Shown here: positions 1 to 37,822 of the stretch, in pieces | How the letters are laid out: each line of letters opens with the position of its first letter | How positions within the stretch are numbered: the first letter of the stretch is position 1 | Assembly: GCA_035455045.1 (NCBI GenBank) | Contig: DATIFW010000156.1 | Coordinates: forward strand, 1-37,822 | DNA from: Thermoanaerobaculia bacterium | GTDB taxonomy: Bacteria; Acidobacteriota; Thermoanaerobaculia; UBA5066 | Length of the DNA stretch: 37,822 bases | Direction of reading: 5' to 3' | Program-made: the position numbers and the translations under genes | The notes under the pieces: generated by a model | What the model was told of the DNA's origin: nothing | Database searches by the model: none | The model's input: only the letters and a program-made list of their open reading frames with translations

Positions 1-824
1 CCTCCGCCGCGCGGCACCCCGAGCGTGTCGTCGGAATGCACTTCTTCAACCCGGTCCACAAGATGCCCCTCGTCGAGGTCATCTACGGGGCGAAGACCGA
101 GCCCGAGGTGACGGCGACGATCTTCGACCTCGCGAAAAAGCTGGGGAAGACGCCCGTCGTCGTGAAGGACTCGCCCGGCTTCCTCGTGAACCGCATCCTG
201 AGTCCCTACATCGGCGAGGCGGCGCGGCTCCTCTTGGAAGGGGTCCCGATGGAGTCCATCGACAAGGCCATGCGAACGTTCGGGATGCCCGTGGGGCCGA
301 TCGAGCTCCTCGACGACGTCGGGATCGACGTCGCGGCGAAAGCCGGCGGGACGATGGCGGCCGCGTTCCCGGCCCGCATGCCCGCGGACCCGACCCTCGA
401 GAAGCTCGTCGGAGCCGGGCGACTCGGACGGAAAGCGAAGAAGGGGTTTTATTTCTACGAAAAGGAAAGAAGGGGTGGCCCGGATCCGAACGCTTATCGC
501 GATCTCGGCCTCTCAACACCTTCTAAGAATCTGAATCCCTCGTCTTCCGAAATCCACGACCGCCTGCTTCTTCCCATGATCAACGAGGCGGCGTTCTGCC
601 TCGCCGAAGGCGTCGTCGCGAGCCCCGCGAAGCTGGACCTCGCGATGATCTTCGGCACAGGCTTCCCGCCCTTCCGCGGCGGCCTGTGCGCGTACGCGGA
701 TTCGCTGGGCGCGAAGGCTGTCGTCGCGGGCCTCGAGAAGCTCGCGAGGGAAAAGGGCGAGCGATTCACCCCTGCACCACTGCTGGTCGAGATGGCAAGA
801 CAAGGAAAGAGATTCTTTCAATGA
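1..824 (+). CDS. 3-hydroxyacyl-CoA dehydrogenase, C-terminal part of a FadB/FadJ-like multifunctional enzyme (5' end lies outside the window)
   Basis: The reading frame is open from the window edge. Translation gives ..PERVVGMHFFNPVHKMPLVEVIYG.., the classic 3HCDH NAD-binding/C-terminal signature, followed by a second 3HCDH_C-like repeat (DRLLLPMINEAAFCLAEGV). Stop at 822-824. Confidence 0.85.
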   Translation, partial: SAARHPERVVGMHFFNPVHKMPLVEVIYGAKTEPEVTATIFDLAKKLGKTPVVVKDSPGFLVNRILSPYIGEAARLLLEGVPMESIDKAMRTFGMPVGPIELLDDVGIDVAAKAGGTMAAAFPARMPADPTLEKLVGAGRLGRKAKKGFYFYEKERRGGPDPNAYRDLGLSTPSKNLNPSSSEIHDRLLLPMINEAAFCLAEGVVASPAKLDLAMIFGTGFPPFRGGLCAYADSLGAKAVVAGLEKLAREKGERFTPAPLLVEMARQGKRFFQ

Positions 825-946
825 GGGGAAGACCGGGGGTTTTCTTCGAATGGTCCCGTGCGCAGGCGCTGCGGCGATTGACGGGCGGTGCGGCATGCGC
901 AGGCCCACATTCACCTTCTAAGAAATACATCCTTTGAGGAGCGGAG

Positions 947-2731
947 ATGTCAACCATTAAAGAAGATACCCTCGTCAAGTCCGAAACCGCCGAAGTCGAA
1001 TCCTTCCTGAAGACGCTCTTCCAGGGCCACATCGCGGAGGATCTCGTCTTCCCGTTCCCCGAGATCCCGCAGGACGTGAAGGAAACCGTGGAGGCGTTCG
1101 CGAGCGCCTACGTGGACTTCGACGCAGCCAATCTCGATTCCGAGAAGATGGACTCGGCGCATTTCTTCCCGCGCGAGGCCGTGAAGGCCATGGGCGAGCT
1201 CGGCGTCCTCGGCATGACGATCCCCGAAGAATACGGCGGCAGCGGCTTCTCGTCGGCGGCGTACTGCCGGATGACCGAGACGATCGCGCCCCTCGACGCC
1301 TCGGCCTCGATCGTCGTCGGGGCACACCAGTCCATCGGCCTCAAGCCTCTTCTCCTCTTTGGAAGCGACGAGCAGAAGAAGAGGTGGCTGCCCGACCTCG
1401 CGAGCGGAAAAATGGTCGCGGCCTTCTGCCTGACGGAGCCGGAAGCCGGATCGGACGCGGGCTCGCTCCGGACGACCGCCGTCTACGATCCCGCGACGAA
1501 CGAATACGTCCTCAACGGCACGAAGCAGTGGATCTCCAACGGCGGCTTCGCGCGCTTCTTCTCCGTGTTCGCGCGGATTCCGTCCGAGGTGCCCGAAAAG
1601 GACAAGCACAAGGAGATCGCGTGCTTCGCGGTCGTCGCGAACGAGGACGGCACGTTGCCCGGCCTTTCGCGCGGCGCCGAGGAAAAGAAGCTCGGCCTCT
1701 GCGCGTCGTCGACCTGCCAGATCATCTTCGAGAACTGCCGCATTCCGGCCGCGAACCTCATCGGGGAGAAGGGCCATGGCTTCAAGGTCGCCGTGGAGAC
1801 GCTGAACACGGGCCGCACGTCGCTCGGCGCCGGCTCGGTGGGCGGCTCGAAGATGATGCTCAAGCTCGCGGTCGCGCACGCGACGCAGCGCAAGCAGTTC
1901 AAGACCCGCGTGGCCGATTTCGAGATGATCCGCCACAAGATCACGCGCATGGCGGCGACGACGTACGCCCTGGAGTCGATGGTCTACCTGACGGCCGGCC
2001 TCGTGGACAAGGGCATCGGCGACTATTCGCTCGAGGGCGCGTGCTGCAAGGTGTTCGGTACCGAGGTGCTCTGGCAGAACATCAACGACGGCCTCCAGAT
2101 CGCCGGCGGCAACGGCTTCATGAACGAATACCCGTACGGCCGTGCGCTCCGCGACAGCCGCATCAACATGATCTTCGAGGGCACGAACGAGATTCTGCGG
2201 CTCCTCCTCGCCCTCTCGGGAATGAAGGAGCTCGGCGACTCTCTGAAGGAGGTCCAGGGTGCCTTGAAGAGCCCGCTCGCGCAGCGCGGCGTCCTCACCG
2301 AGTACGCGCACAAACGGCTCAAGGGCGTCATCACGCACGACAAGCTGACGAAGGTCCATCCATCCCTCGCGCCCGAGGCGGACCAGGTCGGCCGGTACGC
2401 CGGAGTCTTCGCGAACGCGTGCGAGACGATCCTGCGCAAGCACGGGAAGAAAGTCGTGGACAAGGAGTACCACCAGGAGCGCCTCGCCGACGTCCTCATC
2501 GACCTCTTCGCGCAGATCGCGACGCTCTCGCGCGTGACGGCGTCGATCGCCAAGAAAGGCGAGGAGAAGGCTGCGGGGGAGATCGAGATCGCGCGCTGGT
2601 TCTGCCATGAGGCCAGGCATCGCATGGTCGGGAACCTCAAAGCTCTCGACAAGAACCGCGACGCCGACTGCACGTCCATCAGCGACCGCGTGTACGAGGC
2701 GGGGGGGTATCCCTACGACTTGTGGGCATAA
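947..2731 (+). CDS. acyl-CoA dehydrogenase, long form with C-terminal extension (VLCAD/ACAD9-like)
   Basis: 594 aa. ACAD motifs CLTEPEAGSDA and GGNGFMNEYPYGRALRDSRINMIFEGTNEI. A GAGGAG Shine-Dalgarno lies a few nt upstream of the ATG. Confidence 0.9.
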   Translation: MSTIKEDTLVKSETAEVESFLKTLFQGHIAEDLVFPFPEIPQDVKETVEAFASAYVDFDAANLDSEKMDSAHFFPREAVKAMGELGVLGMTIPEEYGGSGFSSAAYCRMTETIAPLDASASIVVGAHQSIGLKPLLLFGSDEQKKRWLPDLASGKMVAAFCLTEPEAGSDAGSLRTTAVYDPATNEYVLNGTKQWISNGGFARFFSVFARIPSEVPEKDKHKEIACFAVVANEDGTLPGLSRGAEEKKLGLCASSTCQIIFENCRIPAANLIGEKGHGFKVAVETLNTGRTSLGAGSVGGSKMMLKLAVAHATQRKQFKTRVADFEMIRHKITRMAATTYALESMVYLTAGLVDKGIGDYSLEGACCKVFGTEVLWQNINDGLQIAGGNGFMNEYPYGRALRDSRINMIFEGTNEILRLLLALSGMKELGDSLKEVQGALKSPLAQRGVLTEYAHKRLKGVITHDKLTKVHPSLAPEADQVGRYAGVFANACETILRKHGKKVVDKEYHQERLADVLIDLFAQIATLSRVTASIAKKGEEKAAGEIEIARWFCHEARHRMVGNLKALDKNRDADCTSISDRVYEAGGYPYDLWA

Positions 2732-2826
2732 GAGGGACCGAAAGATTTTCTTAGAATGGTGATGGGTGCCGGGTTGCGCCGAGCGGATGCAGAGCTTCGG
2801 GTGATGGTGGTTTCGGCGAATGGAAT

Positions 2827-2849
2827 TCGCGGAATCGAAGATTCCGCGA
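2827..2849. other. perfect 10-bp stem / 3-nt loop hairpin (TCGCGGAATC-GAA-GATTCCGCGA) ending 1 nt before the ATG at 2851
   Basis: Read directly from the sequence. Function unknown: possibly a terminator for the upstream gene or translational occlusion of the downstream start. Confidence 0.5.
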
Positions 2850-2850
2850 T

Positions 2851-3909
2851 ATGAGGACCCGGGCCGAGGGGCGAAGCGCGTCAAGGCTCGCGAAGCGACG
2901 GCGCCAGCCGCCAGGCCTTGACGCGCGAGCCCCGCAGGCCACCTCTCCCTCTTCATTCATAAGAACTCTCTCTATTCCGACTCCTTTCCCCGTCGGCCCC
3001 GTCAACGTGCATGTGATCCTCCGCGACCCCATCACGCTCATCGACAGCGGGCCTCTGACGGAGGAAGCCTGGGACGCGCTTGAAGCAGGTCTGAGAAGGT
3101 TGGGACTCGAGGTCTCCGACGTGAAGAGAGTTCTGCTCACGCACGGCCATCAAGATCATTTCGGCCTCGCGGAAAAGATCGCCGACGCCTCGGGCGCGAC
3201 GCTGTACGGCGGGAAGCTCGACCGACGCAACTTCCGGCAGGAGCGGAGCCACGGGCTGCTCCTCGAGGACATGGCCCGGTCGGGCTTCGGCCTCCTGCCG
3301 CGACTCGCGGTGGTCGCCTCCGTCGCCGCCGTCGACCGCTTCGCGAAGCCGCTCGAGGTCTGGGACGAGCTCGCGGGCGGGGAAACCCTGCCGGGCGACG
3401 GCTGGTCCGTCGTCGTGCGGTCGACCCCCGGGCACACGCCCGGCAGCCTCACGTTCTCGATCCCGGAGGCGGGCGTCGTCTTCACGGGGGACACCGTCCT
3501 GAAGGAAATCACGCCGAACGCGGTCGTCGACGAGGATCCCGAGGAGGCCGGACGCCCTTTTCGCAGCGTCACGCGATATTTCGAGACGCTCGACGAGCTC
3601 GGGAGAACGAGCGGCGGCGCGACGCTGCTGACCGGACACGGCGCGCCGGTCACGGACTGGTCCCGACACCGCAGGACGCTCGACCGGCGGCACGGCATTC
3701 GCGTCGGGCAGATCGAGCGGGAGCTGGCGAAGGGGCCTGCGGCGGTGCGCGACCTCGTCTCCGCGATCTTCCCGCTGGTCAAGACGCTCGAGATCTTCCT
3801 CGCCTACAGCGAGATTCTCGGCTTCCTGATGTACCTCGAGGACATGGGGCGGGTCGCCAAGCTCGTCGAGGAGACGCGCGACCGCTACCGGCTCGCGTCC
3901 ACCAACTGA
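2851..3909 (+). CDS. MBL-fold metallo-hydrolase
   Basis: HGHQDHFG (HxHxDH) motif, and an N-terminal IPTPFPVGPVNVHVI strand typical of this family. The only canonical in-frame start upstream of the conserved core is ATG 2851, which gives a ~35-aa Arg-rich N-terminal extension. Confidence 0.8.
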   Translation: MRTRAEGRSASRLAKRRRQPPGLDARAPQATSPSSFIRTLSIPTPFPVGPVNVHVILRDPITLIDSGPLTEEAWDALEAGLRRLGLEVSDVKRVLLTHGHQDHFGLAEKIADASGATLYGGKLDRRNFRQERSHGLLLEDMARSGFGLLPRLAVVASVAAVDRFAKPLEVWDELAGGETLPGDGWSVVVRSTPGHTPGSLTFSIPEAGVVFTGDTVLKEITPNAVVDEDPEEAGRPFRSVTRYFETLDELGRTSGGATLLTGHGAPVTDWSRHRRTLDRRHGIRVGQIERELAKGPAAVRDLVSAIFPLVKTLEIFLAYSEILGFLMYLEDMGRVAKLVEETRDRYRLASTN

Positions 3910-4563
3910 TCAGCGGCAGCGGATCTGGAGCGACGACGCCGAGTCTTCGCCCACCTGCGTGTTCTTGAGGTTGTTGTCCCTTTCGTGGAATTCGGTGCGC
4001 CTGCCGCGGTAGCCGGGGCGTTCGTAGAGGATCGCCACGCATCCCGGAGAGACGTCGATCGAGCTCGCCATGCGGCTGCCGAATCGCGTGCGGTCGAGAT
4101 CCGGAACGTCGCGATCGAAGAAAGCGCTCGGGCCGCGCCCTTCCCGGTCGCGGTAGAGGATGACCCCACGTCGCTCGGAAGGGGGCAACGGGACGGGCTC
4201 GACCGGGGGCCTCCAGCCCGGATAGTGCCCGCGGCAATTCACGCGCATGGAAGAAGCCCTGTCCTCCCCGACCATCGTGTTCGCGAGGTTGTTGTCGTTG
4301 TCGCGGAACACGGTGGATCGGCCCCGGTAGTGCGGGAACTCGTACAGGACGGCGACGCACCCGGGCGGCACGGCGATCGAGCTCGCCCTCCGGCTGCCGA
4401 ACTGCGTGTACCTGAGGTCCGGCACGTCGTCGTGGAACGTCTGGTGGGGGCCGCTCAAGTCGCGCTCCCGAAAGAGGGTGACGCCCTCTGCGCGGGCGTC
4501 GCCGGCGGCGGCGACCCCGGCGGCGGTCAGGGCCGCGAGCAGGAGATGACGGGGTCTTTTCAT
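3910..4563 (-). CDS. secreted protein with two beta/gamma-crystallin-type domains
   Basis: Signal peptide MKRPRHLLLAALTAAGVAAAGDARA. Two internal repeats each carry Greek-key signatures (LYEFPHYRGRS / LYERPGYRGRR, and ..ASSI.V / ..ASS..V). The stop abuts the convergent MBL stop (TGATCA). Confidence 0.7.
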   Translation of the reverse strand: MKRPRHLLLAALTAAGVAAAGDARAEGVTLFRERDLSGPHQTFHDDVPDLRYTQFGSRRASSIAVPPGCVAVLYEFPHYRGRSTVFRDNDNNLANTMVGEDRASSMRVNCRGHYPGWRPPVEPVPLPPSERRGVILYRDREGRGPSAFFDRDVPDLDRTRFGSRMASSIDVSPGCVAILYERPGYRGRRTEFHERDNNLKNTQVGEDSASSLQIRCR

Positions 4564-4671
4564 TCGCGCGAAACCTCCATGCCTCGAACTCTACTGCAGT
4601 CACGAGGCCCGACGGGCGCCACGCCACGGCCGAGCTTACTTTGCTATTCTCCTGCTTCGGAGGACCGCCAG

Positions 4672-5556
4672 ATGGCCGATGAAATGAAGGCTTCCACGCC
4701 CCTGAGTGTCGGTTCGACCGCTCCCGATTTCACTCTTCCGGCACGCTCGGGCAAGATGATTTCGCTGCAGGACTATCGGGGTACCAAGGACGTTTTGATC
4801 TATTTCTACCCGAAAGACGACACACCCGGGTGCACGCGCGAGTCGTGCAGCCTGCGAGACGCCTGGGGCGAGCTGCAGGGCGCCGGAATCGAGGTTCTCG
4901 GAATCTCTCGCGACGACTCCGCGTCGCACAATGCGTTCGCTGCGAAGTACAACCTGCCGTTCGAGCTCCTGACGGACGCCGATCACGCCGTGCACGAGGC
5001 GTACGGCGCATGGGGCCAGAACCCGAATCCCGCGTGGGGAGTCGGTCCGCTGCGCAAGTCGTTCCTCGTGGGCAAGGACGGACGCATCCGTCACGTCTTC
5101 GAAAAGGTCGACACCGAGCACCACGCCGAACAGGTGCTCCGCGCCGCGGGCGTCGCCGTCGCGCCGAAGCCTGCGCCAGCGCCCGCTCCGGCACCGTCAC
5201 CGGCGCCGAAACCCGCTGCTCCGGCGGCCGCGGCTCCCGCACCCGCTCCGAGGCCCGCGGCTCCGCCGGCGCCGAAGCCGCCGGTCCCTCCCGCTCCGAA
5301 GCCCGCGGCTCCGACTGCCGCTCCGAAAAAGAAGGCGGCCCCGAGGAAGAAGGCGGCGCCCAGGAAGAAAAAGGCCGCCGCAAAGAAGAAGTCTGCGAAG
5401 AAGAGAGCCGCGAGAAAGTCCTCTCCGAAGAGAAAAGCCGCCCGGAAATCGGCTCCGAAGCGGAAAACGGCGAAGAGGGCCGCCCCGAAGAGGAAGAAGG
5501 CCGCGAAGAAGTCCCGCAAGCCTGCGAAGAAGTCCGCGAAGCGGAAGAAACGCTGA
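4672..5556 (+). CDS. bcp: peroxiredoxin Bcp (atypical 2-Cys, PxxxTxxC...C) fused to a Pro/Ala-rich linker and a Lys/Ala-rich histone-H1-like tail
   Basis: FYPKDDTPGCTRESC active site. GGAGGA lies 7 nt upstream of ATG 4672. The listed ORF from 3985 is upstream read-through. C-terminal 135 aa: APKPAPAPAP... then KKKAAPRKKAAPRKKKAAAKKK... Confidence 0.85.
   Translation: MADEMKASTPLSVGSTAPDFTLPARSGKMISLQDYRGTKDVLIYFYPKDDTPGCTRESCSLRDAWGELQGAGIEVLGISRDDSASHNAFAAKYNLPFELLTDADHAVHEAYGAWGQNPNPAWGVGPLRKSFLVGKDGRIRHVFEKVDTEHHAEQVLRAAGVAVAPKPAPAPAPAPSPAPKPAAPAAAAPAPAPRPAAPPAPKPPVPPAPKPAAPTAAPKKKAAPRKKAAPRKKKAAAKKKSAKKRAARKSSPKRKAARKSAPKRKTAKRAAPKRKKAAKKSRKPAKKSAKRKKR
5152..5553 (+). repeat. coding low-complexity tract (PA/PAPK repeats, then AAKK/PKRK repeats) inside the bcp fusion
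   Basis: Degenerate short tandem repeats at the DNA level (gcgccg/aagaag units). The translated composition is almost exclusively P/A and then K/A/R/P/S. Confidence 0.8.
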
Positions 5557-5568
5557 CATCGCGGCGAG

Positions 5569-5598
5569 AGCAGGACGCGGCCTTTGCCGCGTCCTGCT
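5569..5598 (+). terminator. strong stem-loop downstream of the bcp fusion (13-bp perfect stem AGCAGGACGCGGC / GCCGCGTCCTGCT, loop CTTT)
   Basis: Read directly from the sequence, 13 nt after the stop codon. There is no U-tract, so the intrinsic-terminator call is tentative. Confidence 0.55.
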
Positions 5599-5621
5599 AG
5601 CGGCCTCTCCGGAAAGAGCAC

Positions 5622-6335
5622 ATGTCCCACCGACTCACGAAAAAACAGATGAAGACCGATCAGCTCGAGCACGCGCTGACGGATGCGCGCGACTATGTCG
5701 TGACGCACCGGTCCGAGACCACGCGTTGGGCGCTGATCGCGGGGGGCGCGGTTCTGGTCGTCGGCGCCATCTGGGGCGGAATGGTCCTGAGAAACGGCCG
5801 TCTCGCGGCGAGGCTTTCGTCCGCGCTTGCGCTGTTCGACGCCCCGCTCGCGTCGGACGCAGCCCCGGCGCCCGGTGCGCGCGTCTTCAAGAGCGTCGCG
5901 GAACGGACGGCGGCGGCGAAATCGGAGCTCGCCTCCCTCGTGAAGGACGCGCCCTCCTCCCCGGCCGGCCGCGCGGCGGCGGTCATCGTGCTTTCGCTCG
6001 ACGGCCCGAAGGCTGCGACGGGCGCGAACCTGGACGCCGCAAAGGCCTTCGCGAAGTCCGAAAGCGGAACGGTCGCGGCCGGTGTCGCGGCCGTCGCGGC
6101 GATCGACGCCGAGGCGGCGGCGGGCCGCCCGAAGGAGGCTCTCGAGACGGCTAAGAAGTACCTCGAGGCGAGCGACTCGCCCGTCTCGAAGGACGTCCTC
6201 GTCTTCACGATGGCACGTCTCTACGAGCAAACGGGGCAGAATGTCGAAGCGAAGAACTTCTACCAGCGCCTCGTGACGGACTTTCCGGATTCCCCTCTCC
6301 GGACCGACGCACAGCAGAAGCTCGCAAACCTGTAA
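5622..6335 (+). CDS. membrane-anchored TPR-like protein (YfgM-like architecture)
   Basis: Short charged N-terminus, one TM helix (WALIAGGAVLVVGAIWGGMVL), an Ala-rich helical domain, and a TPR-like C-terminal segment (ARLYEQTGQNVEAKNFYQRLVTDFPDSP). Confidence 0.5.
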   Translation: MSHRLTKKQMKTDQLEHALTDARDYVVTHRSETTRWALIAGGAVLVVGAIWGGMVLRNGRLAARLSSALALFDAPLASDAAPAPGARVFKSVAERTAAAKSELASLVKDAPSSPAGRAAAVIVLSLDGPKAATGANLDAAKAFAKSESGTVAAGVAAVAAIDAEAAAGRPKEALETAKKYLEASDSPVSKDVLVFTMARLYEQTGQNVEAKNFYQRLVTDFPDSPLRTDAQQKLANL

Positions 6336-6341
6336 CGCGTC

Positions 6342-7514
6342 GTGAAGCGTCGCGTCATCGTCGTCGTCTGCGATGGCCTCGGCGTCGGAACGGCGCCGGA
6401 CGCCGCGCTTTTCGGGGACGAGGGCAAGAAGACGCTTCAGCACGTTCTCCGGGACGGCAAGCCGCATCTTCCGAACCTGACGCGCCTTGGCCTCCTGCAC
6501 ACGATGTACGCCGACGCGCCCGCCGGGCTGGTCGCGCCCGCGGGCGCTTTCGGCCGTCTCGCCGAGGCCTCGGCCGGGAAGGACACCACGACGGGGCATT
6601 GGGAGCTGATGGGGCTCACGCTCGACGTGGCCTTTCCGCTCTATCCGGACGGCTTTCCTCCCGAGGTCGTCGAGCCGTTCGAGAGGGCGATCGAACGGAA
6701 GGTGCTGTGGAACAAGCCCGCGTCCGGGACGGCGATCCTCGAGCAGCTCGGCGACGAGCACGTGAGAACGGGCCGGCCGATCCTCTACACGTCCGGCGAC
6801 TCCGTGTTCCAGATCGCGGCGCACGAGGACGTCGTTCCGGTCGACACACTGTATGCGTGGTGCCGGATCGCCCGCGAGATCCTGAAGCCGCCTCATCGGG
6901 TCGGCCGCGTCATCGCCCGGCCTTTCGTGGGGGCGAACGGAAAGTACCAGCGCACGCACCGCCGAAAGGACTTCTCCGTTCCGCCGTCCGGCGAAACCCT
7001 TCTCGATCGCGCGACCCTGCACGGCCTGAAGGTGCACGCGCTCGGCAAGATCGAGGACATCTTCTCCGGGCGCGGCATCACGACGGCGGTGCACACGGTC
7101 TCGAACCGCGACGGCATCGGGAAGACGATCTCGGCCATCCGTGACCGCCACGACGACTTCGTCTTTACGAACCTCGTCGACTTCGACACGAAGTACGGCC
7201 ACCGCAACGACGTCGTCGGCTACGCGAAGTGTCTCGAGGAGCTGGACTCCTTCGTGCCCTCGATGGTGGCCGCTCTCCGTCCGGGCGATCTCCTCATGCT
7301 CTCGGCGGACCACGGGGGCGACCCCTGCGACACGTCCACCGACCACACGCGGGAGTACGTCCCGATGGTCGCGGCGGGGCCGGGCGTGAAGGGCGGAGCC
7401 GACATCGGGACCCGGAAGACGTTCGCCGACCTCGGGGCGACGGCGGCCGAGCATCTCGGCGTCCCGCCGCTCGGTGGCACGAGCTTCCTCGGCGCGATCC
7501 TCCCGGCGGCCTGA
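6342..7514 (+). CDS. deoB: phosphopentomutase
   Basis: 390 aa. VIVVVCDGLGVG metal site, GKDTTTGHWE, SADHGGDPC, and family-typical length. Confidence 0.9.
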   Translation: MKRRVIVVVCDGLGVGTAPDAALFGDEGKKTLQHVLRDGKPHLPNLTRLGLLHTMYADAPAGLVAPAGAFGRLAEASAGKDTTTGHWELMGLTLDVAFPLYPDGFPPEVVEPFERAIERKVLWNKPASGTAILEQLGDEHVRTGRPILYTSGDSVFQIAAHEDVVPVDTLYAWCRIAREILKPPHRVGRVIARPFVGANGKYQRTHRRKDFSVPPSGETLLDRATLHGLKVHALGKIEDIFSGRGITTAVHTVSNRDGIGKTISAIRDRHDDFVFTNLVDFDTKYGHRNDVVGYAKCLEELDSFVPSMVAALRPGDLLMLSADHGGDPCDTSTDHTREYVPMVAAGPGVKGGADIGTRKTFADLGATAAEHLGVPPLGGTSFLGAILPAA

Positions 7515-7540
7515 GGGGTTGCCGTGAACGTGGAGCGGGA

Positions 7541-10309
<2,769 letters not shown>

Positions 10310-10403
10310 TGACGCGGGGAAGCGCGGCACGCGCCGGCCCGTCTGCTCCTATACTGCGACCAGATCTCAGTCTGACGATTGCGCCGGCCCCCGGGAGGTC
10401 CTG

Positions 10404-10841
10404 ATGGGCGACACCGTGGATTCCAGCACGCTCGACCTCTTCGAGCGGAGTCTCGCGCGGTGCGAGGCGCAGCCGGACTTTCTCGACCTGTTCTACGAAA
10501 AGTTCATGGCCTCGTCGCCCGAGGTGGCCGGAAAATTCGCGGGAACGGACTTCGTGCGCCAGAAGCGCGCGTTGAAGGCTTCCTTCCATCACCTCCTTCT
10601 CGTCGCGCAGGACCGCAAGCAGACCCCGGATGCCTATCTTTCGGACGTCGCGGCGCGGCACGGATCCGGGCAGCTCGCGATCGGGGCAAGTCTCTACGAC
10701 TTCTGGCTCGACAGTCTCCTCGAGGCGGTGAAGGAGCGGGATCCGGAGTGGTCCCTCGAGGTCGACCACGCGTGGGAAGCCGTGATGATGGTCGGCATTC
10801 ATTACCTCTGCCAGAGTTTCCACGGCCGGCACGGGACGTGA
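10404..10841 (+). CDS. single-domain globin-family protein
   Basis: 145 aa. FYEKFMASSPEVAGKFAGTDFVRQKRALKASF and VAARHGSG..IGASLYDFWLDSLLEAV resemble the bacterial globin E/F/G helices, with a candidate proximal His in ARH. GGGAGG lies 5-10 nt upstream of the ATG. Confidence 0.65.
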   Translation: MGDTVDSSTLDLFERSLARCEAQPDFLDLFYEKFMASSPEVAGKFAGTDFVRQKRALKASFHHLLLVAQDRKQTPDAYLSDVAARHGSGQLAIGASLYDFWLDSLLEAVKERDPEWSLEVDHAWEAVMMVGIHYLCQSFHGRHGT

Positions 10842-10960
10842 CGCCCGTTCTCGGCCTCTCGTTCGTGGAGGGCGTGAACGCTCTCGAGTTCTGAACGGAC
10901 CCCCGGCAGCCGGCTCGCCCTGGGGTATTCTTCCGCCGCTTTCGACAATCGGAGGTCTTC

Positions 10961-12208
10961 GTGGAGCGATTCACCGGTCTGATCGGTCTGACGGTCGTGC
11001 TCGCCGTGGCGCTCGCGCTGTCGAAGAACCGGCGGGCGATCCGCTGGCGCACCGTCGGCTGGGCATTCGCCCTCCAGATGGCCTTCGGCCTTCTCGTCCT
11101 TTACTGGGAGCGCGGCAAGCAGGCGCTGGAGTCGTTCTCCAACGGCGTTTCGCGCGCCATCGCGTTCGCCGACCAGGGCTCGGGCTTCCTCTTCGGATGG
11201 CTCGCGGGGCCGATGGAACCCCTGGGCGAGAAGACGGGCATGCCCCTCCGGGGCTTCATCTTCGCGTTCAAGGTGCTCCCGATCATCATCTTCATCTGCG
11301 CGTTCTTCTCCATCCTCTACCACTTCGGCATCATCCAGGTGATCGTGAAGGCGATGGCGTGGGGGATGCAGAAGACGATGAAGGTCTCGGGCGCCGAAGC
11401 GCTGTGCGTGGCGGCGAACGTCTTCATCGGCCAGACGGAGGCGCCCGTCCTGATCGCGCCCTACATCGCGACGATGACGACGTCCGAGCTCCTCACGATG
11501 ATGACGGGCGGCATGGCGCACGTCTCGGGCGCGGTCATGCTCGCCTACGTGACGATGGGGGCGCCGCTGAAGTACCTCATCACGGCTTCCGTGATGGCCG
11601 CCCCCGGCACGTTCCTCATCGCGAAGATCCTCTGGCCCGAGACCGAGACGCCCACCACGATGGGAACCGTGAAGATGCAGGTCGAGAAGACGAGCGCGAA
11701 CTTCATCGACGCGGCGGCGAGCGGCGCCTCGCAAGGCATGATGCTCGTCCTCAACATCTCTGCGATGCTCATCGCCTTCGTGGCGCTCATCGCGATGCTG
11801 AACGGGTTCCTCGGGTGGGTCGGAAACCTCTGGGGAAACCCGGCCTTCTCGCTCCAGACGATCTTCGGGTGGGTCCTCGGGCCGCTCGCCTGGAGCCTCG
11901 GGGCTCCGAAGCAGGACATGGCGACCGTCGGCAATCTCATCGCGAACAAGACGGTCATCAACGAGTTCTTCGCCTTCTCCATGATGAAGGACGTCGTCGG
12001 CTCGCTGTCGGAGAAGGGGAAGGTCATCGCGACCTTCGCCCTGTGCGGCTTCGCGAACTTCTCGTCGATCGGCATCCAGATCGGCGGGATCGGCGGCCTC
12101 GCGCCGTCGCGCAAGTCCGACCTCGCGCGGCTCGGCTTCCGCGCGCTCCTCGCCGGGTCGCTCGTGAGCTTCATGACGGCGGCGATCGCCGGCATCCTGA
12201 TGGGCTAA
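10961..12208 (+). CDS. nupC: NupC/CNT-family nucleoside:cation symporter
   Basis: 415 aa polytopic membrane protein with the CNT signature regions (GQTEAPVLIAPY.., GFANFSSIGIQIGGIG). GGAGG lies upstream of GTG 10961. Confidence 0.9.
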   Translation: MERFTGLIGLTVVLAVALALSKNRRAIRWRTVGWAFALQMAFGLLVLYWERGKQALESFSNGVSRAIAFADQGSGFLFGWLAGPMEPLGEKTGMPLRGFIFAFKVLPIIIFICAFFSILYHFGIIQVIVKAMAWGMQKTMKVSGAEALCVAANVFIGQTEAPVLIAPYIATMTTSELLTMMTGGMAHVSGAVMLAYVTMGAPLKYLITASVMAAPGTFLIAKILWPETETPTTMGTVKMQVEKTSANFIDAAASGASQGMMLVLNISAMLIAFVALIAMLNGFLGWVGNLWGNPAFSLQTIFGWVLGPLAWSLGAPKQDMATVGNLIANKTVINEFFAFSMMKDVVGSLSEKGKVIATFALCGFANFSSIGIQIGGIGGLAPSRKSDLARLGFRALLAGSLVSFMTAAIAGILMG

Positions 12209-12219
12209 GGAGGAACGAG

Positions 12220-13113
12220 ATGGATTCCAGGCTCTCGGCCGCCGCGGAGTGGCTGCGCGGGCGGCTGCCGCACCCGCCGCTCGTGGGCGTCATCCTGGGC
12301 TCCGGCCTCGGCGATTTCGCCGACGGCGTGGACGAGCGCGTCACGATCCCGTACGGCGACATCCCGGGCTTTCCGGCCGCGGCCGTGATCGGGCACTCGG
12401 GAACGCTCGTGGCGGGCACGGTGCGCGGCGTCCCGACCGTCGTTCTCTCGGGACGCGTCCATTTCTACGAAGGCCACCCCATGCCGGCCGTCGTCTTCCC
12501 GGCGCGCGTGCTCGGTCTCCTCGGCTGCCGGACGGTCATCGTGACGAACGCCGCGGGCGGCATCGACAAGTCCTTCAAGTCAGGCAATCTCATGCTCATC
12601 GAGGACCACATCAACCTGTTCGGCACGAATCCTCTCGTGGGTGCGAACGACGAGGATCTCGGGCCGCGATTCCCGGACATGTCGGATGCCTACCGCAGGG
12701 ACCTCCGTTCGCTCGCCCTCGCCGTCGCGAAACGGCAGCGGATCCCGTTGAAGCACGGCGTCTATGTCGGCGTCCACGGCCCCTCGTACGAGACGCCCGC
12801 CGAAATCCGGGCCTTCCGCGCCCTGGGCGCGCACGCGGTCGGAATGTCGACGGTGCCCGAAGTCATCGCGCTGAACCAGATGGGCGTCGGCGTCCTCGGC
12901 ATCTCCTGCATCACGAACATGGCCGCCGGCGTGCTGAAGCAGAAGCTCGACCACCGGGAAGTCCTCGAGACGACACAGCGCGTGAAAGGCGATTTTGTCC
13001 GCCTTCTCACTTTTCTCGTCCAGGCGCTCGGCACCGGCCGTTCGGGCGCGACGGAAGACGCGTTTCAGCCGGTCCCCCGCCCCGCCGGGAGGAAAAGGGC
13101 GAAGAAGAAATGA
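12220..13113 (+). CDS. punA: purine nucleoside phosphorylase (trimeric PNP/PunA type)
   Basis: VILGSGLG, IPGFP..GHSGTLVAG, GRVHFYEG, GPSYETPAE, GMSTVPEV. AAGGAGGA Shine-Dalgarno. The ORF listed from 11197 is read-through across nupC. Confidence 0.9.
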   Translation: MDSRLSAAAEWLRGRLPHPPLVGVILGSGLGDFADGVDERVTIPYGDIPGFPAAAVIGHSGTLVAGTVRGVPTVVLSGRVHFYEGHPMPAVVFPARVLGLLGCRTVIVTNAAGGIDKSFKSGNLMLIEDHINLFGTNPLVGANDEDLGPRFPDMSDAYRRDLRSLALAVAKRQRIPLKHGVYVGVHGPSYETPAEIRAFRALGAHAVGMSTVPEVIALNQMGVGVLGISCITNMAAGVLKQKLDHREVLETTQRVKGDFVRLLTFLVQALGTGRSGATEDAFQPVPRPAGRKRAKKK

Positions 13114-13529
13114 GCGCGGTCCGGCCCCTCACGGCTGAGGAGGAAGAGCGCCTCGTCGACGCGGCGCGCAAGGCGCGCGAGAACGCCTCGGCCCCGTACT
13201 CGCGCTTCAAGGTCGGAGCCGCGCTGCTCGCCGAGGACGGGACGATCTTCGGCGGCTGCAACGTCGAGGCGGCGTCGTACGGCCTGACCGTGTGCGGCGA
13301 GCGGACGGCCGTGTTCAAGGCGATCTCGGAGGGAGCGCGGAAGTTTCGCGCCGTCGCCGTCGTGACGGACGCCGACCCGCCCGCGTCGCCCTGCGGCGCG
13401 TGCCGGCAGGTCCTCTGGGACCAGTGCCGCGACATCGACGTCATCCTCGCGACGCCCACGCGCGTCGTGAGCCGCATGCGGCTCTCGACGCTCCTCCCTC
13501 TGGCCTTCGAGTTCGGGGGACCGAGGTGA
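13110..13529 (+). CDS. cdd: cytidine deaminase
   Basis: CGERTAVFKA (CAE-type zinc site) and PCGACRQVL. The ATG overlaps the punA stop (ATGA). Confidence 0.9.
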   Translation: MSAVRPLTAEEEERLVDAARKARENASAPYSRFKVGAALLAEDGTIFGGCNVEAASYGLTVCGERTAVFKAISEGARKFRAVAVVTDADPPASPCGACRQVLWDQCRDIDVILATPTRVVSRMRLSTLLPLAFEFGGPR

Positions 13530-13701
13530 GGAATTCCTCGGATATGCGGCGGCTGCTGATGCAGCCGCGAGGACCGAATTCCTTCTTATATGCGGCGGCT
13601 GCTGATGCAGCCGCCGATAGCTGGAAATCTTCTTCCCGAATGGCCGATGTCAAGGGCGCGCTTCGCGCGCCGCGCAGCGGTCGGAGACCCTTGACATCGG
13701 C
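13530..13701. repeat. block of palindromic units: a 27-bp direct repeat (13542-13568 and 13588-13614), each copy containing a GC hairpin, plus a 14-bp perfect inverted repeat (13643-13656 / 13688-13701) enclosing a second palindrome
   Basis: ATATGCGGCGGCTGCTGATGCAGCCGC occurs twice. The stems are GCGGCTGC-TGAT-GCAGCCGC (8 bp) and CGGCGGCTGC-TGAT-GCAGCCGCCG (10 bp). GCCGATGTCAAGGG...CCCTTGACATCGGC is the 14-bp inverted repeat. The inner palindrome is GGCGCGC-TTC-GCGCGCC. Confidence 0.75.
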
Positions 13702-15148
13702 AATTCGGGGAGTACTTCTGGCACTTCTTTTCGCGAGCGCGGCGCAGCAGGCCGCGGCTGCGCAGCCTGCGCCTTCTAAGACATCTTCCTCTTCCCGTTC
13801 ATCTCGTTCTCCTATCGATACCCTCGTGACCGCCGCGCACGTCCTGACGATGGACGGATCGGACCGCGTTTTTTCCCCCGGTGCCGTCGCCGTCAAGGGC
13901 GGCAGGATCGTCGCCGTCGGCACGCCGTCGGAGCTGTCGGCTCGTTATTCTCCTAAGCAGAAGATTTCCCGTCCCCGCTCGGCGGTGCTTCCCGGGCTCG
14001 TCAACACGCACACGCACGCCGCGATGAGCCTGTTCCGCGGCATCGCGGACGACCTCCCGCTCATGGAATGGCTGACGAAGTTCATCTTCCCGGCGGAGGC
14101 GAAGAACGTCTCGCCCGCCTTCGTGAAGGCCGGGACGACGCTCGCGTGCCTCGAGATGATCCGCGGCGGCACGACGACGTTCGCGGACATGTACTACTTC
14201 GAGTCCGACGTGGCCGAAGCCGTGAATTCGTGCGGCCTGCGCGCCATCCTGGGCGAGACCTGGCTGGACTTTCCGGTGCCGGACCACAAGGACCTCGACG
14301 AGTCGATCCAGGTGACCCGGGCGTTCCTCGAGAAGTGGAAGGGCCACCCGCGCGTCGTCGCGGCCGTCGCGCCGCACGCGCCGTACACGAACGCGAAGGA
14401 GTCCATCCAGGCCGCCAAGGCGCTCGCGGAGGAGTTCGGAGCCCCGCTCCTCATCCACCTCTCCGAGACGAAGGACGAGCAGAAGCAGATCGCGGAGAAG
14501 TACGGGACGACGCCGGCGAAGTGGCTCGACGCGATCGGTTTCCTCGGCCCGAACGTCCTCGTGGCGCACTGCGTCTGGTGCGACGCGGACGACTTCCGGC
14601 TCCTCGCCGAGCGGAAGGTCGGCGTCGCCCACAACCCCGAGTCGAACATGAAGCTCGCCTCGGGCATCCTGGACGTCGTGGGCGCGCGCAAGGCCGGCGT
14701 CGACGTGGGCCTCGGGACGGACGGCGTCGCGGGCTCGAACAACGACCACGACATGTGGGAAGCGATGGACTTCGCCGGCAAGCTGGCGAAGGTCTCGACG
14801 ATGGATCCGACGGCCCTGCCGGCGAAGACTCTCGTGCGAATGGCGACGATCGAGGGCGCTCGGGCGATGAAGATGGACGATCGCATCGGCTCGCTCGAGC
14901 CGGGCAAGCGCGCGGACCTCGTGGCGGTCGACCTTTCGGGGGCGCGCACGCAGCCCCTCTGGGACGTCTTCTCGACGCTCGTCTACGCGGTCAAGGAGAG
15001 CGACGTGTCCCTGACGATGGTCGAAGGCCGTGTCCTGTGGGACGGCCGGAGCGTACGGACCGTCGACGCGCCGAAGACCCTGCGCGAGGCGGAAGCGTGG
15101 CGGAAGAAGATCGCGGCGTCGCTCTCGACGCCCGCCGCCGCGAAATGA
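13640..15148 (+). CDS. amidohydrolase of the MtaD/ATZ-TRZ (nucleoside/nucleobase deaminase-like) family with an N-terminal signal-peptide-like extension
   Basis: VNTHTHAAMSLFRG (HxH), HLSETKDE, HCVW, GLGTDG. The start is ambiguous: ATG 13544, ATG 13640 or TTG 13691 (the last gives MTSAIRGVLLALLFASAAQQAAAAQ). The stop overlaps the deoA start (ATGA). Confidence 0.8.
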   Translation: MADVKGALRAPRSGRRPLTSAIRGVLLALLFASAAQQAAAAQPAPSKTSSSSRSSRSPIDTLVTAAHVLTMDGSDRVFSPGAVAVKGGRIVAVGTPSELSARYSPKQKISRPRSAVLPGLVNTHTHAAMSLFRGIADDLPLMEWLTKFIFPAEAKNVSPAFVKAGTTLACLEMIRGGTTTFADMYYFESDVAEAVNSCGLRAILGETWLDFPVPDHKDLDESIQVTRAFLEKWKGHPRVVAAVAPHAPYTNAKESIQAAKALAEEFGAPLLIHLSETKDEQKQIAEKYGTTPAKWLDAIGFLGPNVLVAHCVWCDADDFRLLAERKVGVAHNPESNMKLASGILDVVGARKAGVDVGLGTDGVAGSNNDHDMWEAMDFAGKLAKVSTMDPTALPAKTLVRMATIEGARAMKMDDRIGSLEPGKRADLVAVDLSGARTQPLWDVFSTLVYAVKESDVSLTMVEGRVLWDGRSVRTVDAPKTLREAEAWRKKIAASLSTPAAAK

Positions 15149-16455
15149 GCCTCTTCGTCCGCACGATCGTCAAGAAACGCGACGGAGGCGAGCTGTCGGA
15201 AGGCGAGATCGGCGCCTTCGTCACGGGGGTCACGGACGGCACGATCCCCGACGAGCAGGCGGCCGCGTTCCTGATGGCGGTCTGCTGCCGGGGAATGACG
15301 ACGGCCGAGTCGGCCGCCTTGACGTTCGCGATGATGAAGTCGGGAGAGACCTGGGATCTGACGCGGCACGGCTTCGTCGCCGACAAGCATTCGACCGGCG
15401 GCGTGGGCGACAAGACCACGCTCGTCCTCGCGCCGCTCCTCGCGGCGGTCGGCGTCAAGGCCGGCATGATGTCGGGGCGCGGCCTCGGCCACACGGGCGG
15501 CACGCTCGACAAGCTCGAGGCGATCCCCGGGTTCCGCACGGCGCTTCCGAAAGCGGATTTCGACCGCCTCCTCGACACCGTCGGGTGCGCGCTCATCGGG
15601 CAGACCGACTCGATCGCCCCGGCCGACCGCCGCCTCTACGCGCTCCGCGACGTCACCGGAACCGTCGAATCGATTCCTCTCATCGCGGCGTCGATCCTCT
15701 CCAAGAAGCTCGCGACCGGAGCGTCCGCCGTGGCGTTCGACGTGAAGACCGGAAACGGCGCCTTCATGGCCGACCCGAAGGACGCGGAGCAGCTCGGGAA
15801 GGCTCTCGTCGAGACGACGCGCGCGACGGGCCGCAAGGCCTCGGGGTACCTCACGGCCATGGATCGGCCGCTCGGCGAGGCCGTGGGGAACGCGAACGAA
15901 GTAGAGGAGTCGATCCGCATGCTCGGCGGCGAGGGGCCGGCCGACCTCCGCGAGAACACGCTTCTCCTCGCTGCAGACCTCGTCCTCGCCGCGGGTCTCG
16001 AGACGAGCGCGAAGGAGGCGCGGCGTCGGCTCAACTCCGCCCTCTCAGACGGCCGGGCCCTGGAGGTCTTCCGGAAGCTCATCGCGGCGCAAGGTGGGGA
16101 CGCGGGCGTCTGCGACGACCCGAAGCGGCTCCCGCGGCCCGTTTCGCGCAAGGACGTCCCGGCACCCGCCTCCGGAGTGGTCGCGCGCATCGCGACGAGG
16201 GAGATCGGCCTCCTCGCGATCGAGCTCGGCTGCGGGCGGGCGAAGAAAGACGACGTCATCGACCCGGCCTCCGGCTTTCGCGTGAAGAAGAAGCCGGGGG
16301 ACGCCGTGGAGAAAGGCGAGCCGCTCCTCGTCGTCGAGCTCGGCCCGACCGCGAAGCCGAACGCGACGTTCGACGACCGTCTCGCAGGCTGTTTCACGAT
16401 CGCTCCCGCCGGGACGAGGGTCGAATCGCTGCCGTTCGTCGTCGGGAGACTCTGA
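15145..16455 (+). CDS. deoA: thymidine/pyrimidine-nucleoside phosphorylase
   Basis: KHSTGGVGDKTTL and SGRGLGHTGGTLDKLEAIPGF. 436 aa. Confidence 0.9.
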   Translation: MSLFVRTIVKKRDGGELSEGEIGAFVTGVTDGTIPDEQAAAFLMAVCCRGMTTAESAALTFAMMKSGETWDLTRHGFVADKHSTGGVGDKTTLVLAPLLAAVGVKAGMMSGRGLGHTGGTLDKLEAIPGFRTALPKADFDRLLDTVGCALIGQTDSIAPADRRLYALRDVTGTVESIPLIAASILSKKLATGASAVAFDVKTGNGAFMADPKDAEQLGKALVETTRATGRKASGYLTAMDRPLGEAVGNANEVEESIRMLGGEGPADLRENTLLLAADLVLAAGLETSAKEARRRLNSALSDGRALEVFRKLIAAQGGDAGVCDDPKRLPRPVSRKDVPAPASGVVARIATREIGLLAIELGCGRAKKDDVIDPASGFRVKKKPGDAVEKGEPLLVVELGPTAKPNATFDDRLAGCFTIAPAGTRVESLPFVVGRL

Positions 16456-16550
16456 TGGACCGGGAATCCGCGCGCTCGATTCGGACGGACTCCGCCCGGC
16501 GGAACCCGGGCTACCGCGCGCCAGCCCACATCCCGCTCGCCGTCTGAGTA

Positions 16551-16566
16551 GGCTCGCAGGCGAGCC
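16551..16566. terminator. short GC hairpin (GGCTCG-CAGG-CGAGCC) between the convergent deoA and regulator genes
   Basis: Read from the sequence. Weak: 6-bp stem, no U-tract. Confidence 0.3.
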
Positions 16567-16573
16567 GTTGAAT

Positions 16574-17212
16574 CTAGGCGTGCGTCCGCGTCGAGCCGTC
16601 GGGTGAGGCGCTTGCGAAGCGGAGAAGGACGCTTCCGAGCCGGATTTCGTCGCCGTCCAAGAGAGTCACGGGTGACGTAAGACGTTCCTTGCCGTGGAAC
16701 GTCCCGTTCTTGCTGCCGAGGTCCTCGAGCGTCACGCGTTCGCCCTGGACGTCGATGCGCGCGTGCCGCCGGGAGACCGAGCCGTCGACGACGAGGACGT
16801 CCGCGGAAGCATCCCGTCCGAGGACCGTGGCTCCCTCACGCAGCCCGACCTCGCGGCCCGCCCAAAGGAGGCGGTGCCGGGCGAAAGACGGGGCAGCTTC
16901 GGCCGCGGGAACACCCTCGCCCGTGAACGCGTAGCCGAAGCCGTAGACGGTTCGGATCCACGTCGCGTGGCGAGCGTCGTCTCCGAGCGCCGCCCTCAAG
17001 TCGTTCACGAGGCTCGCGAGGTTCGACTCCGAGACGAACGTCTTCGGCCAAAGAGTATCCATGAGTTCCGACTTGGAGAGGGCGCGGGGGCGATTTGCGA
17101 GGAGCACGCCGAGGAGGTCGAAGACGCGGGGCGCGACCGGCACGCTCTCGCCGTTCCTGAGGATCTGACGAGTTTCGTCGTCGAACGTGAACTCCCCGAA
17201 GGCGGCTCGCAT
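16574..17212 (-). CDS. transcriptional regulator: N-terminal OmpR/PhoB-type winged helix + C-terminal FHA domain (no receiver domain)
   Basis: Starts at MRAAFGEFTFDDETRQILRNGESVPVAPRVFDLLGVLL..LSKSELMDTLWP..NLASLVNDLR..IRTVYGFGYAF (Trans_reg_C-like). FHA: TVLGRD...VSRRHARI...LEDLGSKNGTF. The listed ORF extends to 17359, but the paralogue aligns from Met at 17212. Confidence 0.8.
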   Translation of the reverse strand: MRAAFGEFTFDDETRQILRNGESVPVAPRVFDLLGVLLANRPRALSKSELMDTLWPKTFVSESNLASLVNDLRAALGDDARHATWIRTVYGFGYAFTGEGVPAAEAAPSFARHRLLWAGREVGLREGATVLGRDASADVLVVDGSVSRRHARIDVQGERVTLEDLGSKNGTFHGKERLTSPVTLLDGDEIRLGSVLLRFASASPDGSTRTHA

Positions 17213-17306
17213 GGCCTTTTCGTGATTATCCGCGTGACCGTGAAAACCAGAAGTTCGCCAGGAGTTCTCCAAGATCGGCGAAGAGCCGCGCCCCAACTTC
17301 CGGGGC
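17213..17306. promoter_or_regulatory. divergent promoter/operator region of regulator/HExxH pair 1
   Basis: 94-bp gap between divergent start codons. It contains GATTATC (GATAATC on the minus strand) 12 nt from the regulator ATG, and three CGTGA direct repeats (17221, 17233, 17239). Confidence 0.4.
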
Positions 17307-17780
17307 ATGGCGCGAATTCCGAAGTTTCTCCCCGCGGTGACCATCCTGGCGACGCTCACCGCGCGTGCGGATGGAGGTCTCGGAGTCGCCTTCGGCGACG
17401 CCGCAGGGATCGCGTCCCGAAAGCTCGAGGATGAGAGATGCCTGCTCGTGCTCTCCGACTTCAGCGACGCGTCGGGCCGCCCGCTCGCGGAGCGGCTTCA
17501 TGACACGGGTCTCACGGCTCGCGAGTTCTTCGAGCGGCTCGAATTTCGCAACGGCCGTCATGAGTCGACGTGCCAGCGGAGCCGTGTGGATGCGTTCGTG
17601 CACATCGGACAGCGCACGGTCTTCGTGTGCCCGGGTGGCTGCTTCGACTTCGGACGCCGGGACGTCGGCCACGCCTCGAACGTCCTCATCCACGAGATGC
17701 TCCACACGCTAGGACTGGGAGAAAACCCGCCCACGAGCCTCGGGATCACGAGCCGGGTGGCGGAGCGCTGCGGTCGGTGA
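17307..17780 (+). CDS. small secreted putative zinc metallopeptidase (HExxHxxGxxE, mini-metzincin/snapalysin-like)
   Basis: Signal peptide MARIPKFLPAVTILATLTARA. NVLIHEMLHTLGLGENPPTS motif. Four Cys conserved with the paralogue at 18650-19174. Confidence 0.65.
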   Translation: MARIPKFLPAVTILATLTARADGGLGVAFGDAAGIASRKLEDERCLLVLSDFSDASGRPLAERLHDTGLTAREFFERLEFRNGRHESTCQRSRVDAFVHIGQRTVFVCPGGCFDFGRRDVGHASNVLIHEMLHTLGLGENPPTSLGITSRVAERCGR

Positions 17781-17830
17781 CGCGGTAAACGGTTCGCGTC
17801 CGACCCGTTGTCGCCGAGTCTTCGAGGAAG

Positions 17831-18475
17831 TCAGGGTACCGTTCGCGTCGAGACGGTTCCCGACGCGGCGTGAAAGACGAGCTCCACGGACCCGACGCGA
17901 AGCTCGTCGCCGTCGCGCAGCGGGACGCGGCCTTCGATTCGATCCATGCCTGAGTACGTTCCGTTCTTGCTCCCGAGGTCCTCCAGCTCGGCGGTCTCGC
18001 CCTTGACGAGGATGCGCGCGTGGCGACGTGAGACGGAGGGGTCTCCGAGCCAGATGTCGACTTCCGGATCCCGGCCCAGGACGTTTTCGCCCTCCGAAAG
18101 ATAGAGGACGTTCAGGCCCCAGACGAGCCAGAGGCGGACTCCCGAGCGGCCCCGGTCAGGTGCTCGCTCGGCGACGACGTCCGCCGCAAAGGAATAGCCG
18201 AAGCCGTGGTGGGTCTTGAGGAACGCCGGGTGCTTCGCGTCGTCTCCGATGGCCGACCGAACGTCGTTCACGAGGCTCGTCAGATTCGACTCCGTGACGA
18301 GCACGTCCGGCCAGATGGCGGCGATGAGCTCCTCGCGGGAAAGCGCTCGCGGACGCTCCTTCAAAAGCAGTTCGAGGAGGTCGAACGCCTTGGGCGTGAG
18401 GTGGACCGGGTCGGGCCCGCGCAGAAGCAACCGAGAATCCGGGTCGAAGGTCACCTCGGCGAATCGGAAACGCAT
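17831..18475 (-). CDS. transcriptional regulator: OmpR/PhoB-type winged helix + FHA domain (paralogue of 16574-17212)
   Basis: MRFRFAEVTFDPDSRLLLRG..PKAFDLLELLL..LSREELIAAIWP..NLTSLVNDVR..HGFGYSF. FHA: NVLGRD..VSRRHARI..LEDLGSKNGTY. Roughly half the residues are identical to the first regulator by eye. Confidence 0.85.
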   Translation of the reverse strand: MRFRFAEVTFDPDSRLLLRGPDPVHLTPKAFDLLELLLKERPRALSREELIAAIWPDVLVTESNLTSLVNDVRSAIGDDAKHPAFLKTHHGFGYSFAADVVAERAPDRGRSGVRLWLVWGLNVLYLSEGENVLGRDPEVDIWLGDPSVSRRHARILVKGETAELEDLGSKNGTYSGMDRIEGRVPLRDGDELRVGSVELVFHAASGTVSTRTVP

Positions 18476-18649
18476 GGATCGTCCCGATTATCAGGGAATC
18501 CGGAGCTCAAACGCCGAGGCGTGACCTCCCCTGATCAGAGTGACGCGGGAATTCCGTCTGTAACTCCCGAAGGCAGATTTTTTCCATGAATCCGCGAGGA
18601 CTCGGCGGGGCGGCGGACGCCACCTTCCTGACACCAGGGAGGGCACAAC
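18476..18649. promoter_or_regulatory. divergent promoter/operator region of regulator/HExxH pair 2
   Basis: 174-bp gap. GATTATC lies 11 nt from the regulator ATG, the same position as in pair 1. Also GTGAC repeats at 18521 and 18540, and AGGGAGGG Shine-Dalgarno before ATG 18650. Confidence 0.4.
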
Positions 18650-19174
18650 ATGACCGCCGGACGGGCCGTCCGCCTAGCGTTAGCTGCCTCTTGCTCGCTT
18701 CTGGCGCTTCCGACTCCCTCCACTTTCGCGGATCCCGACCGGCCGCTTCACGTGCGTCCCTCGGGCGGGCCGCTGGAGACGTACGTCTCCGGCGCCGCCC
18801 GGAACGCGATCACGAAGCTGGAAAGACCGCAGTGCCTCGCGGTGCTCTCCGATTTCCGCGACGGACAGGGCCGTCTCCTGAAGGAGAACCTCGAGTCCCG
18901 CCGGATGACCGCACCCGAGTTCTTCGTGAAGCTGACGTTCGTGGACGGAAGCCGCGTGGCGCTCTGCGGGCGCCCGGAGGTGGCCGCCGGCACGAACCCG
19001 GGACAATCCGTGATCGCCGTGTGCCCGGAGACGTTCGCTCGCGTCAGCCGAAAGGAGCCCGGCATCGCCGCCAACGTCCTCATCCACGAGATGCTTCACG
19101 CCCTGGGGCTCGGCGAGGATCCGCCGACGAGCGAGGAGATCAACCGGCAGGTCGGGAAACGCTGCGGCTTCTGA
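18650..19174 (+). CDS. small secreted putative zinc metallopeptidase (HExxHxxGxxE), paralogue of 17307-17780
   Basis: Signal peptide MTAGRAVRLALAASCSLLALP. NVLIHEMLHALGLGEDPPTS. Conserved blocks C(L)xVLSDF, VCP and RCG. The overlapping ORF 18586-19224 in another frame is Arg/Pro-rich noise. Confidence 0.7.
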   Translation: MTAGRAVRLALAASCSLLALPTPSTFADPDRPLHVRPSGGPLETYVSGAARNAITKLERPQCLAVLSDFRDGQGRLLKENLESRRMTAPEFFVKLTFVDGSRVALCGRPEVAAGTNPGQSVIAVCPETFARVSRKEPGIAANVLIHEMLHALGLGEDPPTSEEINRQVGKRCGF

Positions 19175-19742
19175 CGGCGCCGGCCGCCTCCAGCGCCGTG
19201 CCCTCCCGCCGGATGCGGCGGTAGGCGACGACGAGAGCCGCCGTGAAGACGACTCCGAAAATCACGAGCAGCCGGATGAGCGCCGGATCCGACGACATGG
19301 GCGGCGCGGTCCCCGCGCGCCACTCGCGGTACGTGCCGAGGACGAGCGTGCGGTCCTTTTGCAGGAACACCCAGCCCGTCGCGAACAGCAGACACGCGGC
19401 GATGAGGAGCCGGTTCAGGCCCACGCGGCCCTCGCGCACGAGCGCGACACCCGCCGCCAGGCCCGCGACGTTCGACGCGAGGTAGAGCGTCATGAACATG
19501 GGAATGAAAACCGGGTACGCGAGGACCGAGTCCTCGTGCCACCACATGTGCGAGGTCTCGAAGCCGAAGTGCCGCACGAGAAGCTCGATCGGGAGCCAGC
19601 TCGCGAAGACGCCGAAGAAGAGGAGGTCGCGGACGACCGTGCGCCAGACGTGTTCGCTCTCGCCGGTGGCGAGCTGGGCGCGCGCGGCGTCGGCGTGGAG
19701 CCCTCCGAGGGCGAACGCGACCGGGATGTCGATCTGGACCAT
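19140..19742 (-). CDS. integral membrane protein of unknown function (about 5 predicted TM segments), last gene of the kinase-FGE operon
   Basis: Hydrophobic segments (LLFFGVFASWLPIELLV, VFIPMFMTLYLASNVAGLAAGVALV, LLIAACLLFATGWVFL, LIRLLVIFGVVFTAALVVAY). Starts 12 nt after the TonB-receptor stop. No family recognised. Confidence 0.6.
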   Translation of the reverse strand: MVQIDIPVAFALGGLHADAARAQLATGESEHVWRTVVRDLLFFGVFASWLPIELLVRHFGFETSHMWWHEDSVLAYPVFIPMFMTLYLASNVAGLAAGVALVREGRVGLNRLLIAACLLFATGWVFLQKDRTLVLGTYREWRAGTAPPMSSDPALIRLLVIFGVVFTAALVVAYRRIRREGTALEAAGAVRSRSVSRPAG

Positions 19743-19754
19743 CGAGGCTCACTC

Positions 19755-21797
19755 CTAGAAGTGGAAGCGCAGCTCGCCCGTGACGCGGCGGCGCAGGATG
19801 TCGCCGAAGACGTGCTGCTGGACGCGCGCGTCGGCCAGGTTCACGGCCCGGACGGCGACGGCGAGACCGTTCCGGAACGTCCAGCCGAGAGCCGCGTTCC
19901 AGAGCGTGAACGGGGCGGTCGTGCCGACGTACGGCTGGACGTCCGTCCAGAACGCAGACGCCGTGTAGTTCACGGAGACCGACCCGGAAAAGGGGCCGGC
20001 GGCGACGCCGAGCCCCGCGTTGACGCGGTGCCGCGCCGGCAGGTTCACGGGGATCGTCGCCGCGCCCTGCTCGCTCACGTCGGGGTCCGCCTGCCACGAG
20101 TAGTTCGCGAAGGCCGTGAGGGCGCGAGTGAGCTTCGCGTCGGCCGAGAACTCGAAGCCGCGGTCCACGATCCGCCCGAGGTTCCGGTAGCTGAACGTCT
20201 TCGGGAGGCCGATCTGGTCGAGGGCGGACGGCGGCAGCGGCCAGCCCGGCGGCGGGTCGGCCGACGTGTAGGACTCGATGGGCACGAAGAAGATGCGATC
20301 GCGCGAGATGTTGTAGTACGCCGAGGCCGTGACGGTGACGCGCCCGGCGAGCGTCCCGGTGTAACCGATCTCGAACGCGTTCATCGTCTCGGCGTCGAGG
20401 GAGCTCGAGCCCGTCGCGAGGATCGGGAAGACGTACGGGCCCGTCGGAAGCGTCGCGAAGGCCGAACTCGGGAAGTAGAGGAAATCCTCGACGAGCGACG
20501 GAGCGATGAAGGCCCGGTTCCAGCTCAGCCGGAAAGTGTGGTCCTTGTGCGGCTCGAAGATGAGGCCCGTGCGCGGCGAGACAGCCCCGCCGTACGTGTC
20601 CGACCAGTCGTAACGCGCGCCGATCCTCAGGCGCAGCGTCTCGGCGAGGAAGATCTCGTCCTCCGCGAAGACGGCGAGGTCGGTGCGCGCGTGGACGTCG
20701 GGCACGAGGCTCAGGTCGAAGTGGCTGTAACGCGCGCTCGCGCCCCACGTGACGAGGTTCTTCTCGCCGAAGAGGTGACGGTCGCCCGCCTCGGCCGCGA
20801 CGGCCTGGTTCTTCATCGTGACGACGTCGGGCGTCAGGAAGCCGACGTACTTCGCGTCGTGCAGCGTCGCCTCGCCGGCGGCGTGGAAGTCGCCCTTGCG
20901 GTACCCGGCCGAGACGTGGCCCTGGTAGAGGTCCTTGCTGTCGAAAGGCCCGAGGCCCGTGAGCATGGCGCCGTCGCTCGACGCGAAGCCCGCGCCGAAC
21001 TTCCACTTGCCCGCGTCGGGCCGGTCGAGGTCGAGGCGCAGGTCGAGGCGGTACTGGTGAGTGCCCGTGTTTTCGTACGGCGGCAGGGGCGTGCCGTCGG
21101 GCAGCGTCGTGGGGCGCTCCCAGGCGTCCTGCGTGAAGTACGAACCGCTGACCTTGTACGACGCGGCGCCCGAGGTGCCCGCGTGGATCACGCCGGCCTC
21201 GCGCGTGCCGAGCGTTCCGCCGCCGACCTTGACGGACGTTCCGAGCATCTCGGCCGGGTCCTTCGTGAGGATGTTCACGACGCCGCCGAACGCGTTTGGC
21301 CCCCACATGGCGGAGTCGGGCCCGCGGACGACCTCGACCTGCTTGACCTCGTCGAAGTTGATGGGCAGGAGGTCCCACAGGACCATTCCGAAGTAGTCCT
21401 GGTAGATCGTGCGCCCGTCGAGGAGCGCGAGCGTCGCGCGCGCGTTGCGGCCCGTCGCGAGGCGTGGCGTGAGGTTGACGTCGCGCGCGGACGTCTGCGC
21501 GACGTTGAGTCCGGGCACCGGGCGCAGGAGATCGCCGTAGCCCTCGCCCGCGGACGCCGCGATCTCGGGCGCCGAGACGACCGTGACCGCGACCGGCGCG
21601 TCGCGGAGCTCCTCGGCGGTCTTGCTCGCGGTCACGACGACCGTCTCGCCGTACGTGCGTTCGGGCTTCTCGTCCGCGGCCTCGCCGGAAGCGGCGGGCG
21701 GCGGGGTCGCGGGCGTCGGCGTCGGCGCCGGCTGCTGCGCGAGAGCGCTGCCCGCGAGAGAGCCGGCGAGAAGGGGAGCGAGGAGTCGCCGCGTCAC
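19755..21797 (-). CDS. TonB-dependent outer-membrane receptor
   Basis: GTG 21797. Signal peptide VTRRLLAPLLAGSLAGSALAQQ. Plug motifs ETVVVTASK and VEVVRGPDSAMWGPNAFGGVVNILTK. Beta-barrel with terminal ..ELRFHF. The listed 1100-aa ORF is upstream read-through. Confidence 0.9.
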   Translation of the reverse strand: MTRRLLAPLLAGSLAGSALAQQPAPTPTPATPPPAASGEAADEKPERTYGETVVVTASKTAEELRDAPVAVTVVSAPEIAASAGEGYGDLLRPVPGLNVAQTSARDVNLTPRLATGRNARATLALLDGRTIYQDYFGMVLWDLLPINFDEVKQVEVVRGPDSAMWGPNAFGGVVNILTKDPAEMLGTSVKVGGGTLGTREAGVIHAGTSGAASYKVSGSYFTQDAWERPTTLPDGTPLPPYENTGTHQYRLDLRLDLDRPDAGKWKFGAGFASSDGAMLTGLGPFDSKDLYQGHVSAGYRKGDFHAAGEATLHDAKYVGFLTPDVVTMKNQAVAAEAGDRHLFGEKNLVTWGASARYSHFDLSLVPDVHARTDLAVFAEDEIFLAETLRLRIGARYDWSDTYGGAVSPRTGLIFEPHKDHTFRLSWNRAFIAPSLVEDFLYFPSSAFATLPTGPYVFPILATGSSSLDAETMNAFEIGYTGTLAGRVTVTASAYYNISRDRIFFVPIESYTSADPPPGWPLPPSALDQIGLPKTFSYRNLGRIVDRGFEFSADAKLTRALTAFANYSWQADPDVSEQGAATIPVNLPARHRVNAGLGVAAGPFSGSVSVNYTASAFWTDVQPYVGTTAPFTLWNAALGWTFRNGLAVAVRAVNLADARVQQHVFGDILRRRVTGELRFHF

Positions 21798-23071
21798 GCG
21801 TCCACCGGGTCCGGGGAGGCGCCGGGGCCGGTGCGCCGGAGCGACTCCGGCAGGAACGTCTGTTTGTAACCGGGTGGAAGCTTCGAGAGCTCCTCGGTGA
21901 GGGCGATGTGGAGGGACTCGGACGCGCGCGAGAGGAATGCGCCGCCCGAGAGACGCTGGAGGACGTCGTAGACGAAGCGGAGCACGAGGAGCACGATCTC
22001 CTCGCTGAACCCGGCGAGTCCCAGCTTGCCCGAGAGCTCCACGCCGAGGAGCTTCATCGTCTCCGGCCCGAGGATGTCCCGCATGACGAGGCGCGGGAGC
22101 CGCGCGAGATCGGCGGGGCGCAGGTACTTGAGCGGCAGCTCGCGCGGGACGTGCTCTCCCAGGAGCTTCTCGACGAACTCGACGAGGGCGCGCGTGATCT
22201 CGACGCCGTCCTCGGTCCGTCCGGCCTGCCGCGCGCGGATCGCGTGATAGAGCATCTCGGCGCGGGCGAAACGGGACGGGCCGCCGTCGCCGGGTTCGGG
22301 CTCGGGCAGGAGGCTGCGGTCGACGCCGAGGACGAAGCCGACCACGTTCCAGCAGTGGATGAACGCCTCGGCCTGGTCGGGCGTGAAGGCGGCGCCCATC
22401 GTCTTCATGCCGCGGAGGACGACGTACGCGAACGTCTGAAGCGTGTAGGCCATGTCCTCCTGGCAGATGGGATGCCCCCACGCCGGGTTCCAGCGCGCCT
22501 CTTCGTAGACCTTGCCCATGTCGTGGCCGGCGCCCGTCGCGGTCGCGAGGATGAGGTGGCGCACGGCAGCGTGCAGGAGTCGCACCTTCTGGACGGAGAG
22601 AATGCCCTTGGCGCCGGGCGCGAGGCCGCCCGGGAGCATCGCGTCGCGCACCATCTGAGACGTCTCGAGGATGCGCAGGCCGGGGCGGTCCTTGAGGTAC
22701 GTGGTCAGCCCGAGGACGTGGATGCCGTTCCGCATCACGTAGCACTCGGGCAGGCTCGCGCAGACGAGCAGCACCGTCGCGCCGAAGCCGTTGTCGTAGA
22801 AGAATTTCTGGCCGGCCTTCACGAGAGCGGGGTCGGCCCACGGCGGCGGGTCGGCGCTCTTGACCGCGAAGTCGTGGACGGGTGAGGGGAGGTTCGCGTG
22901 CGTGAAGTCGCCTTCGAACGTAAGGCCGAAGAGGAAGTCGTTCATTCTTTTCAGACCCGTGCGGCCGCCACCCGCGTCCTCGTAGAGCGCGGCGACGGCC
23001 GCGTCGGCGAGCGGGTCGCCGACGAGACGCATCGGGGCGAGCGCCGCATCGGTCCACGGCGTGAAGGTCAT
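21794..23071 (-). CDS. MpaB/Lcp-like oxygenase family protein (DUF2236-type)
   Basis: 425 aa from ATG 23071. The all-helical sequence has family-like blocks (LPECYVMRNGIHVL, VRLLHAAVRH, QEDMAYTLQTFAYVVLRGM). Assigned by recollection of the family profile, so moderate confidence. Confidence 0.65.
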   Translation of the reverse strand: MTFTPWTDAALAPMRLVGDPLADAAVAALYEDAGGGRTGLKRMNDFLFGLTFEGDFTHANLPSPVHDFAVKSADPPPWADPALVKAGQKFFYDNGFGATVLLVCASLPECYVMRNGIHVLGLTTYLKDRPGLRILETSQMVRDAMLPGGLAPGAKGILSVQKVRLLHAAVRHLILATATGAGHDMGKVYEEARWNPAWGHPICQEDMAYTLQTFAYVVLRGMKTMGAAFTPDQAEAFIHCWNVVGFVLGVDRSLLPEPEPGDGGPSRFARAEMLYHAIRARQAGRTEDGVEITRALVEFVEKLLGEHVPRELPLKYLRPADLARLPRLVMRDILGPETMKLLGVELSGKLGLAGFSEEIVLLVLRFVYDVLQRLSGGAFLSRASESLHIALTEELSKLPPGYKQTFLPESLRRTGPGASPDPVDA

Positions 23072-25494
23072 CTGCCGTCTCCCTCGGTGCGCGGCGGCGT
23101 GAACGCCAGCCGGAAGCTGATCGCCGGGTTCAGGTAGAAGGCCGGGATCAGGTAGCGGAACGCCGCACGGCTCATGTGGCTGAACTCCGTCGAGCCCGCG
23201 AGTTCGGCCGCGCCGCCGCGGATGACGCTCGAGACCATGGCGGTCTCGCCGTGGCCCTGCGTCACGAGAGTGGCCGTCCAGTCGCGGGCGTTTCCCGCCA
23301 TGCCGCGCACGCCGTACACGGAGACGTCGGTCGGGTACGAGTCGACTGGCAGCGGCCGCGGGCGGCCCGGGTTGCTCTCTCCCGAGTTGCAGAAGCTCGC
23401 GTCGAAACGATCTCCCCACGGGAACGCGCGCCCGTCCACTCCGCGCGCGGCTTTCTCCCATTCGAATTCGGTCGGGAGGCGGTACTCCCGCCCGTCGCGC
23501 GCGGAGCGCCACTCGGCGTATGCGACGGCGGAGTGCCACGTGATGCTCACGCAGGGGCGGCGGGGATGCATCTCTTCGCCGAGGAGGTCCCGCGCCGGGA
23601 GCGTAAATCGCCCGTTCGCGTCCACCTCGAGATAGGTGCTCCCGCCCACGTCCTTCTTCGGGGAGTGCAGCGCGGCCTTCGCGGGGTCGGTCGCGACGAG
23701 GTCGTTCAGGAACTCGACGTACTCGCCCATCGTGACGGGATGTACGCCGATGCAGAAATCCTCGCTCTCGGCCATCTTCCCGGGCAGCCCCCAGCCCGGA
23801 AGCGCAGGGTCGCCGCCGAGGACGTACGGTCCCGCGGGCACGTGGACGAAGCCCTCGCCGATCTCGGCGGGCGTGAGCAGCCGCACGCGGCCGGCCCAGG
23901 TCCGCGAGCGCGAGATGAAGACGGGGTAGCGCGTTTCGGCGCGGCCCCGCGCGCGCAGGACGACGAGGTAGTTGCCCATCGGAAGCGGCAGGGAAGGCAG
24001 CGGCGTGCGCCCGAGGAGGCGCTCGTTCCCCGGGACGAGTCGGCGATCCTTCTCGGCGAACTCGTAGAGCCAAACCTCGGCGCCGGGCGGATCCGAATCC
24101 AGCGCGAGCGAGCCGTCGCCTTTGAGGGAGGTGGCATGGCGCCCGTCGTCGAAGGCCGCGGCGATCTGCCCGAAGTACCGCACGTTCCTCTGGTCGTGCT
24201 GCTCCTCGGCCTCGAGGAGCTGCTCGAAGAAGTAGTCGGCCATGACCGCCCGCGCCTCGGAGTGGCTCTCGTCGTGGCCAAGGGCGCCCGCGAGCGTCAT
24301 GACGAGTTTCGAGCCGGTGGTCGCGAGCTGGACGCGCGCGTCGCGCAGGCGGTCTTCGGCCGACGTGAGCGGTTTCTTCTCGTTCACACTCTGCCAGGGC
24401 TGGAAGCCGCCGCGCAGCGACTCGACTTCTCGTTCGAGGGCGGCCATCTCCTCCTTCTTCCCGCGGTAGTCTTCGAGGATCTGGCGTCCGCGAAGTGCGA
24501 GGACGCCGGCGTTCTCCTGCCGCTTGACCTTGTCGGCCTCGGCCTCGAGCCAGGCCTGGATCTCGTCCTGCAGCTCCAGGACGGACGCGTGGCGTGCGTC
24601 AGGAGACTTCGCGAGGGCCTTGAGACACGTGCGCTCGAGCGCGAGGGGGATCTCGCGCGCCGGCGTCCGCTCGCGCGGCGGCTTCGGGTTGTCGCGCAGG
24701 ACGGCCGCGAGCGTCGCGATCGGGTTCGCGCCCGAGAAGGGCCGCTCGAGCGTGAGGATCTCGTACATCATGATGCCCAGCGCCCAGACGTCGGACCGCT
24801 CATCCACCGGAGAGGACGCTGCCTGCTCGGGCGACATGTACGCAGGCGTCCCGACCATCTCGTCCACCCGCGTGTGGTCCGTGCCGGAGGCGAGGACCTT
24901 TCCGTCTCCGCGGTCGATCACCTTCGCGAGGCCCCAGTCGAGGACCTGCACCTCGCCGTGCTCGCCGAGCATGACGTTCGCGGGCTTGAGGTCGCGGTGG
25001 AGGACTCCGCGCGAATGCGCGAAGTCGATCGCCTGCGTGACCTGCAGGAGGACCTGCACGAGGCGCGTGATGGAGTACCGGGAGATCGTCTCGCGATCGC
25101 CCGCGCGCAGGCCGCCGAGCACGTCGGCGAGGGTGCGGCCGCGGACGTACCGCATCGCGCAGAAGGGAGCACGGTCGCCGACGACGAGGGCGTGCAGGGG
25201 CACGACGTTTGGGTGCTCGAGCTGGCCCAGGATGCGCATCTCGTCGAGGAAACGGGCGCGGCGGGTGGGGTCCTCGCCCTTGGCGACCTTGAGCGCGACC
25301 TCTCGCCCGAGAGAGGGATCACGCGCGAGGAACACCGCTCCCATGCCTCCCTCGGCGAGGAGCCTGACGATCTCGAAGCGGACGGCGCCCGACGTGTCCC
25401 GCGGCGCGTCCGCCGGAAGCGAGGGCGCGGCCGCGCTTTCCGGCGTCGGGGCGAAGGTTTCCTCTTCGGAGGGATCGCTGTCCTGCCGGCTCAT
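23068..25494 (-). CDS. bifunctional Ser/Thr protein kinase / formylglycine-generating-enzyme (SUMF1/FGE-sulfatase) family protein
   Basis: ATG 25494. GGMGAVFLARD, HRDLKPANVM, DWGLAK, GTPAYMSPEQ. Then a coiled-coil region, a PEGA-like segment (GAEVWLYEF..GNYLVVLRARG), and a C-terminal FGE domain (VTMGEYVEFL, YRLPTEFEWEKAARG, GNARDWT). Confidence 0.85.
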   Translation of the reverse strand: MSRQDSDPSEEETFAPTPESAAAPSLPADAPRDTSGAVRFEIVRLLAEGGMGAVFLARDPSLGREVALKVAKGEDPTRRARFLDEMRILGQLEHPNVVPLHALVVGDRAPFCAMRYVRGRTLADVLGGLRAGDRETISRYSITRLVQVLLQVTQAIDFAHSRGVLHRDLKPANVMLGEHGEVQVLDWGLAKVIDRGDGKVLASGTDHTRVDEMVGTPAYMSPEQAASSPVDERSDVWALGIMMYEILTLERPFSGANPIATLAAVLRDNPKPPRERTPAREIPLALERTCLKALAKSPDARHASVLELQDEIQAWLEAEADKVKRQENAGVLALRGRQILEDYRGKKEEMAALEREVESLRGGFQPWQSVNEKKPLTSAEDRLRDARVQLATTGSKLVMTLAGALGHDESHSEARAVMADYFFEQLLEAEEQHDQRNVRYFGQIAAAFDDGRHATSLKGDGSLALDSDPPGAEVWLYEFAEKDRRLVPGNERLLGRTPLPSLPLPMGNYLVVLRARGRAETRYPVFISRSRTWAGRVRLLTPAEIGEGFVHVPAGPYVLGGDPALPGWGLPGKMAESEDFCIGVHPVTMGEYVEFLNDLVATDPAKAALHSPKKDVGGSTYLEVDANGRFTLPARDLLGEEMHPRRPCVSITWHSAVAYAEWRSARDGREYRLPTEFEWEKAARGVDGRAFPWGDRFDASFCNSGESNPGRPRPLPVDSYPTDVSVYGVRGMAGNARDWTATLVTQGHGETAMVSSVIRGGAAELAGSTEFSHMSRAAFRYLIPAFYLNPAISFRLAFTPPRTEGDGR

Positions 25495-25749
25495 CGCAAC
25501 TCCAGCATCACGTGCCGGTCCATTCCCCTCCTCGATCGTCCCGAAGCGACGTGGACGCGCGGATCGTACCAGCCGCAGCCACCGGGTTTTTCTTCGGAAG
25601 TGCGCTGCCCCCTCGAGCGTCGTCAGGACGCCTGAGGATCGTGCTCTCTCGAATTCCGCGGTAGTGCGTCCGCTCGCGTCTTTACCTGATGCGAACGTTT
25701 CATTGCACCGGGACTCCATCCTACCCGATCCTTACTGCAGGAGAGCGTC
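25495..25749. promoter_or_regulatory. 255-bp divergent intergenic region between the kinase-FGE operon and the ten-gene redox operon
   Basis: It must carry both promoters. AGGAGAG Shine-Dalgarno lies 5 nt upstream of GTG 25750. No specific boxes called. Confidence 0.4.
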
Positions 25750-26280
25750 GTGAGGCCGCAAAAGAGGACCGCTAAGCGCTACGAGATGGTCAACGTGCGC
25801 CCGGGCTACCTGATGATCGAGCTCGAGAACCACACTCTCGCCCGGCGCTGCTACTTCGTGGCAGAGCGGATCCCGCCCCTGGAGGAGTACCGCGAGGGCA
25901 ATCGGTTCTGGAAGCCCCAGACGGCGGCCCAGACCATTCAGTTCGACGTCCGCGACACCGACACCGGAGAGGTGGTGCCCTTCGGCGAGCTCGCGGGCCT
26001 TCTGTATTACGCCTGCTGCGACAAGGACAGCGCCGTCTACCAGATGGGCGACCTGGCCCACGACCAGCGCGTCTCGCTTTACGTGGCGATCACCACCGAG
26101 AGCGAGAAGGGTCATACGCCCATGCCCGTCGAGAAGGTCCGGATCCTCAACACGCTCTTCAACGAGCGCCTGACCAGTCCCGGGAAGAAGGTGCTGATCC
26201 TGCCCGACCTCTTCGGTCTTTACCGGAAGATCACCTACGGGCAAATGGCGGTCGACTTCGGCCTCACGTCCATGGAATGA
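25750..26280 (+). CDS. hypothetical protein, first gene of the redox/sensor operon
   Basis: 176-aa ORF with non-repetitive, protein-like composition, a Shine-Dalgarno, and 10-nt spacing to the next gene. No family recognised. Confidence 0.55.
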   Translation: MRPQKRTAKRYEMVNVRPGYLMIELENHTLARRCYFVAERIPPLEEYREGNRFWKPQTAAQTIQFDVRDTDTGEVVPFGELAGLLYYACCDKDSAVYQMGDLAHDQRVSLYVAITTESEKGHTPMPVEKVRILNTLFNERLTSPGKKVLILPDLFGLYRKITYGQMAVDFGLTSME

Positions 26281-26290
26281 GGAGCACAGG

Positions 26291-26620
26291 ATGAAGATTC
26301 AGGAACTCGCGGAGCGGCTCGAGCTCAAGGCGGCCACCAAGGTCTTCGATCGGGACGTGACGGGCGTCTACATCTCGGACATGGTCAGCGACGTGATCGC
26401 AAACGCCAAGGCGGGCGACCTGCTGGTCACCGCACAGGCGCACGCCAACGTGATCGCCGCCGCAAACCTGGTCGACAACTGCGCCGTCGTGATCACCCAG
26501 GGGAAGGTCCTTGCCGACGACGTCGTGAAGATGGCGGAGAAGGCCGAGATCACGGTCTTCACCACGGCCCTGAATCGCTGGCAAATGGCCACGAAGCTCT
26601 ATGAGGCCGGCATTCGCTAG
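26291..26620 (+). CDS. DRTGG domain protein (hydrogenase-cluster-associated type)
   Basis: 109 aa. ISDMVSDVI..GDLLVT.Q.H.NVIAAA...AVVIT.GK......V..A....I.VF.T fits the DRTGG pattern. GAGGAG Shine-Dalgarno. Confidence 0.7.
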   Translation: MKIQELAERLELKAATKVFDRDVTGVYISDMVSDVIANAKAGDLLVTAQAHANVIAAANLVDNCAVVITQGKVLADDVVKMAEKAEITVFTTALNRWQMATKLYEAGIR

Positions 26621-26654
26621 ACGGTCGCCGCGAGGCGGCCCCAGAGGTGAGGGC

Positions 26655-27023
26655 ATGCTTCTCGCGGAGATCGTCACGCTCCTCGGTTGCACGGAGCTGC
26701 TGGCGCTCGACCAGGCCGGCGACCGCGAAATCGCCGCTTGCTTCGCCGCCGACCTGATGAGCGAGGTGCTGGCCTTTTCGGGCCACGGGCCTCTCCTCGT
26801 CACCGGATTGACCAATTTGCAGTCGGTGCACACGGCCGAGGTGGTCGACGCGCAGGCCGTCCTCTACGTGAACGGCAAGCGGCCCGACGCGCAGGTCCTG
26901 GCCGTGGCGCGCGCGCGCGGCCTGCCCCTCCTGTCCACCGCCCTGACCATGTACGAAGTCTGCGGCCGCCTGCACCGGAGCGGCCTGCCCGTCTCCACCA
27001 AGGAACAGGGGACCCCACCCTGA
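26655..27023 (+). CDS. DRTGG domain protein (second copy)
   Basis: AADLMSEVLAF..GPLLVTGLTNLQSVHTAEVVDAQAVLYVNGKRP...LAVARARGLPLLST.LTMYEVCGRL. ATG 26655. Confidence 0.7.
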   Translation: MLLAEIVTLLGCTELLALDQAGDREIAACFAADLMSEVLAFSGHGPLLVTGLTNLQSVHTAEVVDAQAVLYVNGKRPDAQVLAVARARGLPLLSTALTMYEVCGRLHRSGLPVSTKEQGTPP

Positions 27024-27448
27024 GCGAGGTTCTCTATGCCGAGACCTTCCCGATCCGCGGGGGCGATTTCGAGCATGGGGGAGAGGTGGCCACTCGCATC
27101 AAGTCCATCTGCAAGGACCTGGGAATCCGGCCCGACCTCATCCGCCGGCTTTCCATCGCCAACTTCGAGGCGGAGATGAACGTCATCATGCACGCCGACG
27201 AGGCGGACCTGAGCTTCCAGGTTCTGCCCGAGGCGGTGCGGGTGGTGGTGGCGGACCGCGGCCAGGGAATCCCAGACATCGAGCTGGCGATGACTCCGGG
27301 TTGGTCCACCGCGACACCCGCGATGCGCGCCCGCGGCTTCGGAGCAGGGCTGGGGTTGCCCAACATCAAGAACAGCGCGGACGAGTTCGAGCTGAAATCG
27401 ACTCCCGGAGTCGGGACGACTCTCACCTATGCGGTGCGACTTGTCTGA
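27020..27448 (+). CDS. histidine-kinase-like ATPase (anti-sigma-factor/Ser-kinase type HATPase_c) of hydrogenase-type regulatory clusters
   Basis: FPIRGGDFEHGGEVATRIKSICKDLGI..IRRLSIANFEAEMNVIMHA....DRGQGIPD...GFGAGLGLPNIK. The start is uncertain: the only codon preceding the conserved N-terminus is CTG 27020, which overlaps the upstream stop. The next canonical start, GTG 27086, would remove conserved residues. Confidence 0.65.
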   Translation: MSEVLYAETFPIRGGDFEHGGEVATRIKSICKDLGIRPDLIRRLSIANFEAEMNVIMHADEADLSFQVLPEAVRVVVADRGQGIPDIELAMTPGWSTATPAMRARGFGAGLGLPNIKNSADEFELKSTPGVGTTLTYAVRLV

Positions 27449-28769
27449 CGTGGCGGAAGGCGACCGCCCCAAGAGCAAGCACTCGATCGTGTTCGACCGG
27501 GAGCTGTGCGTGGGTTGCGTCGACTGCTGCAAGTCGTGTCCCACCGGGGCGATCCGCGTACGGGCCGGGTGCGCCGTCGCTGACCCCGACCTCTGCATCG
27601 ACTGCGGCGAGTGCATCCGCTGGTGCCGGCACGGGGCGATGCACGCGGCCACAGCAAGCACCGCGGATCTCAAACGCTTCAAGTACACGGTGGCCTTGCC
27701 CTCGCTTACTCTTTACTCCCAGTTCGGCAAGGAGGTGGAGCCCGGCCAGGTGCTGCAGGCCCTCCGCAGCCTGGGGTTCGACGACGTCTACGACCTTTCG
27801 GCCATGTGCGACATGCACGCGAGCGCCACCGACGCCTACCTCTCGGAATGCCGCGGTCCCTGGCCGAAAATCTCGGTGACCTGCCCCGCGATCATCCACC
27901 TGATCCAGCTCCGTTACCCGGACATGATCGACAACCTGCTGCCGATCGAGACGGCGCGGGAACTGGCCGCCAAGCTGCTGCGCCGTCGGCTGGTGGCGGA
28001 AAAGGGGCTCGCGCCCGGCGACATCGGCATCTTCTTCATCACGCCCTGCAGCGCCATGCTGCAATCCATCCATCACCCGGAGGCCCTGGAAGCGTCGTAC
28101 CTGGACGGGGCCTTCTCCATCGCCGAGGTCTACGGTCCGCTGCTCAAGGCGATCGAGGCCTGCGGGCCGGTGGAGAATCCCCCGCCCATCAGCGAGCGCG
28201 GGCTGCTCTGGGCGATGGCGGGCGGGGAGATCGCGGGCCTGCGCAACGCCAACACGATCACCGTGGCCGGGGTGCGCGACGTGCTGCGGGTCTTCGACCA
28301 CATCGAGGAGGGCAAGCTTCAGGCCGTCGACTTCATCGAGGCCTACATCTGCCCGGACGGCTGCATCAGCGGGCAGCTCACGGTGGAGAACCGTTACGCC
28401 GCCCGGCGCACCGTGCAGCAGATCGTGCGCCGGCACGGCCGGCTCGCGGGCGAAGGGGCGGTCGTGCCCGAGGAGAAGGTGCGAGCGATGTTGCGGGAGC
28501 ACTTCTTCGACCTGGAGGAGCACCTCAAGGCGCGTCCGGTGCGCCCGCTCGGACGCGACTTGCGCGAGGCGGCCGCGCGCAAGCGAGAGGAAGAACGCGT
28601 GCTCGCGCAACTGCCGGCCAAGGACTGCGCGGCCTGTGGCGCCCCCGGTTGCGCCGCCCACGCCGAGGACGTGGCGCGCGGCCTGGCCGCGCTGGAAGAT
28701 TGCGTGTTCGTCCGCATCGAACGCCTGAAGGAGGCGATGGCCTCCACGAAGGAATCCGTCTATGACTAA
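27429..28769 (+). CDS. [FeFe]-hydrogenase large-subunit-like (H-domain) protein with degenerate H-cluster motifs, an N-terminal 2x[4Fe-4S] and a C-terminal RnfB-type Fe-S motif (putative sensory/regulatory)
   Basis: CVGCVDCCKSCP / CIDCGECIRWC. H-domain motif equivalents are VTCPAI (vs TSCCPxW), ITPCSAM (vs MPCxxKxxE) and EAYICPDGCISGQ (vs ExMxCxxGCxxGGGQP). C-terminal DCAACGAPGCAAHAEDVARG..DC. Confidence 0.8.
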   Translation: MRCDLSDVAEGDRPKSKHSIVFDRELCVGCVDCCKSCPTGAIRVRAGCAVADPDLCIDCGECIRWCRHGAMHAATASTADLKRFKYTVALPSLTLYSQFGKEVEPGQVLQALRSLGFDDVYDLSAMCDMHASATDAYLSECRGPWPKISVTCPAIIHLIQLRYPDMIDNLLPIETARELAAKLLRRRLVAEKGLAPGDIGIFFITPCSAMLQSIHHPEALEASYLDGAFSIAEVYGPLLKAIEACGPVENPPPISERGLLWAMAGGEIAGLRNANTITVAGVRDVLRVFDHIEEGKLQAVDFIEAYICPDGCISGQLTVENRYAARRTVQQIVRRHGRLAGEGAVVPEEKVRAMLREHFFDLEEHLKARPVRPLGRDLREAAARKREEERVLAQLPAKDCAACGAPGCAAHAEDVARGLAALEDCVFVRIERLKEAMASTKESVYD

Positions 28770-29163
28770 GCAGATGCTCGTGCTGGAGCTGTGCTGCCCC
28801 CAGTGCGGCGCGGCTCTCACCGAGGGCACGCGGGTGCGCCTCGACGGCCACGTGCGCCGTACCCACGAGCAGAGGGAGGTCTCCCTGAGCGCCGTCTTCG
28901 GCGACGACAGCGGGGAGGGCGACCCTGCCCTGAAGGAGGGCGACGTCGTCGATCTCAGCTGCCCCAAGTGCGAGGCCAGCCTGATGCTGCCGCTGGCCTG
29001 CAAGATCTGCGGCGCCCCCATGGCGTCGCTCAACATTGCCAAGGGCGGCACCCTCGAGTTCTGCACCCGGCGCGGATGCCGGGCCCACGCCTTCGGGGGC
29101 ACCGGCAACATCGACGACATGATGAGCCTGATGAATCGCATGTTCGAGACGCCCTACGACTAG
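28762..29163 (+). CDS. small Cys-rich (multi CxxC zinc-ribbon-like) protein of unknown function
   Basis: 133 aa. CPQC...CPKC...CKIC...C..RGC. The start overlaps the upstream stop by 8 nt. Confidence 0.55.
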   Translation: MTKQMLVLELCCPQCGAALTEGTRVRLDGHVRRTHEQREVSLSAVFGDDSGEGDPALKEGDVVDLSCPKCEASLMLPLACKICGAPMASLNIAKGGTLEFCTRRGCRAHAFGGTGNIDDMMSLMNRMFETPYD

Positions 29164-29187
29164 GAGACGACCGCGGGAGCCCACGAC

Positions 29188-29664
29188 ATGGATGCGCCGC
29201 GCCCCTACGACTTCAAGAACCTCCAGTACAGGGGCGAGGGCGGGGTCCTGATCCCGCTCCTGCAGAAGTATCAGAACGAGGACGGCTACATCTCCCGCGA
29301 GCGGATCGCCGAGATCCACAGGAAGACGGGAGTGCCTCTCTCGCAGATCTTCGGGGTGGCCACCTTCTACGCGCAGTTCCGGCGGCACCCCGTGGGCCGC
29401 AACATCATCAGGGTCTGCCACGGCACGGCCTGCCACGTGGCGAACGCCAGGGCGATCTCCAGGACCCTCGAAGACCAGCTGCGGATCCGGGACGGCGAAA
29501 CCACGCCGGACCGCGAGTTCACCCTCGAGACGGTGGCTTGCCTCGGCTGCTGCAGCCTGGCCCCGGTGGTCATGATCAACAAGGACACGCACGGCAACCT
29601 CAAGCCCACCGACCTTCGGAAAGTGCTCAGGCCTTACCGGGAGAAGAGGGCGGCAGGCCCGTGA
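29188..29664 (+). CDS. NuoE/HydC-like thioredoxin-fold [2Fe-2S] subunit
   Basis: LLQKYQNEDGYISRERI, VCHGTACHV and ACLGCCSLAPVVMIN cluster ligands. Confidence 0.9.
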   Translation: MDAPRPYDFKNLQYRGEGGVLIPLLQKYQNEDGYISRERIAEIHRKTGVPLSQIFGVATFYAQFRRHPVGRNIIRVCHGTACHVANARAISRTLEDQLRIRDGETTPDREFTLETVACLGCCSLAPVVMINKDTHGNLKPTDLRKVLRPYREKRAAGP

Positions 29665-31424
29665 GAATTCTCGTGGGTCTCGGCACGTGCGGAATGGCGG
29701 CAGGCGCCGGGGCGACCTACGCCGCACTCCAGGCCAGGACGGGAACGCTCAGCGGTCACTGCAACGTGGGGAAGACCGGCTGCGTGGGTATGTGCTTCCG
29801 CGAGCCACTCGTGGAAGTGCGCGAGGACGACGGGACGCGCTGGCAGTACGGGCAGATGACTCCGGAGAGGGTCGACCGCCTGCTCGAGGAGCACGTCGGA
29901 AAGGGCCAGCCCATCGAGGAGTGGCTCGTGTGGACCAGCGAAGGGAAGGGCCGGGAAAAGACGTTCCTCGACCGCCAGCAGCGCATCGTGCTGCGCAACT
30001 GCGGCCTGATCGACCCGGAGAGGATCGAGGAGTACTTGGAGGTGGGCGGGTACCAGGCCCTGAAGAGGGTCCTCGAACGGAAGGACCCTGACGGCCTCAT
30101 CAACACGATCATCGAATCCGGGCTGAGAGGGCGCGGGGGGGCGGGCTTCCTGACCGGGATGAAGTGGCGCTTCACCCGGCTGGCCTCGGGGAAGCAGAGA
30201 TACGTGATCTGTAACGCCGACGAGGGCGACCCCGGGGCCTTCATGGACCGCTCGGTCCTGGAGAGCGACCCCCACTCGGTGCTGGAGGGCATGGCCATCG
30301 CCGGCCACGCCATCGGCGCCACGCAGGGCTACATCTATGTGCGCGCCGAGTACCCCATGGCCGTCGAGCGGCTGAACATCGCCGTCGCCCAGGCCGAGGC
30401 GCACGGCCTCCTGGGTCACGACGTCCTGGGCACCGGGTTCGAGTTTCACGTCGAGCTGAAGGAAGGGGCGGGGGCCTTCGTTTGCGGCGAGGAGACGGCC
30501 CTCATCGCCTCGATCGAGGGCCGCCGCGGAATGCCTCGCATCCGGCCGCCTTTCCCCGCGGTCAAGGGACTGTGGGAGTGCCCGACCAACATCAACAACG
30601 TCGAGACTTTCGCCAACGTGCCTTGGATCGTGCTCAACGGGGCCCTGGCCTTCAACCGCCTCGGCACCGCCAACAGCAAGGGCACGAAGGTCTTCGCGAT
30701 GGCGGGCAAGATCCGGCGGGGCGGGCTGGTGGAGGTCCCGATGGGGATCTCCATCCGTGCGATCGTCAACGACGTCTGCGGGGGCATCAAGGAAGACCGG
30801 AAGTTCAAGGCCGTGCAAATGGGCGGCCCCTCCGGGGGCTGCATCCCCGCGGAGTTGCAGGACACCGTCATCGACTACGAGTCCATCAACAAGACGGGCG
30901 CAATCATGGGCTCGGGTGGGCTGGTGGTGCTCGACGAGACGACCTGCATGGTGGACGTGGCGCGTTTCTTCCTGGACTTCACACAGCGCGAGTCCTGCGG
31001 GAAGTGCACGTTCTGCCGGGTGGGCACCAAGCGAATGCTGGAGATCCTCGTCCGCATCACGGAGGGCCAGGGCCGGGAAGGGGACATCGAGAAGCTCGAG
31101 AACCTCGCCTCCCTCGTGAGGAACAACTCGCTCTGCGGCCTGGGCCAGACCGCCCCGAACCCGGTCCTCACGACCCTCAAGTACTTCCGGGGGGAGTACG
31201 AGGCGCACATCTCCAACCGCAAGTGTCCCGCCCACCAGTGCCAGGCCCTGCTCACCTATACCGTCAACGAGAAGTGCAACGGGTGCCAGGTGTGCAAGCG
31301 GGCCTGTGCGGCCAAGGCCATCACCGGCGAGAAGGGGAAGCCTCACGTCATCGATCACAGCCTGTGCGTCCGCTGCGACGAGTGCTATCGGGCCTGCCGC
31401 TTCGAAGCGATCACGAGGATGTAG
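29661..31424 (+). CDS. NuoF/HydB-like NADH-binding FMN Fe-S flavoprotein with an N-terminal [2Fe-2S] domain and a C-terminal 2x[4Fe-4S] domain
   Basis: GTG 29661 overlaps the nuoE-like stop (GTGA). GLRGRGGAGFLTGMKW, ICNADEGDPGAF, ESCGKCTFCRVG, SLCGLGQTAPNP. C-terminal CNGCQVCKRAC / CVRCDECYRAC. Confidence 0.9.
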   Translation: MRILVGLGTCGMAAGAGATYAALQARTGTLSGHCNVGKTGCVGMCFREPLVEVREDDGTRWQYGQMTPERVDRLLEEHVGKGQPIEEWLVWTSEGKGREKTFLDRQQRIVLRNCGLIDPERIEEYLEVGGYQALKRVLERKDPDGLINTIIESGLRGRGGAGFLTGMKWRFTRLASGKQRYVICNADEGDPGAFMDRSVLESDPHSVLEGMAIAGHAIGATQGYIYVRAEYPMAVERLNIAVAQAEAHGLLGHDVLGTGFEFHVELKEGAGAFVCGEETALIASIEGRRGMPRIRPPFPAVKGLWECPTNINNVETFANVPWIVLNGALAFNRLGTANSKGTKVFAMAGKIRRGGLVEVPMGISIRAIVNDVCGGIKEDRKFKAVQMGGPSGGCIPAELQDTVIDYESINKTGAIMGSGGLVVLDETTCMVDVARFFLDFTQRESCGKCTFCRVGTKRMLEILVRITEGQGREGDIEKLENLASLVRNNSLCGLGQTAPNPVLTTLKYFRGEYEAHISNRKCPAHQCQALLTYTVNEKCNGCQVCKRACAAKAITGEKGKPHVIDHSLCVRCDECYRACRFEAITRM

Positions 31425-31428
31425 GGGC

Positions 31429-34400
31429 ATGGAACTCGTCAAGCTCTACATCGACGGCAAGCGGGTCATCGCGGACAACCGGATGACGATCCTGGAAGTG
31501 GCCCGCGAGAACGGGATCACGTCGATCCCGACCCTCTGCCACGACGGTCGCCTCGAGCCCTTTGCCTCCTGCTACCTGTGCGTCGTCAAGGTGCGGGGTG
31601 GGCGCACTCTGACGCCCGCCTGCTCCACGAGGGTGGCGGCGGGCATGGTGGTGGAGACCTCCAACGCGGAGATCCGTCGTTCGCGGAAGGCGGCCCTCGA
31701 GCTGATGCTCTCCAACCACTTCGCGGATTGCATCGGCCCCTGTCAGCTGGCCTGCCCGGCCGGAGTGGACATTCAGGGCTACATCGCGCTCGCCGCTTTG
31801 GACAAGTACCGCGACGCCATCGCCCTCATCAAGGACCGCAATCCCCTGCCCGCGGTGTGCGGACGCGTCTGTACCCGGCCCTGCGAGGTCAAGGGCTGCC
31901 GGCGCACCCTGCTCGACGAGGCGGTGGGCGTCGACTACATCAAGCGATATCTCTCCGACCTCGACCTCGGCGACAAGAATCCCTGGCGCCCGAGCGTGGC
32001 CCCTCACAACGGAAAGAAAGTGGCCGTCGTGGGGGCGGGCCCGGCGGGGCTGTCCTGCGCCTACTACCTCGCCCTGCGCGGCTACAAGGTCTCGATGTTC
32101 GAGGCCCAGCCCGAGGCGGGGGGCATGCTGCGCTATGGCATCCCCGAATACCGCCTGCCGAAGGACGTCCTCGACCTTGAGATCAACCAGATCCTCGACC
32201 TCGGCGTCCAGCTCTCCACCAACGTCCAGCTCGGCCGCGACTTCACGATCGCAAGCCTCAAGCAGGTCGGTTACGACGCCGTCTTCCTGGGAATCGGGGC
32301 CTGGGACAGCTCCAAGATGCGCGTCGCGGACGAGGACTCCCCGGGGGTTCTGGCCGGCATCGAGTTCCTCAGGCAATTCGGCCTCAAGCGCAGGATCGAC
32401 ATCCACGGAAGGGTGCTCGTCGTGGGCGGCGGCAACACCGCCATCGACTGTGCGCGCACCGCCCTGCGCCTGGGCGTCGCCGAAGTGCGTCTCCTCTACC
32501 GGCGCACGCGCACGGAGATGCCCGCCAACCAGACGGAGATCGCCGAGGCCGAGCACGAGGGCGTGAAGATGGACTTTCTCGCCGCCCCCGTGCGCGTCCT
32601 GCGCGGCGAGAACGGCCGCGTGGCGGGGATGGAGTGCATTCGCATGGAGCTGGGCCAGCCCGACCAGAGCGGCCGCCGCAGCCCGAAGCCCGTTCGAGGC
32701 TCGGAGTTCCGCGTCGACTGCGATTTCGTGCTCGCCGCCATCGGCCAAGGCACGCGCGTCAAGGAGCTCGTGGACGGGCGGGTGCCCAACTTCCTGCCGC
32801 TCGGCGAGTCGCTGAGCCTCACGCGCTGGCAGACCGTGGAGGTCAACGAGCGCACGTTCGAGACCACCGTCGACGGCGTGTTCTCGGGGGGCGACGTCGT
32901 CACGGGAGCAGCCACCGCCATCGAGGCCATCGCCGCCGGACGCAAGGCCGCCTACGCCATCGACCGCTACGTGGCCACCGGCCGGGCCGAGCCCGAGCCG
33001 GTGGAGGTTTACAGCCGCAAGGACGCCTATCGGAAGGTCGACGTCGAGGACCTCCCGCCCGGCTCCGCAGACGGACGGCGGGGCATGCCCGTGCTCCTCC
33101 CGGCGGAGCGCGCCCTCAGCTTCGCCGAGGTCGAGACCGGCTACAGCGGCGAGGACCTGCGCCGGGAGACGGCGCGCTGCCTCGAGTGCGGCTGCACCGC
33201 TCTCTTCACCTGCGACCTGAGGCGCTACGCCACAGAGTACGGGGCCGACGTTCAGACGTTCATGGGCGAGGCCGTCGAGCACCGCGTCGACCGGCGACAC
33301 CCGTTGCTCGTGCTCGACCCCAACAAGTGCGTGCTGTGCGGCCGTTGCGTGCGGATCTGCAGCGAGCTCGTGGGGGTGGCCGCCTACGGCTTCGTCAACC
33401 GCGGCTTCGACACCGTGGTCAAGCCTGCGTTGGGCGACTCCCTGCTCGACACCGAGTGCGTGAGCTGCGGGCTCTGCATCGGCACCTGCCCCACGGGGGC
33501 CATCGCCGAAAAGCTCCCCCTCACCAAGCCCGGCCCCTGGAAGACCACGCGGGTGGAGTCGGTGTGTCCCTACTGCAGCGCGGGATGCCGGCTGGGCTAC
33601 GAGATATCCGGCACGACCCTGGTGCAGGTTTCGCGCGCGGCCGGAAACCCGGGCACCGGCGGCAACCACTGCAAGAAGGGCCGCTTCGGATACGGCCACG
33701 TGCAGTCGAAAGAGCGCCTGCGGTGGCCGCTGCTGCGCGTCGGGCGCGAGCTGCAGGAGACGAGCCTCGACGAAGCCCTGCGTTACGCGAGCATGCGGCT
33801 CAAGGAGCTCACCCGCCGCGTCAGCGGGGACCAGGTGGCGGTCTTCGTCTCCCCCCGCCTGACCAACGAGGAGATCTACCTCGCCCAGAAGCTGGCCCGG
33901 CTGGCCCTGCGCACGCACAACGTGACCTCGCTGACCCACCTCGTCAACCGCGAGCTCGAGGCCCCGGACGTGGTGTCCACGGCATCGCACGCGGACATCG
34001 CCGACGCCCAGGCCCTGCTCGTCGTCAACACGGCCCTCGACGAAGAGAGCTTCGCGGTGGACATCGCGTGCAAGCAGGCCATCCGCAAGGGAGCCCGCCT
34101 CGTCTACGTCGGCCCGGAGGACAACCGCACCTCGCGCTTTGCCGAGCTGCATCTGCGCTCCCTGCCCGGCGGACAGACTTTTGCCATCCTCGGCCTGCTG
34201 AAGGACTACGCCGCCCTCGAGCCGGGCGCCCTCGACGACCGGCCAGGGCTGTCCCGGGCGGTGGCCGATCTCTCCGACGAGCAACTCGAGAAGCTCTCCG
34301 GAGTGCCGCGCGCCGCCTCGCGCGAGGCGGCCGCCATCCTGTCGAAGACCATCCTCAAGGTGATGCTGTTCAACAAGGACTACCGTGGCGCGCGACAGGC

Positions 34401-35199
34401 CCACGACGAGCGGCTCTTCGCCGAGGCGGCCGCGGCCCTGGGCTGCTCGGTTCTCGCGCTACGCGAAAAGGCGAACACCCAGGGGCTGCTCGACATGGGC
34501 GCCGACCCGCGATGGCTGCCCGGTTACGTCGACCCCGAGGGCGGCGAGGCCCTGGAGCAGATGGAGAAAGAGCTGGGGGTGGTCCTGCGCGAACTCTCTC
34601 CGCCCGGACTGGACGTGGCCCAGCTCCTGCGCGAAAAGAAGATCAAGGTCGCCGTCGTGCTCGGCGAGGACCCGGTGGGCGCCGCCGGGTTCCCGCAGGA
34701 CCTGCGCGACGGCCTCCTCGCCGCCGATTTCCTGCTCGTGGGCGACCTCTTCCTCACCGCGACGGCGGCCAGCGCGACCGTGGCCTTGCCGCTGTCGAGC
34801 ACGGGGGAGACGAGCGGCACCATGACCAATGCCGAGCGTCGCGTTCAGCGGTTGCAGCGGGCGGTGCCCCCCGTGGGTGGGATCGAGACGTGGGAGATCC
34901 TCAGCCAGCTCGCCGGCCAGCTCGGCTACCGGTTCAAGATGAAGTACGGGTCCGTGCAGGACGTGACCGCGGAGATCCAACGGGTGGTGCCGATCTGGGC
35001 GGGGCTCGACCTCGACTCCGCGGGTGCGGTCTGGAATGCGGACGGCTTCAAGCTGCCCAAGGTCCCGTTCACCGGGTTGGGAAAGCCGGTCGCCCCCGTG
35101 CCCACCCTCGGGCTCGACAACCTCGAGGTCCGCTTCGGGACCTGGTTCGACACGATCTTCGAAAAGGCCCGCGCGGCGCCGCCCGTCGTCTCGCTGTAA
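31429..35199 (+). CDS. 1256-aa fusion: NuoG/HydA-type N-terminal [2Fe-2S] + GltD-like Fe-S/FAD/NAD(P)H oxidoreductase + 2x[4Fe-4S] + Mo-bisPGD-type [4Fe-4S] + truncated formate-dehydrogenase-alpha-like domain
   Basis: CHDGRLEPFASCYLCVV. GltD blocks CIGPCQLACPAG..PLPAVCGRVCTRPCE, KKVAVVGAGPAGLSCAYYL, LVVGGGNTAIDCART. CVLCGRCVRIC / CVSCGLCIGTCP. VCPYCSAGC...NHCKKGR. FDH-like blocks REKANTQGLLDMGADPRWLPGY and VVLGEDPV. The ORF is uninterrupted (no in-frame TGA). ATG 31429 lies 4 nt after the upstream stop. Confidence 0.85.
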   Translation: MELVKLYIDGKRVIADNRMTILEVARENGITSIPTLCHDGRLEPFASCYLCVVKVRGGRTLTPACSTRVAAGMVVETSNAEIRRSRKAALELMLSNHFADCIGPCQLACPAGVDIQGYIALAALDKYRDAIALIKDRNPLPAVCGRVCTRPCEVKGCRRTLLDEAVGVDYIKRYLSDLDLGDKNPWRPSVAPHNGKKVAVVGAGPAGLSCAYYLALRGYKVSMFEAQPEAGGMLRYGIPEYRLPKDVLDLEINQILDLGVQLSTNVQLGRDFTIASLKQVGYDAVFLGIGAWDSSKMRVADEDSPGVLAGIEFLRQFGLKRRIDIHGRVLVVGGGNTAIDCARTALRLGVAEVRLLYRRTRTEMPANQTEIAEAEHEGVKMDFLAAPVRVLRGENGRVAGMECIRMELGQPDQSGRRSPKPVRGSEFRVDCDFVLAAIGQGTRVKELVDGRVPNFLPLGESLSLTRWQTVEVNERTFETTVDGVFSGGDVVTGAATAIEAIAAGRKAAYAIDRYVATGRAEPEPVEVYSRKDAYRKVDVEDLPPGSADGRRGMPVLLPAERALSFAEVETGYSGEDLRRETARCLECGCTALFTCDLRRYATEYGADVQTFMGEAVEHRVDRRHPLLVLDPNKCVLCGRCVRICSELVGVAAYGFVNRGFDTVVKPALGDSLLDTECVSCGLCIGTCPTGAIAEKLPLTKPGPWKTTRVESVCPYCSAGCRLGYEISGTTLVQVSRAAGNPGTGGNHCKKGRFGYGHVQSKERLRWPLLRVGRELQETSLDEALRYASMRLKELTRRVSGDQVAVFVSPRLTNEEIYLAQKLARLALRTHNVTSLTHLVNRELEAPDVVSTASHADIADAQALLVVNTALDEESFAVDIACKQAIRKGARLVYVGPEDNRTSRFAELHLRSLPGGQTFAILGLLKDYAALEPGALDDRPGLSRAVADLSDEQLEKLSGVPRAASREAAAILSKTILKVMLFNKDYRGARQAHDERLFAEAAAALGCSVLALREKANTQGLLDMGADPRWLPGYVDPEGGEALEQMEKELGVVLRELSPPGLDVAQLLREKKIKVAVVLGEDPVGAAGFPQDLRDGLLAADFLLVGDLFLTATAASATVALPLSSTGETSGTMTNAERRVQRLQRAVPPVGGIETWEILSQLAGQLGYRFKMKYGSVQDVTAEIQRVVPIWAGLDLDSAGAVWNADGFKLPKVPFTGLGKPVAPVPTLGLDNLEVRFGTWFDTIFEKARAAPPVVSL

Positions 35200-35352
35200 G
35201 CGCTCGACTGGTCTCCTTAAGATCGTCCAGGGGTCGTGAAGCCCATGGGCGGTCCCGTAACTTCAGGGTGCACCGTGCCGACGAGCGACGAGATCACGCG
35301 CCAAGTCGTGAAGCGGTTCGAGAACTGACGAGGGACTAGACTCTTTCGTAGC

Positions 35353-36033
35353 TTGACTCTCGAGCCCGGCGAAAGGCTCGGCCCATACGAAATCCTCGCC
35401 TTGCTGGGCGCGGGCGGGATGGGGGAGGTGTACGGGCGCGGGAAGCCTCCGGCTCATTTCCTCGCCGTGCTTCCGACGGGTTCGGGAGAGGAGCGAGCGC
35501 TGCCTCGCGGCGACGTGGAGAGGGGCTTTTGGGATGCGGTGTTCTTCCCAGACGGCAAGAGGATTCTTTTTTCGGGGACGGACAAGGCCGGCCGGCAGGG
35601 TCTCTTCGTCCAGGACCTCGAAGGCGGCCTCCCGCGACCTTTCGGACCCGACGGACTCGCGTGGCCGTCCGTTTCTCCGGACGGCCGATGGGTGGCGTCC
35701 TGGTCTGAGAAAGAGAAGAAGCTGATTCTGGTGACGGGAGAGGGCGAGCGGCGGCGAAGCCTCGACGCCGGACCCGAGCCCGACGACTTTCGGTGGAGTG
35801 CGGACGGACGCTCGCTGTTGTTGGCGCACTTCGAAGGAAGGCGCGTGCGAGTGCATCGCCTCGACGCGACGAGCGGCGCCCGGACGCTCGTGCGGGAGAT
35901 TCCCCGCCCGGGGGGCGAGGCGGGACTTCTCGGCCAGAGCAACGTCGTTCGCCTGTCAGCGGACGCGCGGTGGTGCGCGTTCGGCTACAAGAGCTCGCTC
36001 ACCGACCTCTACCTCGTCGAGGGTCTGAAGTAG
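35353..36033 (+). CDS. PD40-propeller protein carrying only the Gly-rich loop of a Ser/Thr kinase (probable in-frame deletion derivative of a kinase-propeller paralogue)
   Basis: N-terminal LGPYEILALLGAGGMGEVY matches LGPYEVAALLGAGGMGEVY of the 7541 gene, with a 23-nt identical DNA stretch ggcgcgggcgggatgggggaggt. It then runs directly into PD40 repeats (FFPDGKRILF, VSPDGRWVAS, WSADGRSLLL). TTG start, uncertain. Confidence 0.55.
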   Translation: MTLEPGERLGPYEILALLGAGGMGEVYGRGKPPAHFLAVLPTGSGEERALPRGDVERGFWDAVFFPDGKRILFSGTDKAGRQGLFVQDLEGGLPRPFGPDGLAWPSVSPDGRWVASWSEKEKKLILVTGEGERRRSLDAGPEPDDFRWSADGRSLLLAHFEGRRVRVHRLDATSGARTLVREIPRPGGEAGLLGQSNVVRLSADARWCAFGYKSSLTDLYLVEGLK

Positions 36034-36055
36034 CCTCTCGTTTATCCTCGCCGCA

Positions 36056-37708
36056 GTGCTTTACCGGCTGGAAAACGTCCGCAAGAGCTTCGGAACGAAG
36101 GACGTCCTCGTGGACGCGACGTGGCAGCACGATCCCGGCCGGATCGTGGGTCTCGTGGGCCGCAACGGGGCGGGGAAGACCACCGTCCTGAAGATCGTCC
36201 AGGGGTTGGTGGAGCCCGACGGCGGCAAGCTGCATGTCGCGGGTGGTACCTCGTTCGCCTCTCTCGACCAGGCGGTAGAGCCCGAGGGCGACGAACCGCT
36301 CCGGGCGTTCGTGGCGAGGGCCCAGGAGCCGCTTCTCGTGCTCGAACGCGAGATGCGGCGGTTGGAGGAGGCCATCGCCACGCACGGGGCCGACGGCGAC
36401 CGCGCGGCGCTCGACGCGCTCCTGGCCGAGCACGACGACGTGCGCGAGCACTTCGAGCGCGCGGGCGGCTACGAGGCGGACGCGCGCGTGGACCGCGTGC
36501 TGATGGGCGTCGGTCTTTCGCGCGCGTTCTGGGACCGGCCCGTCGGCGAGCTTTCGGGCGGGCAGAAGCATCGCGCCCAGATCGCCCGGCTGCTACTGAC
36601 GGACGCGTCGGTTCTCCTCCTCGACGAGCCGACGAACCATCTCGACGTGGCTGGAATCGAGTTCCTCGAGGGCTGGCTCGTGGAGCGGAAGACGGACGCC
36701 GGCCTCTCGGCGCTTGTCGTCTCGCACGACCGCCGCTTTCTCGATGCCGTCGCCGACCGCATCGTCGAGGTCGCGCACGGCCGTCTCGAAGACTATCCGG
36801 GCGACTACGCGACATACCGCAAGCTCAAGGCCGAGCGCGAGCGCCTCCGCGCGAAGGAGGCCGAGAAGCAGCGGCAGATGATCGAGCGGACCGAGGAGTT
36901 CATCCGCCGCAACATCGCCGGCCAGAAGACGAGGCAGGCGCAGGGCCGGCGGAAGATGCTGGCGCGGATCGAGCGGATCGAGGCGCCGAGGGAGGATGCG
37001 AACGAGGTCTCGATCCGGTTCGAGGAGGCGCGCGTTTCAGGAGGGCGCGTGCTCGAGGCCAAGAAGCTCGTCCCGGGCTACCGGGAGACCGGGCCGCTCC
37101 TTCAGCCGGTGTCGTTCCTCCTGCGCCGGGGGGACCGCCTCGCGCTCTGGGGGCCGAACGGCTGCGGCAAGACGACGCTCCTGAAGACGCTCGCGCGCGT
37201 GCTGCCTCCGCTTTCCGGCTCGGCCGTGCCGGGGACCGGCGTCCTCACCGGGTACTACGACCAGGAGATGAGCGACCTTCCGGTCGAGGCGACGGCGCTC
37301 GATGCCGTGATGGATCTCGACCCCACGATGAAAGAGAGCGAGGCCCGCGACTTCCTCGCGCTCTTCGACTTCCGCGGCGACGAGGTCTTCCAGAGGATCG
37401 CGACGCTTTCGGGAGGCGAAAAAGGGCGCCTCTCGCTCGCGCGCATCGTGTTTGGAGGCGCGAACTTTCTCCTCTTGGACGAGCCCACGAACCACCTCGA
37501 CCTCGACGCGCGCGAGCAGCTCGAGGACGCGCTGGAGGCATTCGAGGGGGCGATCGTCTTCGTGAGTCACGACCGCTGGTTCGTGGACCGCATCGCGACG
37601 CAGATGTTGGAGATTCGGGACGGGAAAGCCGAGCTCCACGAGGGGAACTACTCGGACCTCGTCAGGAGGAAGAAAGAGATTCTTGCTCCCGCTCGGGACG
37701 GGTCGTAG
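36056..37708 (+). CDS. ABC-F family ATPase (two ABC domains, no TM domain; translation-factor type)
   Basis: Walker A GRNGAGKTT and GPNGCGKTT. Signatures LSGGQKHR and LSGGEKGR. Charged inter-domain linker (KLKAERERLRAKEAEKQRQ). Confidence 0.9.
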   Translation: MLYRLENVRKSFGTKDVLVDATWQHDPGRIVGLVGRNGAGKTTVLKIVQGLVEPDGGKLHVAGGTSFASLDQAVEPEGDEPLRAFVARAQEPLLVLEREMRRLEEAIATHGADGDRAALDALLAEHDDVREHFERAGGYEADARVDRVLMGVGLSRAFWDRPVGELSGGQKHRAQIARLLLTDASVLLLDEPTNHLDVAGIEFLEGWLVERKTDAGLSALVVSHDRRFLDAVADRIVEVAHGRLEDYPGDYATYRKLKAERERLRAKEAEKQRQMIERTEEFIRRNIAGQKTRQAQGRRKMLARIERIEAPREDANEVSIRFEEARVSGGRVLEAKKLVPGYRETGPLLQPVSFLLRRGDRLALWGPNGCGKTTLLKTLARVLPPLSGSAVPGTGVLTGYYDQEMSDLPVEATALDAVMDLDPTMKESEARDFLALFDFRGDEVFQRIATLSGGEKGRLSLARIVFGGANFLLLDEPTNHLDLDAREQLEDALEAFEGAIVFVSHDRWFVDRIATQMLEIRDGKAELHEGNYSDLVRRKKEILAPARDGS

Positions 37709-37822
37709 AAGCGCGACGAGCTACAGTGGGGCGGGGGAGACGCGGTCTTTTCTTCGAAGGGTGAAAAGGGCGGGCGTTTGGGCACCGGCGCCAATTCCCA
37801 CCGTTCGCCCTCTTCCCCTTCT

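Follow-up and report, generated by a model that had tools for sequence, protein, structure and literature searches.

The analysed window, a 37,822-nt stretch of DNA from a Thermoanaerobaculia bacterium, contains two neighbouring copies of a widespread and undescribed cassette of Acidobacteriota (soil bacteria), in which a gene for a regulator with a winged-helix (wHTH) and an FHA domain (R) is paired with a divergent gene for a small, predicted exported protein (S). We consider it probable, as the best model, that a PD40 receptor kinase signals through phosphothreonine (pThr) to the FHA-wHTH regulator R, which would in turn act on the divergent S promoter.

Two paralogous R-S modules

Inspection of the open reading frames (ORFs) identified two intact R-S units between positions 16574 and 19174, and in each of these units S is divergent from R.

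R1, 16574..17212, minus strand: 212 aa from MRAAFGEF; N-terminal OmpR/PhoB-type winged helix, C-terminal FHA domain and S-T-R-T tail
S1, 17307..17780, plus strand: 157 aa; signal peptide, four Cys and HEMLHTLGLGE; predicted exported zincin-like protein
R2, 17831..18475, minus strand: 214-aa wHTH-FHA regulator with S-T-R-T tail
S2, 18650..19174, plus strand: 174 aa; signal peptide, four Cys and HEMLHALGLGE; predicted exported zincin-like protein

All four ORFs lie where the sequence-only reading had placed them, and the two-gene unit that it described (a minus-strand R and a divergent plus-strand S, in two copies) was borne out. The mechanical ORF of R1 runs on to 17359; the start at MRAAFGEF (212 aa) was adopted because every homologue is ~214 aa long. 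The public gene call for S2 (P0002, 140 aa) begins at V35 and is devoid of the signal peptide, and the longer form is favoured because homologues of 174-177 aa cover 100% of the query.

R1 and R2 are 52% identical (E 2e-70) and S1 and S2 48% identical (E 2e-37), which fits the roughly 40-50% previously estimated by eye. Each copy has its own orthologues at loci in other genomes, i.e. L019 (84%) and L040 (71%) for R1, L019 (80%) for S1, and L009 (92%) for R2, and across genomes R1 tracks S1 and R2 tracks S2. These sequence comparisons indicate an ancient origin of R1-S1 and R2-S2 as paralogous modules, as the proposal of an old duplication had implied. Between the window and L009, S is 62% identical, whereas R is 92% identical, indicating that S evolves much faster than R.

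The wHTH-FHA regulator

Both R proteins matched two Pfam families above the curated cut-offs, namely Trans_reg_C (PF00486; E 1e-15 for R1 and 5e-17 for R2, with scores of 57.6 and 62.3 bits, the cut-off being 26.2) and, over the full length of the profile, FHA (E 1e-19 for R1 and 3e-18 for R2). Neither a BTAD nor a receiver (Response_reg) match was obtained with Pfam in R1 or R2; just ~25 residues separate the wHTH from the FHA domain, and the NCBIfam response-regulator models align to R via their C-terminal effector part only, far under the cut-off. The receiver-less wHTH-FHA architecture without BTAD, recognized earlier from the letters of the sequence, is thus confirmed. A search with R2 yielded 6,050 database clusters at E<=1e-10, the best 120 of which are mostly ~214 aa long and carry the same two domains.

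The pThr-binding residues of the FHA domain (GR, SRRH, and SKNG) are kept on proper alignment to GarA, OdhI, and EmbR, a point on which the functional reading of this domain had been made to depend. No variation was seen at residues G134, R135, S149, H152, N171, and G172 among 25 R homologues, and the pThr pattern is retained in 115 of the 126 family members. Of 126 homologues, 80 carry the C-terminal S-T-x-T tail, whereas 0.009 occurrences would be expected per equivalent window.

In Mycobacterium tuberculosis, the kinase PknH phosphorylates the wHTH-FHA protein EmbR via its FHA domain, and DNA binding is thereby enhanced (PMC6213207). R resembles EmbR (wHTH-BTAD-FHA) in its N-terminal wHTH, its C-terminal FHA domain with intact pThr residues, and its linkage to a transmembrane Hanks-type kinase, but R has no BTAD, is only ~214 aa long, and carries a wHTH that is PhoB/KdpE/CovR-like rather than EmbR/SARP-like. 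The two systems also differ in the S-T-x-T tail of R, in the PD40 propeller of the R-linked kinase, and in the target of R, which is presumably the gene for the divergent small exported protein. KdpE, CovR, and PhoB are the closest PDB relatives of the wHTH, and EmbR aligns with R only over the FHA domain (residues 132-207); these two results ruled out R as a trimmed or minimal EmbR, as it had initially been regarded.

The best PDB matches of the R FHA domain are GarA/OdhI (E 9e-12 to 4e-11), single-FHA proteins of Actinobacteria that, like R, have a Thr-rich tail. GarA and OdhI are switched when a phosphorylated short Thr motif in their own tail binds the FHA domain. Their motif (ETTS) is N-terminal and their output is enzyme inhibition, whereas R has a C-terminal motif and a DNA-binding domain as its output.

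The S family and its relation to zincins

The S family is unannotated and, at 50% identity, forms at least 1,089 clusters. No Pfam or NCBIfam family model matched above its cut-off, no family was found in the curated libraries, and no PDB relative was detected by sequence search, in agreement with the previous statement that S was not recognizable as a characterized family. The N-terminus of S is hydrophobic and ends in AxA. An alignment of 129 diverse members established that the motif block and the four aligned Cys residues noted earlier are real: in S2 numbering, C62, C106, C125, H146, E147, H150, G153, P159, and C172 do not vary, and at least 90% of the members have E156, the third position never being His. 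The segment after HExxH reads xLGLGE(D/N)PP(T/S)S, and the ~18 residues after E156 have the consensus NPPxSxEITxRVxxRCG.

An AlphaFold model of S2 residues 36-174 was obtained with a pLDDT of 95.5 and a pTM of 0.91. In two S models (pLDDT 86 and 95.5), HExxH is located at the end of a helix (137-151) and is followed by a Gly-turn loop. The zincin feature of an alpha-helical HExxH in which neither the two His nor the Glu vary is thus present in the 129 sequences and the models. No Foldseek match of the S models reaches E<0.09; the recurrent remote signals from Pfam, Foldseek, and BFVD are all zincins. Aspzincin_M35 (PF14521) gave weak Pfam matches in 26 of 37 S members (best E 3e-5), with 17.7 bits for S2 and 15.8 bits for S1, below the gathering cut-off of 30. 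Deuterolysin (1eb6) was the best peptidase fold match in Foldseek (TMq 0.56, TMt 0.46, prob 0.72, rmsd 6.0), at a weak E of 0.5; selecase and jannalysin were among the weak matches (TM 0.35-0.44, E >1), and SprT-like proteins were among those in BFVD.

The aspzincins M35 (deuterolysin, peptidyl-Lys metalloendopeptidase, and AsaP1), the only family with a recurrent sequence signal to S, are likewise secreted zincins of small size, mostly helical and disulfide-bonded, in which the third ligand is on the segment that immediately follows the HExxH helix. However, S is shorter (~140 aa in its mature form), and the second aspzincin motif GTxDxxYG, which supplies the Asp ligand, is absent from S, in which the third ligand is probably the Glu at +6 past the Gly-turn. 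The weak PF14521 matches therefore suggest a remote relation to M35, not membership. The minigluzincins (selecase and projannalysin of Methanocaldococcus) are also minimal zincin scaffolds of ~100-140 aa, but they are cytoplasmic archaeal proteins without disulfides or signal peptide, and their third ligand is placed otherwise than in S.

According to the sequence-only reading, S would be a miniature metzincin or a snapalysin-like protease or toxin, and R a minimal EmbR under the kinases of the window, with a simple linear output. We regard this combination as unlikely. The spacing HExxHxxGxx(D/E) with its LGL core and the invariant Gly (G153) do fit the metzincin zinc-binding consensus, HExxHxxGxx(H/D), S is very small and secreted like snapalysin (M7), and EmbR/PknH provides a precedent for the regulatory part; the snapalysin gene, too, is reported to be accompanied by a divergent regulator gene, of the LysR type rather than the wHTH-FHA type found beside S. 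Nevertheless, the third position is Glu, neither His nor Asp, and no conserved Met that could form a Met-turn exists downstream of the third ligand in the family alignment. Peptidase_M7 gave no match at E<=1 for S1, S2, or any of the 37 S members, Peptidase_M10 matched only 2 of 37 (E 0.13), and no metzincin was found among the Foldseek PDB matches at E<=10 for either S model. S as a miniature metzincin or snapalysin was rejected on these grounds, and also because the confident AlphaFold model gives only weak zincin matches, the best being to deuterolysin; the weak recurrent signal is to aspzincin M35 instead. The PhoB/KdpE-like wHTH of R likewise argues against this reading, and a role of S as a toxin found no support, as neither an immunity-like gene nor a PADLOC match was detected (S1, S2, R1, R2, and the downstream membrane protein were searched).

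Taken from its sequence, S is most probably a Sec-exported, two-disulfide, ~14-kDa metalloprotein of zincin fold, i.e. a minimal metallopeptidase of the periplasm or the extracellular space. Export and zinc binding are deduced from the features described above, and the predicted catalytic function rests on the invariance of the motif, since the fold similarity is weak and no PDB sequence match was found.

Receptor kinases, intergenic elements and the proposed circuit

Two Ser/Thr kinase (STK) genes and one kinase remnant are present in the window, as had been noted earlier:

K1, 7541..10309 (start codon approximate), plus strand: cytoplasmic Pkinase domain, one transmembrane (TM) segment and periplasmic PD40/TolB-like beta-propeller; candidate cognate kinase of R1
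STK-FGE-sulfatase gene, 23068-25719, minus strand
Kinase/PD40 remnant, 35353-36033, plus strand

K1 matched Pkinase (E 7e-47) and PD40 (E 1e-27) in Pfam and has a single hydrophobic segment around residue 344. Neither module in the window is directly adjoined by a kinase gene, K1 being 6.3 kb off, and no orthologue of the kinase located after S2-type genes at other loci was found in the window. At L040, the K1 orthologue (79% identical) is located ~1.3 kb from the R1/S1 orthologues, and the kinase adjoining R at L004 shares 40% identity with K1 over 906 aa.

Linkage was surveyed at 56 other genomic loci carrying S. S is divergent from a winged-helix regulator gene in 35 of these loci; the regulator is a wHTH-FHA protein, encoded 60-274 bp from S, in 27 and a wHTH protein with another C-terminus in eight, at least four of which were confirmed as wHTH-TM-PD40. 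The R-S pair therefore recurs widely outside this genome, which settles the question of co-occurrence raised by the sequence-only reading. About half of the S loci have a kinase gene no more than 3.5 kb away, and S is followed by the kinase gene with gaps of 13-86 nt in L001, L004, L067, and L068. Conversely, when R homologues on long contigs were sampled, all three had S as a neighbour, plus an STK-PD40 gene. The previously proposed link to Ser/Thr kinases is thus strongly suggested by the neighbourhood, but the relevant class is specifically STK-TM-PD40. The fused wHTH-TM-PD40 regulator beside S at L007, the wHTH of which is 39-40% identical to R1/R2, has exactly the topology of the ToxR/CadC-type one-component wHTH-TM regulators; in the window, by contrast, sensing (STK-TM-PD40 kinase) is split from DNA binding (the soluble FHA-wHTH protein R).

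If R and S were mere syntenic neighbours, S would be an exported, conserved hypothetical protein with no functional relation to R. About a third of the S loci (~20 of 56) indeed have no recognizable wHTH or kinase neighbour, several of these being contig ends or very divergent members, and some of the R-S linkage could be inherited gene order because a nucleoside-catabolism synteny around the modules is common to the window, L001, and L004. This explanation is strongly disfavoured and appears very improbable: the divergent pair is kept amid many flanking contexts and across classes (Thermoanaerobaculia, Vicinamibacteria, and a Gemmatimonadales MAG), S stays when its partner is swapped for the fused wHTH-TM-PD40 protein, the R and S paralogues co-segregate, and the intergenic motifs are conserved. 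The intergenic elements are as follows:

17224..17230, no strand assigned: GATTATC element 12 nt upstream of the R1 start, reading GATAAT on the R strand; probable -10 element of R1
17249..17276, no strand assigned: operator-like direct repeats AGAAGTTC / AGGAGTTC / CAAGATC with an 11-bp period, between R1 and S1; candidate wHTH site
17290..17306, plus strand: hairpin GCCCC-AACUUCC-GGGGC, abutting the S1 start codon
18486..18492, no strand assigned: GATTATC element 11 nt upstream of the R2 start; probable -10 element of R2
18576..18604, no strand assigned: operator-like repeats GATTTTTTCC / GAATCCG / GGACTCG with a ~11-bp period, between R2 and S2
18623..18642, plus strand: hairpin CCUUCCUG-ACAC-CAGGGAGG, predicted to sequester the S2 Shine-Dalgarno sequence

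Only two copies of GATTATCNG are present in the window, against 0.33 expected, and both occupy the same position relative to an R gene; the GATTATC element is conserved in orthologous loci. At L019 and L040, the orthologous intergenic regions retain the R1/S1 repeat block, and the R2/S2 block, an exact 17-mer of which is unique in the window, aligns with those of L001, L004, L008, L009, L036, and L010. The R2/S2 repeats can also be read as an imperfect palindrome (GAATCC-N4-GGACTC); both the direct and the inverted readings are possible for the putative operators. RNA folding gave an MFE of -22.9 (z -2.0) for the S1 hairpin, the CCCC/GGGG stem of which is kept in L019 and L040 with differing loops, and -25.3 (z -2.2) for the S2 hairpin. 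Homologous S2-type hairpins in L001 and L008 have z values of -3.4 and -4.5; the stem differs between these two loci (U-A to C-G and C-G to U-G), pairing being complete in both. Owing to the strong sequence conservation, the hairpins offer little covariation. No Rfam match at the gathering score was found in eight loci (124 kb), including the 5'-UTR elements.

The model that we favour joins the observed domain content, conservation, gene linkage, and conserved cis elements. The STK-TM-PD40 kinase would sense via its periplasmic beta-propeller, and the FHA domain would couple DNA binding by R to Ser/Thr phosphorylation by this receptor kinase, either by docking on the autophosphorylated kinase or by reading phospho-Thr in the S-T-x-T tail of R itself, which would produce a GarA-like or dimerizing switch. 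The OmpR/PhoB-type winged helix may then bind the repeats in the short R/S intergenic region, making S the gene regulated by R, and S translation may additionally be gated by the hairpin sequestering the Shine-Dalgarno sequence. Since S and the kinase are often co-transcribed elsewhere, and since S also accompanies fused wHTH-TM-PD40 regulators, S is a likely partner of the PD40 sensor and may belong to the sensing apparatus, e.g. by generating or trimming a ligand of the sensor, rather than being only a distal output.

The same gene arrangement recalls small periplasmic proteins such as CpxP (with CpxA) and ZraP (with ZraS), which are encoded divergently from, and induced by, their own signalling system. 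S is likewise small, exported, and divergent from its regulator gene, although it has no sequence relation to either protein. S could accordingly serve the PD40 sensor as a periplasmic accessory or feedback protein, with HExxH...E as a metal or ligand site that modulates the kinase. Its frequent position as the first gene in an operon with a receptor kinase, its presence beside fused wHTH-TM-PD40 regulators, and its faster evolution relative to R, as a binding partner might show, are compatible with this role; the invariance of the general-base Glu, both His, and the Gly-turn in 129 members, however, is hard to explain without catalysis, and the remote sequence and fold signals are all to peptidases. 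A purely accessory role thus seems rather unlikely, but the accessory and enzyme roles are not mutually exclusive.

Extending our preferred model, we tentatively put forward, as a possibility short of an expectation, that the R-S-kinase triad represents an unrecognized, widespread class of transmembrane signalling systems. In such a system, the exported mini-metalloprotease S would work in the periplasm, where it would act on, or make the ligand for, the PD40 sensor, a pThr/FHA relay would reach the PhoB-type wHTH, the fused wHTH-TM-PD40 protein would be an alternative form, and conserved 5'-UTR RNA elements outside Rfam would add a further level of control. If this is true, S would found a new zincin family, in which a Glu third ligand is placed on a metzincin-like Gly-turn and a disulfide replaces the Met-turn.

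Gene organization and ancestry of the R–S modules

Four intact genes encoding two winged helix (wHTH)-FHA regulators (family R) and two small exported zincin-like proteins (family S) lie in the following order between 16574 and 19174, within a window whose G+C content is 63-72%.

16574-17212, minus strand: R1, wHTH-FHA regulator
17307-17780, plus strand: S1, small exported zincin-like protein, divergent from R1
17831-18475, minus strand: R2, wHTH-FHA regulator
18650-19174, plus strand: S2, small exported zincin-like protein, divergent from R2

This arrangement had been described in the sequence-only reading and was borne out as written, in the ORFs, in the domains of R and in the identities of the paralogues, which are 52% for R1 and R2 (full length) and 48% for S1 and S2. 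The ATG at 17212 is the best start of R1 and yields 212 aa; it was preferred to the mechanical ORF, which continues to 17359, because the homologues are all ~214 aa in length. The start of S2 was placed at the ATG at 18650 because homologues of 174-177 aa align from residue 1, whereas the public gene call P0002 (140 aa) begins at V35 and drops the signal peptide (18650-18754).

Orthologues of the two modules were found in different sets of the genome and metagenome loci compared with the window (designated by L numbers): those of R1/S1 in L019 (84 and 80% identity, respectively) and L040 (71 and 55%), and those of R2/S2 in L009 (92 and 62%), L036, L004, L008, and L001. These separate sets, established by sequence comparison, indicate that the duplication is ancient and that R and S have been passed down as pairs, with S diverging faster than R. 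Modules 1 (R1-S1) and 2 (R2-S2) occupy separate loci in other genomes, and a tandem S-R-S order was seen again in L027 and an R-S-R order in L029. Local amplification of R also occurs outside the window: L066 (5001-6999) contains three tandem wHTH-FHA genes followed by one S-family gene, and a Ser/Thr kinase (STK)-PD40 gene precedes them.

The other features identified in the window are as follows.

3910-4563, minus strand: ~217-aa protein with two beta/gamma-crystallin domains (Pfam Crystall, E 9e-18)
~7541-10309, plus strand: K1, receptor kinase composed of STK, transmembrane (TM) segment and PD40 beta-propeller
10961-16455, plus strand: nucleoside-uptake/catabolism block (CNT-type nucleoside transporter, amidohydrolase, and thymidine phosphorylase), upstream of the cassette
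19140-19742, minus strand: 200-aa multi-pass membrane protein, convergent with S2 and overlapping its 3' end by 35 nt
19755-21800, minus strand: TonB-dependent receptor, next after the membrane protein
23068-25719, minus strand: K2, STK with an FGE-sulfatase domain in place of PD40
35353-36033, plus strand: kinase/PD40 remnant (degenerate STK-PD40 gene)

The crystallin-domain protein also gave a weak peptidase-inhibitor I36 signal, and no Pfam or PADLOC match was obtained for the 200-aa membrane protein. In the remnant, the kinase glycine-loop GAGGMGEVY runs directly into PD40-like sequence, the catalytic core and TM segment being missing. The nucleoside-catabolism block is syntenic with L001 and L004, where it additionally includes purine-nucleoside phosphorylase and cytidine deaminase and where STK-PD40 kinases flank the R-S pair; these flanking kinases are absent from the window. 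K1 is the sole STK-TM-PD40 gene of the window, and because its orthologue in L040 (79% identical) lies ~1.3 kb from the R1/S1 orthologues, it is the leading candidate for the kinase acting with R1. For R2, the window contains no such candidate. K2 was dropped as a module member, as it has no PD40 and its likeness to the module kinases is confined to the catalytic domain.

The R and S protein families

In Pfam, R1 and R2 each exceeded the curated cut-offs for Trans_reg_C and FHA by a wide margin. The only other Pfam match was to the FHA-related Yop-YscD_cpl, and NCBIfam response-regulator models matched the C-terminal effector part only, far below the cut-off. The FHA domain of R can be aligned to those of GarA, OdhI, FhaA, and EmbR with the phosphothreonine (pThr)-binding Gly-Arg, Ser-Arg-x-His, and Ser-Lys-Asn-Gly loops kept; the pThr residues do not vary among 25 homologues, and 115 of 126 show the pattern, so the binding loops, on which the earlier interpretation depended, are intact. 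The wHTH domain is nearest to the effector domains of KdpE, CovR, and PhoB, and EmbR is alignable to R over the FHA domain alone. On these alignments R is an independent fusion of wHTH and FHA rather than the minimal version of EmbR that had been suggested for it. R2 matched 6,050 clusters (90% identity) at E<=1e-10; the best 120 matches listed are mostly ~214 aa in length, with wHTH and FHA as in R2. Both R1 and R2 end in S-T-R-T (16574-16600 and 17831-17860, respectively), a tail that the sequence-only reading had not pointed out. An [ST]T.[ST] motif occurs within the last 22 residues of 80 of the 126 R homologues, against an expectation of 0.009 for an equivalent window elsewhere in the proteins. 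GarA and OdhI carry a Thr motif, and by analogy the S-T-x-T tail of R is a candidate phospho-acceptor that might be recognized by the FHA domain, either in cis or in trans.

For S1 and S2, no Pfam family scored above threshold and neither NCBIfam nor PADLOC gave a match, and sequence searches of the PDB with a single sequence and two profiles returned nothing meaningful. A word-indexed search retrieved 60 relatives, nearly all of them metagenomic 'hypothetical proteins' from Thermoanaerobaculia/Acidobacteriota. When 1.84 billion representatives were searched exhaustively with an HMM, 1,677, 1,089, and 621 S clusters (50% identity) were found at E<=1e-3, E<=1e-10, and E<=1e-30, respectively. 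The best 150 clusters listed are all single-domain proteins of ~135-240 aa, mostly 160-190 aa, and cluster look-ups returned no functional names for the family. An alignment of 129 sequences revealed nine invariant residues (C62, C106, C125, H146, E147, H150, G153, P159, and C172 in S2 numbering), and E156 and the neighbouring LGLGE-PP are kept in >=90% of the members. The N-termini are variable and hydrophobic with A-x-A-like ends (TARA before D in S1 and TFA before D in S2), which, together with the four invariant Cys, indicates that S is probably exported by Sec and contains two disulfides. The alternative that S2 is a lipoprotein (AASC) was ruled out, as this Cys is not conserved in close homologues.

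The mature domain of S2 (residues 36-174) was modelled by AlphaFold2 from the deep 129-sequence alignment with a pLDDT of 95.5 and a pTM of 0.91. In the model, a long helix bears HExxH at its C-terminal end and is followed by a Gly-turn loop with E156, and the last helix ends at C172. Foldseek searches with a first, full-length model gave matches only at E>=4, and with the mature-domain model none below E 0.18 in the PDB and none below 0.09 in BFVD; a close structural relative was thus rejected, as the re-predicted mature domain still lacked a strong match. The best PDB match was TM1509, a YbeY-like metal hydrolase (E 0.18); the minigluzincins selecase and jannalysin were also among the best, deuterolysin (M35 aspzincin) gave a TMq of 0.56 (prob 0.72, E 0.5), and the best BFVD matches were SprT-like zincins. 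In addition, Pfam Aspzincin_M35 gave sub-threshold matches in 26 of 37 S members (best E 3e-5). We concluded that S founds a family of minimal proteins with a zincin fold that has so far gone unannotated and may be remotely related to aspzincins. S shares the HExxHxxGxx spacing with metzincins, but it has Glu as the third residue and lacks a Met-turn, and no metzincin or M7 signal was detected; as judged from these features S is not a metzincin, and its initial description as a miniature metzincin or snapalysin was abandoned.

Genomic neighbourhoods and intergenic elements

The neighbourhood of S was surveyed by profile scans of six-frame ORFs, using one genome per species, at 58 loci with S relatives. 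Nearly all are from Acidobacteriota MAGs (Thermoanaerobaculia and Vicinamibacteria), the exceptions being one Gemmatimonadales MAG and one Anammoxibacter with a weak match. A divergent wHTH-FHA gene is present 60-274 bp upstream of S in 27 of the 56 loci with an S match, and eight others have a divergent wHTH gene with another C-terminus, a PD40 propeller in four of them. At several further loci, the gene divergent from or downstream of S encodes an STK-PD40 kinase, and a kinase lies within 3.5 kb of S in about half of all loci. Some of the ~20 loci lacking R and kinase partners are at contig ends, and others carry the S members that diverge most; other neighbours at these loci, judged by N-terminal sequences alone, are, for example, ECF sigma factor and permease genes. 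From the R side, three homologues chosen solely for their long contigs all adjoin an S-family gene and are accompanied by an STK-PD40 kinase gene, S and the kinase having the same orientation and being 13-86 nt apart. The pairing of R with S, first noticed in this genome, therefore recurs well beyond it. In L007, the regulator is a wHTH-TM-PD40 protein with one hydrophobic segment (residues 106-125), whose wHTH shares 39-40% identity with the R1 and R2 domains. In some genomes, a single protein thus unites the periplasmic PD40 sensor with the wHTH output; in others the two reside separately, the sensor in an STK-TM-PD40 kinase and the output in a soluble FHA-wHTH protein. By the classical fusion argument, this suggests that the kinase and R function together.

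Searches within each R-S intergenic region yielded short, unconvincing repeats; the informative signal came from alignment across loci, which revealed three conserved features, namely GATTATC, repeats with an ~11-bp period, and a hairpin at the ribosome-binding site (RBS). A sigma-70 promoter scan of 16.4-19.4 kb found nothing, and terminator-like sites were at chance level. GATTATC precedes the R start codon by 11-12 nt in both modules and has no other occurrence in the 37.8 kb (0.33 expected); being GATAAT on the R strand, it is plausibly the -10 element of a nearly leaderless R transcript. The repeats and hairpins are as follows.

17249-17276: module 1 repeats AGAAGTTC / AGGAGTTC / CAAGATC, ~11-bp period
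17290-17306: S1 RBS hairpin, z -2.0
18576-18604: module 2 repeats GATTTTTTCC / GAATCCG / GGACTCG, ~11-bp period
18623-18642: S2 RBS hairpin, z -2.2

The repeat block is kept in the respective module orthologues and has a variant form in Vicinamibacteria-type loci. The block suits a PhoB-type wHTH and is a putative operator; because it can be read as a GAATCC-N4-GGATTC palindrome in some loci, both direct-repeat and palindrome binding modes are possible. Further copies of the S2 operator-like motif in the window were chance-level matches only, and no extra regulon members were identified. The homologous hairpins of L001 and L008 (z -3.4 and -4.5, respectively) differ in stem sequence and are still fully paired. 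The R2-S2 region also carries a ~69-nt insertion (18497-18565) relative to the orthologous L001, L004, L008, L009, and L036, with an imperfect 17-nt inverted repeat (arms 18480-18496 and 18529-18545).

Many Vicinamibacteria-type S genes have an almost invariant ~40-nt leader, GCCUGGCCAGGC-GGCUCC-(variable-length loop)-GGAG(C/U)CGCC-N-AUG, which includes the RBS hairpin. As DNA it reads GCCTGGCCAGGC followed by GGCTCC-(variable loop)-GGAG(C/T)CGCC-N-ATG, that is, a palindrome and a hairpin that would sequester the Shine-Dalgarno (SD) sequence. It was found in 19 of 68 loci (L024:7838-7880, L035:7856-7895, L016:7816-7860, and 16 others), once per locus and only before S, and is absent from the window. 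Pairing is kept in 97.7% of cells for the 9-bp helix, where one pair is G-C 20 times and G-U 18 times and there is one compensatory pair, and in 98.4% for the palindrome; no Rfam match was obtained. The covariation is thin; an RNA role is likely, and the palindrome could also be a DNA site. The full element was found in metagenomes as well, in front of signal-peptide proteins that are mostly of the HExxH S family and twice a different HELAH protein. The 17-mer GCCTGGCCAGGCGGCTC was rejected as an S-specific marker: an S protein recognized by the family HMM lies directly downstream in 26 of 81 metagenomic matches, and the remainder are mostly chance matches inside unrelated DNA, specificity being confined to the extended element (hairpin, SD, and start codon). 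The two HELAH cases, L080 (575-1300, plus strand; 241 aa) and L104 (~1-575, minus strand; 192 aa), combine the same leader and a divergent wHTH-FHA gene with a signal-peptide protein that does not match the S-family HMM, suggesting that the target slot may accept other HExxH proteins.

Proposed signalling route and significance

In the proposed route, a periplasmic signal would be sensed by the PD40 propeller of the receptor Ser/Thr kinase, which would generate pThr sites on itself or on the S-T-x-T tail of R. Reading of pThr by the FHA domain would alter the oligomeric state of R or its DNA affinity at the R-S repeats, and R would thereby control S, the S-kinase operon where present and, probably, R itself. 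Exported S would function in the envelope or outside the cell as a small zinc hydrolase. As S accompanies PD40 in both the split and fused architectures, a role connected to the sensor is favoured, for example ligand generation, ligand processing or feedback. In the main rival explanation, S would be an accessory protein of the PD40 sensor that lacks catalytic activity; the invariance of the general-base Glu argues for catalysis, and hence for the hydrolase reading.

EmbR/PknH is the experimental precedent for the FHA-wHTH step (PMC6213207), and was the only one found in the literature on wHTH-FHA regulators, their domain combination in Acidobacteria, the HEMLH motif, and acidobacterial kinomes. 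The STK-FHA-wHTH logic is therefore known and the parts are individually familiar; each functional step in the present case is one that we infer. No description of the S family or the R-S-kinase cassette was found in the literature. S defines a large zincin-like family that lacks annotation, and the finding extends considerably further than the sequence-only reading could show.

The S family (at least 1,000 clusters at 50% identity) combines metzincin spacing with a Glu ligand and no Met-turn and bears on the minimum size of metallopeptidases, and the SD-sequestering leader (GCCUGGCCAGGC + GGCUCC...GGAGCC) may represent a new cis-regulatory RNA. Few groups of soil bacteria are as abundant as the Acidobacteriota, whose very large sets of Hanks-type kinases with PD40/TolB-like sensor domains are, to our knowledge, almost unstudied. 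The R-S-kinase cassette provides a predicted wiring diagram for one large class of these PD40 kinases, specifying the kinase type, a dedicated family of FHA-wHTH transcription factors that comprises at least 6,000 sequence clusters, and a target gene whose operator-like sites are conserved. Such wiring would make Ser/Thr-kinase-to-transcription signalling in Acidobacteriota as tractable as a two-component system.

Follow-up and report, generated by a model that had tools for sequence, protein, structure and literature searches.

The window analysed here, a 37.8-kb stretch of DNA from an Acidobacteriota (Thermoanaerobaculia) genome, carries an nfnA/stnC-type gene (31429..35199, forward strand, as are all features below) that, by its open reading frame and phmmer matches to the PDB, very probably encodes the 1256-residue BfuA subunit of the Nfn-Bfu type. 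The frame runs from an ATG at 31429 to a TAA at 35197-35199 and, as a preceding sequence-only reading had claimed, is single and uninterrupted, with no internal stop codon or in-frame TGA between these positions; GC3 is 0.89 across the enclosing stop-to-stop frame (31120-35199), and the choice of start codon is supported by a Met1 that is invariant in full-length NfnA-type homologues (49/49).

Two further subunit genes lie immediately upstream, namely nfnC/stnA (29188..29664), coding for a NuoE-like [2Fe-2S] protein (BfuC; Pfam 2Fe-2S_thioredx, E=1.3e-47), and nfnB/stnB (29661..31424), coding for the NuoF-like BfuB, whose GTG start overlaps the nfnC stop. NfnC matches 9n5u_C (3.8e-46) as well as 9bov_C and 8oh5_A in the PDB. 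NfnB, identified from Pfam and PDB matches, aligns end-to-end and at every cluster cysteine with 9bov_B (4.1e-251), 8oh5_B (1.2e-244) and 9n5u_B (1.5e-243), and features an N-terminal thioredoxin-like [2Fe-2S] module, an FMN/NAD site, a C-terminal 2x[4Fe-4S] region and the GAFMD and GGPSG motifs of the bifurcating type. The stretch 5' of nfnC (25750..29163), annotated from Pfam, NCBIfam, PDB alignment of the H-cluster motifs, sequence and synteny, encodes a putative [FeFe]-hydrogenase of the sensory M2e type along with two DRTGG proteins and two small, unassigned proteins, and is kept in 17 loci from several phyla. A Cys-rich protein of 133 residues is among the operon products.

Domain order and Fe-S ligands of the large subunit

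A Pfam scan of the 1256-residue protein recovers the domain order previously proposed: Fer2_4 (residues 3-79), Fer4_20 (103-178), Pyr_redox_2 (196-504), Fer4_Nqo3/Fer4_7 (625-692), Molybdop_Fe4S4 (707-759) and Molybdopterin (to about 1163). Conservation was read from the columns of 49 full-length homologues, with 33 diverse NfnA-type representatives as a distant check. The N-terminal [2Fe-2S] ferredoxin domain (31435..31665; Fer2_4, E=4e-16) carries Cys37/48/51/65, invariant in the 49 homologues and cysteine also in the aligned NfnA of Caldicellulosiruptor saccharolyticus (Csac). It is followed by the junction motif HxxxCxxxCxxxCP (31717..31758; H97, C101, C105, C109), which is invariant in homologues and has been described in StnC as the product of GltD integration into NuoG (PMC7483475), and by the inserted GltD/NfnL-like unit itself (31735..33123, residues ~103-565; Fer4_20 and Pyr_redox_2), with PDB matches to the NfnI large subunit (5jca_L, 1.5e-81) and GltD (2vdc_G). 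This unit harbors the Fe-S ligands Cys144/148/152/157 and Lys172, the FAD motif G202xG204xxG207 and the NADPH motif G333xG335xxA338 with a subsequent Y357-R-R; Lys172 aligns with Lys165 of Thermococcus sibiricus (Tsib) NfnA, the ligand of its A7 cluster, and is kept in all GltD-bearing relatives.

Downstream of the insert, a second junction motif, CxxCxCxxxxxC (33178..33213; C584/587/589/595), has cysteines that are invariant in the 49 homologues and match those of Csac NfnA by alignment. It precedes a 2x[4Fe-4S] ferredoxin-like domain of the NuoG/Nqo3 type (33301..33504; Fer4_Nqo3, Fer4_7), with C634/637/640/644 and C677/680/683/687, and a MopB-type [4Fe-4S] domain (33547..33705; Molybdop_Fe4S4, E=1.2e-8) with C713/716/720/748, all likewise invariant, so that the full set of cluster cysteines (31/31) is preserved across the 49 homologues. 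The NuoG model TIGR01973 aligns to the protein through its last position. Together, domain scans, FDH alignments, family-wide conservation and the structure model support both the earlier view of a GltD-type NAD(P)H flavoprotein within a NuoG/FdhA scaffold and its call that the MopB domain is non-catalytic.

Loss of the active site and barrel from the Fdh-like domain

The Fdh-alpha-like (MopB) domain (33706..35028), delineated by Pfam Molybdopterin, FDH alignments and AF2/Foldseek, lacks a catalytic site. In HMMER alignments to four solved FDHs (7qv7_S, 9t1s_L, 9wxb_B and 6tg9_A), the active-site loop NVDxCARxC/U-HxP is replaced by NVTSLTHLVNRE (33919..33954): N831-V-T-S-L-T-H-L-V839-N840-R-E aligns with NVDHCARLCHAP and NNTDTCARVCHSP of the FDHs, so that Val839, encoded by GTC, stands in for the metal-ligand Cys/Sec and Asn840 for the neighboring His. 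Among the 49 homologues, column 839 is restricted to V/L/A/I and 46 sequences have Asn in column 840, while a Cys-His pair was found in none of the 33 diverse representatives (0/33), bearing out the proposed absence of a cysteine from this segment. Of the residues that could have spoken for a live site, the Cys/Sec ligand and the His are absent and the catalytic Arg (R587 in 'LRGQNNVQG' of Rhodobacter capsulatus FdsA) is retained as R1012, at a position that varies across the NfnA family. The FDH-like blocks quoted in the sequence-only reading (REKANTQG..., VVLGEDPV and LPLSSTGETSGTMTNAERRVQR) are present and align to FDH blocks.

With genuine FDHs the Fdh-like part gives a stronger match (2e-54) than with the corresponding domains of StnC (1e-36) and NfnA (1e-33), and it is about 50 residues longer mid-domain than the latter two; we therefore consider it less eroded than its characterized counterparts, with which it shares 27-30% identity. 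The AF2 model of the domain has a pLDDT of 85.9, and Foldseek returns a TMq of 0.74 for RaFDH and 0.68-0.71 for NfnA/StnC.

The domain gives way to a short C-terminal tail (35029..35196, residues 1201-1256). The FDH alignments end at ~512-521/715 in FdhH, ~200 residues short of the FDH C-terminus, TIGR01591 (Fdh-alpha) matches over model positions 2-509 of 672 only, and no Molydop_binding domain (PF01568) was found in the protein by Pfam at E<=0.01. The tail thus stands where FDHs have a ~200-residue C-terminal part that includes the Molydop_binding beta-barrel, and it is modeled as coil with one long helix (residues 1231-1249) and no barrel. These data confirm the predicted loss of the molybdopterin-binding barrel; the tail is indeed short, but the protein ends 87 rather than ~95 residues past the GYRF block. 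An extra C-terminal beta-barrel is likewise reported to be present in Nqo3 and FdsA and absent from NfnA (PMC12018979). Furthermore, a search for moa, mob and fdhD genes, which the earlier reading had proposed, found none in the 37.8-kb window. With the metal-ligand Cys/Sec, the catalytic His and the pterin-capping barrel all absent, the protein is not expected to oxidize formate. In solved relatives, the FdhF domain of StnC is reported to be catalytically inactive, and active complex could not be purified once it was deleted (PMC10482914), and Csac NfnA has an incomplete pterin site and no pterin density (PMC11829005).

Relation to solved NfnABC and StnABC complexes

The best PDB matches of all three subunits are NfnABC/StnABC, to which they are orthologous, and the large subunit, with more than 120 full-length homologues, retrieves 9bov_A (7.7e-248), 8oh5_C (2.8e-222) and 9n5u_A (2.9e-195). 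We therefore assign the 31429-35199 product, with good confidence, as the large subunit NfnA/StnC (BfuA) of a Bfu-family electron-bifurcating transhydrogenase, together with the upstream NfnB and NfnC. The earlier comparison with NuoG and SfrA remnants was reasonable but overlooked these closer and proper relatives. The architecture itself is known from characterized and structurally solved NfnA/StnC proteins, and a NuoG scaffold interrupted by GltD, an inactive, pterin-free Fdh-like domain and the absent barrel are already described in the cryo-EM papers (PMC10482914, PMC11829005, PMC12018979). Mildly new are the lineages of nfnA (Acidobacteriota, Eisenbacteria and Bacteroidota MAGs) and the operon make-up.

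Csac NfnABC (9BOV/9BP5; PMC11829005) shares the three subunits and the NfnA domain order, including an Fdh-like domain whose pterin site is incomplete and whose cluster branch is a dead end. The two NfnAs are 47% identical over the N-terminal 700 residues and 27% in the Fdh-like domain, where most of the 78 additional residues of the window protein are located mid-domain. Within those 700 residues, their cluster cysteines correspond except at Cys144, which is Ile in Csac NfnA, whereas Csac Cys115 is absent from the window protein; Csac is from the Firmicutes rather than the Acidobacteriota and has different operon neighbors. Sporomusa ovata StnABC (8OH5/8OH9; PMC7483475, PMC10482914) similarly has GltD within a NuoG-like protein, both junction Cys motifs, large-subunit sites for six [4Fe-4S] and one [2Fe-2S] clusters, and an inactive FdhF-like domain with a short, barrel-free C-terminus, the window tail aligning to StnC 985-1117/1172. 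The S. ovata complex is a tetramer of trimers, an assembly that the predicted window complex may share, and the stn genes adjoin Wood-Ljungdahl genes (metVF/pabAB) whereas the window nfn genes are downstream of the putative H2-sensor module. Tsib NfnABC (9N5U; PMC9304861, PMC12018979) has the same core architecture, Lys-ligated A7 and bifurcating NfnBC core, but its 963-residue NfnA lacks in alignment the second ferredoxin-type Cys motif that the window protein keeps (C677-C687, 4/4).

More distantly, the alpha subunits of NAD-dependent Mo/W FDHs (FdsA from R. capsulatus, 6TG9; MeFDH1, 7VW6; FdhH, 1AA6) share the NuoG/MopB fold (TMq 0.67-0.76), the [4Fe-4S] motifs and several pterin-binding blocks, but the window NfnA differs by its GltD insert and by the lack of Cys/Sec-His, of the domain IV beta-barrel and of Moco genes nearby. 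NuoG/Nqo3 and Geobacter SfrA illustrate the same principle of a MopB domain serving as scaffold after loss of its pterin site; Nqo3, however, retains the C-terminal barrel (PMC12018979), no complex I membrane-subunit genes were found within the window, and SfrAB, by published descriptions, consists of two proteins without BfuBC partners.

Alternative functions and proposed electron transfer

For the window's clade, NfnABC function is assigned by homology and appears highly probable, although the large subunit is only moderately similar to characterized NfnAs (47% identity over its N-terminal part and no more than 27-30% over the Fdh-like part), the FDH Arg is retained as R1012, the Fdh-like part scores closer to FDHs and the operon neighbors are unlike those of S. 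ovata stn. One rival reading, a catalytically active, NAD(P)H-linked formate dehydrogenase in the form of a GltD-fused FdhA with an unconventional metal ligand, would account for the strong FDH likeness of the MopB domain (7qv7_S, E=2e-54; Foldseek TMq 0.74-0.76), its several pterin-binding blocks and its Arg, yet is extremely improbable given the family-wide Val and Asn in place of Cys/Sec and His, the missing ~200-residue barrel-bearing part, the lack of conservation of the Arg, the pterin-free state of solved relatives and the absence of nearby Moco genes. Databases do contain GltD-fused FDHs with an intact site (P0194, P0203 and P0224), but these are ~110 residues longer and retain CARVCH, so alignment would have revealed a live site here.

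It is also very unlikely that the complex is a non-bifurcating NADPH oxidoreductase with another acceptor, like NsoABC of Thermococcus litoralis (NADPH:sulfur, a role once proposed for this homologue) or Geobacter SfrAB (NADPH:Fe(III)). NsoC is among the closest StnC homologues according to Kumar et al. (PMC10482914) and Kremp et al. (PMC7483475), NfnA alone has NADPH:viologen activity (PMC10482914), and NCBIfam PRK12814 spans residues 1-647, a region that Kremp et al. set beside SfrB in the case of StnC, albeit with a score of 645.8, below its cutoff of 916; the fused NfnA is, however, co-operonic with a BfuB bearing the bifurcation-specific N-terminal 2Fe-2S, C-terminal 2x[4Fe-4S] and GAFMD features. 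The conserved neighborhood raises the further idea of a larger H2-linked complex, in which the M2e protein, perhaps with the Cys-rich 133-residue protein, would dock on the dead Fdh-like domain, and in which the side-branch clusters would serve as electron entry or exit, coupling H2 to the NADPH, NADH and ferredoxin pools. The eight-gene cluster with nfnCBA is kept across phyla, the M2e-like protein retains all four H-cluster cysteines, TamHydS shows measurable H2 turnover and the A2-A4-A5 clusters of Csac NfnA form a side branch without known partner (PMC11829005). Both the docking and the coupling are nonetheless quite improbable, as M2e enzymes lack a proton-transfer pathway, have low activity and are read as sensors encoded beside HydABC, nfnCBA occurs without an M2e gene at some related loci (L011, L019), and StnABC and NfnABC are complete and active with three subunits (PMC10482914, PMC11829005). 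Because the M2e-like, DRTGG and Cys-rich proteins set the operon apart from S. ovata stn, further partners or regulation are possible.

We therefore favor a bifurcating NfnABC-type transhydrogenase and, by homology to the solved enzymes, propose the following reaction. The FAD within the GltD/NfnL-like insert would oxidize NADPH, and electrons would pass singly through the insert's two [4Fe-4S] clusters, one of them Lys172-ligated, and on via the clusters of NuoG type to the NfnBC core, where FMN and neighboring clusters would split them between NAD+ and ferredoxin; in reverse, NADH and reduced ferredoxin would yield NADPH. The Fdh-like domain is best read as an evolutionary remnant that has retained its [4Fe-4S] cluster and fold and, as in its solved relatives, may play a structural and oligomerization role.

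Domain layout and identity of the nfnA product

The nfnA gene opens with an ATG at position 31429 and runs without internal stop or TGA codons to a TAA at 35197−35199 (+ strand), encoding 1256 residues. The start codon lies 4 nt past the stop of the preceding gene and the corresponding Met1 is invariant among 49 full-length homologues; an upstream GTG at 31306 was ruled out, as it overlaps nfnB and the homologues begin at the ATG. The stop-to-stop frame that holds the gene (31120−35199) has a GC3 of 0.89 in a window of 67.9% G+C, a value typical of a real gene in the source genome.

Pfam and NCBIfam scans recover the domain order proposed in the sequence-only reading, namely Fer2_4 (aa 3−79), Fer4_20 (aa 103−178), Pyr_redox_2 (aa 196−504, E = 1.8e-26), Fer4_Nqo3/Fer4_7 (aa 625−692), Molybdop_Fe4S4 (aa 707−759), and Molybdopterin up to about residue 1163. 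A GltD-type NCBIfam model spans aa 1−647 and the match to the NuoG model TIGR01973 reaches the last model position. Together with the junction motifs and the matches to solved NfnA and StnC chains, these scans support the proposal that a GltD unit is inserted into a NuoG/FdhA-type scaffold.

The full-length protein matches the large subunits of three structurally characterized enzymes: Caldicellulosiruptor saccharolyticus (Csac) NfnA (9bov_A, 1178 aa, E = 7.7e-248), Sporomusa ovata StnC (8oh5_C, 1172 aa, E = 2.8e-222) and Thermococcus sibiricus (Tsib) NfnA (9n5u_A, E = 2.9e-195). Over its N-terminal 700 residues it shares 47% identity with Csac NfnA, and of the cluster cysteines only Cys144 lacks a counterpart there. 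The gene is adjacent to nfnC (29188−29664, +) and nfnB (29661−31424, +), with overlaps or a 4-nt spacing between neighbors, and the best PDB matches of all three products are the corresponding NfnABC/StnABC chains. The 29188−29664 product matches NfnC/StnA, and NfnB, read from a GTG start, matches NfnB and StnB with E-values of 4e-251 and 1e-244, respectively. It aligns end to end with 9bov_B, including the N-terminal [2Fe-2S] module, the C-terminal 2x[4Fe-4S] module and all Cys motifs, and carries 'egdpgafmdrs' and 'mggpsgg' segments with the GAFMD and GGPSG bifurcation motifs described for BfuB (PMC12018979).

By these sequence and gene-order criteria, the ORF adds a new lineage to the known NfnABC/StnABC (Nfn-Bfu) family, which Schut et al. 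(2022) placed in the BfuABC family (PMC9304861). StnC itself has been described as a fusion of GltD (aa 102−565) and NuoG (Kumar et al. 2023, PMC10482914). The 'mega-subunit' architecture is therefore that of an already known and structurally solved protein type and would not surprise a specialist.

Redox sites and a proposed electron route

The Cys inventory of NfnA, invariant throughout the 49 homologues, amounts to one [2Fe-2S] and six [4Fe-4S] sites, the same cluster count as reported for StnC. From the N-terminus, these comprise the [2Fe-2S] site (C37/48/51/65), a first junction motif HxxxCxxxCxxxCP (H97 and C101/105/109), the GltD unit (C144/148/152/157 and K172), a second junction motif CxxCxCxxxxxC (C584/587/589/595), two ferredoxin-type [4Fe-4S] sites (C634/637/640/644 and C677/680/683/687) and the MopB-type [4Fe-4S] site (C713/716/720/748). 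Both junction motifs, which flank the GltD insert and are likewise invariant in the 49 homologues, have been described previously (PMC7483475).

Lys172 aligns with Tsib K165 in 'LKRF', the lysine that replaces a cysteine as ligand of the FAD-proximal [4Fe-4S] cluster A7, and this column holds lysine in 37/37 GltD-bearing sequences of our alignment of diverse representatives as well as throughout the 49 homologues. The neighboring Cys144 (31858−31860), part of a 'PAVCGRVC' segment of GltD-like arrangement, is invariant in the 49 close homologues, whereas the solved Csac and Tsib proteins have Ile or Leu there; conversely, Csac NfnA has Cys115 where the protein studied here has Ile. This Cys144/Cys115 swap may reflect variation in cluster ligation. 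The nucleotide-binding motifs comprise GAGPAG (aa 202−207) for FAD and, in the second Rossmann site, GGGNTA (aa 333−338) followed by YRR (aa 357−359), where specificity is predicted to be of the NADP(H) type.

By homology, NADPH would reduce the FAD of the GltD-like insert, and single electrons would then reach the NfnBC core by way of A7/A6 and the NuoG clusters. In the core, FMN and adjacent clusters would bifurcate them to NAD+ and ferredoxin; in the reverse direction, NADH and reduced ferredoxin would together generate NADPH. The Fdh-like domain would act as a scaffold. Cryo-EM of Csac NfnA has shown an incomplete pterin site without pterin density, and its A2-A4-A5 clusters have been described as a dead-end branch, 'an evolution remnant' (PMC11829005). 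[quoted passage not shown] 2023, PMC10482914).

Active site and C-terminus of the Fdh-like domain

When the C-terminal 557 residues of NfnA were searched against PDB sequences with HMMER, the matches were genuine formate dehydrogenases (FDHs): 7qv7_S (E = 2e-54), 9t1s_L, 9wxb_B, 6tg9_A (Rhodobacter capsulatus FdsA) and 1aa6_A (FdhH, E = 2e-43). In 4/4 printed FDH alignments, the NfnA segment N831-VTSLTHL-V839-N840-RE pairs with 'NVDHCARLCHAP' or 'NNTDTCARVCHSP', which places V839 (codon GTC) at the metal-ligand Cys/Sec position and N840 at that of the following His. In place of the Cys/Sec-His ligand pair (CARxC/U-H), NfnA thus reads LTHLVN, with no in-frame TGA. Among the 49 homologues (62−91% identity), column 839 contains only Val, Leu, Ala or Ile, and 46 sequences have Asn in column 840. 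The earlier proposal of a catalytically dead MopB domain is borne out by these substitutions.

We also aligned 47 diverse representatives, chosen from the results of an exhaustive HMMER search. The Cys-His pair is missing from all 33 GltD-bearing proteins of 1139−1276 aa, and their tails past the GYRF column are all short (22−107 aa). Three longer GltD-inserted proteins of FdhA type (P0194, P0203 and P0224; 1365−1373 aa) keep an intact 'NVDNCARVCHAPS' loop, an 'LRGQNNVQG' segment and a tail of ~190 aa, and ordinary FDH-type controls, among them P0193, share these live-site features. The C-H pair is present in the same alignment in both control FDHs, P0193, with the full CARxCH motif, and P0202. 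A live site is thus one that the alignment would have detected, and the three longer proteins probably represent live FDHs that are NADPH-linked and related to the dead NfnA domain. NfnA keeps the catalytic Arg as R1012 (counted from the alignment, R587 in R. capsulatus FdsA), with its GQNN context lost; across the 49 homologues, 32 have Arg in this column, 13 have His and the remaining 4 have other residues, a mixture that indicates relaxed constraint.

The second part of the proposal, that the C-terminal molybdopterin-binding β-barrel is missing, holds at the levels of both sequence and predicted structure. Pfam gives no Molydop_binding (PF01568) match in NfnA, the Fdh-alpha model TIGR01591 is matched only at positions 2−509 of 672, and the FDH alignments stop near residue 512−521 of 715 (FdhH numbering), where 56 NfnA residues remain; the tail beyond GYRF measures 87 aa, whereas intact relatives have about 190 aa there. 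In an AlphaFold2 model covering aa 585−1256 (mean pLDDT 85.9, pTM 0.90), the MopB fold is followed by coil and a single long helix (aa 1231−1249), with no β-barrel. In line with this, the T. sibiricus structure paper notes an extra C-terminal β-barrel in Nqo3 and FdsA that is not found in NfnA (PMC12018979).

In Foldseek comparisons, the same model gave TMq values of 0.74−0.76 against α subunits of NAD-dependent FDHs, 0.68−0.71 against 9bov_A and 8oh5_C, and 0.67 against FdhH. Compared with StnC and Csac NfnA through HMMER coordinates and Foldseek, the Fdh-like domain gives better scores with genuine FDHs than with the corresponding region of StnC/NfnA and is ~50 aa longer in its middle than in the solved proteins. 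Judged by these comparisons, it is less eroded than its counterparts in the solved enzymes.

Resemblance to FDHs raises the question of whether NfnA could be a Mo/W-bisPGD enzyme of the FdhH/FdsA type, a reading that the missing ligand pair and the absent PF01568 barrel argue against. The ORFs of the 37.8-kb window include no moa, mob or fdhD genes, a check suggested by the sequence-only reading and one that counts as weak evidence, as such genes can lie elsewhere. Against assignment as the NuoG of a respiratory complex I stand the GltD insert and a neighborhood in which only NuoE/F-like genes are adjacent, with no nuoA-D or nuoH-N genes in the window. Geobacter SfrAB, the NADPH oxidoreductase to which the domain had also been likened, is made of two separate proteins, the GltD-like SfrB and the MopB-like SfrA, and is not known to have NuoE/F partners. 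NfnA is set apart from it by description, as one fused polypeptide with NuoE/F-like partners, and its PRK12814 score falls below the model cutoff. We retain the assignment as the large subunit of an NfnABC/StnABC-type transhydrogenase.

Operon context and lineage range

Upstream of nfnCBA lie five genes, encoding orf176 (25750−26280, +), two DRTGG proteins, a 446-aa [FeFe]-hydrogenase-like protein (27429−28769, +) and the Cys-rich 133-aa orf133 (28762−29163, +). The eight-gene order orf176-DRTGG-DRTGG-M2e-orf133-nfnC-nfnB-nfnA, from 25750 on the + strand, is kept in 17 of the related loci (44−99% identity), from MAGs labeled Acidobacteriota, Eisenbacteria, Bacteroidota, Terriglobia and Anaeromyxobacteraceae, and differs from the neighborhood of stn in S. 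ovata. Pfam and NCBIfam assign no family to orf176, which has no recognizable motif, or to orf133, which is kept even at two loci (L011 and L019) without the M2e gene. We considered orf133 as a HydD-like [2Fe-2S] ferredoxin, but its four CxxC-type pairs look more like a zinc ribbon.

The 446-aa protein combines two N-terminal [4Fe-4S] motifs, H-cluster motifs ('VTCP', 'TPCSAM' and 'EAYICPDGCISG') with the H-cluster cysteines kept, and a C-terminal Cx2Cx4Cx16C motif, with no PAS domain in its sequence; Thr occupies the positions of both proton-relay residues, Cys299 and Met353. These features point to a putative sensory [FeFe]-hydrogenase of the M2e/group-D (TamHydS) type, proposed to sense H2 and usually encoded upstream of the bifurcating HydABC, whereas here the gene precedes a transhydrogenase operon. 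Its position beside nfnCBA suggests that the transhydrogenase is regulated in response to H2; a physical partnership between the two is much less likely. We consider it very improbable that, in this Acidobacteriota, Eisenbacteria and Bacteroidota clade, the M2e-like, DRTGG and Cys-rich 133-aa proteins dock onto a re-used 'dead' Fdh-like domain and feed electrons into it; if they did, the bifurcating transhydrogenase would sense H2 or be coupled to it, and would have a fourth substrate or a redox sensor of its own.

The closest related locus is from a Thermoanaerobaculia MAG (97% identity), with further relatives in Acidobacteriota, Eisenbacteria, Bacteroidota, Terriglobia and Deltaproteobacteria MAGs. 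Elsewhere in the window are two large Ser/Thr kinases (7229−10309, +; 23068−25719, −), one carrying PD40 repeats and the other an FGE-sulfatase domain, two Trans_reg_C-FHA regulators (16574−17359, −; 17831−18475, −) and a TonB-dependent receptor (19755−23057, −), a content that fits an Acidobacteriota MAG origin.

In databases the homologues go under inconsistent names ('formate dehydrogenase major subunit', 'Nitrate reductase', 'molybdopterin-dependent oxidoreductase', 'FAD-dependent oxidoreductase'), which look like misannotations in view of their orthology with NfnA/StnC and of the dead Fdh-like domain. The evidence points to large subunit of a ferredoxin-dependent transhydrogenase as the better name, and a tally that includes these genes among formate dehydrogenases or nitrate reductases would mislead. 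The architecture of NfnA on its own adds nothing new; its occurrence here brings abundant MAG lineages from soil and sediment into the range of Nfn-Bfu, which had been described as mainly from Firmicutes and Euryarchaeota (PMC9304861). The association with a putative H2 sensor provides a small, testable lead on the possible regulation of redox-pool balancing.
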